Shown: piece after piece, positions 1 through 64,000 of the stretch
Position numbering within the stretch: position 1 is the first letter of the stretch
Layout: every line of letters starts with the position of its first letter
Sequence record: NZ_CP044080.1
Direction: 5' to 3' (one strand)
DNA length: 64,000 nucleotides
Origin: a plasmid
Translations under genes and position numbers: made by a program
Notes under the pieces: model-generated
Told to the model about the DNA's origin: nothing
Databases searched by the model: none
The model's input: the letters and a program-made list of their open reading frames with translations, nothing else

Positions 1-204
1 GACCTGGGGGGCGCCTCGGCCGAGGCGTCCGACCTGATCCGCGAACAGTTGGGGGCCGATGCGTCGCGTGCCTTCGACGATGTGCTGGCGGCCTGCTACC
101 AGATCGTCGAGGCCGCAGCGGAATCGCGCACACTTGCAGACCCTGGCCTGGTGCCGCCCCGGCAACTCAACGGCCAGGCCATGCGGATCGCGGCGGCGGC
201 CTAG
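1..204 (+). CDS. 3-prime fragment of an unidentified CDS. Frame +1 is open from base 1 and ends at TAG 202-204, reading ...ACYQIVEAAAESRTLADPGLVPPRQLNGQAMRIAAAA*
   Basis: Frame +1 is open from the window edge and its 3-prime end overlaps the convergent LuxR gene by 4 nt. The composition is protein-like. I could not assign a family. Confidence 0.3.
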   Translation, partial: DLGGASAEASDLIREQLGADASRAFDDVLAACYQIVEAAAESRTLADPGLVPPRQLNGQAMRIAAAA

Positions 205-1367
205 TCCAGCGGGTCCATCACAAAGCTGGCGCCGATGCTGGACGCCAGCCGGATCAGCTGCGTCCGGTTCGCGCAATCGGCCTTGGCCAGCAGCGACTTG
301 ACCTGCGAATTGATAGTCTCGACCGAGCGGTTGCGCCGGTCCGAGATCTGGCGGTTGGTCAGCCCCTCGGCCAGCAGCCCGACCAGCCGGGTTTCCGATT
401 GCGTCAGCGTCAGCACCTTGGCCAGCAGGTCCAGGTCCAGCGGCAGCTCCCGCCCGGTATCCAGGCTGTAGATCGCATAGCCGTCCAGCCGCCGCTCGCC
501 AAAGGCATCGGCGGACGTCAGCGGAGAGATTTCCACCGCAAGCCGCCCGCAACTGGCCTGACGCCCGCCAAGCGCCTCTTTCCGGGGCCGGGCGCCGCAG
601 CGGCCGTGGTCGCGCGCATCCGCCGTCATCGCGTGCAGCCATTGCCGGTCGGGCGCGGCCCGCATCTCCAGCCGCCCCGCCCCATCGCGAAAGAACACCC
701 CCGCCGCTTCGCGCTGGCGGGCGAATTCGACGTTCTCGCAGATGATCTGGCGATCGCCCCGGATCAGGCAGACGCCGATGCGCAGCCGGTCCATGGCCTC
801 GGCCAGGCCCGCATAGGCGGTGCTCAACTGACGCAGCGGACGGCCCAGGTGCAGGGCCTTGGCGACATGGGGCAGGATCGTGGCCAGGGCCGCGCGCTCG
901 GCCCCGCTCATCGGCCCGTGCCGGCGCGAGAACTGGACCGAGAAGCGGTCGCGCGACAGGTCGTCCTTGTTCAGGACGGCGCCGGCCCGGTAATGGACGC
1001 CGTGCCGGGCCATCTCTTGCGCATTGGGTCGCAGGGCCAGGGCGCTGTGCTCGGGCGCCAGGACATCGTCGCCCACGATCTCGATCCGGTCGCCGCGCGC
1101 GGAATGGCGGGCGATGATCTCCTGGTCGGCGAACTCCTCCTCGGCAAAGCGATGGATGTAGCCGTCGACCAGAACCGGGTCGTAGGCGGCCGAGAAATGG
1201 GGCGCCCGCAGCTGACGCGCGCGCGGATCGGCCTCGTCCAGTTCAAAGATGATGCAGCCCCGCGCACCCACGGCCCGCGCGATCCGGTCAAGCACCCCAG
1301 GCCACCGACCGGCGTCCAGCACGGTGTCGTAGATGTCCAGGATGACCTGTTCGTCGGGCTCTTGCAT
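201..1367 (-). CDS. LuxR-family transcriptional regulator (C-terminal HTH, 388 aa)
   Basis: ATG at 1367. The C-terminus reads LTQSETRLVGLLAEGLTNRQISDRRNRSVETINSQVKSLLAKADCANRTQLIRLA, a typical LuxR/FixJ-type HTH. The gene is divergent from the hemoprotein operon across a 273-bp intergenic gap. Confidence 0.75.
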   Translation of the reverse strand: MQEPDEQVILDIYDTVLDAGRWPGVLDRIARAVGARGCIIFELDEADPRARQLRAPHFSAAYDPVLVDGYIHRFAEEEFADQEIIARHSARGDRIEIVGDDVLAPEHSALALRPNAQEMARHGVHYRAGAVLNKDDLSRDRFSVQFSRRHGPMSGAERAALATILPHVAKALHLGRPLRQLSTAYAGLAEAMDRLRIGVCLIRGDRQIICENVEFARQREAAGVFFRDGAGRLEMRAAPDRQWLHAMTADARDHGRCGARPRKEALGGRQASCGRLAVEISPLTSADAFGERRLDGYAIYSLDTGRELPLDLDLLAKVLTLTQSETRLVGLLAEGLTNRQISDRRNRSVETINSQVKSLLAKADCANRTQLIRLASSIGASFVMDPLD

Positions 1368-1640
1368 CGCCGATCCCTATCCGCCCGGCCCCCTATGGTA
1401 GTCCAGTTCGCGGTCCTTGCAAAAGAAAAGCGTCGACGCCCGTTGCAGAGCAAAAATCCCCCGAACTGGTGATGCGGGACAGGGGACGGCCGCGCTAGGG
1501 TATGGTCACGGCCCGATTTCATTCAGCAAGTGCTTTGCCGATCCTTCTTCAACGGTTACGCTTCTTCCCAGCCTTACTCAGTATCCGTCGGCCGGCCGGG
1601 CAGGCTGGCCGACAATTTGACCCTTGTTCGGAACGGTTCC

Positions 1641-3503
1641 ATGCGCACGGGGAAAGCATCTTGCCTTGCGGCCGGCCTGGCCATCGCGGTTCTGCTGGCT
1701 GGCCCGGTGGCGGCCCAGCCCGAAAACGACACCCCCCCTTGCGAGGCGCGCGAGGCACTGGCCCATGCGCTGGCCCGCAACCCCGACCTGCGCTGGCCCC
1801 AGATCCGCGCCGCCTGCGACCAGCGGATCGCCGAGGCGCGGGCCGCCGACCCCGTGGGACGCGCCTGGTTTGCCAATGCGGCGAACGGGTTCGAAGGCGT
1901 TCCCCTGGTCCTGCTGAAGGTGCTGCCCGACCTCGCCCCGGAAATCTGGGGCCGGCCCGAGGACTTCTTTTCCGGTTTCGGCCTGTTTCCCGACCCGGAC
2001 ATTCCCGACCGCATCCTGCCGCGCGGCCTGGGGGTCGCGGGGGACGGTCGCCCCCTGGACGACCAGGGGCGGCCCCTGGGCGAAATCGACTATGGCGCAA
2101 AGGGAAAGCCGCTGTTCGTCACGCTGGCCTGCGGCGCCTGCCACAGCGGAGAGGCCGAGATCGACGGCCGCCGCATCGTCTATGACGGCGCGCCGAACAC
2201 CCGGTTCGACGTGCGCAAGTGGCGGGCCGCCTTCAGCGCGCTGCGCCAGGACTATCTGTCCGACGAACAGATCGGCACCCCGGACAAGCCGGGCGAGACC
2301 ACCCGCCGGCTTCTGGCGCTGGTCGCCGCCAAGCCCGCCGGTTTCTTTGCCCGGGGACTGCCCGGCATCCCCGAGGACCGCGTGGCCCCCGTGGACGCGG
2401 GGCAGCGCGCCATCTTTGCCGCCGCGGCCCCGCAGATCCTGTCCGCCCTGGCCAGGGGCAGCGAGGTTCGCGCGGCGGCCGTCGCGCTGCAACAACGCGC
2501 GGGGTCAAGCTATGGCCACCCGGATTCGCCCGGCCTTGCCGGCGAAAGCGCCGGCCAGTCGGACGGCAGCGGCGATCTTCTGGCAGACCTGCTGGCCGCG
2601 CAGGCGGCCGACCGGCTTGACGCCCTGCAGGCCGACCCCCTGCCCGAGGCGCTGCCGCGCTTTGCCACGGTGACGGACATGCCGGCGGTCTGGAACCAGG
2701 CGGACCGCGCGACCGGGCAATGGGACGGCAGCGTGCTGGACCGATTCTGGCGCAACATCGCGGCCCAGTTGCCCATCGTCGGCAAGCCCGGCAGGCTGGA
2801 CCTGTGGAACGCCGCGCTGGCCGGGGAATACCTGACCACCCTGCCCTCGCCGCCCTGGCCTTTTGACGTGGACCTGCCCAAGGCCGCACGGGGCGAGGCG
2901 ATCTTTGCCCGGAACTGCGGCACCTGCCACCGGCCGCGCAACGACAGCCGCTATCCCCAGATCGGCACCGATGCGAACCGCGCCCGCGTGCTGAACGCCG
3001 CCGCCAGCCAGGTGCTGTTGCAGGGGTTCCGCGCCGCCTGCCACGACCCGGATTTCCACTATCAGGACCGGCTGGGCCGCCGCGTGGCGCCCTGCGCCAT
3101 GCCCGATTACCGCATTCTGCGCGACACGGTCCGGCCGGCGAACCAGGGCTACCTGGCCCCGCCGTTGGACGGGATCTGGCTGCGCGCGCCCTATCTGCAC
3201 AACGGATCGGTCCCGACGCTGGCGCAGCTTTTGCAGCCCGCGACAAGGCCCGCGCGCTTCCTGCGCGGCGCCATCGCCTATGATGGCGCGGGCATGGGCT
3301 GGGTCTGGCAGCCTGACCAGCGCGAGCGGCTGGCGCCGCGTCATCCGACGCTGTGGGTCCACGACACGGGGCGGGACGGGCTGGGCAACGGCGGCCATGA
3401 CACCGACCTGATGATCGACGGCCGCCTGCACCGGCTGGACTGGTCCGACCCCGCCCATGCGGCCGAGTTCGAGATGCTGATGGAATACCTCAAGACCCTT
3501 TGA
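1641..3503 (+). CDS. Secreted di-heme c-type cytochrome, possibly a DUF1111 / di-haem oxidoreductase-peroxidase-like protein (620 aa)
   Basis: ATG at 1641 is followed by a Sec signal-like N-terminus, MRTGKASCLAAGLAIAVLLAGPVAAQ. There are two CXXCH heme-binding motifs, CGACHSGE and CGTCHRP. The ORF continues upstream to a GTG at 1530, so the exact start is uncertain. Confidence 0.7.
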   Translation: MRTGKASCLAAGLAIAVLLAGPVAAQPENDTPPCEAREALAHALARNPDLRWPQIRAACDQRIAEARAADPVGRAWFANAANGFEGVPLVLLKVLPDLAPEIWGRPEDFFSGFGLFPDPDIPDRILPRGLGVAGDGRPLDDQGRPLGEIDYGAKGKPLFVTLACGACHSGEAEIDGRRIVYDGAPNTRFDVRKWRAAFSALRQDYLSDEQIGTPDKPGETTRRLLALVAAKPAGFFARGLPGIPEDRVAPVDAGQRAIFAAAAPQILSALARGSEVRAAAVALQQRAGSSYGHPDSPGLAGESAGQSDGSGDLLADLLAAQAADRLDALQADPLPEALPRFATVTDMPAVWNQADRATGQWDGSVLDRFWRNIAAQLPIVGKPGRLDLWNAALAGEYLTTLPSPPWPFDVDLPKAARGEAIFARNCGTCHRPRNDSRYPQIGTDANRARVLNAAASQVLLQGFRAACHDPDFHYQDRLGRRVAPCAMPDYRILRDTVRPANQGYLAPPLDGIWLRAPYLHNGSVPTLAQLLQPATRPARFLRGAIAYDGAGMGWVWQPDQRERLAPRHPTLWVHDTGRDGLGNGGHDTDLMIDGRLHRLDWSDPAHAAEFEMLMEYLKTL

Positions 3504-3532
3504 CCCTTCCCCCGCCAGGCACGAGGCCCGCC

Positions 3533-4474
3533 GTGATCCAGCAAGATGCCCAGACCGTCGCCGATATCCAGACCCAGATCATGCAAGCCACGGCCCCGCA
3601 TTTGCGCGGGCAGCATCCCAAGATGCACGGCTGCGTCGCCGCCCTGTTCGAGGTCCTGCCGCTGCCGCCGCCGCTGGACCAGGGCCTGTTCGCCCGGCCC
3701 GCCCGGTTCGATGCGCTGGTGCGCCTTTCCAACGGCAGGGAAAGGGACGACCGCAAGCCGGATGCGCATGGCATGGCGATCAAGCTGCTGGGTGTTGCGG
3801 GCGAAAAGGCCATGCCCGAGGCGCCCGAGGGCGAACAGGATTTCATCCTGGTGGACAACCCGGTGTTCTTCATTCGCAACGCGGCGGATTATGCCCGCTT
3901 CATGGCTCTGGTCGCTGCCGACAGGAAGGCGGAGTTCCTGGCCTATCTTCACCAGACCCACCCCGAGGATGTTGCCGTGCTGACGTCATTCGCGCAGCAC
4001 ATCCAGGCCGACCCGCTGTCGGCGACCTACTGGGGACAGGTGCCCTATGCGCTGGGACCGGACCCCGCCACCGCCTGCCGCTATCGCGCGGTGCCGCGCG
4101 TGCCCGCCCCGGACGACAGCCCCGGCGCCACGCCCGATTACCTGCGCGAGCGGATGGTGGCGCGGCTGGCGCCCGAGGCGTCGCCGGTGGTCTATGACCT
4201 TCAGGTGCAACTGCGCCAGGACGCCGATGCGGCGGTGATCGAGAACCCGACCGTCGAATGGGACACCCCCTTCGTGACCGTCGGCACGCTGACCATTCCG
4301 CCCCAGGACTTCGATACGCCCGAACGCCGCGCCCGGGGCGAGGGCCTGCGCTTTTCGCCCTGGCACGCCCTGGCGGCGCATCGTCCCCTCGGAGAGATCA
4401 ACGCCGTGCGGCGCGTGGTCTATCCGGCCAGCCAGGCGCTGCGCGCCGCCAGCAGCGGGAAGGCCGCGTCATGA
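3533..4474 (+). CDS. Mini catalase-related hemoprotein (catalase core-like, ~313 aa). The family includes allene-oxide-synthase-like and fatty-acid hydroperoxide-metabolising enzymes
   Basis: Motifs align to the catalase core. HPKMHGCVAALFEV matches catalase HAKGAGAFGYFEV, the distal His region. FDALVRLSNG matches VFVRFSTV. GMAIKLL...DFILVDNPVFFIRN matches GFAVKFYT...WDLVGNNTPVFFIRD. The C-terminal RFSPWHALAAHRPLGEIN matches the proximal RLFSY..RLG.N region. The start is uncertain between TTG 3500, GTG 3533 (GAGG 7 nt upstream) and ATG 3581. The stop overlaps the next gene as ATGA. Confidence 0.75.
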   Translation: MIQQDAQTVADIQTQIMQATAPHLRGQHPKMHGCVAALFEVLPLPPPLDQGLFARPARFDALVRLSNGRERDDRKPDAHGMAIKLLGVAGEKAMPEAPEGEQDFILVDNPVFFIRNAADYARFMALVAADRKAEFLAYLHQTHPEDVAVLTSFAQHIQADPLSATYWGQVPYALGPDPATACRYRAVPRVPAPDDSPGATPDYLRERMVARLAPEASPVVYDLQVQLRQDADAAVIENPTVEWDTPFVTVGTLTIPPQDFDTPERRARGEGLRFSPWHALAAHRPLGEINAVRRVVYPASQALRAASSGKAAS

Positions 4475-6117
4475 CCGCCACCGCCCGGCCCCACCCCCCG
4501 CGCGACACCTCGGCCGACGGCTGGGGCAACCGCCTGCAAGCCTATGCGCTAAGCCATTTTCCGGCGCTGTGGCGCGGCGTCATGGCGGTGCCGCCGCTGC
4601 GGCGCCTGGCCAACGACAAGATCGTGGACATGGCCGTGCGCCGTGCGCCCGCCCGCCCCATGGCCTTCGGCGCGATGACCGCGCGCGCAGACAGCGCGGC
4701 CAGTTGCAGCGCCGAATACACCTCGTGGGAAATGCTGACCGACCTGGGCTGGTACAAGCGCCACCTGCCGCAGGTTCCCCTGCGCACGGACCCGCCGCTT
4801 GACGACGTGGTCGCGCTGTTTCGGACCGATCCGGGCGGCGGCGTCCCGTCCGAGGACAGCAGCGTCCTTTTCATGTCCTTTGCGCAATGGTTCACCGACG
4901 GCTTCCTGATGACGGACGCGGTGGACCGGCGCCGCACCCACAGCAGCCACCAGATCGACCTGAATCCGCTTTACGGCCTGACGCGGGCCGAAACCGATGC
5001 GGTGCGCCTGCGCTCCGAGGAACGGGGGCGCCGCGGCCGGCTGAAGGTCGAGCGGATCAACGGCGAGGACTTCGCGCCCCGGTATTACGACGACGCCGGC
5101 AACCCTCGCGCCGAATTCGGCGCGCTGCGCAAGCCGCTGCGTCTGGACGAATGGCGATCCAAGGCGCCACCGGACCGGGACGAGGCGGTCAAGGCAACCC
5201 TGTTCGCCTTCGCGGGCGAGCGGGCGAACAGCACGCCTTATACCGCCATGCTGAACACGTTGTTCCTGCGCGAACACAACCGCCTAGCCGGCGTGATCGA
5301 GAAAGCCCACCCCGGCTGGGACGACGAGCGCGTGTTCCAGACCGCGCGCAACGTGACCATCGTCCTGCTGATCAAGATCGTGATCGAGGAATACATCAAC
5401 CATATCTCGCCCTATCATTTCCAGCTGACCGCCGATCCGGCCGTCTGCTGGCGCAAGTACTGGAACCGGCAGAACTGGATTCCTTTGGAATTCAACATGC
5501 TTTATCGCTGGCACAGCCTGACGCCGGACCGCTTTGCCATAGCCGGTCAGGAGATCCTGGCAACTGACCTGCTGTTCAATCACCAGCCGCTGGTCCAGCA
5601 TGGGCTGAATGCAATGATGCAGGCGGCAAGCGACCAGCGCGCCCGCCAGATCGGGCTGTTCAACACGCCCGATTTCCTGATCCCCGTCGAGGCGAGCACC
5701 CTGCAGCAATCCCGAGACCAGCGGCTGGCCTCGTACAACGACTACCGGCAGGCCTTCGGCTATGGCCGGGTCAGGCGGTTCGACCAGATCACCGGGGATC
5801 CGCGCCGGATCGAGGCACTTCAGGCGCTTTACGGCGACGTGGATCAGGTCGAGTTCATGGTGGGACTGTTCGCCGAGGACATCTCGCCCCGCTCGGCGGT
5901 GCCGCCGCTGATCGGGCGGATGGTGGCTCTGGACGCCTTTTCGCAGGCGCTGACCAATCCCCTGATGGCGGAATGCGTGTTCACGCCGGCCACCTTTTCG
6001 GAACCCGGATGGCAGGCGATCCAGGAAACCCACCGCTTGCAGGACATTCTGGACCGCAACACGCCACCCGGGACGGCCCCGCCCCGGGTTACGATGACGC
6101 TGCCGCCCGCGACCTGA
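4471..6117 (+). CDS. Cyclooxygenase-like heme dioxygenase/peroxidase of the animal heme peroxidase - PGHS superfamily (548 aa)
   Basis: There are strong PGHS-like blocks. FAQWFTDGF aligns with [19 protein letters not shown] with [19 protein letters not shown] with [41 protein letters not shown] with [31 protein letters not shown], and [11 protein letters not shown] with EFNTLYHWHPL, which carries the catalytic Tyr and proximal His. [10 protein letters not shown] aligns with APFSLKG..TFG. ATG at 4471 overlaps the stop of the upstream gene as ATGA. Confidence 0.85.
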   Translation: [548 protein letters not shown]

Positions 6118-6121
6118 GCGC

Positions 6122-6306
6122 TCAGTCGCCCTTGTGCTCGGGCTTGCCCTTGCGCTTGGTATGGGCCATGTCCTTCAGCTCCTTCTCGGTCATGGACTTC
6201 TCCATTTCCCTGGACGCGCCGCGCAGTTCGCTTTTGGGCGTGTCCCCGCGCTTGGCCGACAGGGCGGCCCCTGCGGCCTTTTGCTGGGCCTTGGATTTGG
6301 CGGGCA
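6122..6306 (-). CDS. Small conserved basic protein (61 aa), DUF3008-like
   Basis: ATG at 6306, with an in-frame extension upstream that is R/G-rich and junk-like. The product is MPAKSKAQQKAAGAALSAKRGDTPKSELRGASREMEKSMTEKELKDMAHTKRKGKPEHKGD, lysine-rich and resembling small alphaproteobacterial DUF proteins. Confidence 0.5.
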
Positions 6307-6327
6307 TGGCTTTGCTCCTGTTCCGAC

Positions 6328-6639
6328 TCAGCCGCGCTTGGCGCGAGCCGTTTCGGCGTTCAGATAGGGGGTCGGGCCGTCGTCGCCCTTGAGCATCGAC
6401 TGCTCGACCTCGTCGGTCGAGGGTTCGGAGTTGCTGGCAAGGTCGATGCCGCTGACGGCGGCGGCCGATGCGGCTGCGGCCGGATCCTCGGCGGTGCTGT
6501 CGGATTGCGCCGGGTCCGATCCGTCCTGCAACTCCTGTCGGGCGCGGCTCCAATGGTCCTCGGCGCGGCCCTCGGGGCGCCCCTCCTCTTCCCAAAGCTG
6601 ATGGGCGCGCTGGCGGATCCTGTCTTCTTCCTGGTCCAT
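6328..6639 (-). CDS. DUF2934 family small acidic protein (103 aa)
   Basis: The motif EDRIRQRAHQLWEEEGRPEGRAEDHWSRARQEL is the hallmark of DUF2934 (R.RAY.LWE..GRP.G...DW..A..EL). Confidence 0.55.
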   Translation of the reverse strand: MDQEEDRIRQRAHQLWEEEGRPEGRAEDHWSRARQELQDGSDPAQSDSTAEDPAAAASAAAVSGIDLASNSEPSTDEVEQSMLKGDDGPTPYLNAETARAKRG

Positions 6640-6657
6640 GGTCTCTCCTCCTCGGGG

Positions 6658-8715
<2,058 letters not shown>

Positions 8716-8729
8716 TCCTGTCACTCCGT

Positions 8730-9857
8730 TCAAGCCACGATGCGGCGGGTCGGGACGGCGACCGGCGCCATCAGCCGTCGCGTCGCCTCGCGCCGGTCCA
8801 GCATGGCCTGGGTGACAAGGGTGGTGCCCTGCGCATCGCGGCGGAACCAGGGCAGGTCGTCGTCCGGGTCCTCGCCCGCCACCAGCCCCGGCGGGATGCG
8901 CGTTCCGGGCGCGACGATGCAGTTGACCAGCCGGGCCGAGGCGGGGACCCACGCCCCCGGCATCATGATGCTGCCCCGTCCCAGGGACCATTCCGCCTGA
9001 GGCGCATCCTGCGGCAGCCGGGCGGGTGCCCGGTCAAGAAAATCCAGATGCGCGCGGCGCAGCGCCGTCAGCGTGCCCACGTCGCGCCAATAGCTTTCGC
9101 CCGACGGGCCGGGGGGCAGGCGAAAGGCCGCGGCCTCGCCCCGGGCCACGGCCTCGGGGATCAGATCGTGGCCGAAATCCAGCGCCTCCGGCTGGCCGCT
9201 CAGGCGGTCGCGCAACCAGGCCGCGTCGAACAGATAGATCCCCATCGACACCAGGGCGCTGTCGGACTGACCCGGCATGGCCGGCGGATCGGCAGGCTTT
9301 TCCAGGAAGGCGGTGACGCGCCCGCCGTCATCGACCTGCATCACGCCAAAGCCCTGCGCGTCGAGCCGGGGAACGACGTCGACGGCGATGGTGACGGCGG
9401 CGCCCGAGCGTTCGTGGGCCTGCACGAGCGCGCCATAGTCCATGTCATAGATATGATCGGCGGCCAGCACCAGGACGTGGTCCGGCCCGCATGACTCAAT
9501 CCGGGACCAGTTGCAGCGCACGGCATCGGCCGTGCCGCGATAAAGCCCGCGCCCGTCGCTCAGTTCGATCCCTCCGGCCGGGAAATGGCGGCCCCAGCGC
9601 TCCGGCAGGTGACGATGCAGCGTCGCGGGGGCGAATTGCGTGGCGACCACCAGGCGTTCCAGCCCCGAGCGCACCACGTTGGCCATGACAAAATCGACGA
9701 TCCGGTTGCGGCCCGCAAAGGGCACGGCGGGCTTGCTTTCGTTCGTCGTCAGCTCATGCAGCCGGGACCCCTGCCCCCCGGCCAGCAGGAGGGTCGCCGT
9801 AGAGTTCTGGGAAAGACGGGAACGGGTGGCAGGCAGACAGGCAAATGAATCGGTCAC
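8730..9857 (-). CDS. glgC: Glucose-1-phosphate adenylyltransferase GlgC (ADP-glucose pyrophosphorylase)
   Basis: GTG start at 9857. It has the nucleotidyltransferase motif LLLAGGQGSRLHELT and GlgC-like blocks further downstream. It lies 14 nt upstream of glgX. Confidence 0.85.
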   Translation of the reverse strand: MTDSFACLPATRSRLSQNSTATLLLAGGQGSRLHELTTNESKPAVPFAGRNRIVDFVMANVVRSGLERLVVATQFAPATLHRHLPERWGRHFPAGGIELSDGRGLYRGTADAVRCNWSRIESCGPDHVLVLAADHIYDMDYGALVQAHERSGAAVTIAVDVVPRLDAQGFGVMQVDDGGRVTAFLEKPADPPAMPGQSDSALVSMGIYLFDAAWLRDRLSGQPEALDFGHDLIPEAVARGEAAAFRLPPGPSGESYWRDVGTLTALRRAHLDFLDRAPARLPQDAPQAEWSLGRGSIMMPGAWVPASARLVNCIVAPGTRIPPGLVAGEDPDDDLPWFRRDAQGTTLVTQAMLDRREATRRLMAPVAVPTRRIVA

Positions 9858-10017
9858 CGGCGAATTCCTTTGGCTTGGGGCTGAACCGCCGGCGAACCGA
9901 CGGACAACCGCGCAACCCCTGTGTGAACCGCCTGTTCCCTGAAGCTATCAAATGTTTATCAGGTTTGCGTGACCCCCGGGATAGTCCCGAGGGTCGAGGG
10001 CAAGACTGTCCCGGACG

Positions 10018-11202
10018 TCAGGCGACTTCGGCAGGCGTCGGCGCGGGTTGTGCCGCCGCTGCAATGTCCTCGAGCCAAGCCACGGGCTTGAGGCCGGTAC
10101 CGCGCAGGAATTCGATGTAGCGGGCGCATTTCATGGCCCGGAAACGGTCGTATTCCGCGCCGTCGAACTTGACGAGCTGCTTGAGCCGCGCACGGGTCAG
10201 GGGCTGCTTGAGGTCCTGGGCCCGCAGATAGGGCACCCCGGTTTCGCGGCACATCTCTTCGGTGCGGGTGTCGATGGTGACGGTGCAGGCCATGCGTTCC
10301 GCCTGGATCGCCAACTGCGCCCCATGGAAGCGCGGGCCGATCAGCAGATCATGGCGGCGCAGCTCGTCCATCCAGGCAGCCACATCGTAATAGGATCGCG
10401 CATAGTTCCGCGCCCAGTCCTTGAACTGGTCGAGGGTGTAATGGGGGACGGTGTGGCGGTGGATGCGAGCCAGGGCATCGGGCTCGATCTCGTCGAACAA
10501 CCCGCGCGAGATCTTGATCATGTTGCCCATCGACTGGACGATGTAGACGCCGGGGAACTGCGGGTCCATCATCATGGCGATCAGCTGCTGCTCGATCTCA
10601 CGCGTGTCGCGCCAGCTTTCGTGCCCACCTGCGACGGTGATCCGCTGCGGCAGGGGGTTCGCCTCCCAGTTCGCCTGGATGCGGCGCCCCAGGTCGGGCC
10701 GGGGGTTGATGAAATGGGAAGGGCAGCCGTTCGCCAGAGTATCGGCGCCGGTCAGCTTCTTGATCTGTTCCGAGGTGTAGGGGCCCCGGGTATAGATGTT
10801 CTGGATGCCGTGCTTGCGCCCGTTCTCGATCAGAACGTCAAGCCAGGCGCGGGTGCCCTCGGTCAGCTCGACGTCTGCGCCGAACTCTGGTGCCTGCGCA
10901 CCAAGCCCGATGGCGACGATGGGCTTTTCGACCTGCGCCAAATTTTTGGCCAGCCCACCCAACTCAGTGTGCTTGCCAAGCTGGTTAGCGCCGGGAAAAA
11001 CAACGAAGTCGACGCGCTCGTTCAGAACCTCTCGCTTGGTATGCCAAGGGAAATACTCGATCTCGGCATCAATCTGGCTTTTGATAGCATGAACAAAAGC
11101 CAAGTTGCCGTTGTTGTGCCCGACTTGCCTGTAAAGGGTGTTGAAATTGGTGTTCGCGTAAAGCCCGCAGTTTTCGCTTTCCCACAAAAGGCCGATCTTC
11201 AT
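10018..11202 (-). CDS. Polysaccharide pyruvyl-transferase-like protein (tentative family assignment, 394 aa)
   Basis: ATG at 11202 with an AAGGAG RBS 8 nt upstream. The N-terminus MKIGLLW...NNGNLAFVHAI loosely resembles the CsaB/WcaK-type pyruvyl transferase N-termini. The 5-prime ~300 nt are only ~50-58% GC, against ~67% for the surrounding DNA. Confidence 0.4.
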   Translation of the reverse strand: MKIGLLWESENCGLYANTNFNTLYRQVGHNNGNLAFVHAIKSQIDAEIEYFPWHTKREVLNERVDFVVFPGANQLGKHTELGGLAKNLAQVEKPIVAIGLGAQAPEFGADVELTEGTRAWLDVLIENGRKHGIQNIYTRGPYTSEQIKKLTGADTLANGCPSHFINPRPDLGRRIQANWEANPLPQRITVAGGHESWRDTREIEQQLIAMMMDPQFPGVYIVQSMGNMIKISRGLFDEIEPDALARIHRHTVPHYTLDQFKDWARNYARSYYDVAAWMDELRRHDLLIGPRFHGAQLAIQAERMACTVTIDTRTEEMCRETGVPYLRAQDLKQPLTRARLKQLVKFDGAEYDRFRAMKCARYIEFLRGTGLKPVAWLEDIAAAAQPAPTPAEVA

Positions 11203-11302
11203 TCTCGCGTCTCCTTATAGATTGCGATCCGGGTTGCCGTGGCGCGCGTCGCCAGCGGTTGCTTTATTGTTTTGAATTGCCATCTCACCCGATTCCGGAC
11301 CT

Positions 11303-12559
11303 TCACGCCGCCCCCTCGCGCAGGACCCGCGCCGGGGTCAAGCCGCAGGCCTCCACCCACTCGGCGTGGAAGCCAGCAAGGTCCAGCGGCGGGGTGATCC
11401 GGGCCTTGTGGTCGCGCAGCACATCGGGGCGGGCGTGGACCGACAAAATCGCCTGGGCCAGCGACGCGGGGTCGGCGGTGCGGAACGGGATGCCCCAGCC
11501 TGCGGTCTTCTCGGCCATGCCGCCGATGTCCGAGGCGATCATGGGCGTGACCGCCGCGCGCGCCTCCTGGATCACCACGGGGCTGTTCTCCCACCACACC
11601 GAGGGAATGACGATCCAGCCGTAGCCCCGCATGATGTCGACGCAATCCTGCGGGCGATAGCGGCCGCGAAAGCGCACACAGTCGGGAATTTCCAGCTTGG
11701 GCCAGAGCCGGGTGAAGCCTTCTTCGTCGACGCCGTGGATCTCGATGTCCAGGGGCACCTCGGTCTCGGGCATGCCGGCCTCGATCAGGGCGGCAGCCCG
11801 GATCAGCACGTCCAGGCCCTTGGTCGGCGTGGCCTGGCCGAAGAAGGCGAAGCGGCCGGACTTGGCCAGCAGCTCGGCCTCGGTCTCGGGGGGGTATTCG
11901 GCGTGGTGGTCCAGGCCGTTCTCGATCACCGCGATGCGGCCGGGCGCGATGCCCCAGTCCTCGAAGCGGTCGCGCAGGAACTCGCTGGGCGACAACAGGT
12001 GGTCGAACAGGTCCAGCATCTCGATCATGCGCGCCTTGCGCAGCACGAAATCGACCGGCGGCCGGCCGAGGCAGGCTGCGCAGGCCACCTCGGCCGAGGC
12101 ATGGCACAGTTCGCCCGAACGCTTGACCATCTGGCCGTGATTGGCGCAGATCGCCGTCAACTCGTGCAGGGTGCAGATGAACCGCGCCTTGGGCAGGGCC
12201 GCGCGAAGCCGCCGGATGGTGCCCGCGCCGATGTTCCAGAAATGATGAAAGTGATAGACCTCGGCCTGGAAGGCGGACAGGAATTCGACGATCCAGTCCT
12301 CGTCCTCGATCCGGGCCTGCTCCATCTGGAAGGCGTCCATGCCGCGCCCCTGCAGGCAGAAGTCGCGCGGGTCGAAGCTGATGACCTGCTGGCCGGGGCC
12401 GAAGAACTTGGCGCTGTCCTCGGGACCGATGGTCGAGCCGACGAAATAGGCGTCCTCGCCCAGGGACAGCAGGTGCTGGAACTGGCGATAGGCCGCAACT
12501 TCGCCGCCGCCGTAGCGCAGGTTCGGGTGGGAATGGGATACAACGACGATCCGGGTCAT
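11303..12559 (-). CDS. Glycosyltransferase family 4 (GT-B fold, 418 aa)
   Basis: ATG at 12559 (MTRIVVVSHSHPNLRYGGGEVAAY...). The C-terminus carries the GT1/GT4 signature region FFGQATPTKGLDVL...ENSPVVIQEARAAVTPMIASDIGGMAE. The start overlaps the upstream ORF stop as ATGA. Confidence 0.75.
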   Translation of the reverse strand: MTRIVVVSHSHPNLRYGGGEVAAYRQFQHLLSLGEDAYFVGSTIGPEDSAKFFGPGQQVISFDPRDFCLQGRGMDAFQMEQARIEDEDWIVEFLSAFQAEVYHFHHFWNIGAGTIRRLRAALPKARFICTLHELTAICANHGQMVKRSGELCHASAEVACAACLGRPPVDFVLRKARMIEMLDLFDHLLSPSEFLRDRFEDWGIAPGRIAVIENGLDHHAEYPPETEAELLAKSGRFAFFGQATPTKGLDVLIRAAALIEAGMPETEVPLDIEIHGVDEEGFTRLWPKLEIPDCVRFRGRYRPQDCVDIMRGYGWIVIPSVWWENSPVVIQEARAAVTPMIASDIGGMAEKTAGWGIPFRTADPASLAQAILSVHARPDVLRDHKARITPPLDLAGFHAEWVEACGLTPARVLREGAA

Positions 12560-14115
12560 GCGGCAGACAACGCCTCCATCAAAGCGCGGCTTTCCGCGTC
12601 GAACGTGTGCAGGTCCAGCCCGCCGGGCAGGGGCTGGTTCAGGGGGCCGGATTTGCCCGCGAAATGCCGCGTCGGGGCGAGCCCCTCGGCATGGGCCGCG
12701 CCGGCGCCCAGCAGGTGGCGCGCGATGTCGCGCAGACGCGCCTCCTCGGTCAGGTAGGCGCGCGGAGCCTGGGCCAGCAGCGGCCTCAGCAGGGCGGTCG
12801 GCGCGCTGAGCGCGAAGGCCAGCTGGTCGCGCAGGAAGCGCTGCCCGGGATCGCCCCCCGCCACGGCAAAGATCGGGTCCAGGATCGACAGCTGCACCGG
12901 CTGGCGCCGCAGGGTCGCGTCGAACACGCGCGCATCCTCGTCCAGCTGGAACAGGGTCGAACTGCGGCCGTAAAGCGCCAGTTCGGCCATCGGCGCCTCG
13001 CGGTCCAGCGCCATGCCGGTGCCGCGCAGGACCAGCCCCTGGGGCAGGTCGCGCTGCGCGCCCTCGACCGCGGCGGCCAGGGAACGGGTCAGGCCGGGGC
13101 GCAGCAGGAACAGTTCGAGCGGCCGGTCCAGCCGCAGGCCCACGCGGCGCAGCACATCTCGCAGGTCCGCATCCGGCAGATCGTGGTCCAGGACCAGCAG
13201 CACCCGACCCGCCCGAACCGGCGCCACCCCGGACGGCGGCTGCCAGGCGGGCAGAGGCTCCAGCATGGCGCGGCGCAAGCGCGTCTGGCGGGTGGGGTCG
13301 GGCAGTTCCAGCTGGACCTGACAGGTCTGGATCGCCAGCGCGGCCGCGGGGGTGGGTTCGGCGGCGACAAGGACGCCCGCGGCGGCATGCTGGCCAGGGA
13401 TCAGGAACAGCACGCGCACCGGGCCGCTGGCAGGCTCGGCCAGAAGGAAGCTGCCGCAGAACCCGTCCGTCCCGCTGAAGCGATAGCGCGTGGCATAGGG
13501 TTGCAGGTCCGCGCGCGGCAGCGCACCGGGCATCAGTTCGACCCGGCACAGCTGCCGGTCGTCCATGGCCAGGGCGGTCAGCGCCTCGGTCTGGCCCTGG
13601 GCCGGCATGAACCAGCCCGAAACCAGCCCCTGCCCCGCCTCGCCCACCAGGCAGCGGTCGGTACCCAGACCGAAATCGTCGCTTTCGCGCGCGAGCAGCG
13701 GCGCAAAGCGCAGCCGGGTCATCACCGCCTGCGCCGTCTCGCCCTTGGGCGCGGTCAGCGTGCCCTGCCCGACAAGGCGCAGCCAGGCGAAGAAGACCTC
13801 GTCCACGCCGACCTCGATCAGGCGCAGCTCGTCCGTCACCAGCCGTTCGGGCGAAAGCTCGGTGAACTCGTGCCCGGTCCTGAGATGGATCGCGGCGTTT
13901 CCGGGCAGGTCCAGCCCGCCAAGGTCGAAGACCGCCAGATACCCCATCGGCTCGGCCGTGCGCAGGTCGCGCCGGGCATGGCGCGTGACCAGCACGGGCG
14001 ACAGCCGCGCATCCTCGGCATGAAGTTCGAGGTCAAGCCAGGGGTCTGCGCTCCAGCCTGCCAGGACAAGGATGGCCCGGGCGTCGGCAAAGCAGAAATC
14101 CATGTTCAGGCCCAT
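12556..14115 (-). CDS. Hypothetical protein (~519 aa) inside the glycosyltransferase operon
   Basis: A long ORF with protein-like composition. ATG at 14115 is preceded by AAGGAG 7 nt upstream. The in-frame upstream extension in the ORF track is R/G/P-rich junk. I recognised no family. Confidence 0.5.
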   Translation of the reverse strand: MGLNMDFCFADARAILVLAGWSADPWLDLELHAEDARLSPVLVTRHARRDLRTAEPMGYLAVFDLGGLDLPGNAAIHLRTGHEFTELSPERLVTDELRLIEVGVDEVFFAWLRLVGQGTLTAPKGETAQAVMTRLRFAPLLARESDDFGLGTDRCLVGEAGQGLVSGWFMPAQGQTEALTALAMDDRQLCRVELMPGALPRADLQPYATRYRFSGTDGFCGSFLLAEPASGPVRVLFLIPGQHAAAGVLVAAEPTPAAALAIQTCQVQLELPDPTRQTRLRRAMLEPLPAWQPPSGVAPVRAGRVLLVLDHDLPDADLRDVLRRVGLRLDRPLELFLLRPGLTRSLAAAVEGAQRDLPQGLVLRGTGMALDREAPMAELALYGRSSTLFQLDEDARVFDATLRRQPVQLSILDPIFAVAGGDPGQRFLRDQLAFALSAPTALLRPLLAQAPRAYLTEEARLRDIARHLLGAGAAHAEGLAPTRHFAGKSGPLNQPLPGGLDLHTFDAESRALMEALSAA

Positions 14116-14168
14116 GTCCAGGCTCCTTCCGTCGGGCAAGGCCATGCCGGGGCATGGCCGTGCCGGGT

Positions 14169-14726
14169 TCAGATCAGGGTCAGCGCCAGACCGCTCAGGA
14201 CCAGCCGCTGGGCCGGTTGGCGCAGGTGGATGATGACGCGGCGGCCGGTCGCCTCCTCGTCCGCGGCGGGCAGGTCCAGGCTGCACAGCGACACGGAATC
14301 CTGCTGGATGCGCCATTCGACATGGCCGCTGTCCTGCGCCTCGCCCTCGGCATCGAAGCTGCGCAGGAAGACATCGGCGACCAGCGGCACCTCGCCATGG
14401 GCCTGACATTCGATGAAGCATTTGCGCGCGATGACGCCATCGGGCAGCGGCGCTTCCAGCGTCATCCACTGCAGGCCGGCGCTGCGCAGTTCGACGGCAT
14501 GGGCATCGCTGGCCACGGGCAGCACGTCGCAGCGCGTCCCGCCGGGAACGCAGGCGCCAAAGGCGGCGGTGACGGTGTTGTAGCCGCCCGACAGGCTAAG
14601 CTTGGGCCGGCCGACCATGGCGGCATGGACCTCGGCCACGAGGTCCAGCCGGTTGGATTGCAACGCGGTCAGGACCGCGGCGGCGGCTTCGTAATTGCGA
14701 ACCGCAGCAGCGTAGATCGTCGTCAA
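14169..14726 (-). CDS. Hypothetical protein (185 aa)
   Basis: ORF between the GT2-GT4 fusion gene and the 519-aa ORF. Its stop at 14169 lies 53 bp before the next start, and its start overlaps the end of the upstream GT gene (14723) by 4 nt. I recognised no family. Confidence 0.4.
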   Translation of the reverse strand: MTTIYAAAVRNYEAAAAVLTALQSNRLDLVAEVHAAMVGRPKLSLSGGYNTVTAAFGACVPGGTRCDVLPVASDAHAVELRSAGLQWMTLEAPLPDGVIARKCFIECQAHGEVPLVADVFLRSFDAEGEAQDSGHVEWRIQQDSVSLCSLDLPAADEEATGRRVIIHLRQPAQRLVLSGLALTLI

Positions 14727-17344
14727 TTTGATTTCCTTCCATGCGTTTCAGGAAAAGTCTGCTGATCGCCGCAGACAGGCGCCTCCCATTTCGTGCCGAG
14801 CCAGGCCAGCAGCGGGGCGGCGGCATCGGCCCAGTCGCGCGATCCCGAGGCCACGGCACCGGCCGACACCGCCCGCAGCCGCGCACGGTCCCGGTCGAGA
14901 TCCAGAACAAGGCGCACGAAGGCGTCCTCGCAGCCATCCTCGGGCAGGATGAAACCATCGACGCCGTCGCGGATCGCCTCGCGCATGGCGCCGACATCGG
15001 TCGCCAGCACCACCACCCCCAGCCGCTGCGCCTCGAGAACCGACAGCGGCAGCCCTTCGTAATGCGAAGGCAGGATCATCACGTCGGTGTCCGCCAGAAG
15101 CGCGGTCAGCGCATCGGGGCCGCGCACGGCGCCCAGCATCCGCACCTGCGGCGGAAAGGCCAGGTCGGCGGGCGCATCGACGACCGCCTGACCCGCGACG
15201 GAAAGCCGCATGTCCGGGGCATGCCGCGCCAGATCGCCCAGGATCGCGGCCAGCCGGTGGACGCCCTTTTGCGGGTCCAGCCGGCCCATGAACAGCACGC
15301 GCAGCGGCCCGTCGCCCGGTCGGGTGGCACGGTCGTCCAAGGCCTTCGCAAGCCGATCCGCCTTCAGCGGATAGCCGGGCGCATTGACCAGCGGGCACAG
15401 CTTGCGGCGCGGCATCCCCTGGGCGTTCAGCCAGTGGGCCAGCGTCCTCGAACAGGTCAGCACCAGGTCGTAGGCGTGCTCATAGGCCAGCGCCAGCTTG
15501 GGCGGGCCATAGTTGCGGCCGTAGGTGCTGCGCTCGACCAGATGCTCGTGGTCGATCATCAGGATGCCCTGCTGGCGCAGCCGGCCGGCGACCTTGTGCA
15601 GCGCCGCCGAATGGGCGTTGATGACCGCATCCATCGACGACAGCAGCCCCGCAAGATCGGCGCGCTCGGTGCCGTTGCCCCAGCTGGGCTCGGCCGTGCC
15701 CAGGTATTCGGGGCCCGACCAGTCCAGGGTCGAGGCGTCGGGCAGCCAGCTGACCGTGGCGAAGGGCTCAAGCGCCCAGGCGTCGGAATGGATCGGGCGG
15801 TCGCTGGCGATGAACAGGTGCAGCCGGTGCCCCGCCGCCGCCAGTTCGCGCGCCAGGCTTGCCGCGACCTTTTCCACTCCGCCGAAATCGAAGATCGGCA
15901 GGACCATCCCGATGTCCTTGCGGCCGGGCTGTTTCAGCAGCGGAAAGACGATGCCGCCCGAAACGGCCTTGCGCGGGATCTCGACCGCCATCGCGCGGCT
16001 TGCCGCGCCGCCGGTCTCGCGCCAGTTCCAGCTTTGGTCCAGCGCCGGACGATAGCGGCTGCGGTGCAGCGCGACCAGAAAGCCGCGCATCACCTCGGCG
16101 GCGCTGTCGCTGTCGGGACGGGCGGCGCGCCCGTCCGCCACCTCGAGCCCCCAGCTTGTCACGGGATGGGGACAGGGTGTCCGGTCGATCTCGCGCGCCC
16201 AGGCGGCATCGGTTTCCAGCAGGATGCGGCGCAGGCCCTGCATCGACAGGACCGCCCCGTCCGACGGGCGGTCGGGATTGCCCAGGTCGCTGTGGACCGC
16301 ATGGCCCGCGTCCGAAGCGTCCAGGAAGAACAGGTCCACGTCGCCCGGCCATTCCAGCCGCGCCTGCCGCCGTTCGCAGTTCCACAGGAAGCCGTGCAGC
16401 AACCGGGCCTGGGCCAGCCGGGCACGGGTGCCGTCGCGCAGAAAGATCAGGACGGCGGGCGCGTGGTTGCGGTGGGGATCGGCCAGATGGGCAAAGATCC
16501 GGCGCTCAAGCTCGGCCAGGGGAACGCTTTTGCCCTGGTCGGGGTCCGTGCACAGAAAGGCCTGACCGCCCTCGACCAGCGCATAGCGGGGAAAGCGCGC
16601 CGCCTCGAGCGCCAGAAGCGCGGGACAGGAAAACAGCCAGCGGTGCTTTTGTTCCAGAAAGCGACGCAGTTCGCCGTCGCGGTCGTGGGAACCGGCCAGC
16701 ATGCTGGCGGGACGCTTGCGGTACAGCAGCACCGGCTCGGCAAAGGGCTGGCCCCGGAACCCGCGGCTGGCGGCCGACAGCCAGAAATCCCAGTCCTCGT
16801 AGCCCTGCTTCATCGTCTCGTCAAAGCGCAGCCCGGCGTCCAGCACCCGGCGGCGGATCAGGCTGCCGGCCTCGCACAGGTTGACATGGGCGTGAAACAG
16901 CAGGTCCGGTTCGCGGTCGGTGACGTAATGGCCCTTTTGGCCGAAGAAGTCGAAATCGGGATAGAACCAGTCCCGGTCGGGGTGGCGCGCCAGCGCACGG
17001 CCGAACGCGGCGCCCGCGCCCGCCGCCAGGACGTTGTCGGCATCCAGCAGCAGCACGGCCGCGATGTCCTGATCCAGCGCCAGCGCGGCGTCGATCCCGC
17101 AGTTGCGCGCGGTGCTGAGCCCGCCGTTCGGCACATGCAGCGCCGCCATGCGCTCGCCCAGCAGCGCCTGCCAGCTTGCGATGCTGGTCATGGTCTCGTC
17201 ATGCTCGCAGCCGTCATTGACCACGACCAGCCGACGGATGGTGCCGCTGGCCATTTCGCGATGCACCGCGCCGATGGCGTCGTCCAGCAGAACGGGATGG
17301 CCCCAGACCGGGATGACGACGCTGACCTGGTCGCGCGGGCTCAT
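14723..17344 (-). CDS. Two-domain glycosyltransferase: N-terminal GT2 (GT-A) and C-terminal GT4 (873 aa)
   Basis: ATG at 17344 (MSPRDQVSVVIPVWGHPVLLDDAI...NDGCEHDET...LLLDADNVL) is GT2-like with a DxD motif. The C-terminal third (RVLFMGRLDPQKGVHRL...LPSHYEGLPLSVLEAQRLGVVVLATDVGAMRE) is GT4-like. The start overlaps the stop of the upstream ORF as ATGA. The ORF-track version, 14723..18271, carries a junk N-terminal extension. Confidence 0.75.
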   Translation of the reverse strand: MSPRDQVSVVIPVWGHPVLLDDAIGAVHREMASGTIRRLVVVNDGCEHDETMTSIASWQALLGERMAALHVPNGGLSTARNCGIDAALALDQDIAAVLLLDADNVLAAGAGAAFGRALARHPDRDWFYPDFDFFGQKGHYVTDREPDLLFHAHVNLCEAGSLIRRRVLDAGLRFDETMKQGYEDWDFWLSAASRGFRGQPFAEPVLLYRKRPASMLAGSHDRDGELRRFLEQKHRWLFSCPALLALEAARFPRYALVEGGQAFLCTDPDQGKSVPLAELERRIFAHLADPHRNHAPAVLIFLRDGTRARLAQARLLHGFLWNCERRQARLEWPGDVDLFFLDASDAGHAVHSDLGNPDRPSDGAVLSMQGLRRILLETDAAWAREIDRTPCPHPVTSWGLEVADGRAARPDSDSAAEVMRGFLVALHRSRYRPALDQSWNWRETGGAASRAMAVEIPRKAVSGGIVFPLLKQPGRKDIGMVLPIFDFGGVEKVAASLARELAAAGHRLHLFIASDRPIHSDAWALEPFATVSWLPDASTLDWSGPEYLGTAEPSWGNGTERADLAGLLSSMDAVINAHSAALHKVAGRLRQQGILMIDHEHLVERSTYGRNYGPPKLALAYEHAYDLVLTCSRTLAHWLNAQGMPRRKLCPLVNAPGYPLKADRLAKALDDRATRPGDGPLRVLFMGRLDPQKGVHRLAAILGDLARHAPDMRLSVAGQAVVDAPADLAFPPQVRMLGAVRGPDALTALLADTDVMILPSHYEGLPLSVLEAQRLGVVVLATDVGAMREAIRDGVDGFILPEDGCEDAFVRLVLDLDRDRARLRAVSAGAVASGSRDWADAAAPLLAWLGTKWEAPVCGDQQTFPETHGRKSN

Positions 17345-18690
17345 TGCAGCAGCGCCGCGTTTCCGCCGCGGCTGGCAATGCGAAAGCCGCGGAACAGCCC
17401 CCAGCTCATGTCGTTCGGGCCGTCCGTCGCCAGCGAGGCCGCCAGCAGGATATCGGCCCGCCCCTCGATCCGCTCCTGCGGGATGCAATGGGCCTGCGCC
17501 CAGCCGTGCGGCGGCAGGCCATGCACCCAGGGGCCCATGCGGCGCTGCCAGAAACCGTCTTCGTCCACCCGGCCATGCGGGGCAACGCCGACGGCAAAGT
17601 TCAGACTGGGCGCGCGCGGATGGCCGACGTTGACCAGGGCCGAGATATGGGACATCGACGGCAGATCCACGTCGCGGATGATGGCGCAGACCGGCCCCTG
17701 GCGCGAGGGGTGGACCATGACCGCGTCCTCGTTTTCCCAGAAGGCGGCCGAGATGTGGTCCTGGGCCTGCGGCGGAACCGCGAACAGTTCGGGCCGAGGC
17801 AACAGCGCGGGCGAAACGAAGCCCGCCTCGTCGACCAGGGCGGCGCCTTGCACCTCGGCCGGCAGACGGACACCGGGCAGGCCCTTCCAGACCCGCAGCG
17901 CAAGCACCTGTTCGCACGCCGGACCCTTGGGAAGCCGCAGGGCGAAGCGCTGATCGGGGACGGCATGGCCCAGGCCCAGCGACAGCGGCACCGAACCCTT
18001 CCAGTCCAGCCGCAGCATGCAGTCGCGCTCGACCCCGCCGATCGGCTGGTCGGGCTGCAAGCGCAGCCAGCCCGCGCCGGCCCCGCCCTCGGCCGGGCGC
18101 AGCGCATGGGACACGCCGGCCGCATCGACCAGCGCCGCCTGCAGCCCCTGGGCGTTCGTGCCCTGCGGCAGCCACAGATCGACCGCCGCGATGCAGGCGA
18201 TGCTGAGCGGCAGAACCTGTTCGGCCACCGAGCGCGGCTCGATCCGGGCGATCTGGCCGACCGGCTCCCACGACAGGGATTTCATATAGCGGGGATTGCC
18301 CAGGCTATACATGAAATCCTCGACCGCTTTCAGGCTTTCCTCCAGCGCGTTATTCTCGTTCCGCAGAATCGAGGCGGCGAGTCGGGCCGATCCGGCATCG
18401 CTTTCGACCGAATTCATCTGATCCAGCAGCAGGCCGATAATATCGGCGGCCAGTTTCTTCTGATTGCGGGGATCGAATTCCAGCCGGGGCAGCATCTGCA
18501 AGGCGGCCGGCAGCGCGGGCATCTTGGCGGCCGCGCCTTTTCCCGTGATGACGCCCGCGGGACGGCGGCCGTCCAGACGTCGAATCGCGGCCATTCCGTC
18601 CGACAATCCAACACATTCAACGCAATCGGCAGGCATGATCGCGGCGATCTGGTCGCGCAGACCCTCCTGGACGAAAAACACGGCGCGCAT
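17341..18690 (-). CDS. Hypothetical protein (449 aa), first gene of the glycosyltransferase operon
   Basis: ATG at 18690. The composition is protein-like and the N-terminal region looks coiled-coil-like (LAADIIGLLLDQMNSVESDAGSARLAASILRNENNALEESLKAVEDFMYSL). It is translationally coupled to the GT2-GT4 gene. I recognised no family. Confidence 0.45.
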   Translation of the reverse strand: MRAVFFVQEGLRDQIAAIMPADCVECVGLSDGMAAIRRLDGRRPAGVITGKGAAAKMPALPAALQMLPRLEFDPRNQKKLAADIIGLLLDQMNSVESDAGSARLAASILRNENNALEESLKAVEDFMYSLGNPRYMKSLSWEPVGQIARIEPRSVAEQVLPLSIACIAAVDLWLPQGTNAQGLQAALVDAAGVSHALRPAEGGAGAGWLRLQPDQPIGGVERDCMLRLDWKGSVPLSLGLGHAVPDQRFALRLPKGPACEQVLALRVWKGLPGVRLPAEVQGAALVDEAGFVSPALLPRPELFAVPPQAQDHISAAFWENEDAVMVHPSRQGPVCAIIRDVDLPSMSHISALVNVGHPRAPSLNFAVGVAPHGRVDEDGFWQRRMGPWVHGLPPHGWAQAHCIPQERIEGRADILLAASLATDGPNDMSWGLFRGFRIASRGGNAALLQ

Positions 18691-19269
18691 GGCTGATGAC
18701 CTTCAAAATCGGGTTTCAGACCCCTTTCGGGATCGACGGCTTGAATGTGTCGGCTGACAGACGCCCTCGCATTTCCGGCCATTTGCCAGCGCAATGCGAC
18801 GCGCTACTCGGTAATCTGGAACAAATTATCTTTTTCGACGTTTCGGCTATTTCCACGATCCGCTGCAAGGCTGATAGCGCCCTCAAAATGGTCCGTCAAC
18901 ACTGGTTAACGCAAGAATCCGCCGACATATTTGTGACATCGGTGCCTATTTCGCGTAGGAAAGATCATTATGTTTGCGCTGTTTGGAATATTGATTGGGT
19001 TAACGAAGCATATGTTCTTTTTGTCTGCGACCCTGCACCTCAATGGCGTGATCCCTGCGCGGGCAGTTGCTGCCCGAGGGTTCGGCACTGCCTGCCAGGT
19101 GCGCATCCCGCGTTAACGCGACAAGTCGGGCGCTCTGGCGACCTTTGCCAGAGCCGCCGCCCCGCCGAAACACCGGACAGCCGGGCTGTCACGCAAGCGT
19201 CGCGAAACCCGCGCCCCTGACCCGGCGTTCCCCCGGCTCAACGCGCGAGGCGCCAACCGGGGATCTGCC

Positions 19270-20079
19270 ATGGCCGAGAAAGTCGAACTGCACGTCGAGG
19301 ACAGCGGAGGTGCCGGGCGCCCCGTCATCCTGATTCACGGCTGGCCCCTGTCCGGGGCGGCATGGGAAAAGCAGGTGCCCGTCCTGCGCGACGCGGGCTT
19401 TCGTGTCCTGACTTACGACCGGCGCGGCTTTGGTCGGTCCTCGAAGCCCGCCACGGGCTATGATTACGATACACTGACCGCCGACCTGCATCAGGTGATT
19501 CTGGATCGCGACCTGCGCGACGTGACCATCGTCGGCTTTTCCATGGGCGGGGGCGAGGCCGCACGCTATATCCCGAACCACGGCGCGGATCGCGTCCACA
19601 GCCTCGTCTTTGCCGCCGCCGTGCCGCCCTATCTGATGCAGACCGACGACAACCCCGAAGGCCCGCTGACGCCCGAGCAGGCCAAGGCCATGGAGGACGC
19701 GCTGAAGGCGGACCGCGACACCTTCTTCGACAGCTTCACCCAGGATTTCTTCACCGCGAACGAAGAGCTGAAGGTTACCGAAAGCGACCGGCAAAAGGCC
19801 ATCGAACTGGCGCATCAGTCGTCCCAGGTCGCGGCGCTTGGCTGCATGAAGGCCTTCGGCACCACCGATTTCCGCGACGACCTGCGGCAGATCCAGGTGC
19901 CGGTGCTGGTGCTGCACGGCGACGCCGACGGCATCGTGCCGCTCGAGGGCTCGGGCCAACGCACGCACGAGGCGATCCCCGGCAGCGAGCTGGTGGTGAT
20001 CGAGGATGCGCCCCACGGCCTGAACGTCAGTCACCCCGACGAATTCAACGCGGCGCTGCTGGCGTTCCTGCGCCGCTGA
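19270..20079 (+). CDS. Non-heme haloperoxidase / arylesterase-type alpha/beta hydrolase (269 aa)
   Basis: ATG at 19270. VILIHGWPLSGAAWEKQ...GFSMGGGE...HGDAD...PHG matches the non-heme chloroperoxidase (CPO-L/CPO-T) family architecture with a Ser-Asp-His triad. Confidence 0.8.
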   Translation: MAEKVELHVEDSGGAGRPVILIHGWPLSGAAWEKQVPVLRDAGFRVLTYDRRGFGRSSKPATGYDYDTLTADLHQVILDRDLRDVTIVGFSMGGGEAARYIPNHGADRVHSLVFAAAVPPYLMQTDDNPEGPLTPEQAKAMEDALKADRDTFFDSFTQDFFTANEELKVTESDRQKAIELAHQSSQVAALGCMKAFGTTDFRDDLRQIQVPVLVLHGDADGIVPLEGSGQRTHEAIPGSELVVIEDAPHGLNVSHPDEFNAALLAFLRR

Positions 20080-21511
20080 GAAAGGCTGCCGCCAGCGCCA
20101 GGTCGTCCTTGAACTGGCGCGTGGCGACGGCGGCCTGCACGGCATCCGGCAAGCGCAGCAGATAGGCCGGATGCCACGTCGGCAGAATGGCCGGGCCCTG
20201 CCCCCGCTCGATGATCCGGCCGCGCAATTCGCCCATCTTGCCGCTGCGCCCGGTCAGGCCCAGCATGGCTGTCGCCCCCATGGCGACGATCAGGCGGGGG
20301 CGCACCATCCCGATTTCCTGCGTCAGCCACCAGCGGCAATGCGACACCTCGCCCGCGTCGGGTCTTTGGTGAATGCGCCGCTTGCCGCGCGGGGTGAACT
20401 TGAAGTGCTTGACCGCGTTCGTCAGATAGCTCCGGCTTCGGTCGATCCCGGCCCCGGCCAGCGCCAGGTCCAGCACCTGTCCCGCCGGGCCGACGAACGG
20501 CCGGCCGGCCAGATCCTCAAGATCGCCGGGCTGTTCGCCCACGATCATCAGGGCCGCATCCTGCGGCCCCTCGCCCGGCACTGCGCCCGTGGTCTGGGCG
20601 TGAAGCGTGCAGCGCGTGCAGCCCAGCACCCCCGCGCGCAAGCCCGGCCAGCCATCCGGCGCGGGGGGCTCGGCCGGCACCGCACGCCGGGCCCGGATGG
20701 CCGCGTGAAAGGCCGGCGGCACGCGATCCGCCTGCGCCTCCATCCGCGCTACGGCCTCGCCCGCCCCCGCGATCATCTGCGGGATCAGCGCGGCCTCGGG
20801 CAGGTTCTTCCAGTATTTGCGCGGCATTTCGGATTGCATGGCGCGAACCTTCAGCCGGGCGGGGTTGAAGATGGCCCCGAAATAAGTCCGCCACAGGTTT
20901 TCGGTCGGGTCCTCCAACGCAGGCTTTTCGGCGGGAACCTCGTCGGTCCGCAGCTGCCCATCGGCAAAGCCCGCGCGGCCGCGCGGCGTCAGGATCAGCC
21001 AGTCCATGTCGGCAAAGCGGCGCGCGAAAAAGGGCGCGGCACGGGCGACGATATGGTGGTCCGGCTCGAACCAGGCGACAAAGCTGCGCCGCCCGTCCGA
21101 GGGGATTTCCCGAAACCGCACAAAGGCGTGCATCTTGTGGACATCGCGCCGCACGGATTTCACCGCCCGATGCAGCCATTGCACATCGGGGTCGGGCGCG
21201 ACCTCCAGCAGATGCGGCTGATCCTGCAGGCGCCAGAGCAGGCGGTAGAGCATTGCAAACCGACAGGGGTCGCTGTGACACAGCGCGGCCTCCAGCAGGT
21301 CGGGAAAGCGACGCGGAACCCGCGCGGGAACCGCGCCGGCGCCTGGCCGCGGCAGCGCATCGCCGGCGCCGGCGCCGGCGCCGAACAGATCGCCCGCAGC
21401 CGCCACGCTCCAATCGACATCCCCGGGGGCCACGCCCGCCAGCACCAGCGCCCGTGCCGCGTCGCGCCATTCCCGCGCATCGGTCTGCGAGGACAGCGCG
21501 ACGCGCAGCAT
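20045..21511 (-). CDS. DUF4130 domain + family-4 uracil-DNA-glycosylase-like domain protein (the 'probable DNA metabolism protein' partner of the radical-SAM enzyme), 488 aa
   Basis: ATG at 21511 (MLRVALSSQTDAREW...). The C-terminal half is UDG family 4-like (GEGPQDAALMIVGEQPGDLEDLAGRPFVGPAGQVLD...HPAYLLR). The start overlaps the stop of the radical-SAM gene as ATGA. The 3-prime end overlaps the convergent haloperoxidase gene by 35 bp. Confidence 0.75.
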   Translation of the reverse strand: MLRVALSSQTDAREWRDAARALVLAGVAPGDVDWSVAAAGDLFGAGAGAGDALPRPGAGAVPARVPRRFPDLLEAALCHSDPCRFAMLYRLLWRLQDQPHLLEVAPDPDVQWLHRAVKSVRRDVHKMHAFVRFREIPSDGRRSFVAWFEPDHHIVARAAPFFARRFADMDWLILTPRGRAGFADGQLRTDEVPAEKPALEDPTENLWRTYFGAIFNPARLKVRAMQSEMPRKYWKNLPEAALIPQMIAGAGEAVARMEAQADRVPPAFHAAIRARRAVPAEPPAPDGWPGLRAGVLGCTRCTLHAQTTGAVPGEGPQDAALMIVGEQPGDLEDLAGRPFVGPAGQVLDLALAGAGIDRSRSYLTNAVKHFKFTPRGKRRIHQRPDAGEVSHCRWWLTQEIGMVRPRLIVAMGATAMLGLTGRSGKMGELRGRIIERGQGPAILPTWHPAYLLRLPDAVQAAVATRQFKDDLALAAAFLSGAGTPAAPR

Positions 21512-22737
21512 CACAGCAACGCAAGCTGCCGGGGCGGCGGCGCGAACAGCGTCCGCAGGTCGGCGCGGTCGATCAGCCGCAGGGGCGACCAGCCCGCGGC
21601 CGAGACGAACGGACGCAGCTTCTTCACCGAGACCCGCATCCGCCCCAGGTCGTCCAGCGTCAGGCTGCGGTGGCGGCGCGCGGCCAGGATGGCATCGACG
21701 GTCCTGGTGCCCAGCCCCGGCACCCGCAGCAGCATCTCGCGCGGGGCGCGGTTCACGTCGACGGGGAAATCCGCGCGATGCGCCAGCGCCCAGGCAAGCT
21801 TTGGGTCCAGGTCCAGGTCCAGCATCCCATCGGGCCGAGCCGAGGTGATCTCGTCGATGGAGAAGCCGTAAAAGCGGTACAGCCAGTCGGCCTGATACAG
21901 GCGGTGTTCGCGCATCAGCGGCGGCTTGGCGGGCGGCAGCCGGGTCGAGGCATCCGGGATCGGGCTGAACGCCGAATAATAGACCCGCTTCAGCCCATAG
22001 CTGCTGTAAAGCCGCGCGCTGGACCCCAGGATCGTCGAATCGCTCGCCCCGTCCGCGCCGACGATCATCTGCGTCGACTGGCCCGCCGGGGCAAAGCGCT
22101 TGCGCCGTCCGGTGTGGGTCGGCTCGGCCCCCGCCTCGATGCGCAGACGCAGGTCGCCCATGGCGCGGCGGATCTGGCCCGGCTGCTTTTCCGGCGCGAA
22201 GTCGGCAATGCCCGCATCTGTCGGCAGTTCGATGTTGATCGACAGCCGGTCGGCGTAAAGTCCCGCCTCGTCGATCAGTGCGCCCGAGGCCTCGGGGATG
22301 GTTTTCAGGTGGATATAGCCCTTGAACCCGTGCTTTTGCCGCAAGTCGCGGGCGATGCGCACCATCTGTTCCATCGTGTGATCGGGCGAGCGCGCGATCC
22401 CCGAGCTTAGGAACAGCCCCTCGATGTAGTTGCGGCGATAGAACTCCAGCACCAGCCAGACCACCTCGTCGGGGGTAAAGCGCGCCCGCGCCACATTGCT
22501 GGAACTGCGATTGATGCAATAGGCGCAATCATAGATGCAGAAATTCGTCAGCAGGATTTTCAGCAGCGAGATGCAGCGCCCGTCCGGCGCATAGGCATGG
22601 CAGATCCCCATCCCCTCGGTCGAGCCGATGCCACCTTGCCGCGCATCGCGCCGCTCGCTCCCGCTCGAGGCGCAAGAGGCGTCGTATTTGGCCGCGTCGG
22701 CCAGAATCGCCAGTCGCTGCTGCAGATCCCGTTTCAT
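21511..22737 (-). CDS. Putative DNA modification/repair radical SAM protein (408 aa)
   Basis: ATG at 22737. CxxxCxxC radical-SAM cluster motif (NFCIYDCAYCINR). Further downstream it has a helix-hairpin-helix-like region (LLRVPGLGTRTVDAILAARR). This is the conserved partner of the DUF4130/UDG-like gene. Confidence 0.8.
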   Translation of the reverse strand: MKRDLQQRLAILADAAKYDASCASSGSERRDARQGGIGSTEGMGICHAYAPDGRCISLLKILLTNFCIYDCAYCINRSSSNVARARFTPDEVVWLVLEFYRRNYIEGLFLSSGIARSPDHTMEQMVRIARDLRQKHGFKGYIHLKTIPEASGALIDEAGLYADRLSINIELPTDAGIADFAPEKQPGQIRRAMGDLRLRIEAGAEPTHTGRRKRFAPAGQSTQMIVGADGASDSTILGSSARLYSSYGLKRVYYSAFSPIPDASTRLPPAKPPLMREHRLYQADWLYRFYGFSIDEITSARPDGMLDLDLDPKLAWALAHRADFPVDVNRAPREMLLRVPGLGTRTVDAILAARRHRSLTLDDLGRMRVSVKKLRPFVSAAGWSPLRLIDRADLRTLFAPPPRQLALL

Positions 22738-22741
22738 ACAT

Positions 22742-22756
22742 GTTCTATAAATGTTC
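22742..22756. promoter_or_regulatory. Putative alphaproteobacterial LexA (SOS) box, GTTCN7GTTC
   Basis: The plus-strand sequence GTTCTATAAATGTTC is a perfect direct repeat GTTC-N7-GTTC, 5 nt from the radical-SAM ATG. Confidence 0.5.
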
Positions 22757-22916
22757 TGGCGCCTGCGATCAACCGTCTTTCAGAATCTGGACCGGGCAGT
22801 TCAAATGCCACGCAGTCGGGCCTTGAGCAGGGCGATGGGTTATTATATCAATACCGACGCGCTCTGTTTCACCGTCGTCCGTTCTCCCGTCCCCGGCGCA
22901 AGCGACCCGTGGAGAG

Positions 22917-23567
22917 ATGATGACCCAACAGGACAGGGCCCCGGCCGACCGGGCCCATGACCCAGCCAGCGGCACGGCCTTTGCCCATGCCATCGAGGCG
23001 GCAGGCCGGCTTGCCGCGCAGGATGGCAACATTCCCTCGCTGGACCGGATCGCCGCCGACCTCGGGATGGAGACCGCTGCGCTTCTGGCCGTGGTCGGCT
23101 CCGAAGATCAGCTTCATCGGGCCATCGCGCAGAACGCCTTCGTGCTGCTGAACGACCAACTGGTGCGCAAGGTCGTCCAGGTGGGCGAATCCGACGTCTT
23201 GGGCCAGTTCGAGGCGATTGCCGATGCCTATGTCGAATGGGCCTGCGACCATCCCGCCGCCTTCCACATCATTGCCATGATGCCGGCCAGGGAGTTCAGC
23301 CAGGACGCGGGGCTGGCCCGGTATGAACAGTCCATCCACGATCTGATGCTGCGGCTGCTGCGCCAGGCGCAGGCCCTGGACCTGCTCGCCCCCGACGAGG
23401 ATCTCGAGATGCTGGTCGCCCTTGCCCATGTCTGCGCCTATGGCGCGGCCAGCCGGATGCTGTCCGGCGATCTGCAGCGCTGGCTGCCCGATCACGACGC
23501 CCGCACCGGCGCGCGCAAGGCGATGTCGGTCTTCACCCGCAAGGTCCTGCGGCCTCCGGCCCCCTAG
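22917..23567 (+). CDS. TetR/AcrR-like transcriptional regulator (216 aa)
   Basis: ATG at 22917 or 22920, preceded by GGAGAG. The N-terminal region PSLDRIAADLGMETAALLAVVGSEDQL resembles a TetR HTH. The family call is moderately supported. Confidence 0.5.
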   Translation: MMTQQDRAPADRAHDPASGTAFAHAIEAAGRLAAQDGNIPSLDRIAADLGMETAALLAVVGSEDQLHRAIAQNAFVLLNDQLVRKVVQVGESDVLGQFEAIADAYVEWACDHPAAFHIIAMMPAREFSQDAGLARYEQSIHDLMLRLLRQAQALDLLAPDEDLEMLVALAHVCAYGAASRMLSGDLQRWLPDHDARTGARKAMSVFTRKVLRPPAP

Positions 23568-23571
23568 GCGC

Positions 23572-24369
23572 TCACCTCATCATGTGCTCGACCTCCGGCG
23601 CGGCGACGAAGCGCCAGGCCCTTTTCGGTCCTGCCATGACGTTGAGGTAGTAGAGTTCGAAGCCATGGGGGGCGCCGCAGGGGTGATGGCCGCGCGGCAC
23701 CAGGGCGACGTCGCCGTCCCTGACCGCCATCACCTCGTCCAGGGACCCGTCGTCGGTATAGACGCGCTGCACCGCCCAGCCGTCCCTCGGGTTCAGGCGG
23801 TGGTAGTAGGTCTCCTCCAGATAGGTGATGCGGGGGAAATCGTCCTCGTCATGGCGGTGGCTCGGATAGGACGACCAGTTGCCCGCGGGGGTGAAGACCT
23901 CGGTCACCAGCAGGCTGTCGCAGACATCCTCCGCCTCCATGGCGATGTTGTTGATGAAGCGGGTGTTCGGCCCCTCGCCGCGCTGGGTCAGGCTGATGCC
24001 GTCCGGTCCGATGCGGCGCGCGGCATGCCCGCCCGTGCCGGGGGCCGAGCAGACCGCGATCACGCAGTCGGTCCGGGCCTCGGCGCGCCAGTCCTGGCCG
24101 GGGGGCACATACAGGCAATGCGGCGGCGTCCTCTCGAAGACATCCATGCGGTCCCCCAAGACGCCCCAGTCCTGCCCCGCGGCATGGACACCGGCCTTGC
24201 CCTCGACCATGACCAGGATGACCTCGCGCCCGCCGGTCGCCTCGGCCGCAACCTCGCCCACCCGCAACCGGTAAAGCGAAAAGCCGACATAGCGCCAGCC
24301 TGCCGATTGTGGGGTGATCTCGTGCACCTTGCCGTGGCTGCCGAAGGGTCTGCGCAACAGCGTGTTCAT
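23572..24369 (-). CDS. iolB: 5-deoxy-glucuronate isomerase IolB
   Basis: ATG at 24369 with a GAGGAAGGA RBS. The cupin-type IolB sequence (...FTPAGNWSSYPSHRHD...YYHRL...) is typical. Confidence 0.85.
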   Translation of the reverse strand: MNTLLRRPFGSHGKVHEITPQSAGWRYVGFSLYRLRVGEVAAEATGGREVILVMVEGKAGVHAAGQDWGVLGDRMDVFERTPPHCLYVPPGQDWRAEARTDCVIAVCSAPGTGGHAARRIGPDGISLTQRGEGPNTRFINNIAMEAEDVCDSLLVTEVFTPAGNWSSYPSHRHDEDDFPRITYLEETYYHRLNPRDGWAVQRVYTDDGSLDEVMAVRDGDVALVPRGHHPCGAPHGFELYYLNVMAGPKRAWRFVAAPEVEHMMR

Positions 24370-24392
24370 CGTCCGGTCCTTCCTCGTTGTCG

Positions 24393-24453
24393 AAATACCC
24401 CGGAGGGGAGGCGCCGCGCATCGCGCGATGCCGTGGGGAGGCAGCGCCTCCCC
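24393..24453. repeat. REP-like intergenic element, copy A: AAATACCCCGG followed by a G-rich hairpin GGGGAGGC-AGC-GCCTCCCC and the nested palindrome GCATCGCGCGATGC
   Basis: The same module, AAATACCCCGG plus a GGGGRGGCAGCGCCYCCCC stem-loop, recurs at 27313..27348. Both copies sit in short intercistronic gaps of the iol operon. Confidence 0.35.
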
Positions 24454-24487
24454 GCCCGCCGCGGACGCGGCGCAAGCATCGCGGCCC

Positions 24488-25399
24488 TCAGGCGGCCACG
24501 GTCTGGTCCAGCCCGGCCTCGCGCGCCGCGGCCTTCAGCGCCTTCAGGCCCATCGACTGATACTCCAGCGGGTTGCGCAGATCGGGGTCCTGCTCGGCCT
24601 CGATCACCAGCCAGCCGTCATAGCCCGCCCCGGCCAGGATCCGCAGCAGGGGCACGAAGTCGATGGCCCCTTCGGGATCGCCCGGCACGGTAAAGGCCCC
24701 GGCCAGGACGCCCTGCAGGAACGACAGCCCCTCGGCCCGCACCCGCGCCGTCACCGCGGGGCGGATGTTCTTGGCATGGAAATGCGCGACCCGGGACGCG
24801 TGGCGCGCCAGCACCGCCGCGGGGTCGCCGCCGCCGAAGGTGCAATGGCCGGCGTCGAACAGCAGATGCGTGGCCGGGCCGGTCGCGGCCATGAAGGCGT
24901 CGATCTCCTCGGGGCTTTCCACCACGGTGCCCATGTGGTGGTGATAGGCGAGCCGGATCCCCTGCCCCGCCAGATAGGCCGCAAAGGCCTCGACCTTCGC
25001 GCCGAAGTCCGCCATCTCGGCCGCGGTCAGCCGCGGCCGGTCGTTCACCGCCACATCGGGACGCCCGTGCACCGTGTTCGAACATTCGCAGGCGATGCAG
25101 ACCGTGCAGCCATTGGCCTTGAGCTTGGCCAAATGCCCCTGCACGGCGGCGATCTCCTCCTCGACCGAGCGGGTCAGCAATTCCGTCGAATACCAGCCCG
25201 AGACGAAGACCAGCCCATAGCGGCCCAAGAGCGCCTTGAGCGCCTGCGGGTCGTCGGGCCAGCGATGGCCGTTCTCGATGCCGTCGAAGCCGATGACCTC
25301 GCCCGCCTCGTGCAGGATCTGTTCGGTCGGGATATGGGCGCCGATCGACGGATCGTCGTCATTGGCCCAGGCGATGGGATTGGTGCCATAGCGGATCAT
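24488..25399 (-). CDS. iolE: Myo-inosose-2 dehydratase IolE (xylose-isomerase-like TIM barrel)
   Basis: ATG at 25399 with an [21 protein letters not shown]... The upstream in-frame extension in the ORF track (24488..26119) is junk. Confidence 0.85.
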
Positions 25400-25410
25400 G
25401 GGATTTCCTT

Positions 25411-27264
25411 TCAATTCGCGGTCGCCTGTTTCCTGGCGTTTTCGATGTATCGGGCATGGGCGTCGCGCAGGCTGTCGTGATCGCTCACCTCGGGCACGGC
25501 GACATCCCACCAGTGGCCGGCGCCCTCCAGCCCGTCGCCCGGGCCGGGGGCGGCGGTGGTGTCGATGACGATGACCGTGGGGATGGCGCGAGAGCGCGCC
25601 TCGGCGATCTCGGCCTCCAGGTCGGCGATGCTGCCGGCCTTGACCGCATGGGCGCCCATGGATGCGGCATGGGCGACATAGTCGATCTGCGGCTGCGCCT
25701 CGACGGCGCAGTCGACATACATGTTGTTGAAGGCCGCGCCGCCGGTCCCGGCCTGCAGGCGGTTGATGCAGCCATAGCCGCGGTTGTCGGTCAGGACCAC
25801 GGTAAAGGGCACCCGCCGCATCACCGCCGTCGCCAGCTCGCTGTTGGCCATCATGTAGCTGCCGTCGCCGACGAAGCAGACCACCTCGCGGTCGGGTCGC
25901 GCCAGCTTCAGCCCCAGGGCCCCCGCGATCTCGTAGCCCATGCAGGAATAGCCGTATTCCATGTGATAGCCGCCCTGGGCGGGCTGCCACAGCAGCTTCA
26001 ACGCGCCCGGCATGGTGCCCGCCGCGCACATCGCGACGGCCTCGGGGGCGGCGCGCTGCACCGCGCCGATCACCTGGGCGTCGGTCGGCAGGGCACCCTC
26101 GCCGGCGGGCGCCGCGCAATGGGCATCGACCGCCGCCAGCCAGGCCGCGCGACCCGCGCCGTCGAAAGCGACGCGATGATCGCCCAAGGCCGCCGACAGC
26201 TTCTCCAGCGCCACCCTGGCATCCGAGACCAGCGTCACCGCGCCATGCTTGGCCGCGTCATAGCCCTGCACGTTCACCGACACCAGCCGCCCGGAAAACA
26301 GCGTGCGCGAGCCGGTGGTGAAGTCCTGCAGCCTTGTGCCCACCCCGATCACCAGATCCGCCGCGGCGAGCGCCGCATTGGCCGCGGCCGAGCCGTCGAC
26401 CCCCGCCGCGCCCAGGTTCAGCGGATGGGCCTGGGCCAGGGCCGACTTGCCGGCCTGGGTCTCGGTGACGGGAATGCCATGGCGGGTGGCAAAGGTCGCC
26501 AGCACGTCCTCGGCCCCGGAATAGATCACGCCCCCGCCGCAGACGATGACCGGCGCCGTCGCCGCCCGGATCAGCCCGGCGACCTCGGCCAGCTCGGCCG
26601 CATCCGGCTCGGGCCGGCGGATGCGCCAGACCCGCTCGGCAAAGAAATCCTCGGGCCAGTCGAACGCCTCGGCCTGCACGTCCTGGCAAAAGGCCAGGCA
26701 GACCGGCCCGCAGTCCGCCGGATCGGTCATCACCCGCAGCGCGCGCGGCAGCGCCGACAGCAACTGCTCGGGCCGCTGGATGCGGTCGAAATAGCGCACC
26801 ACCGGACGGAAGCAGTCATTGGCGCTGACCGTGCCGTCGCCGAAATCCTCGACCTGCTGCAAGACCGGATCGGGCCGCCTGCTAGCGAAGACATCGCCCG
26901 CGATGAACAGCACCGGCAGCCGGTTCACATGCGCCAGCGCCGCCGCCGTCACCATATTCGTGGCCCCCGGCCCGATGGAACTGGTCACCGCATGGGCCCG
27001 CCTGCGCGCCTTGGCCTTGGCCCAGGCGATGGCGGCATGGGCCATGCTCTGCTCGTTCTGGCCGCGCCAGGTCGGAAAGGGCGTGTTGCCGCACAGCGTG
27101 CCGTGCTGGCCCTGGTGCAGCGCCTCACCGATGCCGGCCACGTTGCCATGGCCGAAGATCGCCCAACAGCCCTCGACGAAACGCTCGCCCTCGTCGGTCA
27201 TCTGCATCGACAGCCAGCGCACCATCGCCTGCGCCGCCGTCAGCCGGATCGTCCCGCCATTCAT
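25411..27264 (-). CDS. iolD: 3D-(3,5/4)-trihydroxycyclohexane-1,2-dione hydrolase IolD (ThDP-dependent)
   Basis: ATG at 27264 with a GGGAGG RBS. ThDP-binding motif GDGSYMM...N and acetolactate-synthase-like architecture. Confidence 0.85.
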
Positions 27265-27312
27265 GCCTTGCCTCCCGGACGCGCGCGGCGCCCCTGTCCT
27301 TCATCGTTTCCC

Positions 27313-27348
27313 AAATACCCCGGGGGGTGCGGGGGGCAGCGCCCCCCG
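27313..27348. repeat. REP-like intergenic element, copy B: AAATACCCCGG followed by the hairpin CGGGGGG-CAGCG-CCCCCCG
   Basis: It shares the AAATACCCCGG module and a G-rich stem-loop with CAGCG in the loop with the copy at 24393..24453. Confidence 0.35.
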
Positions 27349-27352
27349 TCCG

Positions 27353-29275
27353 TCACGCGGCCACCCGCGCCCCGGCCCGGGCCTTGTCCCAAAGGCCGCT
27401 CAGCCGGGCAAAGCGCGCCGCCATCTCCTCGACCGCCGCCTCGTCGCCGATCTTCCCCGCCAGCCAGTCCCGCGCCACCGTGCCAAAGATCGTGCGCCCG
27501 ACGGCAAAGCCGCGCACCAGCGGAAAGGCCGCCGCGACCGCAAAGCTCGCCGCCAGCTCCGCCTCGGGCGCATCCAGGCCCAGCACCACGATGCCACGGG
27601 TATGGCGGTCGTGATCCTCGATCGCGGCCACCGCCTTGGCCCAGGCGGCCGGCGTCCGCATCGGCTCGAGCTTCCACCAGTCGGGATAGACCCCCGCGGC
27701 GTAAAACTGCCGGATCAGCGTGGCGGTCGTGTCGTCATCGACCGGGCCCACCTTCGAGGGAATGATCTCCAGCAGGAACTCCAGCCCGTTCCGGCGCGCC
27801 GCCGCAAACAGCCGCTTGAGCGTCGCCTCCTGATCCGCGCGCAGGGCCGCGTCGTCGTCCGGGTGGCAGAAGCACAGGACCTTGACCACGTTCTCGCGCG
27901 CCCAGGCCTCCAACCCGCCGCAATCGGGCCCCAGCGCCGGCTCCAGCGCCAGCGGGCGCGAGCCCGGCCATTCGCAGGGCCGCCCGATCCAGAGCCCGCT
28001 GCCCGAGGCCGCATGCAGCGCCCGCCGCCCGATGCGGTCGTCGCAGAGGATCCCATAGCCCGGCCGGCCGTCCGCCACCCGCAGCGCCGCCTGCAGGCAC
28101 AGCTCCTTGAAGGCGCCGCCCTGCTCGGGGCTGTAGCCCGGCATCGCCTCGAGCTGGGCGCGGTGGTCGAAGGCGAACACCCGCATCGTGGACCAGTCGC
28201 CGCCGTGGTTGCGGGCGCGGTTCGTCGACCAGTGGATCTGCTCGAGTTCGGGATCGTTGCGCAGGTCCGGCCGCACCACCCCGCGCCGCAGGAAGAACTG
28301 CAGTTCCTCGAGGCTCGGGTAGGCCGGCGTGCAGCCGTGGCGGCTGACCGCGAAGGCGCCGCAGGCATTGGCGTATTCCAGCGCCCGGGGCCAGCTCTCG
28401 CCGTCCAGCCAGCCCTTCAGCAGCCCCGAAAAGAACCCGTCGCCGGCGCCCAGCACGTTGAACACCTCGATCGGAAAGCCGGGGCCGGTCTCGCCGTCGT
28501 CCAGGCTCGCGGGAATCGCGCCCTCGAAGGCCACCGCCCCCCTGGCGCCGCGCTTGCAGACCAGCGTGGCGTCCGACACGGCCCGCACCGCGCGCAAGGC
28601 CGCGATGGTGTCCGTGCTGCCGCCGGCGATGTGGAACTCCTCCTCGGTGCCGACGATCAGGTCGAAGAAATGCAGCGTCGCTTGCAGCTTCGCCGTCACC
28701 GCGGCGCTTTCGACGAAGCGGCTCTCGCCCGCGCCGTGGCCTGCCACACCCCAGAGGTTCGGGCGATAGTCGATATCCAGCGCCGTCCGCGCCCCGTGCT
28801 TGCGGGCCAGGTCCAGCGCCCGGATCACCGCGGCCTCGGTCCGGGGGTTCGACAGATGCGTCCCCGTCGCCAGCACGCTCCGCGTCTCGGCGATCAACCC
28901 CTCGTCGATGTCGTCCTCGCACAAGGCCATGTCGGCGCAGTTCTCGCGATAGAAGATCAGCGGAAAGCTGTCCTCGTCGCGGATCCCCAGGATCACCAGC
29001 GCGGTCAGCCGCTCGGGGTCGGTCGCGACGCCCCGCACATCGACCCCCTCGCGCACCAGCTGCTCGCGGATGAAGCGGCCCATGTGCTCGTCGCCCACCC
29101 GCGTGATCAGCCCCGACCTGAGCCCCAGACGCGCCGTCCCGCAGGCGATGTTCGTGGGACTGCCCCCGATATACTTCGCAAACGACCCCATGTCCTCAAG
29201 CCGGCTCCCGACCTGCTGGCCATACAAATCAACCCCCGCACGGCCAATCGTGATAACGTCAAGCAGCTTCGTCAT
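27353..29275 (-). CDS. iolC: 5-dehydro-2-deoxygluconokinase IolC with a C-terminal DUF2090 domain (bifunctional alphaproteobacterial type, 640 aa)
   Basis: ATG at 29275 ([19 protein letters not shown]...). It has a PfkB ribokinase-like N-terminal half (GAGD motif) and a long C-terminal extension, as in rhizobial IolC. Confidence 0.8.
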
Positions 29276-30398
29276 GGCTTTCCCCTTGCAACTGGACCGG
29301 ACGACCGCCCGAGGCGGCCATGGCATGGATGACGCGTTCGATGGCCAGACCCGCCGCAAAATCGGGCCCGCAGGCCGGCCCCCCGGCGATGGCCGACACC
29401 AGGTCGCGGGCCTCGATCACCTTCTGTTCGTTGAAGCCGAAGTTGTGGCCCGCGGCCGGGCAGAAGGCGGCGAAATCGGGCTGCTCGGGCCCGGTCAGAT
29501 GGCGGGTGAAGCCCGCCTCTCCCGCGCGATACAGCCAAAGCTCGTTCATGCTCTCCTGGTCAAAGACCAGCGTGCCGTCCGATCCGTGAACTTCCCATTG
29601 CAGCCGGCACTTGCGCCCATGCGCCACGCGCGAGGCGGCAAAGGACCCCTGCGCGCCGCTGGCAAAGCGGACCAGAGCCAGCGCGCTGTCCTCGTTCTCG
29701 ACCGGCTTCGGGCCCTCGGGCGAAGGCCGGGTCGGGATCGCGATCTGGGTCAGGGCGGTCACCTCGGCCACCGGTCCCATCAGCGCGACCATCTGGCTGA
29801 CCAGATGGCAGCCGATGTCGCCAAGCGCGCCAAGCCCGCCTTCGGCATGGGTCAGCCGCCAGGACCAGGGCAGGGCCGGGTCCGCCGAGTAATCCTCGTC
29901 ATAGGTGCCGCGAAACGCCTTGGGCGTGCCGATGGCCCCCGACCCGATCAGCCGCACCGCTGCCTGGAAGGCCGGAGAGCGCAGGTAGTTATAGCCCAGG
30001 ATCGTGACCTGGCCCGGATGCGCGGCGGCCAGCCGCGCCATGGCCTCGGCATCGGCCAGCGTCAAGGCCATCGGCTTTTCCAGCCAGACATGCTTGCCCG
30101 CGCGCAGCGCCGCTTCGGCCATCGGGCGGTGCATGCCGTTCGGCGTGGTGATGGACACCACGTCCACGGCCGGGTCCGCCACCGCCGCGCGCCAGTCGTC
30201 GGTGGCGCGGGCAAAGCCGAACTGCCCGGCAAAGGCCTGGGCGCGGTCCAGGGGCGTGTCGCACAGCACCTCCAGCCGGGGATGCGCGCCGCCGAAGGTC
30301 GCGGCCACGGTCCGCCAGGCCAGCGCGTGGCATTTCCCCATGAAGCCGGTGCCGATCAGGGCAACGCCAAGCGGGGTCTGGGGCATGGGATGGGTCAT
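29259..30398 (-). CDS. Gfo/Idh/MocA-family oxidoreductase (inositol dehydrogenase-like)
   Basis: ATG at 30398, or alternatively 30386. It carries the Rossmann motif [15 protein letters not shown] and the EKP motif (VWLEKPMA). Confidence 0.7.
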
Positions 30399-30441
30399 GT
30401 CGGGCTCCGGGACGGGGCGCGGTTCCGGCCGCGCCCGGATG

Positions 30442-31227
30442 TCAAAGGGTGGCGCGGATATGGCCGATGCTGTCGGCCAGCGCGGCCTGCGGATCGGGAT
30501 GATCGTGCACTTCGGGGGCGAAGGGCTCGAAGCTGTAGGGCCCGGCATAGCCCGCGTTCCGCAGCGCGCGGATCTGGGGCAGGTTCTCCAGCCGGTCGGC
30601 GCCGTCGACCAGCACACGATGGGGGTCCAGCATGGCCTCGACCGCCACGTCGGGGTCGGTCACGCCCGAGATGTGGACCAGGCCCGTCCAGTCCGCAAAG
30701 ACCTCGGTTTCCCCGGCCAGATGGTGATGGAAGGTGTCATGGACCAGCCTGTAGGTCCCTTCGCCCCCCGCCGCCCGGATGGCGCGGATCGCCTCGGCCT
30801 TGCTGCGCAGGGACGAGACCGGAAAGCCCAGCGGCTCGACCAGCCCGGTCAGTCCGCGCTGCTCCAGGATCGGGCGCATGGCCGTCAGCGCCGCGACCAG
30901 ATCGTCGAAGGCGACGGGGCTGCCGTCGTTCAGCGGGCACATGACCAGCGCCCTGGCCCCGCAGGCGCTGGCGTAATCGGCCATCGCCTCGGCCCGCGCC
31001 GGAAGGTCGCCCGACCAGACGTTGAAGGGATAAAGCGCGTTGATCGAGATGATCGTGACGCCCGCCCGTTCGGCGGCGGCCTTCACCTCGGCGGGCGACC
31101 GGCTGCCCAGGACGTCGGGCAGGTCGTTCCTGATCTCGACCTCGGTCGCGCCAAGCGCGCGGGCCATGGCAAAGAAATCCTCGAGCGACAGCTTCGGCGC
31201 GGCGATATGGTTCATGGCAAAGCGCAT
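30442..31227 (-). CDS. Sugar phosphate isomerase/epimerase (xylose-isomerase-like TIM barrel, IolI-like)
   Basis: ATG at 31227 with GAGGT 6 nt upstream. [35 protein letters not shown]. Confidence 0.65.
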
Positions 31228-31235
31228 GATGGACC

Positions 31236-32246
31236 TCAGGCGTAAAGGGCGGGACGGTCGGGATAGGTGATGGCCACCGCCTCGCCTTCGGATTCCTGCG
31301 CCTTGACGCAGGCGTCCGAGGCGACGGCCGCCATGTAGCCGTCCCACGAGGTCGGACCGGCGGCGGTGCCCTGCGCGGCGGCCTTCAGGAAGTCCTGCAG
31401 CTCGACGTCATAGGAGGCGACGAAACGATCCTTCCAGTCGGTCAGGATGTCGTTTTGCAGCCTCGCGTCCAGCCGGGTTTGGATCGCCATCGGCTCGGGC
31501 AGGCGGGCCACGCCGTCCTCGCCCACGACCTCGCACTGGATGTCATAGCCGTAATGGCAGTTCACGAAGATCTCGGTGTCGATGACCACGCCCCTGGCGG
31601 TGGTCAGCGTCACGATCTGCGGATCGCGCAGCTTGGCGTGGCTGCGGGCGCAGGTGCGCGGGAAGGTGACGCGGGCCGAGACATAGTCGTCGTCCAGAAG
31701 CCAGCGGAACACGTCGATCTCGTGGATCAGGGTGTCGTGGATCGCCATCGGCGTGGTATAGGCCTCGGGCACCGTGGGGTTCCTGTGCGCGGCATGGACC
31801 ATGATCGGTGCGCCGATGCGGCCGTCCACCACCTGCTTCAGCGCAGCGTAGCCCTGGTCATAGCGGCGCATGAAGCCGACCTGGACCAGGCGCGTGCCAT
31901 GGGCGACCTCGGCATCGACGATGCGCTTGGCGCCCTCGGCGGTCGTCGCCAGCGGCTTTTCGCAAAAGCAGGGCTTGCCGGCAGCGATGGCGGCCAGCAC
32001 GTATTCCTCGTGCGTGGCGCCCCAGGAGGTGACCAGCACCGCGTCCACGTCGGGGCTGGCGATCAGTTCCTGCCCGGTGGCGTAAACGATCGCGTCGGGG
32101 GCGATCTCAGCCTTGACGGCCTCGGCCGAGGCGCGGTTCAGGTCCGACAGCGCGGTGATGGTGCCGCCCGACAGCACCTGGTTGATGCGGCGGGCGTGAT
32201 CGCGGCCGATGGCTCCGGTGCCGATGACACCAATTCTGACGGTCAT
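31236..32246 (-). CDS. iolG: Myo-inositol 2-dehydrogenase IolG (Gfo/Idh/MocA)
   Basis: ATG at 32246 ([22 protein letters not shown]...). EKPLA motif CEKPLATT. About 336 aa. Confidence 0.8.
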
Positions 32247-32257
32247 GGTCTTGGACC

Positions 32258-33154
32258 TCATTTCCAGTATTTTGCGACGTAGTCTTTGGTTTGCTTCAGG
32301 ACGGACCTTGCGCTGTCCTCGGCGCGGTCTTCCCAGGCGAAGACGCAGTTCGACAGCACGCCGTCGAAGTTCATGTCGGCGAGGGTCGCGAAGAACGTGT
32401 CCCAGTCGATCTCGCCCTGGCCCAGGTCCAGGTGCTGGTGCACGCGCACCTTCGCGCCCGGCGGGTTGACGATATAGCGCAGCTGCGACGACTTGGTGTG
32501 GTCGTAGGTGTCGGCCAGCCGGACGTGTTCCAGAAGGCCTTCCGTCGCGCGCAGGTTCGCCACCATGTCGGGGCCGTAGAAGAACGTGTGCGGCGCGATG
32601 AAGGACGCCCGCACCATGGGCGAGTTGATCGTCCGGATGATATCCATCGCCGGGGCGATTTCCTCCAGCCAGTCCTCGGGGTGGGCCTCCAGCGACAGCT
32701 TGATGCCCTCGCGCTCCAGGATCGGGACCAGCACATCCATGGCGCGAAAGAAGGCGCCCTCGCAGGTCTCGGGCCGGTGCAGGCCCGAGCGGTCGTTCAG
32801 GCTGCGGTCGGGGCTGCCGCCGCGGCCGAATTCGCTGACGAACAGCGGGCATTCCAGCTCGACCGCGAACTCGATGGCGCGCTTCCAGTTGTCGATCGCC
32901 ACCTCCCATTCATCAGGGTATGGGCTGGCCCAGCGATACATCGGCTGCAGCGAGGCCAGGCCCACGTTGTTGTCACGCAGCGCGCGTTTGAAGCTCTTGA
33001 TGCGCTCGGGGTAAAGCTTGGGGCGCGTCCACCAGGACAGGAAGTCGGGGCGCGGCGACATCTCGATATGGTCATAGCCAAGCTCGGCCACCTTGCGGAC
33101 GGTATCCTCCAGCGACAGGTGGCGGATCATGTGCGGGTCAAGCGTGTGTTTCAT
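32258..33154 (-). CDS. Sugar phosphate isomerase/epimerase (TIM barrel, IolH-like)
   Basis: ATG at 33154 ([32 protein letters not shown]...). The ORF track starts at a TTG at 33190. Confidence 0.65.
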
Positions 33155-33238
33155 GGGGATTGCTCTGGTTTTCTGGACAAGCGGGGACAACCCGGTGGCC
33201 CGGCTGCTGCGGTGACGGGACGCGCGCGGGGGTGCGCG

Positions 33239-34255
33239 TCAGCTTTTCCTGCGTTTTTTCTGCCTGTAGGTGTCGGCGACGACGGCGGCGACGATGATGA
33301 CGCCCTTGATCATCTCCTGGTAATAGGCGTCGAGCCTGAGGAAGGTGAACCCCGAGATGATGACCCCGAAGATCACCATGCCGATGGCCGTCCCCAGGAT
33401 CGAGCCGCGCCCGCCGTTCAGCGACACGCCCCCGATCACCGCCATGGCGATGGCGTCCAGTTCATAGGCAAGGCCCATGCCGGCCTGCGCGGTCTGGCCG
33501 CGGGCGGCGACCACCATGCCCGCCAGCGCCGCCAGCATCGCCGCGATGACATAGACCTTGACCAGGTGGCGTTCGACATTGATGCCCGAGACGCGCGCGG
33601 CCTGCGCATTGGCGCCGATGGCATAGGTGAACTTGCCGTAGCGGGTGTATTTCATGGCGACGTGGAAGATCAGCGCCACGGCGATGAAGATCACCACCGG
33701 CATCATGCCCTTGCCGATGGCGGCAAAGCCCTCGGTCGGAAAGCTGATCGGCTGGCCCTTGGTGTACCACTTGGCAAAGCCGCGCACCGTGACCATGGTG
33801 CCCAGCGTCGCAATGAAGGGCGGGATCCTGGTATAGGCGATCAGCCAGCCGTTGATGAGGCCGACGACCGCCCCGCAGCCCAGCCCGATCAGGATCGGCA
33901 CGATGGCCGGCAGGTCGGTCAGCCCGGGATAGATCGCGCGGGCATAGCTCGATGCCTGGGCGAACGACATCGCGACCATCGCCACCGCCCCCACCACGGA
34001 GCCCGACGACAGGTCGATCCCGCCCGAGATGATGACCTGCGTCACGCCGACCGCGATGATGCCGATGACCGAGACCTGCAGGATCATGATCTTGACCCGG
34101 TTCAGCGAGAACAGGAACGACTGCCCCTGAAAGACCCAGCCCAGGATCTCGAAGACCAGCGCGATGCCCACCAGGACGATCAGGATGTTGACCTCGGCGG
34201 GCAGGCGGCGGTGGGACCGCGCGCGGGCGGGCACGGTAACGTCTTGGGTGCTCAT
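33239..34255 (-). CDS. Sugar (inositol) ABC transporter permease, RbsC-like
   Basis: ATG at 34255. Multi-pass hydrophobic protein with the typical ribose-type permease organisation. Confidence 0.8.
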   Translation of the reverse strand: MSTQDVTVPARARSHRRLPAEVNILIVLVGIALVFEILGWVFQGQSFLFSLNRVKIMILQVSVIGIIAVGVTQVIISGGIDLSSGSVVGAVAMVAMSFAQASSYARAIYPGLTDLPAIVPILIGLGCGAVVGLINGWLIAYTRIPPFIATLGTMVTVRGFAKWYTKGQPISFPTEGFAAIGKGMMPVVIFIAVALIFHVAMKYTRYGKFTYAIGANAQAARVSGINVERHLVKVYVIAAMLAALAGMVVAARGQTAQAGMGLAYELDAIAMAVIGGVSLNGGRGSILGTAIGMVIFGVIISGFTFLRLDAYYQEMIKGVIIVAAVVADTYRQKKRRKS

Positions 34256-34273
34256 GAATTTCCCCCCTTGGGT

Positions 34274-35812
34274 TTACTTGGCCGCCAGTTCCATGACGCG
34301 CACCTGGTCGGCCTCGGCCCGGTCCAGGAAGCCCGAGACATGGCCTTCGTGCATCACCATGATGCGGTCGGACATGCCCAGCACCTCGGGCAGTTCCGAG
34401 GAGATCATCAGGACGGCGACCCCCTGGCCCGCAAGCTGCGTGATCAGGCGGTGGATTTCGGATTTCGCGCCCACGTCGATGCCGCGGGTGGGTTCATCAA
34501 GGATCAGGATGCGTGGCCGGGTCAGCAGCCAGCGCGCGATCAAGAGCTTCTGCTGGTTGCCGCCGCTGAGGTTCTCGACCGTCTCGTGCAGGTTCGGCGT
34601 CTTGACGCGCAGCTTCTGGGCCATGTCCTCGGCCAGCGCGGTCACCGTCTTCTGGTCGATGAAGCCCGCCTTGACATGGTCGCGGGTGATCAGCGCCGAC
34701 TGGATGTTTTCCAGGCAGTCGAGGATCAGGAAACAGCCGGTCTCCTTGCGGTCCTCGGTCAGGAAGGCCAGGCCGTGGTCCATCGCGACCTTGGGGCTGG
34801 TGATCTGGACGGGCTTGCCGTCGATCAGGATCTCGCCCGAGGCGGCGGGACGGACGCCGAAGATCGCCTCGGCCACGTTCGAGCGCTTGGACCCGACCAG
34901 CCCCGCCAGCCCCAGGATCTCGCCCTTGCGCAGGGTGAAGCTGATGTCATGAAAGACGCCGGGCAGGGTCAGGCCCCTCGCCTCCAGCACCGTCTCGCCA
35001 ATCTCGCAGTCGACTTTCGGGAACATGTCGGTGATCTCGCGCCCGACCATCATGCGGATGATGTCGTCGCGGGTCACGTCGCTGGCATTGTGGGTGCCGA
35101 CATACTTGCCGTCGCGGAACACGGTGAATTCGTCCGCGATCTCGAACAGCTCGTTCATCTTGTGGGTGATGTAGACGATGCCCACACCGCGCGCGCGCAG
35201 GTCGCGGATGATGGTGAACAGGTGCTCGACCTCGGATTCGGTGATCGCGCTGGTCGGCTCGTCCATGATCAGCACGTCGGAATTGTGGCTGACGGCCTTG
35301 GCGATCTCGACCATCTGCTTTTGCGCCACGGTCAGGTCGCCCACCATCGCCGCCGGGTCCAGCCGGATGTTCAGCCGGTCGAACAGCTCCTGGGTCTGGC
35401 GGTTCATCCGGCCGTGGTCGACCAGGCCGAAGGCGCCTCTGGGCTCGCGCCGGATCCAGATGTTTTCGGCCACCGTCATGGAGTTCATCAACAGCAGTTC
35501 CTGGTGGATCATCGAGATGCCCTGTTCCAGCGCATCCAGCGGCGATTTCAGCGTCACCGGCTGGCCGTGCAGGCGGATTTCGCCGGCGTCGGGCTGGTAG
35601 ATGCCGGCGATGATCTTCATCAGCGTCGACTTGCCGGCGCCGTTCTCGCCCATCAGGGCATGCACGGTGCCGGGCCGGACGCGCAGCTGCACGTCGTCCA
35701 GCGCCAGAACGCCCGGAAACTCCTTGCGGATGCCGCGGATCGACAGGACGCCCTCATGCGCGATGCCCTGCTTGACGCGACTTATCGCCGCCTGTGTCGT
35801 GGCGCTGACCAT
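34274..35812 (-). CDS. Sugar ABC transporter ATP-binding protein, duplicated ATPase domains
   Basis: ATG at 35812. Walker [10 protein letters not shown], signature [14 protein letters not shown], and a second nucleotide-binding domain. Confidence 0.85.
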
Positions 35813-35876
35813 CTCGGCCCCTTTCCTCTTCGGCTTGCTGCGGTCGCAGGGGGCGCGAAGGCCCCCCGCGCGGGCC

Positions 35877-36822
35877 TCAGTTCTTGGCCTGGTAGTCGGC
35901 CAGGTTCGCCGGCGTCACCAGTTCGAAGGGCACGAAGTTGTTCTTCTCGACCGCCTCGCCCCGCGCCAGCTTCAGCGCGGCGTCGACGGCGCCCTGGCCC
36001 TGGCCGGCGGCGTTCTGGAACACGGTCACGTCCAGATCGCCCGCCTCCATCGCGGCCAGCGCGTCCTGGGTCGCGTCGATGCCGGCGACGATCACGTCCT
36101 TCATGTCGCGGCCCGCGCCCTTCAGCGCCTGGATCGCGCCGATGGCCATTTCGTCGTTGTTCGAGATCACGGCGTCGAACTCCAGCCCGGCGGTGATCCA
36201 GTTGGTCATCAGGTCCGCGCCTTGTGTGCGCGACCAGTTCGCGGTCTGCTCCTCGACGATCTGCATGAAGCTGCAATCGGGGGTCGCGATCACGTCCTTG
36301 ATGTCCTGGGTGCGCTGGCGGGCCGCCTGGTTCGACAACTCGCCCATCATCACCACGACCTTGGCCTCGGTCTTGCCGGCCTCTTTCAGCAGGCGGCAGA
36401 CCTCCTGCGTCTCCAGCGTCCCCGATTCGCGTTCGTCCGAGGCGACGAAGGCCTGCTTCTCGGGAAGGCTGTCCAGGTTCACCGGCTGGCGGTTGACATA
36501 GACCAGCGGGATGCCGGCATCCGCGGCGGCCTGGGACATGGCGACGGTGGCGTCGGTGTCGACCGGGTTCACGATGATCGCGTCCACGCCCGAGGCGACG
36601 AAGTTCTGGATCTGGTTCAGCTGCTTGCCGACGTCGTTCTGCGCATCCTCGATCTGCAGGGTCACGCCGTCCTGGGCGGCGGCGTAATCGCTCATGCCAT
36701 TGCGCAGCACGGTCAGGAAGTTGTCGTCGAACAGCGCCATCGAGACGCCGATGTTTTCGGCATGGGCGACCGACCCCATCAGCGCCGTCGTCAGGGCGCC
36801 CGCCATCACGAATGTCTTCATG
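35877..36822 (-). CDS. Periplasmic sugar (inositol)-binding protein of the ABC transporter
   Basis: ATG at 36822 with a GGAGGAAAG RBS. Signal peptide [21 protein letters not shown]. Periplasmic-binding-protein type I fold. Confidence 0.8.
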
Positions 36823-37010
36823 TCTTTCCTCCGCTTGCGGCGTCCGGCACGCCATTTTTTGCGCAGAAGGCACCGGGCAACCGGAAACGGGTCCCGGTCG
36901 CCGATCCGTTCCGGCCGGCTTTGGCTGGGGGGCGCCTCTCCTCTGCGTTCCACCCGCCGCAAGTCTTGGGTCAGGACGCGATTCCGGTCAATCAAGGAAA
37001 TCGCAGGTTT

Positions 37011-37038
37011 CCATCATTCATGATAGAAAATCATCAGG
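37011..37038. promoter_or_regulatory. Operator-like motif 1: CCATCATT-CATGATAGAA-AAT-CATCAGG, overlapping the palindrome CATCAGgtatCTGATG
   Basis: It is nearly identical to a second site at 38117..38143, immediately upstream of the LacI-family regulator gene. It lies ~190 bp upstream of the ABC transporter operon. Confidence 0.35.
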
Positions 37039-37055
37039 TATCTGATGGGAAACCA

Positions 37056-38084
37056 TCAGATGCTTTCCGGGGTCAGCAGATAGGGCGCGACAAAGCGCTG
37101 ACCGGGGTTTTCCGCCATGCCCTGTTCGATGGTGTGCACCACCGTCGCCATCAGGTCGGCGCACAACTCCTTCAGCGGCGTCTGGAACACGCCGCTGATG
37201 CAGCGCTCCAGCAGCGCCTGGCGCGATTCCGGGGTCAGTTCATGGACCAGGCAGGCAATGCGCTCGCCCGCGCCGGCCTCGCGCAGGGCGGCGATGGCGC
37301 CCTCCATGCCGCCGCCGGCGCAATAGACGCCCACCAGGTCCGGATGGCGGGCCATGACCCCCAGCAGCGCCTCGTGCGTCAACTGCCGGGTTTCCAGATT
37401 AACCACCGCGTCCAGCACCTCGAACCGGGGGGCGCATTCGCGGATATAGGCGCGAAACCCCGCCTCGCGCAGCGCATGGCCGTGATAGCGATGGCCGCCG
37501 ACGAACAGCGCGATCTTGCCCTGCCGCTCGGCCAGCTTAGAGATCAGCCAGGCGGCGGTACGGCCTACCTTCATGTTATTGGTGCCGAAATAACCCTCGC
37601 GTTCGCCCTGCGCAAAGTCGGACAGCAGCGAAAAGGTAGGGATGCCCCGCCCCCGCAGGACCGAGACGGCGTTGGTCACGTCGTGATGGTCCAGCCCCGT
37701 CGCCGCCACCGCCTGCACCTTGCCCGAGGCCTGCAGCAGCAGGTCGGCGACCTCGGCCGGTTCCGAGGACCGCGCATAGCGGATCGACACGCGGATGCGG
37801 CGGTCGCGCACGTCCGCCGCCGCCTGCATCAGCTTGGCGGCAAAGCTTTGGTAAAAGGCGTGGCGTTCCTTTTGCAGAACGATGGCCAGGTGATATTCCG
37901 GCACGTCCGCCAGCAGCCTTTGCCGGATCACGTTGGCCGCGTGATAGCCGATGCGCTCGGCCGCCTCGGACACCTTGCGGGCGGTTTCCTCGCGCACCTT
38001 CAGGCGCCCGTTCAGCACCCGGTCGACGGTCGCGACGCTGACCCCGGCGGCCTCGGCAAGGTCGGTGATGGTCGGCCGTTTCAT
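37056..38084 (-). CDS. LacI-family transcriptional regulator, probable inositol-cluster repressor
   Basis: ATG at 38084 with an AAGGAG RBS 6 nt upstream. The N-terminal HTH MKRPTITDLAEAAGVSVATVDRVLNG is classic LacI. The C-terminus has a periplasmic-binding-protein-like effector domain. Confidence 0.8.
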   Translation of the reverse strand: MKRPTITDLAEAAGVSVATVDRVLNGRLKVREETARKVSEAAERIGYHAANVIRQRLLADVPEYHLAIVLQKERHAFYQSFAAKLMQAAADVRDRRIRVSIRYARSSEPAEVADLLLQASGKVQAVAATGLDHHDVTNAVSVLRGRGIPTFSLLSDFAQGEREGYFGTNNMKVGRTAAWLISKLAERQGKIALFVGGHRYHGHALREAGFRAYIRECAPRFEVLDAVVNLETRQLTHEALLGVMARHPDLVGVYCAGGGMEGAIAALREAGAGERIACLVHELTPESRQALLERCISGVFQTPLKELCADLMATVVHTIEQGMAENPGQRFVAPYLLTPESI

Positions 38085-38116
38085 GACATGCTCCTTGCGC
38101 AGGAAGGTGAGAGGAT

Positions 38117-38143
38117 CCATCAGCCATGATAGAACCCATCACC
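38117..38143. promoter_or_regulatory. Operator-like motif 2: CCATCAGC-CATGATAGAA-CC-CATCACC
   Basis: It sits 33-59 nt upstream of the LacI regulator ATG and matches motif 1 at 37011..37038 in the shared core CATGATAGAA..CATCA. Confidence 0.35.
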
Positions 38144-38179
38144 TCGGCAAGGAACCCCTCATTCCGCTGCCACCCCGCG

Positions 38180-38623
38180 TCAGGCGACAACCGACCGGGG
38201 CAGCGGAAAGACCCGGTCATAGGCCAGGTTGAAGAAGAAGGTATAGACCAGGTAAAAGGCCACGATCGCCAGGTCCATCAGCAGCGCCTGAAGCAGGCCG
38301 ATGCCCAGATACCAGGCGATCATCGGGATCAGCAGGACCAGCAGGCCCCCTTCGAACAGCAGGGTGTGCAGGATGCGCACGGCCAGCGATTTTCGCGGGC
38401 TGCCGGTCAGCCGCACCATGGCGCGGTCGAAGCCGATGTTGAAGACGAAGTTCCACAGCGTCGCCACCGTGGCCGACACCACGCCCACCACGCCCATGTG
38501 CCCGGCCGGCTGGTCGAAGACCACCGCCGCCAGCGGGATGAAGATGGCCAGCCCCAGCCCTTCGAACATCAGGGCGTGGCGGATACGGTCGGGAAGGCTG
38601 CGGGTCTGCATGATACGTCTCAT
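38180..38623 (-). CDS. PACE-family efflux transporter (AceI-like, two bacterial-transmembrane-pair domains, ~147 aa)
   Basis: ATG at 38623, with alternatives at 38611 or a TTG at 38653. RILHTLLFEGGLLVLLIPMIAWYLG and YTFFFNLAYDRVF match the conserved PACE/AceI motifs. Confidence 0.75.
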   Translation of the reverse strand: MRRIMQTRSLPDRIRHALMFEGLGLAIFIPLAAVVFDQPAGHMGVVGVVSATVATLWNFVFNIGFDRAMVRLTGSPRKSLAVRILHTLLFEGGLLVLLIPMIAWYLGIGLLQALLMDLAIVAFYLVYTFFFNLAYDRVFPLPRSVVA

Positions 38624-38695
38624 TCCTGTTTGCAGCGGGGTTTCTATCTGCAATCATGCGAAATGAAAGTTAGCTCGTATCTGGAAAGCAGATGG

Positions 38696-39589
38696 ATGCA
38701 GGTGTCCATTGAACAGCTCGAAGCCTTTGCCGCCGCCGCCGAGCAGGGCTCGTTCTCGGCGGCGGGGCGGGCCTTGGGCAAGGCGCAATCCGCCATCAGC
38801 ACCCAGGTCGCGAACCTGGAAATCGACCTCGGGGTCGAGCTTTTCGACCGCTCGGGCCGCAGCCCCGTGCTGACCGAGGCCGGCGCCCGCCTGCTGCCCG
38901 AGGCGCGGGTGATCCTGGACCGCCGCATCCACCTGATCGGCGTCGCCGCCAGCCTCGAGGCGCATGTCGAGAATCGGCTGGTCGTCGCCATCGACGAACT
39001 GTTCCCGGAACCGGCCGTGGGCGCGCTTTTTGCCGATTTCGCCGCCCGCTTTCCCCATGTCGAGCTGGAGCTGCTGTTTCCCATGATGCAGGACGTCAGC
39101 CGCCTGGTCCTGGACGGCAAGGCGGACCTCGGCGTCATGTGGCGGCAAGAGGTGCTGCCGGCCGAGCTGGATTTCCTGACGCTGGGCTGGGTGCCGCTGC
39201 AGCTGGTCTGCGGCCGCGACCACCCGCTGGCGACCGGGCCCGTCGGCTGGGAGGACCTGAAGCGCCACCGCCAGATCATGGTCGCCGGCCGCACCGAAGG
39301 GCCGGAAAAGCAGCGCCTGCGCGTCGCGGCCGAGGTCTGGTGGGTCGAAAGCCATTGGGTGATCCTGCAGATCCTGCGCCGGGGCCTGGGCTGGGCGCTG
39401 ATCCCGCGCCACATCATCGAGGATTCGCCGCTGGCGCCCGAACTCGCCACCCCGACGCTGGCCTTCGACCGGGGCGACCTGCCGGTGGCGCTGGAAATGG
39501 TCTGGCACAAGCAGCGCCCCTGCGGCCCGGCCGCCGCCTGGCTGCGCCGCAGGCTGGCGGCCGCCAAGATCGCCGAGATGACGCGCTAG
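38696..39589 (+). CDS. LysR-family transcriptional regulator, AceR-like, divergent from the PACE transporter
   Basis: ATG at 38696 (MQVSIEQLEAFAAAAEQGSFSAAGRALGKAQSAISTQVANLE...). An in-frame ATG 33 nt upstream, at 38663, is an alternative start. Confidence 0.8.
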   Translation: MQVSIEQLEAFAAAAEQGSFSAAGRALGKAQSAISTQVANLEIDLGVELFDRSGRSPVLTEAGARLLPEARVILDRRIHLIGVAASLEAHVENRLVVAIDELFPEPAVGALFADFAARFPHVELELLFPMMQDVSRLVLDGKADLGVMWRQEVLPAELDFLTLGWVPLQLVCGRDHPLATGPVGWEDLKRHRQIMVAGRTEGPEKQRLRVAAEVWWVESHWVILQILRRGLGWALIPRHIIEDSPLAPELATPTLAFDRGDLPVALEMVWHKQRPCGPAAAWLRRRLAAAKIAEMTR

Positions 39590-39724
39590 GGCCCGAATTC
39601 CGCCCCCGAGCGGGGATTTCGGCCGTGGCCCGGCGGGATCCTTGGCCTCGGGCCGATCTTGCGTTAACGTTTCCCGGCCAGCATCGCATGCCAGCCCCGA
39701 CCTTCGACCCGGAATCCGCGCGCG

Positions 39725-40621
39725 ATGAGCTATCTTCACTCCATGGCCTGCGACACGCAGGGGATCAGACCCACGGTGCCCGTGCAATGGCGGGGGCTCG
39801 ACGGGCTGGTCGGCGTCTACTGGCAGGCCGAGGGGCGGGCCGGCGCCAGCGGCTACTACCTGTCGCCGGACCCGCGGATCGTCTTTTTCCTGAACGACGT
39901 GTCGGGCCATATCCGCGTCTCGAACCAGGACGATCCGGCGGCGGGCGGGCGTCCGATGGTGCGGGCGCTTTATGTCCCGGCCGGCGTGCCGATGTGGACG
40001 CGGTTTTCCGCCAACCATGCGTTCGCGCATCTGGACCTGCATGTGCACCGCGACCGGCTGCTGCGCTTTCTGGCGCCGTCGCTCGGCCGGTCGCAGGCGC
40101 TCACCGCCCTGCGCCGCCCCGTCGAGATGCAGGACGCCCCCGCGCTCGACACCCTGGCGCGCCTGCTGATCGACGAGATCGCCTCGCCCACGCGCCACGG
40201 CGTCTATGCCGAGAACCTGGTCGGCAGCGTCTTCGGTTATCTGCTGCAGGCGAGCGGGCCCGCGCAGGACCCCGCGCCGGGGCTGACCGCCGCCCAACTG
40301 GCCGCGCTCGAAGCCCGACTGGCAGAGCGGCCTGACCACCGGATGAGCGTGGCCGAGATGGCGGACTGCCTGGGCCTGTCGGAAAGCTGGTTCGCGCATC
40401 GCTTCAAGGCGGCGACAGGCACCACGCCGCTGCAATGGCAGCTGTCCCGCCGGGTCGAGCGCGCGCAGCACCTGCTGCTGCACTCCGACCTGCGGCTGGC
40501 CGATATCGCGGGGCAGCTGGGCTTTGCCGACCAGGCGCATCTGACCCGGGTGTTCCGGCAGACCTGCGGCGCACCGCCCGCCGCCTGGCTGCGCCAGAAC
40601 CGCCAGCCCCGGCCCTGCTAG
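39725..40621 (+). CDS. AraC-family transcriptional regulator (siderophore-responsive type)
   Basis: The C-terminal AraC HTH is MSVAEMADCLGLSESWFAHRFKAATGTTPLQWQLSRRVERAQHLL...LADIAGQLGFADQAHLTRVFRQ. It lies upstream of a TonB-dependent receptor. Confidence 0.75.
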   Translation: MSYLHSMACDTQGIRPTVPVQWRGLDGLVGVYWQAEGRAGASGYYLSPDPRIVFFLNDVSGHIRVSNQDDPAAGGRPMVRALYVPAGVPMWTRFSANHAFAHLDLHVHRDRLLRFLAPSLGRSQALTALRRPVEMQDAPALDTLARLLIDEIASPTRHGVYAENLVGSVFGYLLQASGPAQDPAPGLTAAQLAALEARLAERPDHRMSVAEMADCLGLSESWFAHRFKAATGTTPLQWQLSRRVERAQHLLLHSDLRLADIAGQLGFADQAHLTRVFRQTCGAPPAAWLRQNRQPRPC

Positions 40622-40818
40622 GCAGCCGTTGCCGAAAAGTCACAGGCTCTGCCGGTCATGGCAGGGCCGGACAGCTTTCGACAAGAACCGTGGAATCCTT
40701 CAAGACAGCGGCCCCCGCCACCCCGTAACCGCGCGGCTACGACACCGATCCAGCCAGGGCCTCCCGACCGCCGACGCCAGCCAGATCTCCGCGATAGTCC
40801 ATACCACAGGAGCGCCTT

Positions 40819-42954
40819 ATGGCTGAGCATCGACCCGGTTTCGGCCGGACCCCATCCCTGTCCCATCGTGCCGCCCGGTCCCTGCTCTGGTCGGGAACCG
40901 CGATCCTTCTGGCCAGCAGCGCGCTGGCGCAGGACAGCACGGACAGCGAAACCGACCAGCCGATCCGGCTGTCCCCCGTCATCCTGCAGGCCGGCGCATC
41001 GGTCGACGACGACGCTAATGCGATCGTCGCGCGCGAGCTTTGGGTCGGCGGCAAGGTCGCGACCAGCATCCTCGACACGCCCGCCTCGGTCTCGGTCATC
41101 ACCGCCAAGGAAATCGAGGTCCGCAATGCCCAGACCGTCGAGGAGGTGCTGCAATATTCCGCCGGCACGGTGACGGACTATTACGGCAGCGACGACCGCA
41201 ACGATTACTACCTGGTCCGCGGCTATCAGGCGACGACCTACCGCGACGGGCTGACGCTCGGCTCGATGCGCGGTGTGCGCGAAGAACCCTTCGCCTACGA
41301 GCGGGTCGAACTGCTGCGCGGCGCGAATTCGACGCTGTTCGGCATGGCCGATCCCGGCGGCTCGGTCAACTTCGTGACCAAGACCCCGCGCCCCGAGCGG
41401 TTCGGCGAGGTGCAGCTGACCTACGGCTCCTTCGACCATAAGGCGGCGGCGGTCGATTTCGGCGACCTGCTGAACCCCGAAGGGACGCTGGCCTATCGCT
41501 TCACCGCCAAGGTGCAGAAAAGCGATCTGGAATACGACTATTCCCGCGACGACGAGACCTTCCTGATGGCCGGCCTGGGCTGGGAGATCACGCCCGACAC
41601 CAAGCTGAATGTCGTGCTGGACTATCTCAAGCGCGACGGCACGCCGAACAGTGGCGGCTATCCGCTGGACCGCGAATACGACCGCGGCGATTTCTTTGGC
41701 GAGCCCGACTTCAACGACCACGATGTCGAACGCAAAAGCATCACCGCCATGCTGTCGCATGACTTCGGCAACGGGCTGAGCCTTCAGGGCAATCTGCGCT
41801 ACAGCGACCTGAGCGACGATTTCGGCTATGTCTACCTTTTCGACTATGCCGGCCGGCCCGGCACGACGCTCTCGCGCTATTACTACGGCCAGGATTCCAG
41901 CGGCCACGAACTGATCGGCAACGCGATCCTGAAATACGACGCCAGCTTCGCGCGCTTCGACAGCAGCACGCTGGCCGGGGTCGAGTTCCGCGATGCCGCG
42001 ACGGACCAGACCAGCTATTACGGCCCGGCCTCCTCCATCGACATCGCTGATCCGGTGTTCTCCGGCGCGCCCTCGGCGCTGACCGTCTACAGCGAAGCCA
42101 AGAACGACTATCGCGCCAAATCGGCCTTCCTCACCCAGAACCTGTCCTTCGACGACCGCTTCATCGCCACCGTCGGCCTGCGGCACGACTGGCTGGATCT
42201 GTCCAGCAGAGGCCAGTCCTCCGGGGCTGCCTTCGACGACAGCGACGACTTCTCGGAAACCTCGTGGCGCGGCGCGCTGACCTACAAGGTCACGCCCGAG
42301 ATCTCGACCTATGTCAGCTATGTCGAATCGGTGGCGCCGCCCGCGATCGGTGTCGAGCCCGAGCGCGGCGAGCAATACGAGATCGGCGTGAAATACGAAC
42401 CGGCCGGAACCGATGCGCTGATCTCGGCCTCGGTCTATGACCTCAAGCAGGAAAACATCACCGTGGCCGAGGTCCAGGACGATGGCAACATCATCCGCCG
42501 CACGGTCGGCAAGACCCGCGTGCGCGGTTTCGACATCGAGGGCAAGGCGCAGCTTGATGACAACCTCAGCCTGCTGGCCTCGTATTCCTACATGGATTCG
42601 GAATATGTGAACGACCCGAACTACAAGGGCCGCCAGTTCGCCTCGGTCCCGAACCACCTGGCCTCGGTCTGGGTCAATTACACCGTGCCGGGCAGCGGCG
42701 CGCGGGGCGACATGACCCTGGGCTTGGGCGCGCGCTATGTCGGCTCGTATTACTTCAACGGCGCCAACACCGGCGGCAAAAGCGAGGCGGCGACGCTGCT
42801 GGACCTGGCCTTCAGCTATCAGGTGCAGGAAAACACCGACCTGACGCTGCATGTCGCCAACCTCCTGGACGAACAGCATGTCGTCGGCACCGGCACGGCC
42901 GATTACTACAACCCCGGCCGCAGCGTGCAGGCCACCCTGATCCGCCGCTGGTAA
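40819..42954 (+). CDS. TonB-dependent siderophore receptor
   Basis: ATG at 40819 with an AGGAG RBS. Signal peptide, plug domain, and a C-terminal beta-barrel ending ...RSVQATLIRRW, an aromatic terminus. Confidence 0.85.
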   Translation: MAEHRPGFGRTPSLSHRAARSLLWSGTAILLASSALAQDSTDSETDQPIRLSPVILQAGASVDDDANAIVARELWVGGKVATSILDTPASVSVITAKEIEVRNAQTVEEVLQYSAGTVTDYYGSDDRNDYYLVRGYQATTYRDGLTLGSMRGVREEPFAYERVELLRGANSTLFGMADPGGSVNFVTKTPRPERFGEVQLTYGSFDHKAAAVDFGDLLNPEGTLAYRFTAKVQKSDLEYDYSRDDETFLMAGLGWEITPDTKLNVVLDYLKRDGTPNSGGYPLDREYDRGDFFGEPDFNDHDVERKSITAMLSHDFGNGLSLQGNLRYSDLSDDFGYVYLFDYAGRPGTTLSRYYYGQDSSGHELIGNAILKYDASFARFDSSTLAGVEFRDAATDQTSYYGPASSIDIADPVFSGAPSALTVYSEAKNDYRAKSAFLTQNLSFDDRFIATVGLRHDWLDLSSRGQSSGAAFDDSDDFSETSWRGALTYKVTPEISTYVSYVESVAPPAIGVEPERGEQYEIGVKYEPAGTDALISASVYDLKQENITVAEVQDDGNIIRRTVGKTRVRGFDIEGKAQLDDNLSLLASYSYMDSEYVNDPNYKGRQFASVPNHLASVWVNYTVPGSGARGDMTLGLGARYVGSYYFNGANTGGKSEAATLLDLAFSYQVQENTDLTLHVANLLDEQHVVGTGTADYYNPGRSVQATLIRRW

Positions 42955-43086
42955 CGACCGCCTGCGGGCTGCCGTTCCGACGGTGGCCCGTGTGCTGTCC
43001 GGGCGGCCCAATCCGTTCCAGACCGTCCCGCCTTGCCTTGACCTGCGCGGGACGGCATGAAGCCCGCCATCCCCGAAGGAGCGCGC

Positions 43087-44091
43087 ATGACACCCCGAGA
43101 CCGTATCCGCCTGCCGCTGGTCCTGGCCCTTGGCGCCATTCTGGCCCCGCTCGCGGGCCATGCCCAGACCGCGCCCGAGACGTCCTTTCCCGTCACCGTC
43201 CGCCACGCCCTGGGCACGACCACCATCCCGGCCAGGCCGCAGCGCATCGCCACCGTCGCTTGGGCCAACCAGGAGGTGCCGCTGGCCCTGGGCATCGTGC
43301 CCGTGGGCATGGCACGCGCGAATTTCGGCGATGACGACGGCGACGGGGTGCTGCCCTGGGTCGCGGCCCGGCTCAAGGAGCTGGGGGCCGAGACCCCGGT
43401 GCTGTTCGACGAGGGCGACGGCATCGACTTCGAGGCGGTGGCCGCCACCCGCCCGGACGTGATCCTGGCCGCCCATTCCGGGCTGACCCGGGCCGATTAC
43501 GAAACGCTCAGCCAGATCGCGCCGGTGGTGGCCTATCCCGACCAGCCCTGGACGACCGGATGGCGCGACATGATCCGGCTGGACAGCGCCGGCATGGGCA
43601 TGGCGGCCGAGGGCGAGGCGCTGATCCGCCGGCTCGAGGGGCAGATCGCCGACACCGTCGCCCGCCGTCCCGGCCTTGCCGGCAAGTCGGCGATGTTCGT
43701 CACGCATCTGGACACCACGAACCTCAGCCTCGTCAGCTTCTACACCACGCATGACACGCGGGTGCAGTTCTTTCACGACCTGGGCCTGACCTCGCCCAGC
43801 AGCGTGGTCGAGGCATCGGCCGACGGGCTTTACGCCGGCCAGATCAGCGCCGAGCGCATCGACGCCTTCGAGGACGTGGACATCGTCGTGACCTATGGCG
43901 GGCGCGCCCTGTTCGACGCCGTCAAGGCCGATCCCCTGCTGTCGCACATGCCGGCCGTGGCGCGCGACGCGCTGGTGCTTCTGGGCAACGACCCGGTCGG
44001 CACGGCGGCCAGCCCGACGCCGCTGTCGATCCCCTGGGTGCTGGACGATTACGTCGCCCGGCTGGCCGAAGCGGCCGCCCGAACCGAATGA
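43087..44091 (+). CDS. Iron-siderophore ABC transporter substrate-binding protein (FecB/FhuD-like)
   Basis: ATG at 43087 with GAAGGAG 6 nt upstream. An alternative ATG is at 43057. Signal peptide MTPRDRIRLPLVLALGAILAPLAGHAQ. Confidence 0.8.
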   Translation: MTPRDRIRLPLVLALGAILAPLAGHAQTAPETSFPVTVRHALGTTTIPARPQRIATVAWANQEVPLALGIVPVGMARANFGDDDGDGVLPWVAARLKELGAETPVLFDEGDGIDFEAVAATRPDVILAAHSGLTRADYETLSQIAPVVAYPDQPWTTGWRDMIRLDSAGMGMAAEGEALIRRLEGQIADTVARRPGLAGKSAMFVTHLDTTNLSLVSFYTTHDTRVQFFHDLGLTSPSSVVEASADGLYAGQISAERIDAFEDVDIVVTYGGRALFDAVKADPLLSHMPAVARDALVLLGNDPVGTAASPTPLSIPWVLDDYVARLAEAAARTE

Positions 44092-45095
44092 CCGGGCCCG
44101 CCGCCCTGCCCCGCCGGGGGCTGGCGCTGCTGGCGCTGGCGCTGGCGGTCGTGGCGCTTTGCGCGCTGTCGGTCGCCGTCGGCACCCGCAGCGTCCCCTG
44201 GTCCGAGATCCTGGGCGCCCTGTCCGGCCGCACGGATACGATCGGAGAGGCCGCCGTCGCCGCCCGCCTGCCCCGCACCGCGCTGGCGCTGCTGGCCGGG
44301 GCGGCGCTGGGGATGGCGGGGGCGCTGTTGCAGGGCATCACCCGCAACCCGCTGGCGGACCCCGGCATCCTTGGGATCAACATGGGCGCCGCGCTGGCCG
44401 TGGTGGTGGGCGTGGCGTGGTTTTCCATGACCTCGGCCCTGGCCTATATCGGGGCGGCGGTGCTGGGCGCCGGGCTGACGGCGGTCTTTGTCCAGGTCAT
44501 CGGCTCGCTCGGACGCGGCGGGGCGACGCCGCTCAAGCTCGCGCTTGCGGGGGCCGCGACCTCGGTCGCCTTCTCGTCCCTGGTGATCGCGGTCGTGCTG
44601 CCGCGCAACGACATCGCCGGCGGCATCCAGTCCTGGCAGATCGGCGGCGTCGGCGGGGCGACATTCGCCCGCATCCTGCCGGTGCTGCCCATGCTGGCGG
44701 CGGGCCTGGCCATCGGCCTGATCTGGGCGCGGCGGCTGAACGCGCTGGCTCTGGGGGACGAGCTGGCGGCGGGCCTGGGCGAAAACGTCCTGCGCACGCG
44801 GCTGGTGGCGGGCCTTGCGGCGGTGCTGCTGGCGGGGGCCGCCACGGCCGTCTGCGGGCCCATCGGCTTTGTCGGCCTGGTCGTGCCGCACCTCTGCCGG
44901 CTGCTGGTCGGGACCGACCACCGCTGGCTTCTGCCCTTCTCGGCGCTGGCCGGGGCGGCGCTGCTGCTGGTCTCGGACGTCGCCGGCCGCCTCGTCGCCC
45001 GGCCCGGAGAGCTGGACGTGGGCATCGTCACCGCCTTTGTCGGCGCGCCCTTCTTCATCTGGATCGTCCGCCGGCAAAGGCTGCGCGAGCTATGA
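44088..45095 (+). CDS. Iron-chelate ABC transporter permease (FecCD family)
   Basis: ATG at 44088 overlaps the SBP stop as ATGA. Hydrophobic FecCD-type permease. Confidence 0.8.
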   Translation: MTGPAALPRRGLALLALALAVVALCALSVAVGTRSVPWSEILGALSGRTDTIGEAAVAARLPRTALALLAGAALGMAGALLQGITRNPLADPGILGINMGAALAVVVGVAWFSMTSALAYIGAAVLGAGLTAVFVQVIGSLGRGGATPLKLALAGAATSVAFSSLVIAVVLPRNDIAGGIQSWQIGGVGGATFARILPVLPMLAAGLAIGLIWARRLNALALGDELAAGLGENVLRTRLVAGLAAVLLAGAATAVCGPIGFVGLVVPHLCRLLVGTDHRWLLPFSALAGAALLLVSDVAGRLVARPGELDVGIVTAFVGAPFFIWIVRRQRLREL

Positions 45096-46118
45096 CCGCG
45101 ACTCTCGACACCGTCCGCGCGGCCCGCAGCCTGCGCCACCGCCGCCGCTCGCGCGGGCTGGCGGTCATGGCGGGGCTGATCCTCGCGGGCCTTGCCCTGA
45201 CGCTGAGCCTTGGCCAAAGCCTGACGCCCCCCGGCGACGTCTTGCGCGTGCTGATGGGCCAGGACGTGCCCGGCGCCAGCTTCACCGTGGGCCAGCTGCG
45301 GCTGCCGCGCGCGGTGCTGTCGATCCTGGCCGGGCTCTGCTTCGGCATGGGGGGCGCCGCGTTCCAGGTCATGCTGCGCAACCCGCTGGCCAGTCCCGAC
45401 ATCATCGGCATCACCTGGGGCGCCAGCGCCGCGGCGGTGCTGGCCATCGTCGTTCTGGGCATGACCGGACCGGGCGTCGCCGTGTTGGCGGTCGCGGCGG
45501 GCCTGGGCGTCGCGCTGGCGATCTATGGCCTGGCCTGGCGGGGCGGCGTCGCCGGCACCCGGCTGATCCTGATCGGCATCGGCACCGCCGCCATGCTGCA
45601 GAGCGTCGTCGCCTATGCCCTGGCCCGCGCGCCCGCCTGGGACCTGCAACAGGCCATGCGCTGGCTGACCGGCAGCGTCAACGGCGCGCAACTGTCCCAG
45701 GCCGCGCCGCTGGCGCTGACGCTTGCGCTGGCCGGGGGGGTGCTTCTGGCGCGCGCCCGCGACCTGGAAACGCTGCGCATGGGCGACGACACCGCCGCCG
45801 CGCTTGGCGTGCGGGTCGGGGCGACGCGCGTCGCCGTCACCCTGGCGGCGGTCGGGCTGATCGCCGTCGCCACCGCCTTCACCGGGCCCATCGCCTTCGT
45901 CGCCTTCCTGTCGGGCCCCATCGCGGCGCGGGTCATGGGCCGGACCGGCTCGATCCTGCTGCCGGCAGGGCTGGTCGGCGCGCTGCTGGTGCTGGCGGGC
46001 GACTATTGCGGCCAGTTTCTGATGCCCGGCCGCTATCCGGTCGGCGTCGTCACCGGGGCGCTGGGGGCGCCCTATCTGATCTATCTCATCATCCGGGTGA
46101 ACCGGAGCGGAGGCTCGT

Positions 46119-46123
<5 letters not shown>
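45092..46123 (+). CDS. Iron-chelate ABC transporter permease (FecCD family), second copy
   Basis: ATG at 45092 overlaps the preceding stop as ATGA. MTATLDTVRAARSL... hydrophobic permease. Confidence 0.8.
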
Positions 46124-48964
<2,841 letters not shown>

Positions 48965-49021
48965 GGGAAACCTTGTGGGAATGGGACGCCGGGGACCGCT
49001 GCGGCCCCCGGCGCGCAGGCG

Positions 49022-49960
49022 TCAGTCGTAAAGCACCGCGGCGATCTCGGGGCTGTCGATGTTGGTCTTGTCGTACCAGAAAAAGCCGGTGTCGATGGAC
49101 TTCGGGACCGTCTCGCCCTTGGCGGCGGCGACGGCGGCCTTGACCGTCTCATAGCCGATCCCGACCGGGTTCTGGGTGATCGCGCCCGCCATGGTCCCGT
49201 CGCGGATCGCGGCCTTTTGCGCCGCGCCCGAGTCGTAGCCGATGACCACGACCTTGGACCCCATCTCGCGCACCCCGTTCAGCACGCCGATGGCCGAGCC
49301 CTCGTTCGCGCCGAAGATGCCCTTGATGTCGGGGTTCGCGGCCAGGATCGCCTTGGTGATCTCGGTCGATTTCAGCTGGTCGCCGTCGCCGTATTCGGTC
49401 GCGACGATCTGGATGTCGGGGTATGTCTCGGCGATGCGGTTCACGAAGCCGTCGCGCCGGTCGATCCCGGTGCGCGAGGTCTGGGAATGCACCACCAGCG
49501 CGATCTTGCCCGACCCGCCGATCAGTTCGGCCATCTTGTCGGCGGCAAGGGCCGAGGCGGCCAAGTTGTCCGTCGCCGCCGTCGCCACCGGAATGTCGCT
49601 GTCGACGCCCGAGTCGAAGGCGATGACCGGGATCTTGGCGTCCTGCGCCTGGCGCAGCAGCGGGATCGCGGCCTGGCTGTCCAGCGCGGCAAAGCCGATG
49701 GCGGCGGGCTTGTTGGCCAGGGCGGCGGCCAGCATGTCCATCTGCTTGTCGACCTGGGTTTCGTTGTCCGGCCCCTCGAAGGTGACGGTCACGCCCAGTT
49801 CCGCCCCGGCCTTGTCGGCGCCGACCTTGACCGCCTGCCAGAACTGGTGCTGGAACCCTTTCGAGATCAGCGGGATCAGCATCTTGTCCTGCGCCATCCC
49901 GGCGGTGGCGCTCAGCGCCAGCGCGGCGGCCGCGCCCATCAGCATGCGTCTTGTGAACAT
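49022..49960 (-). CDS. Sugar ABC transporter periplasmic substrate-binding protein
   Basis: ATG at 49960 with a GGGAGGAAA RBS. Signal peptide MFTRRMLMGAAAALALSATAGMA. PBP type I fold. Confidence 0.75.
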   Translation of the reverse strand: MFTRRMLMGAAAALALSATAGMAQDKMLIPLISKGFQHQFWQAVKVGADKAGAELGVTVTFEGPDNETQVDKQMDMLAAALANKPAAIGFAALDSQAAIPLLRQAQDAKIPVIAFDSGVDSDIPVATAATDNLAASALAADKMAELIGGSGKIALVVHSQTSRTGIDRRDGFVNRIAETYPDIQIVATEYGDGDQLKSTEITKAILAANPDIKGIFGANEGSAIGVLNGVREMGSKVVVIGYDSGAAQKAAIRDGTMAGAITQNPVGIGYETVKAAVAAAKGETVPKSIDTGFFWYDKTNIDSPEIAAVLYD

Positions 49961-49991
49961 CGGTTTCCTCCCTTGGTGTTCGGTTTCTTGG

Positions 49992-50990
49992 TCAGCCCGC
50001 CCTCCCCCGGCGCAGCTGGTCGGCATAGACGGCGACGATGATGATCGCGCCGGTCACGACGGTCTGCCATTCCGGCGCGACCGACAGAACGCGCAGCCCG
50101 TTGGTCAGGACCGCCATGATCAGCGCGCCGATCAGCGTGCCCAGGATGGTGCCGCGCCCGCCCGCAAGGCTGGTGCCGCCGATCACCACCGCGGCGATCG
50201 CCTCAAGCTCGTATCCCAGCCCCAGCGCGGGCTGGGCCGAGTTCAGCCGGCTGGCGATCAGCAGGCCGCCGATGCCGACGATGCCGCCCGACAGCGCATA
50301 GATCGCCACCTTCCAGCGGTCGGTATCGACGCCCGACAGGCGCACGGCCTCCTCGTTCGATCCGAGCGCAAAGGTATAGCGCCCCAGCACCGTGCGCCCC
50401 AGGATCCAGGCGACCGCGCCCGCGACCAGGAACAGGATCAGGACGCCGTTCGGCACCGGGAATGCCGGGACCAGCGCGCCGATGACCGAGCCTTGGGCGA
50501 TCTGCGTGAACCCCGGCGTGTCGTTGAAATAGATGGGCTTCGTGCCGGTCACGATCAGCGACAGCCCCTTCAGCATCAGCATCATCCCCAGCGTGGCGAT
50601 GAACGGCGGGATCTTCATCTTGGCCACGAACGTCCCCGAGATCAGCCCGCAACACGCCCCCGTGGCGATGGCGGCGACGATCCCCAGGGGCAGCGGCATG
50701 CCGCCCCAGGTCAGCACCACCCCGGCCATGACCGCGCAGAAGGTCATCAGCGTGCCGATGGACAGATCAATGCCTCCGGTGATGATGATCAGCGTCACGG
50801 CCACCGCCAGCACCCCGTTGACCGAGGCGGCCTGCAGGATCGCCATGATGTTTGTCATCTGAAAGAAGTTCGGGCTGGCCAGCGAAAAGCCCGCGACCAG
50901 CACGATCAGGCTGGCGAAGGCCAGGATCTTTTGCTGCGCCGCGCCGCGCCGGGCCTGCCGCGCGTCCATGGTTCCCTCGCCTGCGCTCAT
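49992..50990 (-). CDS. Sugar ABC transporter permease
   Basis: ATG at 50990 overlaps the ATPase stop as ATGA. Ribose-type permease. Confidence 0.8.
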
Positions 50991-52492
50991 TCGACGACCA
51001 TCCCTTCGCGTTGTGTGGCCAGCGCCATGATCCGTTCCTGGCTGGCGCCGCCCGGCAGGATGCCGGTCAGCCGCCCCTCGCACATGACGGCGATGCGGTG
51101 CGACAGCCGCAGGATCTCCGGCAACTCGCTGGAAATCACGATGATCGCCTTGCCCGCCGCCGCCAGATCGTTCAGCAGCCGGTAGATTTCCGATTTCGCG
51201 CCCACGTCGATGCCGCGCGTGGGCTCGTCAAAGATCAGGATGTCGCAATCGCGCAGCAGCCATTTCGCGATCACCACCTTCTGCTGGTTGCCCCCCGACA
51301 GCAGCCGCACCGGCTGGCGGTCGTGCGGCGTGCGGATGCGCAGCCGCGCGATATAGTCCCGCGCGATCCCGGCCAGCGCGCGTTCGTCGATCCGCCCGAG
51401 GGCGTCGGCGTGGCGGCCCAGGCTTGCCAGCGCGATATTGTCGCGCACGTCCATCCCCAGCGCCAGGCCATAGTGCTTGCGATCCTCGGACAGATAGCCG
51501 ATGCCGGCGCGCACGGCATCAGAGGGGCTGCGGATCAGGGCGGGCTTGCCATGCACCAGAACCTCGCCCGCCTCGGCGGGTTCGGCCCCAAAGATGGCGC
51601 GGGCGGTCTCGGTGCGGCCCGCCCCCATCAGCCCGGCAAAGCCTAGGATCTCGCCCTTTTTCAGCGAAAAGCTGACGCCCCGCACCTCGCGCCCGCGCGT
51701 CAGGTTCCGCACCTCCAGCGCGACCGGGGCCGCGCTCAGATCGGGGATGCTGACGGTTTCCTCGCCGATCTCGCGGCCGACCATCATGGCGATGATGCGC
51801 GCCATGGGGGTGTCCGCCGCCTCGACCGTGCCGACATGGGCGCCGTCGCGCATGACGGTGATGCGGTCGGCGATGCGCTTGATCTCGTCCATCTTGTGGC
51901 TGATGTAGACGATGCCCACGCCCTCGGCCCGAAGCTGGCGGATGATGGTGAACAGTTCCGCGATCTCGGCCTCGGTCAGGGCGGCGGTCGGCTCGTCCAT
52001 GATCAGGACGCGGGACCGGTGCGACAGCGCCTTGGCGATCTCGACCATCTGCTGACGGGCGATGGTCAGCCCGCCCACGGCGCCGCGCGGGTCGATGCCC
52101 AGGTTCATGCGCCGGAACAGGGCGGCGGTGTCGGCGTTCTGGCGCGCCTCGTCGATGCGGCCCCAGGACAGGCGCGGCTCGCGCCCGATCCAGATGTTCT
52201 GCGCCACGGTCAGGTCGCGCATCAGGGCCAGTTCCTGATGGATGATGCCGATGCCCAGATCCTGCGCTGCCTTGGGCGAGGGCACGCCGACCTCGGCCCC
52301 GTCGATCAGGATGCGCCCGCCGTCGGGCTGATAGACCCCCGACAGGATCTTCATCAGCGTGGACTTGCCGGCGCCGTTCTCGCCCATCAGGGCATGGACC
52401 TCTCCGGCGCGCAGGTCGAAGCCCACGGATTTCAGCGCATGGACGCCGGGGAAGCGCTTCTCGATCGCCTCCATCCGCACCAGTTCGGTCAT
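50987..52492 (-). CDS. Sugar ABC transporter ATP-binding protein (tandem nucleotide-binding domains)
   Basis: ATG at 52492 ([14 protein letters not shown]...GENGAGKST...). It overlaps the upstream amidohydrolase stop as ATGA. Confidence 0.85.
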
Positions 52493-53310
52493 GGCGCCAC
52501 CCCATAGACCCGCGCGGCATTGCCGCCGAAGATCGCCGCCCGCTCGGGCGCGGAAAGGCCGGCGGTCAGGTCCTCGGACAGCGCCAGCCAGTCGATCAGC
52601 GGCGCGGCCAGCGTCACCACCGGCCAGTCGCTGCCCCAGATCAGCCGGTCCGAGCCGAACCAGTCCAGCAGGTCCGCAAGGGTGCCTTGCAGCGCCGGCA
52701 GGGGATCGCGCCGCTCCTCGGGCGAAAGCTCGGTCAGCAGGCCCGACAGCTTGCAATGGATGCGGGGGTCGCGCGCCAAGGCGCGCATCCCGGCCCGCCA
52801 GCCGTCGCGCGGCCCGGGCTGGGGCTTCGCGGCATGGTCGATGACGATGGCAAGGTCGGGGTTCGCGCCCGCGAACCGCGCCAGCATCGGCAGGTGGCGT
52901 TCGGTGACCAGCGCGTCGAACACCAGCCCGGCCCCCGCCATCGCAGCCAGCGCCTCGGGCCAGGCCACATTCACCAGCCAGTCGGTGTCGGCAATGTCCT
53001 GCAGCATCGGCCGCAGCCCGCGCAGCAGCGGATCGGCCGCCAGGTCCCGGACCGCATCGGCGGCCCCGGCAGCCGCCAGATCGACCCAGCCCACCACCCC
53101 GCGGATGCTGTCCGACCCGCGCGCCAGGTCCAGCAGAAAGCGCGTCTCGGCCACGCTCGGCGCGGCCTGCACGGCGATCACCGGCCGCCCGCCCGGGTAA
53201 TCGGCCAGGCCGAAATCGCGCCGGATCGGGTCAAGCCCCGGCCCGCCGGTTTCAAGCCAGCCGTAATCCCCGCGCCCGAGGCTCCAGAAATGGCAATGCG
53301 CGTCCAGCAT
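52489..53310 (-). CDS. Amidohydrolase-2 family protein (L-fucono-1,5-lactonase-like)
   Basis: ATG at 53310. MLDAHCHFW... is the metal-binding HxH start typical of amidohydrolase 2 sugar lactonases. Confidence 0.7.
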
Positions 53311-53346
53311 TCACCGCCCCCTCCCCCGGGCCGCGAAACCTTGCGT

Positions 53347-54084
53347 TCAGATCGTTACGCCTCCGTCGACCAGCATGGCCTGGCCGGTGACGAACCGGCT
53401 TTCGTCCGACAGCAGATAGACGACCATCGGCGCGATATCCTCGACCGTGGCCAGCCGCCCCATCGGCTGGCGCGCGATGAAGTCGCGTTCCGCCTGCACC
53501 GGATCGGCGGCCGAGGCGATGCGCCCGCGCAGGCTGGGCGTGTCCACCGTGCCCGGACACAGCGCGTTGCAGCGGATGCCCTGTTTCACGAAATCGGCGG
53601 CGACCGCCTTGGTCAGCCCGATCACGGCGGCCTTGCTGGCGCCATAGGCGGTGCGGTTCACGAAGCCCTTCACCGAACTGGCCATCGACGCCATGTTCAG
53701 GACCGAGGCGGCGCCCGTGTCCCCCGCCCGCGCGATCATGCCGGGCAGGAAGGCGCGGATCATGCGCATCATCGCCGTCACGTTCAGGTCGAAGGCAAAG
53801 GCCCAGTCCTCGTCCCGGATGTCCAGCACCGTGCCGCCGTGCACGACGCCGGCGCAGTTGAACAGCCCGTCCAGCGGACCCAGCGTCTCGGCCAGGTCGG
53901 CGATGGCAAGCGGATCGGTCACGTCCAGCCCGTGCAGGACCATGCCCGAAAGCCCCGCCAGCAGCTCGGGGTCGCGGTCGGTCGCGATGACCTCGGCCCC
54001 CTCGGCGGCGCAGGCCAGGGCCGAGGCGCGGCCGATGCCCTGCCCGGCCGCGGTGATCAGGATACGCTTGCCGCGAAGCCGCAT
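53347..54084 (-). CDS. SDR-family oxidoreductase (2-keto-3-deoxy-L-fuconate dehydrogenase-like)
   Basis: ATG at 54084. ILITAAGQGIGRA... with the Y..K catalytic pair. Confidence 0.7.
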   Translation of the reverse strand: MRLRGKRILITAAGQGIGRASALACAAEGAEVIATDRDPELLAGLSGMVLHGLDVTDPLAIADLAETLGPLDGLFNCAGVVHGGTVLDIRDEDWAFAFDLNVTAMMRMIRAFLPGMIARAGDTGAASVLNMASMASSVKGFVNRTAYGASKAAVIGLTKAVAADFVKQGIRCNALCPGTVDTPSLRGRIASAADPVQAERDFIARQPMGRLATVEDIAPMVVYLLSDESRFVTGQAMLVDGGVTI

Positions 54085-54195
54085 CAGAAGCCCCCTCTCA
54101 TTCCGTTGCAGTTTCTATATGAACAGGCTATCCATATATGAACCCAGGACGCAACAGTTTTCTGCGCTGCCGCCGGGCAGGCGAAAGGACCAGGC

Positions 54196-54978
54196 ATGGC
54201 GGACGTGCAGGACAGACCGGCGGATCGCTACCGCGCGCCCGCGCTCGACAAGGGGCTCGATATCCTCGAGGTGCTGGCCGACCAGCCCGGCGGCCTGACC
54301 CGGGCCGAGATCGTCAAGGCTCTGGGCGTCAGCCCGTCGCAGATCTACCGGATGCTGGAACGGCTGGTCGCGCGCACCTATGTCACCCGGCTGGACGGCG
54401 GCGACCGCTATGCGCTGACGATGAAGCTGTTCCTGCTCGCCAACGGCTATCCGCCGCTGCGCCGGCTGGTGGCGCAGGCCCAGCCGATGATGGACGCGTT
54501 TTCCCGCGAATTGCGCCAGTCCTGCCACCTGGTCGTGCCGGAAAACGGCTGCGGCATCGTCGTGGCCCAGGCCAGCCCCGTCGATCACTGGGAATTCCGC
54601 GCCCGGGTCGGCGCGCGGCTCGACCTGTTCCAGACCAGTTCGGGTCTGACGCTGCTGGCCTTCCAGGACCCCGCCCGGCGGGCCGAGACGCTGGGCCAAT
54701 GGGGCATCGCCGAGGCCGAGGCCGCCGTCGGCGCCATCGCGGACGACCTTGCCCGCATCCGCCGCAGCGGCCACCGCGTCGGCCCCTCGGGCCAGGCGGT
54801 GGGCGTCACCGACCTCAGCGTACCGCTGCTGGGACCGCGCGGCGACGCCATGGCGGTGCTGACCTGCGCCTTCATCGAGCATCCGGGCGATCCCCCCGCC
54901 GGGCTGCGCGAGGCGGCGCTGGCGCGCCTGGCCGAGGTCGCGCGCGCCCTGTCGACCGACCCCGCGCGCCCCGCCTAG
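54196..54978 (+). CDS. IclR-family transcriptional regulator, divergent from the sugar-acid operon
   Basis: ATG at 54196 with an AAAGGA RBS. N-terminal wHTH (LDKGLDILEVLADQPGGLTRAEIVKALGVSPSQIYRMLERL) and a C-terminal effector domain. Confidence 0.8.
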   Translation: MADVQDRPADRYRAPALDKGLDILEVLADQPGGLTRAEIVKALGVSPSQIYRMLERLVARTYVTRLDGGDRYALTMKLFLLANGYPPLRRLVAQAQPMMDAFSRELRQSCHLVVPENGCGIVVAQASPVDHWEFRARVGARLDLFQTSSGLTLLAFQDPARRAETLGQWGIAEAEAAVGAIADDLARIRRSGHRVGPSGQAVGVTDLSVPLLGPRGDAMAVLTCAFIEHPGDPPAGLREAALARLAEVARALSTDPARPA

Positions 54979-55652
54979 CCCCAGGCGCGCGGCGCGGGCT
55001 CGGCCCCCTCCAGCGCGGCGATGCGCAGCGGCGGCACGGCCGAGGGCTGGGCGAACCAGAAGCGGTGCATCAGCTCGATCTGGCGCTGCACCCGCCGCAG
55101 CGCCGCGACCCGGTTCGCGGGCTGGGCCGGGCGCGGCACCAGCAGCACCGCGACCTGCCGCGCCGATTCGGGCGTCAGCCCGGCCAGCGCCGGCCGGGCG
55201 TTCACGAAGGCCACGAACCCCGCCGTGACATGGCAATGGACCTCGGCCGGTCCGGTCAGGCCGCGCAGCATCCCGCCCGCGACATTGCCCATTGCCTGGT
55301 CGTTGGCCACCGTCGCCGTGGCCAGGCAAAAGGCCGCCAGCTTCGATTCCGCAAGCTGGCGCAGCGTGCGCACGACCGGCGCGTCGCCCCCGCGGGTCAG
55401 GAACACGTCCTGGCGCCAGCGGAAATCCTGGATCGGATAGCGCCGGGCTTCGCAGCGCAGCCGGAACGCCACCATCGATTCGGGCCCCGCGATGTCCCAG
55501 GGCAGCAGCACCTGATGCAGCGCCGCCGGCAGGCCGCCGATGAAATTCGGCCTGACAGGCACATGATCCAGCATCCGCATCGGCAATCCGTCCCGCGTTC
55601 CATTCGTTGCCGCCATCATCGGCCAGCCACCGGCCGGGCGCAACGAATGCAC
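54975..55652 (-). CDS. Hypothetical protein (up to 225 aa; start uncertain)
   Basis: A minus-strand ORF with protein-like composition, whereas the overlapping plus-strand frames are R/P-rich junk. The first codon is a GTG at 55652. In-frame ATGs lie at aa 11/12 and 25/27. I recognised no family. Confidence 0.3.
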   Translation of the reverse strand: MHSLRPAGGWPMMAATNGTRDGLPMRMLDHVPVRPNFIGGLPAALHQVLLPWDIAGPESMVAFRLRCEARRYPIQDFRWRQDVFLTRGGDAPVVRTLRQLAESKLAAFCLATATVANDQAMGNVAGGMLRGLTGPAEVHCHVTAGFVAFVNARPALAGLTPESARQVAVLLVPRPAQPANRVAALRRVQRQIELMHRFWFAQPSAVPPLRIAALEGAEPAPRAWG

Positions 55653-55675
55653 CGGATTTTAAGGATTTTCCGCGC

Positions 55676-56164
55676 TCAGCCCGAAACCTGCACCGGCAGG
55701 CCGCCGGTCACGGGGCGGCCGTCGCGGCGATAGAACCAGCGCGCCGCCTCGAACACGGTGAAACTGTACTTGCGGCCGCGCTCGGACATCAGCGTACGCT
55801 CCAGCTCGGCCCCCTCGAACGCCATGCGCAGCACCGGCGTGTCGCTGCCCAGGGGCCCCTCGGCCCGCAGCGCGGCCAGCAGCGCCAGCACCTCGGGGCC
55901 GGTGGTGTCGTGCCAGATCTGCGCCCGTTGGAAGGAAATCGAGATCCGCAGGTCGGGCCGGCGCGGTTCGCTCAGCACCCGGCAGGCCAGCAGGAAGCCG
56001 TTGCCGACCTCGGTGACGGCAGGCAGCAGCTCGACCTCGATCCGGCGCGGCACGGCGCGGCCGAACAGGCGCGCATCCTCGATCCGGCCAAAGCGGCAGG
56101 CCTGGGCCGCGCCGGCAGGGGCGGAACCGGGGCCTGCGGGGGGCGCGGTGGGATGGGGCTGCAC
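55676..56164 (-). CDS. Hypothetical protein (up to 162 aa; GTG start)
   Basis: ORF between the decarboxylase gene and the previous ORF. The C-terminal two-thirds look protein-like (...SFQRAQIWHDTTGPEVLALLAALRAEGPLGSDTPVLRMAFEGAELERTLMSERGRKYSFTVFEAARWFYRRDGRPV...). There is no in-frame ATG near the 5-prime end. Confidence 0.3.
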   Translation of the reverse strand: MQPHPTAPPAGPGSAPAGAAQACRFGRIEDARLFGRAVPRRIEVELLPAVTEVGNGFLLACRVLSEPRRPDLRISISFQRAQIWHDTTGPEVLALLAALRAEGPLGSDTPVLRMAFEGAELERTLMSERGRKYSFTVFEAARWFYRRDGRPVTGGLPVQVSG

Positions 56165-56251
56165 GGCGTCAGTCTGTCCTGGCTGTCATCGCGTCGTTGT
56201 CGCAGCTTGGGCGCGTCCGGGCAAGCCCGACACACGCCGCGGTTGCGAAAA

Positions 56252-58543
56252 TCACGGCTCGGCCACGCAGTCGGCAAAGTAATGCACCGCGCCGTCCGGT
56301 CCGACCTCCTGCACGAGGCCGTGGATGTCGGTCTCGAACCCCGGACATTCGCGGGCGAATTCGCGGTTGAAGCGCAGGTATTCGACGATCCGCCCGTTGA
56401 AGACCTCGCCCGGGATCAGCAGCGGGATGCCGGGAGGATAGGGCGTCACCAGGCTGGTGGTGATGCGGCCTTCCAGGTCGTCGATCGGCACGCGCTGGGT
56501 GGTGCGCTGCGCGATATGGGCAAAGGCCTCGCTGGGCTTCATCGCGGGCGTCAGGTCGGACAGGTACATTTCGGTCGACAGCACCGCCACGTCGTATTTG
56601 GCGTAAAGCGCATGGACGTGCTGGCACAGGTCGCGCAACCCCATCTGCTTGTAGCGCGGCTGCTTCTGGCAGAACTCGGGCATCACACGCCACAGGGGCT
56701 GGTTCTTGGCGTGATCGTCCTTGAACTGCTGCAGCGCGGTCAAAAGCGTGTTCCAGCGGCCCTTGGTGATGCCGATGGTGAACATCACGAAGAAACTGTA
56801 AAGCCCGGTCTTTTCCACCACCACGCCATGCTCGGCCAGGTATTTGGTCACGATGCTGGCGGGGATGCCCCAATCCTCGAACCGGCCGTCGATGTTCAGG
56901 CCGGGGGTGATGATCGTGGCCTTGATCGGGTCCAGCATGTTGAAGCCCGGCGCCATGTCGCCAAAGCCGTGCCAGGCGTCCTCGCCGTCGCGCTGCACGC
57001 CCTCGCTGTCGGTGCGGCGCAAGACCCAGTCGCGGGTGCGGCCGATCCCCTCCTCCTCCAGCTCGTCCGGGCCCCAGACCTGGAACCACCAGTCGTCCTC
57101 GCCGAACTCGTCATCGACCTTGCGCATGGCGCGGCGGAAATCCAGCGCCTCGGCGATGCTCTCCTCGACCAGCGCGGTCCCGCCCGGAGGCTCCATCATC
57201 GCGGCGGCCACGTCGCAGCTCGCGATGATCGAATATTGCGGGCTGGTCGAGGTGTGCATCAGATACGCCTCGTTGAACAGGTGCCGGTCCAGCTTGGCCT
57301 CTTCGCTGTCCTGGACCAGGACGTGGCTGGCCTGGCTGATCCCGGCCAGCAGCTTGTGGATCGACTGGGTGGCATAGACCATCGACTGCTGCGTGCGCCC
57401 GCGCTTGCGGCCCATGGCGTGGAAGGTGCCATAGAACGGATGGAAGGCCGCGTGCGGCAGCCAGGCCTCGTCGAAATGCAGGTTCTCGACCCAGCCGTCC
57501 AGCATCCCCTTGATGACCTCGGTGTTGTACAGCACGCCGTCATAGGTCGATTGCGTCAGCGTCATGATACGCGGCTTGACCGTGTCGGCATCGACCCCCT
57601 TCAGCAGCGGGTTGGCGCGGATCTTGGCCTTGATCGTCTCGATCTCGAACTCGCTGTGCGGGATCGGGCCGATGATGCCCCAATGGTTGCGGGTGGGCTT
57701 CAGGAACACCGGCACGGCGCCGGTCATGATGATCGAATGCAGGATCGACTTGTGGCAGTTGCGGTCCACCACCACCACGTCGCCCGGGGCGACCGTGTGA
57801 TGCCACACCATCTTGTTGCTGGTGCTGGTCCCGTTGGTGACAAAGAAGCAATGGTCCGCGTTGAAGATCCGCGCCGCGTTCTGTTCGGACGCGCCGATGG
57901 CGCCGTTATGGTCCAGAAGCTGGCCCAGCTCCTCGACGGCATTGCAGACATCGGCGCGCAGCATGTTTTCGCCATAGAACTGGTGATACATCTGGCCGAT
58001 GGGGCTTTTCAGGAACGCGACGCCCCCCGAATGGCCGGGGCAGTGCCAGGAATAGGACCCGTCCTCGGCGTAATCCAGAAGCGCGCGGAAAAAGGGCGGC
58101 TGGATGCCTTCCAGATAGGACTTGGCCTCGCGGATGATGTGGCGGGCGACGAACTCGGGCGTGTCCTCGAAGGCGTGGATGAAGCCGTGCAGTTCGCGCA
58201 GGATGTCGTTCGGGAGGTGCCGGCTGGTCTTGGTCTCGCCATAGATATAGATCGGCACATCGGCGTTCTTCCAGCGCACCTCCTCGATGAAGTTGCGCAG
58301 GTTCGTCACCACCGGGTCCAGGTCGGGGCCGGGGCTGAACTCCTCGTCGTCGATCGACAGGACAAAGGCGCTGGCGCGGCTTTGCTGCTGGGCGAATTGC
58401 GACAGGTCGCCATAGCTGGTCACGCCCAGCACCTGGAACCCCTCGCTTTCGATGGCGTCGGCCAGCGCACGGATGCCCAGGCCCGACGAGTTTTCCGAAC
58501 GGAAATCCTCGTCGATGATGACGATGGGGAAGCGGAACTTCAT
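56252..58543 (-). CDS. Orn/Lys/Arg decarboxylase, large fold-I PLP enzyme (763 aa)
   Basis: ATG at 58543 with AGGAGAG 5 nt upstream. It has a wing domain, a PLP domain (…FVTNGTSTSNKMV…) and a C-terminal domain typical of the LdcC/CadA/SpeF/AdiA family. Confidence 0.85.
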   Translation of the reverse strand: MKFRFPIVIIDEDFRSENSSGLGIRALADAIESEGFQVLGVTSYGDLSQFAQQQSRASAFVLSIDDEEFSPGPDLDPVVTNLRNFIEEVRWKNADVPIYIYGETKTSRHLPNDILRELHGFIHAFEDTPEFVARHIIREAKSYLEGIQPPFFRALLDYAEDGSYSWHCPGHSGGVAFLKSPIGQMYHQFYGENMLRADVCNAVEELGQLLDHNGAIGASEQNAARIFNADHCFFVTNGTSTSNKMVWHHTVAPGDVVVVDRNCHKSILHSIIMTGAVPVFLKPTRNHWGIIGPIPHSEFEIETIKAKIRANPLLKGVDADTVKPRIMTLTQSTYDGVLYNTEVIKGMLDGWVENLHFDEAWLPHAAFHPFYGTFHAMGRKRGRTQQSMVYATQSIHKLLAGISQASHVLVQDSEEAKLDRHLFNEAYLMHTSTSPQYSIIASCDVAAAMMEPPGGTALVEESIAEALDFRRAMRKVDDEFGEDDWWFQVWGPDELEEEGIGRTRDWVLRRTDSEGVQRDGEDAWHGFGDMAPGFNMLDPIKATIITPGLNIDGRFEDWGIPASIVTKYLAEHGVVVEKTGLYSFFVMFTIGITKGRWNTLLTALQQFKDDHAKNQPLWRVMPEFCQKQPRYKQMGLRDLCQHVHALYAKYDVAVLSTEMYLSDLTPAMKPSEAFAHIAQRTTQRVPIDDLEGRITTSLVTPYPPGIPLLIPGEVFNGRIVEYLRFNREFARECPGFETDIHGLVQEVGPDGAVHYFADCVAEP

Positions 58544-58807
58544 CGAACTCTCCTGTGCCCTCAGGGATGCAGCCGGGTCGGACCGGGCCCCTCATACTAT
58601 CCCCGGGGTCCAGCGTCACCCCGCAAACGGCGCGCGCGCGGGGACGCGCCGGGGGGCTGCGCGGGGGCCTTGACCTAAAAAATGTCAACTTGTCGGCGGG
58701 GGCGGAACTGCGCCCCCGGCGCGGGGCTTTCCCAGCCATGGCGCGGCCTTCCCCGCCGCCTGTTTCCAGCGCCGTCGGCCTCAGCGGGGTTCGTGATGTA
58801 TGTGATG

Positions 58808-60829
58808 CATGTGGCCCTTGCAGGCTGTCTCGGACCGCCGCCGATCCGCCACGGGCTGACGCAGGACACCGGCGGCGCGCTGGCCTATGTCCTGGGCGCG
58901 GCCGAGGCGCAGGCCCTGCGTTCCGACACCGAGGCCGTGGACATCGTCACCCGGCGCTTCGACGACCCCGCGCTGGGGGCGGACCATGACCTGCCGATGC
59001 AGCAGCTGGGCCCGCGGCTGCGCATCATCCGCATCGCCTCGGCCTCGCGCGGCTATCTGGCCCAGCCCGATCTTGGCCCCGAGCTGCCGGATCTCGCGCT
59101 GGCCTTTCTGGGGCTCTTGTCGATGCTGCCGCGCCGGCCGGACCTGATCCACTGCCACGGCGCCGAGGCCATGGTGCTGGGCCGGGCGGCGCGGGCGCGC
59201 CACCGCATGCCGCTGCTTTATACCCCCCATGCGCACAGCCTCAGGGCGCGGCTCGACGCACCCCCGCCGCAGGCGCTGCGCGACCAGCTGGCCCGCGAAC
59301 GCACCGCCCTGCGCGAGGCCGACGCCATCATCGCCTCGACCCGGGACGAGGCCGAGCGCCAGATCGCCGCCTATGACCCGCTGGCAGCCGGGCGGGTCTG
59401 GCGCATCAACCCCGGCGTCGCGCTGCCCCGGCCGCGCGGCGACGCCCGCGCGCTGCTGGCCACGCTCGACCGGCCCGAGGCGCCGTTTCTTCTGGCCATC
59501 GCCCGGCCGGTGCGGCAGAAAAACCTGATGGGGCTGCTGGACGCCTATATCGCGTCGCCCGCGCTGCAGGCGCGCGCCAACCTGGTGATCCTGGCCGGCC
59601 AGCCGGGGGGCGAGGCCGAGCAGCGCGCGATCCGCCGTGAACTGACGCTGCGGGCCGCGTCGGCGGGGCTCGGGGGCAAGGTGCTGATGCCGCACAGCCA
59701 CGACCCGGGCATCGTGCCGCTGCTTTACGCGCGCTGCGCGATCCAGCGCGGCGTCCTGGTGAACCCCGCGCTGCACGAATCCCTTGGACTGACGCTGATC
59801 GAGGCGGCCCGTTTTGGCCTGCCGGTCGTCGCCACCCGCAACGGCGGCCCGCAAGCCATCCTCGACCGCATCGGCCACGGGCTGGCGGTCGATCCCGCCC
59901 GGCCCCGCGCCATCGCCGCCGCCTGCCTGCGGCTGGTGCGCGACGCGGGCCTGTGGCGGCGGCTGTCGCAGAACGCCCGCAACGGCCAGGGACAGTTCAG
60001 CTGGGACCGCTGGGCCGAGCGCGTCGCGACCATCGCCGCACGGCTCCTCTCGCCCCGCGCGCCGTTCCGGCCCGACCCCCTGCCCCGCACGATCCTGGCC
60101 TTCGACCTCGACGCGACGCTCACCGGCTGCCCGGTCGGCGCGCTCCGCTTCTCGGACTGGGCGCGGGGCGCGGGCGGGCGCGGCCAGCGCATCGTGCTGA
60201 CCACCGACGCCCCCGTGTCCGAGGCGCGCGGCCAGCTTGCCGACTGGTCCCTGCCCGAGCCGCAGGTCCTCATCACCTCGCTCGGGTCCGAGATCTGGCG
60301 CCCGCACCATCGCGGCGCCCTGCGCCTGTGCATCGACTATGCCGCCTGGCTCACCGAGGGCTGGCACCGCGCCGCCGTCCGCGAGGCGATCGAGGCGCTG
60401 GGGCTCGACTGGCGCGCGGCCCACGAACAGCGCGCCTGGCGGTTGGCGCTGGCAGGCACCCCCGCCGACGCCGCCCGCGTGACCGCCGCCCTGGGCGCGC
60501 AGGGCCTTCAGGCCCGCGTCATCGCCTCGGGCGCGGGGACCATCGACGTGCTGCCCCGCCGCGCCGGCAAGCCCGAGGCCCTGGCCTTCGAGGCGCGCCG
60601 CCTGGGCCTGTCGCTGGCCGATTGCGTGGCGGCGGGCGACGGCGCGCGCGACACTGCCCTGCTGGCGGCGGCGGGCCGCGCCATCCTGGTCGGCGCCAGC
60701 GCACCCGCCCTGCCCGACCGCCCCGGGCTTTACCGCGCCCGCGCCGCCCACGGCGTCGGCGTGGTCGAGGGTCTGGCGCATTTCGACCTGGGCGCCGCCG
60801 CCCAGCCCCGGGGCATCCCCGCGGAATGA
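58808..60829 (+). CDS. Sucrose-phosphate-synthase-like bifunctional protein: GT4 glycosyltransferase domain plus C-terminal HAD phosphatase domain
   Basis: ATG at 58808 (MYVMHVALAGCLGPPPIRHG...). The central segment HESLGLTLIEAARFGLPVVATRNGGPQAIL is GT4-like. The C-terminal ILAFDLDATLTG carries the HAD DxDxT motif. Confidence 0.75.
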   Translation, partial: HVALAGCLGPPPIRHGLTQDTGGALAYVLGAAEAQALRSDTEAVDIVTRRFDDPALGADHDLPMQQLGPRLRIIRIASASRGYLAQPDLGPELPDLALAFLGLLSMLPRRPDLIHCHGAEAMVLGRAARARHRMPLLYTPHAHSLRARLDAPPPQALRDQLARERTALREADAIIASTRDEAERQIAAYDPLAAGRVWRINPGVALPRPRGDARALLATLDRPEAPFLLAIARPVRQKNLMGLLDAYIASPALQARANLVILAGQPGGEAEQRAIRRELTLRAASAGLGGKVLMPHSHDPGIVPLLYARCAIQRGVLVNPALHESLGLTLIEAARFGLPVVATRNGGPQAILDRIGHGLAVDPARPRAIAAACLRLVRDAGLWRRLSQNARNGQGQFSWDRWAERVATIAARLLSPRAPFRPDPLPRTILAFDLDATLTGCPVGALRFSDWARGAGGRGQRIVLTTDAPVSEARGQLADWSLPEPQVLITSLGSEIWRPHHRGALRLCIDYAAWLTEGWHRAAVREAIEALGLDWRAAHEQRAWRLALAGTPADAARVTAALGAQGLQARVIASGAGTIDVLPRRAGKPEALAFEARRLGLSLADCVAAGDGARDTALLAAAGRAILVGASAPALPDRPGLYRARAAHGVGVVEGLAHFDLGAAAQPRGIPAE

Positions 60830-60877
60830 TCGCGCCCCGCGCCCTTTCGCTTCATCCGCCGGCCAAGGCCGCCTGAC

Positions 60878-61954
60878 ATGCGCATCGCCCTGCTCGCGCC
60901 CCTGCGCCACCCGATCAGGCCCCCCTTCATGGGCGGGCTCGAGGCGCATTGCTGGCATCTCGCACGCGGGCTCAAGGCGCGCGGCCACCAGGTCACGCTG
61001 TTCGCCTCGGGCGACAGCGACGTGGGCGTGCCGGTCTTTCCCGTGCTGCGCCGCCACGCCCGGGCGGATTTTCCCGACCCCGCGCGCCAGGGCGGCGCCC
61101 ATCTGGCCGCGATCCTCGACGCCGCGATGCAGCGCGCCTGCGACCGGATCGCGCAGGGCGGCTTCGACGTGGTCCATGACGCCAGCCAGCACCCCCGCCC
61201 GCTGGCGCTGGCGGCGCGCGGCCAGCCCTGCGTCACCGCGCTGCACGGGCCCCCGGCCCCGGCGCTGCAGCGCGCGACCCTGGACCAGCCCGGCGCGCGC
61301 TTCACCTTGCCCTCGGAACACCAGCGCAGGGTCTGGTGGTCCGGCGCGGCGCCCGCGCGGGTGGCGGTCGTTCACCCCGGAATCGACCCCGGGCGCTGGC
61401 CGTTCTCGCCCCTGGGCAACGGCACCCTGGTCTGGTCCGGCCGCATACGGCCCGAAAAGGGGCCGCAGCTCGCCGCCCAGACCGCCGCCCGGCTGGGCAT
61501 GCCGCTGACGCTTTACGGCATGGTCGAGGACCGGGCCTGGTTCGACGGCGCCGTGCGTCCCTTCCTGGGCGGGCGCATCCGCTATGGCGGGCATCTGGGG
61601 CAGGACGATCTGGCCCGCGCGCTCGGCGCGGCCTCGGTGCTGCTGTTCACCCCGGTGGGCGACGAACCCTTCGGCCGCGCCGCGGTCGAGGCCATGGCCA
61701 CGGGCCTGCCGGTGGCAAGCTTCGATCAGGGGGCGGCGCGCGAGGTGATCGGCGATGCCGGCGCCTTCGCGGCCGATCCCCTGCCGCAGGCGCTGGCCCC
61801 CGCCATCCGCCAGGCGCTGGCGATCCCCCGCGACCGGCCGCGCAACCGGGTCGAGCGCCTGTTCACCCTTTCGGGGATGCTTCAGGGCTACGAGGCGCAA
61901 TACCGCGCGGCCATCGCAGACCGGGCCGGCGCCGCCCCGCCCCTCGCGCGCTGA
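60878..61954 (+). CDS. Glycosyltransferase family 4
   Basis: ATG at 60878. MRIALLAPLRHPIRPPFMGGLEAHCWHLARGLKARGHQVTLFA... and a C-terminal motif EPFGRAAVEAMATGLPV. Confidence 0.7.
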   Translation: MRIALLAPLRHPIRPPFMGGLEAHCWHLARGLKARGHQVTLFASGDSDVGVPVFPVLRRHARADFPDPARQGGAHLAAILDAAMQRACDRIAQGGFDVVHDASQHPRPLALAARGQPCVTALHGPPAPALQRATLDQPGARFTLPSEHQRRVWWSGAAPARVAVVHPGIDPGRWPFSPLGNGTLVWSGRIRPEKGPQLAAQTAARLGMPLTLYGMVEDRAWFDGAVRPFLGGRIRYGGHLGQDDLARALGAASVLLFTPVGDEPFGRAAVEAMATGLPVASFDQGAAREVIGDAGAFAADPLPQALAPAIRQALAIPRDRPRNRVERLFTLSGMLQGYEAQYRAAIADRAGAAPPLAR

Positions 61955-61966
61955 ACCGCCCCTGCC

Positions 61967-63148
61967 CTAGTCCTCCAGGCCCGCCAGCAGCCCGGGCGAC
62001 ATCTCCTCCCAGAAGGCGGCGACGCGGGCGCTGTTCAGGGGCGACATCCAGCCGTGGCGCTCGAAATCGTCGCGCAGCGGTCCGGCGGGCAGTTGCGCGG
62101 CGAACAGCCGCCGGTCGGCGTCGCGCTGCGTGGGCGTGCGCGCCTTGACCGCGGCCAGGATGCGGCGCAGCCGCTCGGCCCGGCCGGCCGGCACGGCGCT
62201 GGCCTCGACCGGCTCGGGCGCGCCATAGCCGCCCTCCAGCGCCGCCGTCAGATAGCCCAGCTTGCTTTTCACGTTCTTGCGCGATTCGACATAGTCCAGC
62301 CGCGCCGTGACCTGTTCCTCGCCATGGCTCGCCAGCCATTGCCGCGCCAGCCGGTCGCTGACTCCCAGGCCCCGCAGCCGGGCATAGACCGCGCCGTGCC
62401 GCACCCCCTCGCCATCGTCCATGTCCAGGATCGCCAGCTGCGGGTTTTCCTTGATGCGGAACCGCAGGTCGGTGACGACCCGGCCCTGCTTGCGGGTCTC
62501 GGGGGTCAGGATGATGTTGCTGGTGCGGTTCACCTCGTCCACGGCGGGCTTGATGACCTTGGCGTTCAGGTGCTTGAAGGTCTCGTAATAGGCCGACCCG
62601 TCCACCCCCATCAGCCGCCGGAACAGGTCCAGCGGCCACCACCCGGTCGAGCCGGTCCGCACGAAGCGATAGCAGTTCTCGTACAGCGCCAGCGCGTGCC
62701 CGCTGGTGAACCGACGCTGGATGTTCAGGTTGATCAGCGCAAAGACCTTGGGGTCGTGCAGCTTTTCGGCCAGGGCCGGCGAATAGGCGTATTCGCAGAT
62801 GCCGCCCTTCAGCTTGGCATAGCTCAGCAGGCTGCTGACGCCCCATTCCTGCTGCCCCTTCTCGTCCAGCATGTCCCATTCGGCGACCGTCTCGGCCAGG
62901 CCGCGCAGGGATTGCTTCAGCGTGTCCATGTCGTTCGAATTATAGCCGATCATCAGGCACAGGGTGCGGGCGTCGATCTGGTGCCGGCTCTGGCTGGTCA
63001 GCGTGTCATAGGCATTCAGCAGCAGCACGTTCGACAGCTTGCGCTGCAAAAGCGTCAGCTTGCCCGAGACATGGATCGCCGCGACATGTTTCTTGACCGC
63101 GCCCCGCCGCAGCGCGCCGCTCAGCTGCTCCCGTGGAATGTCGTCCAT
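61967..63148 (-). CDS. repA: Plasmid replication initiator protein RepA (alphaproteobacterial RPA family)
   Basis: ATG at 63148 with an AGAGGA RBS. MDDIPREQLSGALRRGAVKKHVAAIHVSGKLTLLQRKLSNVLLLNAYDTL... resembles Rhodobacterales RepA-type initiators. It is followed by an origin-like repeat region and a parA start. Confidence 0.65.
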   Translation of the reverse strand: MDDIPREQLSGALRRGAVKKHVAAIHVSGKLTLLQRKLSNVLLLNAYDTLTSQSRHQIDARTLCLMIGYNSNDMDTLKQSLRGLAETVAEWDMLDEKGQQEWGVSSLLSYAKLKGGICEYAYSPALAEKLHDPKVFALINLNIQRRFTSGHALALYENCYRFVRTGSTGWWPLDLFRRLMGVDGSAYYETFKHLNAKVIKPAVDEVNRTSNIILTPETRKQGRVVTDLRFRIKENPQLAILDMDDGEGVRHGAVYARLRGLGVSDRLARQWLASHGEEQVTARLDYVESRKNVKSKLGYLTAALEGGYGAPEPVEASAVPAGRAERLRRILAAVKARTPTQRDADRRLFAAQLPAGPLRDDFERHGWMSPLNSARVAAFWEEMSPGLLAGLED

Positions 63149-63199
63149 GCGACCCGTCCTCTTTGCCCGTTCCTGCCTTTGCGGCTTGGCGCCAGTCTA

Positions 63200-63560
63200 C
63201 GCCAAAAGGTGCCCAGCCACAACGCGCGCGCAGGTGCCTCGGGACGCCGTCCGCGCTGCTCGGGACCGTCCCGGAAACGGGTCCCTCACGCCTCCGGCGG
63301 GCCCGAAAGGCACCCGTTTCCGGGATGGTTCGGCGTGATCCGGCCGGGTTTGGCGCCCCTGGTGCCAGCCTGAACGCGCCTTTGGCCCCCTTCCCGCAGA
63401 CGGAACCCCCTTATCCTGCGAATCGGTGCCCTGCCCCCCGTATCCGGGCACCTTCGATCCCGGAATCGGGTTCCCGTGGTCCTGTATCCGGGTGCCTTTG
63501 GCCTGTCATCATCCTGATCTTTCTGGACTTTCCCGCTCCAAAGTCTTTAAACCTCTGAAA
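63200..63560. repeat. Putative replication origin region: a 13-bp perfect inverted repeat (CCCGGAAACGGGT at 63270-63282 and ACCCGTTTCCGGG at 63312-63324), iteron-like direct repeats (GTATCCGGGCACC at 63440-63452 and GTATCCGGGTGCC at 63484-63496, 44 bp apart), recurrent GGTGCC cores, and an AT-rich stretch from 63500 to 63560
   Basis: I counted these directly in the sequence. They are located between repA and parA, which is typical of iteron-type plasmid origins. Confidence 0.4.
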
Positions 63561-63707
63561 GAGAAGACAAACTTTCCGCTGTTGCTTTTCGGGTATGGGT
63601 GGGGGGTTTTGCTGCGAAACCGGCGCGGGGCGATTCCCTCGCCGCGGTCCATGTGCAATAGTTTGCCCAAAACACCAAAAGCAGCAGCACGTCGCAGAGG
63701 TAGCAGG

Positions 63708-64000
63708 ATGTCATCAGGCAAGGACCCCCTTCCCCCCTATTTCAACATCGACCCCGCCCGGGCCGCGCAGCGCCTGTCCGAGCCGATCGACACCGCCCGA
63801 TTCGCGAGGGCCGCGGCCTTCGCCGCCCGCGGCCGGCAGGACCTGGCCGAGCGCGGCTATGCCCCCGACGGCCGCAAGCGCCTGCGCCGCTTTTCCACAT
63901 GGGAGGTCTGCCGCTACCTGATCCCGGTCGCGCCCGCCCATTTCCGCCGGGTGCTGCTCAGGAACCCCGACCTGCCCCAGGGCCAGGGCGAGGGCAATTC
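63708..64000 (+). CDS. parA: ParA-family partition ATPase, 5-prime fragment that continues beyond the window
   Basis: ATG at 63708 with GAGG/AGGA upstream. The N-terminal extension ...RKRLRRFSTWEVCRYLIPVAPAHFRR... resembles the N-termini of plasmid ParA/RepA(repABC) partition proteins. The reading frame is open to the window edge. Confidence 0.5.
   Translation, partial: MSSGKDPLPPYFNIDPARAAQRLSEPIDTARFARAAAFAARGRQDLAERGYAPDGRKRLRRFSTWEVCRYLIPVAPAHFRRVLLRNPDLPQGQGEGN

Follow-up and report, generated by a model that had tools for sequence, protein, structure and literature searches.

What would bring three different haem enzymes together in one operon? On a megaplasmid of Paracoccus yeei, an opportunistic human pathogen, three consecutive same-strand genes encode haem enzymes, and the gene for a GerE/LuxR-type regulator diverges from them (NZ_CP044080.1; the window analysed is a stretch of 64,000 nucleotides). 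An initial annotation proposed a bacterial oxylipin or lipid-hydroperoxide system, in which a cyclooxygenase (COX)-like dioxygenase oxygenates a fatty acid, a mini-catalase converts the hydroperoxide and a di-haem cytochrome serves as peroxidase or electron donor. The three-haem operon is real and conserved, and its most likely role is to make or process oxidised fatty acids. The proposal stands in part: the gene identities, the operon-like unit and the module of dioxygenase and hydroperoxide-converting enzyme are supported, while the novelty of the pairing and the electron-donor role are not. Judged by homology and context, a fatty-acid oxygenation (oxylipin) operon is the probable, if by no means certain, function of the locus.

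Organisation of the locus

The features of the locus are as follows.

201–1367, minus strand: transcriptional regulator, 388 aa, C-terminal GerE/LuxR-type helix-turn-helix (HTH; Pfam GerE, E 1.4e-7, residues 320–375)
1368–1640, no strand: divergent intergenic region with an inverted repeat, presumed from sequence to hold promoter and operator
1641–3503, plus strand: gene 1, 620-aa secreted hemoprotein with two c-type haems, a RoxA-like member of the bacterial CCP/MauG/RoxA superfamily in the FadCcp size class (Pfam RoxA-like_Cyt-c, E 1e-19)
1641–1715, plus strand: Sec-type signal peptide of gene 1, MRTGKASCLAAGLAIAVLLAGPVAA-QPE, cleavage before QPE, read directly from sequence
2130–2144, plus strand: haem-attachment motif 1, CGACH, residues 164–168 (C164, C167 and H168 invariant, n=44 homologues)
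2916–2930, plus strand: haem-attachment motif 2, CGTCH, residues 426–430 (C426, C429 and H430 invariant in 44 homologues)
3189–3215, plus strand: MauG/RoxA signature PYLHNGSVP, residues 517–525, preceded by an invariant Trp513 (homologue alignment)
3533–4474, plus strand: gene 2, 313-aa mini-catalase of the y4iL type, a catalase-related hemoprotein, no signal peptide (model and homology)
4471–4474, plus strand: ATGA start/stop overlap of genes 2 and 3 (gcg tcA TGA cc)
4471–6117, plus strand: gene 3, COX-related haem dioxygenase of the Nostoc 10S-DOX type, 548 aa, no signal peptide (Pfam An_peroxidase, E 1.6e-45)

The three reading frames coincide with RefSeq coding sequences of P. yeei plasmid pTT13-1 (98.7% identical), which names them ‘hypothetical protein’, ‘catalase family protein’ and ‘peroxidase family protein’ in order, and the regulator ‘helix-turn-helix transcriptional regulator’. 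Genes 1–3 are all intact in other P. yeei strains, with a pN/pS of 0.13–0.59 by a crude estimate, and the regulator shows zero non-synonymous differences among the strains compared. The genes form an operon-like unit and are presumably co-transcribed. An 11-nt inverted repeat, GTCGGCCGGCC-N5-GGCTGGCCGAC, lies at 1587–1613, 28 nt ahead of the gene 1 start; a search of 1368–1640 for a sigma-70 consensus gave no match. The sequence GAGG is found 7 nt 5' of the GTG start of gene 2 at 3533, and the ATGA overlap is present as annotated, consistent with translational coupling of genes 2 and 3.

The N-terminal ~310 aa of the regulator match no Pfam family. A regulator of this type is not conserved beside the operon in Rhodovulum, Mesorhizobium or Roseibium; upstream of the operon Rhodovulum has an AsnC-type regulator and Roseibium a LysR-type one. 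Divergence from a LuxR-type regulator, to which the initial annotation drew attention, is thus not shared by these relatives. The remaining flanking genes (DUF3008, DUF2934 and glgX) are likewise not conserved in these three genera.

A COX-related dioxygenase

The closest solved relatives of gene 3 are COX-2 and COX-1 (E 4e-61 to 1e-53), the match to human COX-2 covering residues 25–530 (E 3.7e-61). Equivalents of COX Gln203, Tyr348, Tyr355, Leu384-Tyr385, Trp387 and His388 are kept. In the gene 3 product Gln139 and Asp143 stand in FTDGF (nt 4891–4905), Tyr308, Ser313 and Tyr315 in a central motif, Leu344-Tyr345-Arg-Trp-His348 at nt 5500–5514, and Val485 and Ala489 in a terminal motif. At the substrate site, however, the protein departs from COX: His207 is replaced by Asp, Gly526 by Val and Ser530 by Ala. 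It shares with Nostoc 10S-DOX, against COX, FTD(G/S)F in place of FTHQF, the motif Y-I-x-x-I-(S/T)-P-Y, Val/Ile for Gly526 and Ala for Ser530, at nearly identical residue numbers, and like 10S-DOX it lacks the distal His of peroxidase chemistry. The corresponding Nostoc motifs are F143tdsF, Y305, Y342, I483 and A487 (PMC13049297). The initial annotation had called gene 3 a prostaglandin-H-synthase/COX homologue. COX homology holds (E 4e-61 to COX-2), and both motifs quoted for it are found, but a prostaglandin endoperoxide synthase is not predicted, as the substrate-site motifs are of the 10S-DOX type.

The 10S-DOX of Nostoc punctiforme converts oleate and linoleate to 10S-hydroperoxides, which a catalase-related hydroperoxide lyase, the product of a different gene, then converts (Brash et al. 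2014, cited and summarised in PMC13049297). The partnership between a COX-like dioxygenase and a catalase-related protein, taken at first to be novel in bacteria, therefore has a precedent from 2014. The P. yeei operon is a new gene combination that extends this pairing, characterised in cyanobacteria; no description of the three-gene combination was found in the literature.

A mini-catalase

Although gene 2 is sub-threshold for Pfam Catalase (17 bits, cut-off 25), its placement in the mini-catalase family is upheld by structure. Its model (pLDDT 94.5) finds as top Foldseek matches 3E4Y/3E4W, a 33-kDa catalase-related protein of M. avium subsp. paratuberculosis (E 3e-16, TM 0.74–0.76), followed by coral allene oxide synthase (AOS) 1U5U (E 3.5e-13). 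The protein also shares ~50% identity with y4iL of pNGR234a. Nucleotides 3614–3616 encode the distal His28 (RGQH28PK), and the proximal Arg293 and Tyr297 fall within nt 4409–4423; Tyr297, the proximal haem ligand in R293-R-V-V-Y297, is invariant in 47 homologues. Asp108 occupies the place of the distal Asn of catalases and coral AOS. As modelled, then, gene 2 is a mini-catalase with a catalase-related fold and conserved haem residues. The catalase-core motifs first cited for it (HGCVAALFEV, DFILVDNPVFFIRN and RFSPWHALAAHRPLGEIN) are all present, but the proximal ligand lies outside the RFSPWH...GEIN stretch that was named among them.

A periplasmic di-haem protein

Gene 1 is, as annotated, a secreted protein with two CXXCH motifs. 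Its model has pLDDT <50 at residues 1–12. The CGACH stretch aligns with RoxA 187–217, which contains the RoxA CSACH, and is the counterpart of the N-terminal catalytic haem site of RoxA; Pfam Cytochrom_C and Cytochrome_CBB3 matches span residues 414–463, around the second motif. Invariant residues further on are W513, P517, Y518, H520, N521 and G522. The best structural match, and the nearest structure solved, is RoxA, a dioxygenase that cleaves polyisoprene; the similarity is distant, at 24% identity across 387 residues. Gene 1 scores too low for any named NCBIfam model by its curated cut-off, missing the RoxA, RoxB and RoxC equivalogs by a wide margin. Profile searches, suggested earlier as a check, place neither gene 1 (RoxA-like_Cyt-c) nor gene 3 (An_peroxidase) in an unrelated family.

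A signature of the PYLHNGSVP type is also found in MauG and in Pseudomonas PA2077 and PA2078, RoxA-related periplasmic di-haem proteins that act as fatty-acid 10S-dioxygenase and 7,10-diol synthase, respectively (PMC4496055). Gene 1 is likened to these two through their published class, size and signature. In the Pseudomonas pair the hydroperoxide consumer is encoded first, as gene 2 is before gene 3. RoxA-like di-haem proteins are thus fatty-acid oxygenases in Pseudomonas, which makes an enzymatic role for gene 1 likelier than electron donation. The localisation claimed at the outset, a signal peptide in gene 1 and none in genes 2 and 3, agrees with our reading, and since gene 1 would be periplasmic and its partners have no export signal, simple electron donation to them, the role first suggested for this enzyme-sized protein, is unlikely.

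Conservation and lipid context

The order RoxA-like, catalase-like, COX-like is kept in Rhodovulum sp. BSW8, Mesorhizobium sp. M0296 and Roseibium sp. M-1 at 53–65% identity, that is, in four alphaproteobacterial genera with Paracoccus included, so the proposed check of neighbourhood conservation came out in favour of co-location. In all three relatives the catalase gene encodes a coral-AOS-like domain fused to the mini-catalase (E 7e-31 to coral AOS, Thr-His signature included). A patatin phospholipase gene immediately follows the operon in Rhodovulum, whereas in Mesorhizobium one small ORF stands between the two; the P. yeei operon has neither patatin nor AOS-like domain. Genes of the gene 2 and gene 3 types are also adjacent and in this order at two loci (L006 and L007), an adjacent pair is found in five further metagenomic loci, and at two Aquimarina loci a gene 2 relative lies ~1 kb upstream of a COX-like gene. 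L007 carries patatin and FadL, and L002 carries FadL.

Natural fusions are also found. An 872-aa metagenomic protein (P0255; 4 contigs) joins the equivalents of gene 2 (53% identical) and gene 3 (55%) and sits behind a gene 1 orthologue (58% identity); another (P0044) joins mini-catalase and patatin. In R. etli a P450 gene adjoins the COX-like gene. Because of the conserved order, the fusion of genes 2 and 3 and the patatin and FadL neighbours, a module of fatty-acid dioxygenase and hydroperoxide-converting hemoprotein is the best reading of the operon, and one well supported by homology and synteny. Carriers are host-associated, and include human isolates, rhizobia and the symbiotic plasmid pNGR234a.

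A proposed pathway

Gene identities, folds, catalytic residues, gene order and gene fusions are observations; the pathway built on them here, with its substrate, its products, the reaction of gene 2, the task of gene 1 and the biological role, is a proposal. Gene 3 would probably sit on the cytoplasmic side of the membrane, held by helices resembling the COX membrane-binding domain. There Tyr345, beside the proximal His348, would take a hydrogen from a C18 fatty acid with one or two double bonds, and insertion of O2 would give a fatty-acid hydroperoxide. Gene 2, tyrosine-liganded, may consume this hydroperoxide as a lyase, an isomerase or AOS-like enzyme, or a peroxidase, and its turnover would keep the toxic intermediate low. 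Gene 1, exported and supplied with two c-type haems, may be an enzyme of the RoxA/FadCcp kind that oxygenates or cleaves an unsaturated lipid, or converts hydroperoxides or oxylipins reaching the periplasm. As the compartments differ, a single linear pathway needs intermediates that cross the membrane. In relatives, the patatin-like phospholipase would supply free fatty acid; the P. yeei operon may be a reduced version that lacks it, together with the AOS-like domain.

Alternative readings

Might the operon instead detoxify peroxides? All three hemoproteins would then act as peroxidases on lipid hydroperoxides and peroxides, in defence against host-derived oxidised lipids, gene 1 as a periplasmic CCP-like di-haem enzyme, gene 2 as a cytoplasmic peroxidase of organic hydroperoxides and gene 3 as an animal-haem-type peroxidase. 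The M. avium subsp. paratuberculosis protein that best matches gene 2 presumably has peroxidase activity on organic hydroperoxides, gene 3 belongs to An_peroxidase, and host-associated carriers would suit such a role. This is nonetheless unlikely: gene 3 keeps the radical Tyr385 equivalent and fatty-acid channel motifs while lacking the distal His, as in 10S-DOX, and a substrate-generating phospholipase in relatives' operons is hard to fit with pure defence. The Thr-His signature of the relatives' AOS-like domain, moreover, is linked to hydroperoxide rearrangement and not to H2O2 reactivity.

A second alternative divides the operon. COX-like homologues (53–61% identity) are also found without either partner, and most pairs of mini-catalase and di-haem genes are without a COX-like gene; the three genes may therefore be two overlapping two-gene modules, with the mini-catalase as hub, a widespread mini-catalase and RoxA-like pair to which the COX-like gene is an independent add-on. 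Among 22 metagenomic mini-catalase loci with flanks of at least 2 kb on both sides, a RoxA-like or CCP-like di-haem gene adjoins the y4iL-type gene in 13 and a COX-like gene is present in one. pNGR234a, too, carries y4iM (RoxA-like), y4iL with its AOS-like domain, a second di-haem gene and patatin but no COX-like gene, and L017 is similar. In 16 of 18 distant pairs the mini-catalase has an N-terminal transmembrane or signal segment, which would place it in the periplasm with its partner. The di-haem protein could itself be the lipid oxygenase, as PA2077 shows for its class (PMC4496055); in P. yeei, genes 1 and 3 would be parallel or alternative producers for one consumer, or gene 1 would work on exogenous lipid, alone in the periplasm. 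Such independence has only a slim chance of being correct, for in the P. yeei clade the mini-catalase lacks an export signal and is tied to the COX-like enzyme by translational coupling or even by fusion, and retention of gene order across 53–65% identity and four genera argues for joint selection.

It is very improbable that the substrate is another unsaturated lipid or isoprenoid, such as polyprenols, carotenoids or hopanoid precursors, by analogy with RoxA on polyisoprene. Gene 1 has RoxA as its nearest solved structure, and a CrtI/amine-oxidase-like flavoprotein follows the fused gene at one locus (L097), but the likeness to RoxA is distant and its family cut-offs failed, the gene 3 channel motifs fit a fatty-acid dioxygenase, and patatin and FadL neighbours indicate acyl lipids. 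That unrelated haem genes without a shared function came together by chance on a mosaic plasmid, for which the accessory megaplasmid and the unrelated, unconserved flanks might speak, is effectively refuted by the four-genus gene order, the 4-nt overlap and the natural fusion of genes 2 and 3 that follows an orthologue of gene 1.

Organisation of the locus

The three consecutive haemoprotein genes and the divergent regulator described in the initial annotation are real. Their open reading frames coincide with RefSeq coding sequences of pTT13-1, an ATGA overlap joins the gene 2 stop to the gene 3 start, and genes 1 to 3 are intact in other P. yeei strains (crude pN/pS 0.13-0.59); together these confirm the observation.

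Features of the P. yeei locus (positions in the window; the four open reading frames coincide with RefSeq coding sequences of pTT13-1)
201-1367, minus strand: divergent regulator
1587-1613: 11-nt inverted repeat, GTCGGCCGGCC N5 GGCTGGCCGAC, 91% complementary, 28 nt 5' of the gene 1 start
1641-3503, plus strand: gene 1, RoxA-like di-haem protein, 620 aa
3533-4474, plus strand: gene 2, y4iL-type mini-catalase, 313 aa
4471-6117, plus strand: gene 3, COX-like dioxygenase, 548 aa
6122-6639 and 6658-11202, convergent, 3' of the operon: DUF3008, DUF2934, glgX, sugar-phosphate nucleotidyltransferase and polysaccharide pyruvyl transferase genes

The RefSeq labels on pTT13-1 ('hypothetical protein', 'catalase family protein', 'peroxidase family protein' and 'helix-turn-helix transcriptional regulator') are no more specific than this. 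The window belongs to a Paracoccus yeei megaplasmid. Positions 1-6700 of the window are 98.4-98.7% identical to plasmids from three human P. yeei isolates and 98% identical to strain CCUG 46822. The unit ends at the convergent DUF3008, DUF2934 and glgX genes; the downstream genes, as far as the polysaccharide pyruvyl transferase gene, are unrelated to the operon and are not kept beside the copies in relatives. The LuxR-type neighbour is likewise found in P. yeei only, in comparison with the Rhodovulum, Mesorhizobium and Roseibium loci.

GTG at 3533 looks like the real start of gene 2, given the GAGG Shine-Dalgarno sequence 7 nt 5' of it and the fit to the N-termini of homologues. An alternative TTG start at 3500, which overlaps the stop codon of gene 1 (TTGA, 3500-3503), would add 11 residues. 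The inverted repeat may serve the divergent regulator as its operator, or fold into a hairpin in the 5'-UTR. A promoter scan returned 0 promoter-like sites, and terminator-like sites were no more frequent than expected by chance.

Gene 3 encodes a predicted COX-family dioxygenase

The recognition of gene 3 as a cyclooxygenase homologue is upheld by profile and structure-database searches. It scores 156 bits against Pfam An_peroxidase (cut-off 25; E 1.6e-45; residues 157-535), and among solved structures it is nearest to human and mouse COX-2 and ovine COX-1 (E 4e-61, for COX-2, to 1e-53; residues 25-530), the remaining peroxidases scoring far below. Identity to COX is ~33% over the catalytic domain. 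COX Gln203, Tyr348, Ser353, Tyr355, Leu384-Tyr385, Trp387 and His388 correspond to Q139, Y308, S313, Y315, L344-Y345, W347 and H348 of gene 3, so that the catalytic Tyr is kept beside the proximal His (L344-Y345-R-W347-H348 aligns to LYHWH of COX-2, with COX Tyr385 and His388).

Other positions are replaced: His207 by Asp143 (FTDGF versus FTHQF), Gly526 by Val485, Ser530 by Ala489 and Gly533 by Gln492. At the position of COX Arg120 the alignment is ambiguous: it places Ala55 there, and Arg57 and Arg58 follow after two to three residues. Thus, the set that marks a true prostaglandin H synthase (distal His207, Gly526/Ser530/Gly533 and the Arg120 anchor) is not present in gene 3. Animal COX-1 and COX-2 also have a signal peptide and an EGF domain, whereas gene 3 has neither.

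The replacements are those of the Nostoc punctiforme linoleate 10S-dioxygenase (10S-DOX), an enzyme defined by 10S-specific dioxygenation of oleate and linoleate. In a 2026 JBC analysis (PMC13049297), the motifs that set this enzyme off from COX are F143tdsF, IMxxY305IxxIT310PyxxxL, FxxxY342 and SxIPAxxARxI483GxDA487FxQ490A. The counterparts in gene 3, from a comparison of motifs only with Table 2 and the text of PMC13049297, are F141TDGF, VIEEY308INHIS313PYHFQL, F341NMLY345 and ...485ALDA489FSQA, with residue numbers offset by no more than 3. At the level of motifs, gene 3 therefore carries the published substrate-recognition elements of 10S-DOX, and the two have in common the FTDxF Asp at His207, Y-I-x-x-I-(S/T)-P-Y, Val/Ile at Gly526 and Ala at Ser530. 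The N-terminus of gene 3 aligns to the membrane-binding helices of COX, and helices of this type are likewise reported for 10S-DOX in PMC13049297. From the conserved COX residues together with the 10S-DOX-type replacements, we conclude that gene 3 encodes a predicted 10S-DOX-type fatty-acid haem dioxygenase and not a prostaglandin synthase; formation of prostaglandin endoperoxides would not be expected.

Gene 2 encodes a y4iL-type mini-catalase

The placement of gene 2 in the catalase family stands on its predicted structure and invariant residues, although not on its Pfam score, which at 17.2 bits against Catalase (PF00199) lies below the gathering threshold of 25. A phmmer search of the PDB was also non-significant (E 0.62 to coral allene oxide synthase, AOS). 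These weak scores raised the possibility that gene 2 is unrelated to the catalases, which was dropped after alignment of homologues, AF2 modelling and a Foldseek search. Among the 582 homologues detected, many are labelled 'catalase family protein' and many pass the Pfam threshold, the Rhodovulum orthologue scoring 37.8 bits.

In an alignment of 47 homologues, R25, H28 and K30 are invariant (RGQHPK, in the register of catalase RVVH75AK), as are R293 and Y297, in the register of catalase R354 and Y358; these equivalences rest on motif alignment, not coordinates. The proximal Tyr lies in RRVVY and not in RFSPWH...GEIN, which had been named as a catalase-core motif. The Trp or His of RFSPWH as proximal ligand was ruled out, as the invariant R293...Y297 fits catalase R354...Y358. 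The distal Asn of catalase (Asn148; Asn137 in coral AOS) is Asp108 in gene 2 (D103-F-I-L-V-D108-N-P-V-F-F versus D-L-V-G-N-N148-T-P-I-F-F), a position held by Asp or Asn across the family.

The AF2 model (pLDDT 94.5, 313 aa) has the catalase beta-barrel core without the C-terminal domains of true catalases. Its best Foldseek match is a 33-kDa catalase-related protein of M. avium subsp. paratuberculosis (MAP-2744c; 3E4Y/3E4W, E 3e-16, TM 0.74-0.76), which like gene 2 has ~300 residues but only 23% sequence identity to it. Coral AOS 1U5U follows (TM 0.75/0.65), and then true catalases at only 43-48% target coverage. Gene 2 is ~50% identical over 296 residues to y4iL of pNGR234a (tblastn E 1.6e-90), and by this identity to the Sinorhizobium fredii NGR234 protein is assigned to the y4iL-like subfamily cd08152. 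The CDD entry 'y4iL_like', named after y4iL, describes a catalase-fold, haem-binding and uncharacterised group (PMC5103461).

Gene 1 encodes a RoxA-like di-haem protein

Export was predicted for gene 1 alone and this was borne out, with a Sec-type signal peptide (MRTGK...PVAA/QPE) on gene 1 and none on genes 2 and 3. Gene 1 has all the features of the CCP/MauG/RoxA superfamily: two CXXCH motifs (CGACH164-168 and CGTCH426-430), the export signal, an inter-haem Trp and the P-Y-x-H-N-G-S signature (PYLH520NGSVP). Across 44 homologues, neither W513 nor H586 varies.

It matches Pfam RoxA-like_Cyt-c (E 1e-19), and its family profile matches RoxA in three collinear stretches (E 5e-17). RoxA is also the sole significant Foldseek match in the PDB to its AF2 model (pLDDT 88). 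Scores against the RoxA, RoxB and RoxC NCBIfam equivalogs are only 41-62 bits (cut-offs 900-1000) and come from a C-terminal motif of ~40 residues alone. Gene 1 has a RoxA-like fold, yet is no orthologue of the rubber oxygenases. Against NCBIfam NF040606, 'di-heme-cytochrome C peroxidase', it scores 127 bits in three stretches (cut-off 150), whereas the pNGR234a cluster has a second di-haem gene that reaches 491 bits. These scores place gene 1, a protein of enzyme size, within the CCP/MauG/RoxA superfamily but in a sister group for which no curated model exists.

An electron-donor role had been offered for this protein as an option. It was set aside on account of the enzyme-like size (620 residues) and RoxA-like fold of gene 1, because gene 1 does not share a compartment with genes 2 and 3, and because it also recurs with mini-catalases where the COX-like gene is absent.

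Gene order and fusions in relatives

The proposed operon is supported by its neighbourhood in other genera. The order RoxA-like, catalase-like, COX-like is kept in Rhodovulum sp. BSW8, Mesorhizobium sp. M0296 and Roseibium sp. M-1, with identities of 56-65% (gene 1), 53-63% (gene 2) and 58-62% (gene 3). In all three the middle gene encodes 664-668 aa, comprising the y4iL-type domain and a second domain that matches coral AOS (1U5U) over its full length (E 7e-31), including the Thr-His pair (RGTHTWG versus RATHTVG) and the proximal-Tyr region. This coral-AOS-like domain is bacterial and non-cyanobacterial, and is encoded in the same operon as a COX-like gene. A patatin-like phospholipase gene lies directly 3' in Rhodovulum and beyond one small ORF in Mesorhizobium. 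P. yeei has neither the AOS-like domain nor the patatin of its relatives, and tblastn found neither elsewhere in the 64-kb window.

Loci in relatives and in metagenomes
L013:3835-5829, two-domain y4iL and AOS-like gene, Rhodovulum
L015:5632-7635, two-domain y4iL and AOS-like gene, Mesorhizobium
L016:5948-7954, two-domain y4iL and AOS-like gene, Roseibium
L097:6323-8995 (also L098, L099), mini-catalase::COX-like fusion, 872 aa as called
L010, 408303-416160, pNGR234a cluster on the NGR234 symbiotic plasmid, with IS elements upstream
L002:5482-7621 and 10546-12502, COX-like gene (55% identity) without a mini-catalase, alphaproteobacterial MAG

In a metagenomic organism represented by four contigs, a gene 1 orthologue (58%) is followed by an 872-aa ORF that fuses orthologues of gene 2 (53%) and gene 3 (55%). 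This is a Rosetta-stone fusion comparable to the coral AOS-LOX protein. Use of the ATG at 6323 of L097 would add 18 residues. The fusion gene is followed there by a gene for a 633-aa CrtI/amine-oxidase-like flavoprotein.

A mini-catalase gene followed by a COX-like gene is also seen in L006, in L007, where FadL and patatin genes are close by, and in five further metagenomic loci; each of two Aquimarina loci has a gene 2 relative ~1 kb 5' of the COX-like gene. In Rhizobium etli the COX-like gene comes after a P450 gene rather than a mini-catalase gene, a pair that recalls fungal dioxygenase-P450 fusions and animal COX with P450-type synthases (PMC13049297). A mini-catalase::patatin fusion protein was found on a contig that also has a P450 and a RoxA-like gene.

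Extent of the association

Of the 80 y4iL-type loci from metagenomes, 22 have 2 kb or more of sequence on each side, and counts were restricted to these. An adjacent di-haem gene was present in 13/22, a COX-like gene in 1/22 and neither in 8/22. The pNGR234a cluster has y4iM, y4iL, an AOS-like domain, an NF040606 di-haem gene and a patatin gene, with the COX-like gene absent. Its y4iM, the homologue of gene 1, is frameshifted and annotated as several 'hypothetical proteins', and its two-domain y4iL gene likewise seems to be split, with one piece annotated as a 432-aa 'catalase' and the other as a 232-aa 'hypothetical protein'. Lone COX-like homologues with 53-61% identity occur in Cypionkella, Bradyrhizobium and others. 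The pair counts, the lone COX-like genes and the pNGR234a cluster together indicate that the P. yeei operon is two recurrent pairs joined through their common mini-catalase. The three-gene combination is now a stable unit in one alphaproteobacterial lineage.

Genes that flank the COX-like gene of L002 encode an outer-membrane transporter (FadL/Toluene_X), a small CXXCH protein that weakly matches cytochrome P460, and an SDR, and the locus has a second, more distant An_peroxidase gene that is apparently frameshifted. A 368-aa neighbour of the Acaryochloris COX-like gene was considered as a catalase-related partner and removed (22% identity, no alignment).

Comparison with known systems

The pairing of a COX-like dioxygenase with a catalase-related haemoprotein in a bacterial operon had been put forward as apparently novel. 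This is contradicted by Nostoc punctiforme, which, according to PMC13049297, has 10S-DOX together with a catalase-related 10S-hydroperoxide lyase (Brash et al. 2014, J Biol Chem 289:13101). As described there, the Nostoc system resembles that of P. yeei in pairing a COX-family haem dioxygenase with a small catalase-related haemoprotein from a separate gene. The hosts differ, Nostoc being a cyanobacterium and the P. yeei operon lying on an alphaproteobacterial plasmid. The 2014 study of Nostoc reportedly places the dioxygenase gene immediately 5' of the catalase-related gene, the reverse of the P. yeei order. The P. yeei unit, unlike that of Nostoc, includes the RoxA-like di-haem gene, and its relatives further carry the patatin and the AOS-like domain. 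The locus is real and conserved, and extends the known pairing of COX-like and catalase-related proteins to a further gene combination.

Apart from the rubber oxygenases, the sole characterised proteins in the size class of gene 1 are PA2077 and PA2078 of P. aeruginosa (FadCcp, for fatty-acid di-haem cytochrome c peroxidases; oleate-diol synthase), a periplasmic fatty-acid 10S-dioxygenase and 7,10-diol synthase with the same motif set as gene 1 (PMC4496055). Likened by size, motifs and topology, using Table 1 of PMC4496055, gene 1 and PA2077/PA2078 (Q9I238, Q9I237) are all monomer-sized (~620-634 residues) periplasmic proteins with a signal peptide, two CXXCH motifs ~235-262 residues apart, the PY(F/L)HNGSVP signature and RoxA as nearest structure. 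Gene 1 has 90 residues between its second haem motif and its MauG motif, in contrast to 178 in PA2077. In both operons the gene for the hydroperoxide consumer, putative in P. yeei, precedes that for the producer. In Pseudomonas, however, di-haem paralogues carry out both steps, without a COX-like or catalase-like partner.

The AOS-lipoxygenase of the coral Plexaura homomalla (1U5U, 3DY5) ties a catalase-related haemoprotein to the dioxygenase that feeds it, much as the mini-catalase::dioxygenase fusion does in one relative. The likeness extends to structure, in that the gene 2 model matches 1U5U and the extra domain of the relatives, with its Thr-His, matches coral AOS at E 7e-31. The coral partner is a non-haem-iron lipoxygenase, however, whereas that of P. 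yeei is a haem COX-family enzyme, and gene 2 is a y4iL-type domain, with Gln-His and with Asp in place of the distal Asn, unlike the AOS-type domain of coral. On pNGR234a, y4iL lies beside the frameshifted y4iM, a second di-haem gene and a patatin gene, with no COX-like gene, unlike in P. yeei.

Proposed function and significance

The best-supported reading is that of a fatty-acid oxygenation operon. The gene 3 product would form a fatty-acid hydroperoxide, which the gene 2 product, encoded first and probably translationally coupled, would use up. For PA2078/PA2077 the consumer-before-producer order has been argued in the same way, the dioxygenase by itself being toxic. The gene 1 product would be a periplasmic oxygenase or hydroperoxide-converting enzyme rather than an electron shuttle. 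It must be periplasmic, and genes 2 and 3 are without an export signal; lipophilic intermediates may cross the membrane, or gene 1 may act in parallel on exogenous lipid.

A broader and rather doubtful possibility is that patatin, COX-family dioxygenase, y4iL-type mini-catalase (with or without the AOS-like domain) and RoxA-like oxygenase form a single, undescribed bacterial counterpart of the eukaryotic phospholipase-cyclooxygenase-synthase cascade. A specific oxylipin would result, with its final step or its sensing in the periplasm, and would serve host or cell-cell signalling. Were this the case, users of the oxylipin would comprise P. yeei in humans, rhizobia by way of symbiotic plasmids, and marine Roseibium and Rhodovulum, and the RoxA-like protein would found a new catalytic class working on oxylipins.

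Only three chemistries are, to our knowledge, established for the RoxA-like di-haem class. We likewise know of few characterised bacterial oxylipin systems: Pseudomonas LoxA and PA2077/78, the cyanobacterial LOX/AOS, and the Nostoc 10S-DOX and lyase. A 2015 review treated bacterial cyclooxygenases as still putative sequences only (PMC4420034). Within the full-text literature, of which coverage was incomplete, no description was found of the three-gene cluster, its patatin-linked version or a function for y4iL and y4iM, and nothing relevant on P. yeei and cyclooxygenase.

The putative fatty-acid oxygenation locus is a small, concrete system that lends itself to experiment, in a human opportunist that can be grown in culture. 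It genetically joins a COX-family dioxygenase to a y4iL-type mini-catalase, from a group with hundreds of uncharacterised members, and links both to a RoxA-like protein. Working it out would give y4iL and y4iM a function, can show whether phospholipase-dioxygenase-hydroperoxide-converter cascades arose in bacteria, and could tell whether P. yeei and rhizobia produce host-relevant lipid mediators.

Among more distant pairs of mini-catalase and di-haem genes, the mini-catalase has an N-terminal TM or signal segment in 16/18, whereas the P. yeei clade is without one. These anchored proteins are probably membrane-tethered with a periplasm-facing catalase fold, an arrangement unusual for this fold. 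The N-terminal TM anchor (for example MLKRFWLWLGRLLGKLLL...) is conserved in the metagenomic loci L038-L041, L065, L070, L076, L077, L080, L083, L089 and L093.

Follow-up and report, generated by a model that had tools for sequence, protein, structure and literature searches.

A putative LexA operator in the promoter of a plasmid-borne radical-SAM and DUF4130-UdgX operon of Paracoccus yeei type

Does the short direct repeat lying just in front of a radical-SAM gene on a Paracoccus-type plasmid place this gene and its downstream partner under the control of the SOS repressor LexA? We examined this question in a stretch of 64,000 nucleotides from the plasmid record NZ_CP044080.1 (hereafter the window, whose positions are used throughout). 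From the letters alone, the initial annotation had recognized here a GTTCN7GTTC repeat, the LexA operator type of Alphaproteobacteria, and had proposed that it brings a two-gene operon into the SOS regulon. The features on which the analysis bears are the following.

20045..21511, minus strand: gene 2, 488 aa, with an N-terminal DUF4130/TIGR03915 part and a C-terminal UdgX-type domain, from profile matches.
21511..22737, minus strand: gene 1, TIGR03916 radical-SAM protein (TIGR03916 at 561.6 bits, and PF04055).
22740..22757, minus strand: extended operator, two 7-nt direct repeats ATGTTCT, read from the sequence.
22742..22756, minus strand: predicted core LexA operator, an exact match with the top matrix score in the window.
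22744..22749, minus strand: predicted -10 hexamer TATAGA, inside the operator, 17 nt after TTGATC.
22767..22772, minus strand: predicted -35 hexamer TTGATC, at -16 from the box start.

The + strand reads GTTCTATAAATGTTC at 22742-22756, an exact GTTC-N7-GTTC direct repeat as originally described. On the minus (coding) strand the operator reads GAACATTTATAGAAC (GAAC-ATTTATA-GAAC), and the region around it ...GGTTGATCGCAGGCGCCAGAACATTTATAGAACATGTATGAAACGG... on the same strand. It stands in an intergenic region of 179 nt, in the promoter region of the radical-SAM gene and its operon. The box is indeed close to the start codon, but the 5 nt first given for this distance is a difference of coordinates: four bases (ATGT) separate the box from the ATG, the A of which is position 22737 of the minus strand. 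The true repeat unit is 7 nt long, ATGTTCT on the + strand, with copies at 22740-22746 and 22751-22757 and a period of 11 bp. A repeat search of the intergenic region revealed no further meaningful repeats or palindromes. An Rfam scan of 22500-23100 proposed a NiCo riboswitch (19.6 bits against a gathering score of 37, E = 0.1), which we discarded as a chance hit.

The identity of gene 1 as a radical-SAM gene at 21511-22737 was borne out: its score of 561.6 bits with TIGR03916 is well above the curated cut-off of that model (343.5 bits), and no other NCBIfam model was matched by the product. The CxxxCxxC cluster motif is CIYDCAYC at residues 67-74, in which C67, C71 and C74 are invariant in the alignment. 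An alignment with 13 homologs begins at residue 1, M1 being nearly invariant, and initiation at the next in-frame Met would drop invariant residues; this alignment identifies the ATG at 22737 as the true start, and the RefSeq annotation of P. yeei uses the same one. The nearest named homologs are from Paracoccus (86-89% identity), and a comparison by sequence with solved structures found no relative. One source names a 78%-identical homolog of this protein 'Biotin synthase'.

Gene 2 had been described as a DUF4130 plus family-4 UDG-like gene. Its DUF4130 and UDG-like parts were confirmed by matches to TIGR03915 (203 bits) and TIGR03914 (292.7 bits, cut-off 189.95), and PF13566 and PF03167 were also matched. 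The UDG-like part is of UdgX type and not a generic family-4 glycosylase: the general family-4 model TIGR00758 reaches 124.9, just under its cut-off of 125.3, TIGR03914 is currently named 'UdgX family uracil-DNA binding protein', and the best solved-structure matches are Mycobacterium smegmatis UdgX chains (6IOD, 6AJO and 6AIL, E about 5e-43). The defining motifs of UdgX are motif A GEQPG, the R-loop KRRIH and motif B HPS/A (PMC4787834, PMC10359453); accordingly, GEQPG, GKRRIH and WHPAYLLR of gene 2 are aligned with 6IOD. All motifs fall in the 185 C-terminal residues that align (291-475 of 488 aa). The M. smegmatis chains are only 205-229 residues long compared with the 488-aa fusion, and the loop before KRRIH is 2 residues shorter in gene 2. 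UdgX removes uracil from DNA and then stays covalently attached to the abasic site so formed (PMC4787834, PMC10359453). On the conserved His of KRRIH alone, the gene 2 product may form such uracil-DNA cross-links. The discoverers of UdgX proposed that the cross-link is resolved via a RecA-dependent route, which fits co-regulation within the SOS response without explaining it.

The two genes had been taken as functionally uncharacterised. This holds for the radical-SAM and DUF4130 parts but not for UdgX, the biochemistry of which is characterised. For the former parts, an earlier comparative study listed DUF4130 as a predicted mutagenesis-related enzyme, and in a preprint of 2026 the radical-SAM and DUF4130 proteins are predicted to form a complex able to bind single-stranded nucleic acid. 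The junction of the genes, initially given as an ATGA overlap, reads ...CTG TGA TG..., so that the TGA stop of gene 1 and the ATG of gene 2 share one base (TGATG). The same 1-nt overlap is annotated by RefSeq in a near-identical P. yeei plasmid; a GTG start as an alternative for gene 2 would make a GTGA overlap. At its 3′ end gene 2 shares 35 nt with a converging alpha/beta-hydrolase gene (19270-20079), which limits the operon to two genes. A terminator scan of 19900-23000 gave a sole terminator-like site, on the wrong strand and within gene 1.

Three Paracoccus yeei plasmids (156-328 kb), all typed as non-mobilizable, match positions 19000-25000 at 97.7-97.8% identity. Over positions 1-48276 the window runs co-linear with one plasmid, unnamed1 of P. 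yeei FDAARGOS_252, at about 98% identity. The box of the P. yeei plasmid is identical to that of the window. A polysaccharide-synthesis cluster and inositol-catabolism (iol) genes flank the operon, and no other repair genes were seen near it. A tblastn search of the 64 kb with the E. coli proteins detected neither lexA nor recA; the presence of an alphaproteobacterial-type LexA thus rests on the genus.

Is the repeat more than an accident of base composition? By the bare pattern, the window would not tell: it contains three exact matches where 1.19 would be expected, and with three or more in 17 of 100 shuffles this count is not significant. The local expectation is much lower. In 479 kb of related alphaproteobacterial DNA the exact pattern occurs at 1.9e-5 per nt, which predicts about 0.003 matches for the 179-nt intergenic region. 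We then scored the window with an independent matrix built from 31 Caulobacter crescentus boxes under LexA ChIP peaks (S6 Table, PMC12700426), from which the box of the orthologous operon was left out. With 21.2 bits, the box in front of gene 1 was the best among all 15-mers of both strands over the 64 kb and outscored 18 of the 31 true Caulobacter boxes (range 14.9-26.5, median 20.3); the repeat thus scores in the range of experimentally bound Caulobacter sites. None of 100 Markov-1 random windows attained 21.2 bits, the top random score being 20.7. The second-best match of the window with this matrix, at 10756-10770, reached 16.3 bits and lies within a coding ORF. A matrix derived from the orthologous promoters again ranked the box first (27.2 bits, next independent match 9.6), but this matrix partly picks up -10 signals and is not independent.

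Other sites of the window were considered as LexA sites and rejected. The boxes at 54627 and 10756 both lie within coding ORFs, a high-scoring site at 11258 has neither GTTC core, and the box at 9883, although intergenic, scores low with the matrix and has a GC-rich spacer.

Scanning the regions upstream of orthologous genes for GTTCN7GTTC had been suggested together with the operator itself. We took one genome per species, which gave 80 loci, all from Alphaproteobacteria, with 65-80% protein identity to the window gene and covering Rhizobiales, Rhodobacterales, Caulobacterales, Rhodospirillales, Acetobacteraceae, Sphingomonadales and Hyphomonadaceae, that is, at least six orders. An exact GAAC-N7-GAAC or GTTC-N7-GTTC was found between -80 and +15 of the gene start at 78 of the 80 loci, and the two exceptions (L004 and L070) carry one-mismatch boxes (GAAT). 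In the 7,600 nt that these start regions make up there are 80 boxes for 0.14 expected, compared with 9 across the other 479 kb, which means that boxes are about 560-fold enriched near the starts relative to the remainder of these loci. At 72 of the 78 loci the GAAC orientation is on the coding strand, as it is in the window. Together with the window this makes 73 GAAC-oriented sites, of which 58 have 2-6 nt between the box end and the start codon; in the window this distance is 4 nt.

The ortholog consensus is ttg-N12-GAACATAtnaTGAACAnATG. Across the 78 loci the GAAC cores are invariant and the spacer is variable (ATATAGT, ATATCAT, ATCAAGG, GAAATAA and others), a profile that fits a protein-binding repeat and not a bare -10 element. 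The extended half-site GAACAT is also kept, with A at box position 4 in 65 of 72 and T at position 5 in 61 of 72 sites. The DUF4130 gene lies directly downstream at every locus (80/80) and includes a UDG-type domain at 68 of them; the box is present also at loci that do not have this domain (e.g. L002, L006, L009 and L039).

Homologs on plasmids amounted to 163 records, and some of these lie outside the Alphaproteobacteria. In the betaproteobacteria Caballeronia sp. Lep1P3 and Burkholderia sp. THE68, whose orthologs have 59% protein identity, no alpha-type box was seen at the locus; instead, TACTGTATAAACATACAGTA is located at -29 and -23 before the gene. It forms a perfect palindrome, CTGT-N8-ACAG, which is the LexA motif type of Beta- and Gammaproteobacteria. 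LexA control that appears to be kept through a full change of operator is strong evidence of functional regulation. The Paracoccus denitrificans homolog carries GAACATATCATGAAC. Upstream of an Acinetobacter homolog, none of the three LexA motifs searched (alpha, beta/gamma and Gram-positive) was found.

These observations agree with what is published for Caulobacter, as given in the supplements of PMC12700426 and PMC4211646. CCNA_02417/02418 (CC_2332/CC_2333) are among the genes with a LexA-bound promoter (PMC12700426): CCNA_02417 has a ChIP peak of 787 rpm and a transcription unit of 2669 bp; its box, GTTCTTGATTTGTTC, is 7 bp away from the CDS, and the gene is classed as an 'early' SOS gene. 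Expression of the pair rises by log2 +1.0-1.1 at 20 min and +1.8-2.2 at 40 min, and the operon is induced by mitomycin C in the wild type but not in a recA mutant. The genes are annotated as a 'biotin synthase related domain' protein and a type-4 uracil-DNA glycosylase, and CC_2332 would be the ortholog of the window operon judging from these annotations rather than from a sequence alignment. In both systems the operator is of the GTTC-N7-GTTC type and close to the CDS, and the transcription unit measures about 2.7 kb. They differ in order (Caulobacterales versus Rhodobacterales), in the spacer and in the plasmid-like DNA that carries the window copy.

Taken together, the conservation at 78 of 80 loci, the independent Caulobacter matrix and the betaproteobacterial replacement by CTGT-N8-ACAG support the proposal that the operon belongs to the SOS regulon through an alphaproteobacterial LexA operator. 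From these comparisons, the repeat is very probably a functional LexA operator of this type, situated in the core promoter of the operon.

The position of the box relative to the promoter is less firmly established. TTGATC-17-TATAGA provides a putative -35/-10 pair with four of six consensus bases in each hexamer. TATAGA ends 6 nt before the ATG on the minus strand, and ortholog box spacers have TATAGT or TATCAT at the matching place. Of the 73 GAAC-oriented sites, again counting the window, 45 have a TTG[A/C/T] element 16-19 nt before the start of the box, compared with about 10% of random positions having one anywhere in the wider range from -22 to -12; with a TTG element at this distance, the -10 hexamer falls in the box spacer. 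A strict sigma-70 scan of 19900-23000 returned no promoter, having missed TATAGA because its position 6 is A and not T. Between the box and the ATG there is no Shine-Dalgarno or purine-rich ribosome-binding sequence and no room for one. With a gap of 4 nt from box to ATG and a -10 element ending 6 nt before it, the mRNA would most likely be leaderless or nearly so. The strict TTG-N16-18-TAnnnT geometry is found in only 30 of the 73 GAAC-oriented sites (window included), which makes the exact promoter and the leaderless start tentative. We therefore lean towards this leaderless, -10-overlapping architecture with some reserve, as a weaker claim than that of the operator itself.

LexA could also bind the box while the promoter lies further upstream, the box then being part of a 5′ leader (as a roadblock or as normal leader sequence), or the box could serve the divergent TetR-like gene at 22917-23567, on the opposite strand and 180 nt away. 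The empty result of the strict scan at the box speaks for the upstream placement, as do other AT-rich stretches in the 179-nt intergenic region, e.g. 22840-22853. The narrow 2-6 nt spacing in 58 of 73 sites and the TTG element at a fixed distance are, on the contrary, what a promoter overlapping the box would give, and a conventional leader would sit poorly with the lack of a Shine-Dalgarno sequence between box and ATG. As for the TetR-like gene as a target, the box is 160 nt from its start codon and this neighbour is not conserved. We regard this set of arrangements as unlikely.

A different protein might occupy the repeat, either the divergent TetR-like protein or a factor that recognizes a similar direct repeat. 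A TetR-family gene is close by on the opposite strand, and local regulators often control their neighbours. TetR operators, however, are typically palindromes, and a TetR-like gene is absent beside all 80 orthologous loci, 78 of which have the box. For any other regulator it would have to be explained that the site fits a matrix made from LexA ChIP peaks and that induction of the Caulobacter ortholog is recA-dependent, so that binding by a protein other than LexA appears very improbable. Least credible of all is a chance match in an AT-rich promoter whose conserved part is simply the -10/start region and has no repressor function: the count of bare matches in the window is indeed unremarkable and the spacer doubles as a -10-like TATAGA/TATAGT, but a -10 element needs no flanking GAAC tetramers 11 bp apart, the cores and not the spacer are invariant over 78 loci, betaproteobacterial orthologs swap the whole element for a CTGT-N8-ACAG palindrome, and the Caulobacter ortholog is among the genes with a LexA-bound promoter.

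Returning to a LexA operator that overlaps the promoter, we infer the following scheme for the organism of the window, which includes LexA binding, both hexamers, the leaderless start and the role of the induced proteins. As long as the cell is undamaged, the two ATGTTC half-sites, one helical turn apart, would be covered by a dimer of LexA, the gene for which would lie elsewhere in the genome. Bound LexA would cover the -10 element (TATAGA, 22744-22749) and the transcription start and so shut out RNA polymerase. Upon DNA damage, RecA-ssDNA filaments would stimulate LexA self-cleavage and free the promoter. Both genes would then be transcribed together as a unit of about 2.7 kb, the transcript being leaderless or nearly so and gene 2 being translationally coupled to gene 1 via the TGATG overlap.

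The operator resembles those described in Rhodobacter sphaeroides, Paracoccus denitrificans, Sinorhizobium and Caulobacter, with the same GTTC-N7-GTTC promoter repeat. The T before the second GTTC of the window box is kept in most Caulobacter boxes too. Compared with other alphaproteobacterial operators, the window spacer is unusually AT-rich, and it probably doubles as the -10 element. Outside the Proteobacteria, the COG4277-COG1573 operon of Verrucomicrobia and Bacteroidetes comprises the same gene pair, for which LexA control is predicted and which has been read as an SOS-linked base-excision system; its operators are wholly different motifs that match the LexA of each clade. The SplB-type 'photolyase' (COG1533) is likewise a radical-SAM protein regulated by LexA in many clades. 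It belongs to a family separate from that of the window protein (TIGR03916), and the two should not be merged; CCNA_01391, a Caulobacter SOS gene annotated as 'Radical SAM superfamily protein', may be an example of the SplB type.

The initial annotation saw in this operator, once confirmed, a concrete regulatory handle on the two genes. The handle is not new, since PMC8565304, PMC4951493 and PMC12700426 already give the LexA link, the first of them (Sanchez-Osuna et al.) citing da Rocha 2008 for LexA control of the operon in Caulobacter. Erill et al. 2016 mention the TIGR03916/TIGR03915 operon by name, and reviews from the Erill group describe it as LexA-regulated in Alphaproteobacteria, Verrucomicrobia and Bacteroidetes. 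A report on LexA control in Caulobacter appeared in 2008, and further measurements followed in 2014 and 2025; for two other phyla such control has been predicted. The operon analysed here is a further instance of a published LexA-regulated operon, the link being already established in the class. The only additions are the breadth of conservation (78/80), the tight spacing between operator and start codon, the change of operator in Betaproteobacteria, the position on a plasmid and the assignment of the UDG-like domain to UdgX.

The window contributes the Paracoccus instance and, with it, a testable regulatory assignment for two genes on a P. yeei-type plasmid. The breadth of conservation and the operator swap support a role of the radical-SAM/DUF4130/UdgX module in the DNA-damage response.

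A wider view can be put forward, which we hold as possible but do not favour: the operon would be among the most strictly conserved SOS members across phyla while its operator is replaced, the alpha operator would be fused to a leaderless start, and the plasmid module would obey a LexA from elsewhere. The operators may then follow the clades, with GAAC-N7-GAAC in Alphaproteobacteria, CTGT-N8-ACAG in Betaproteobacteria and others in Verrucomicrobia/Bacteroidetes. The alpha operator may be joined to the -10 element and the leaderless start site, with a constant 2-6 nt left before the start codon. The module of Paracoccus and many roseobacters may reside on plasmids or chromid-like replicons, governed by a LexA encoded elsewhere. 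If true, this would imply a damage-specific job for the uracil/abasic-DNA cross-linking protein and its radical-SAM partner, for example the marking or processing of lesions that arise from SOS translesion synthesis.

In the betaproteobacterial orthologs of the radical-SAM gene, from Caballeronia and Burkholderia, we found a perfect LexA box of the beta/gamma type, TACTGTATAAACATACAGTA, located 23-29 nt upstream of the gene, at the following positions:

L084, approximately 1969-1988: beta/gamma-type LexA box TACTGTATAAACATACAGTA
L085, approximately 1976-1995: beta/gamma-type LexA box TACTGTATAAACATACAGTA

The operator type is swapped in these orthologs, with LexA control presumably retained. 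In the Asaia and Swaminathania loci (L048 and L078), the orientation of the box was reversed (GTTCTTGACTTGTTC and GTTCTTGACTCGTTC), at about -39 from the gene start, and its spacer included TTGAC, a -35-like element. In these two loci it is apparently the -35, rather than the -10, that the operator overlaps.

The window carries a second exact GTTC-N7-GTTC, GTTCGCCGGCGGTTC, in an intergenic region (within 9883-9930, minus strand); a sugar-phosphate nucleotidyltransferase gene begins 25 nt downstream of it, with a GTG start codon at 9857. Copies of CGGTT[C/G] lie at 9930, 9910, 9899 and 9888, at intervals of 20, 11 and 11 nt, and the site forms part of this series. Its spacer is GC-rich and, with the matrix built from the ChIP-supported Caulobacter LexA boxes, it scored below 10.8 bits and fell outside the top 12 of the scan. 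Because of this GC-rich spacer and low score, it may be the site of another regulator, or simply a chance occurrence.

In the intergenic region next to the radical-SAM gene, an AT-rich stretch, TTATTATATCAATA, was observed at 22840-22853. The divergent TetR-like gene (22917-23567) begins about 65 nt downstream of it, and the stretch may serve as the promoter or operator of that gene. A weak NiCo riboswitch match at 22772-22867 overlaps this stretch and is probably due to chance, its 19.6 bits lying under the gathering score of 37. At the other end of the operon, the DUF4130-UdgX gene and the convergent alpha/beta-hydrolase gene (19270-20079) share 35 nt at their 3′ ends (20045-20079), and a search for terminator-like structures yielded none for either of them.

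Two compositional outliers were also observed in the window: at 44-46 kb (44001-46000) the AT skew lies between -0.26 and -0.34, and at 59-62 kb (59001-62000) the GC content is 0.75-0.78, compared with 0.69 on average over the window.

The same radical-SAM gene was present in 163 plasmid records, for the most part from Rhodobacterales, including 58 from Phaeobacter, 14 from Paracoccus and 10 from Leisingera. About 1.1 kb of the P. yeei reference plasmid (L082 33172-34281), covering a 'substrate-binding domain-containing protein' gene of a sugar ABC-transporter cluster, is absent from the window at ~33154-33241. This plasmid, Paracoccus yeei FDAARGOS_252 plasmid unnamed1 (NZ_CP020441.2; 296 kb, typed as non-mobilizable), is ~98% identical to and co-linear with positions 1-48276, and the probably SOS-regulated operon therefore lies on an extrachromosomal replicon.
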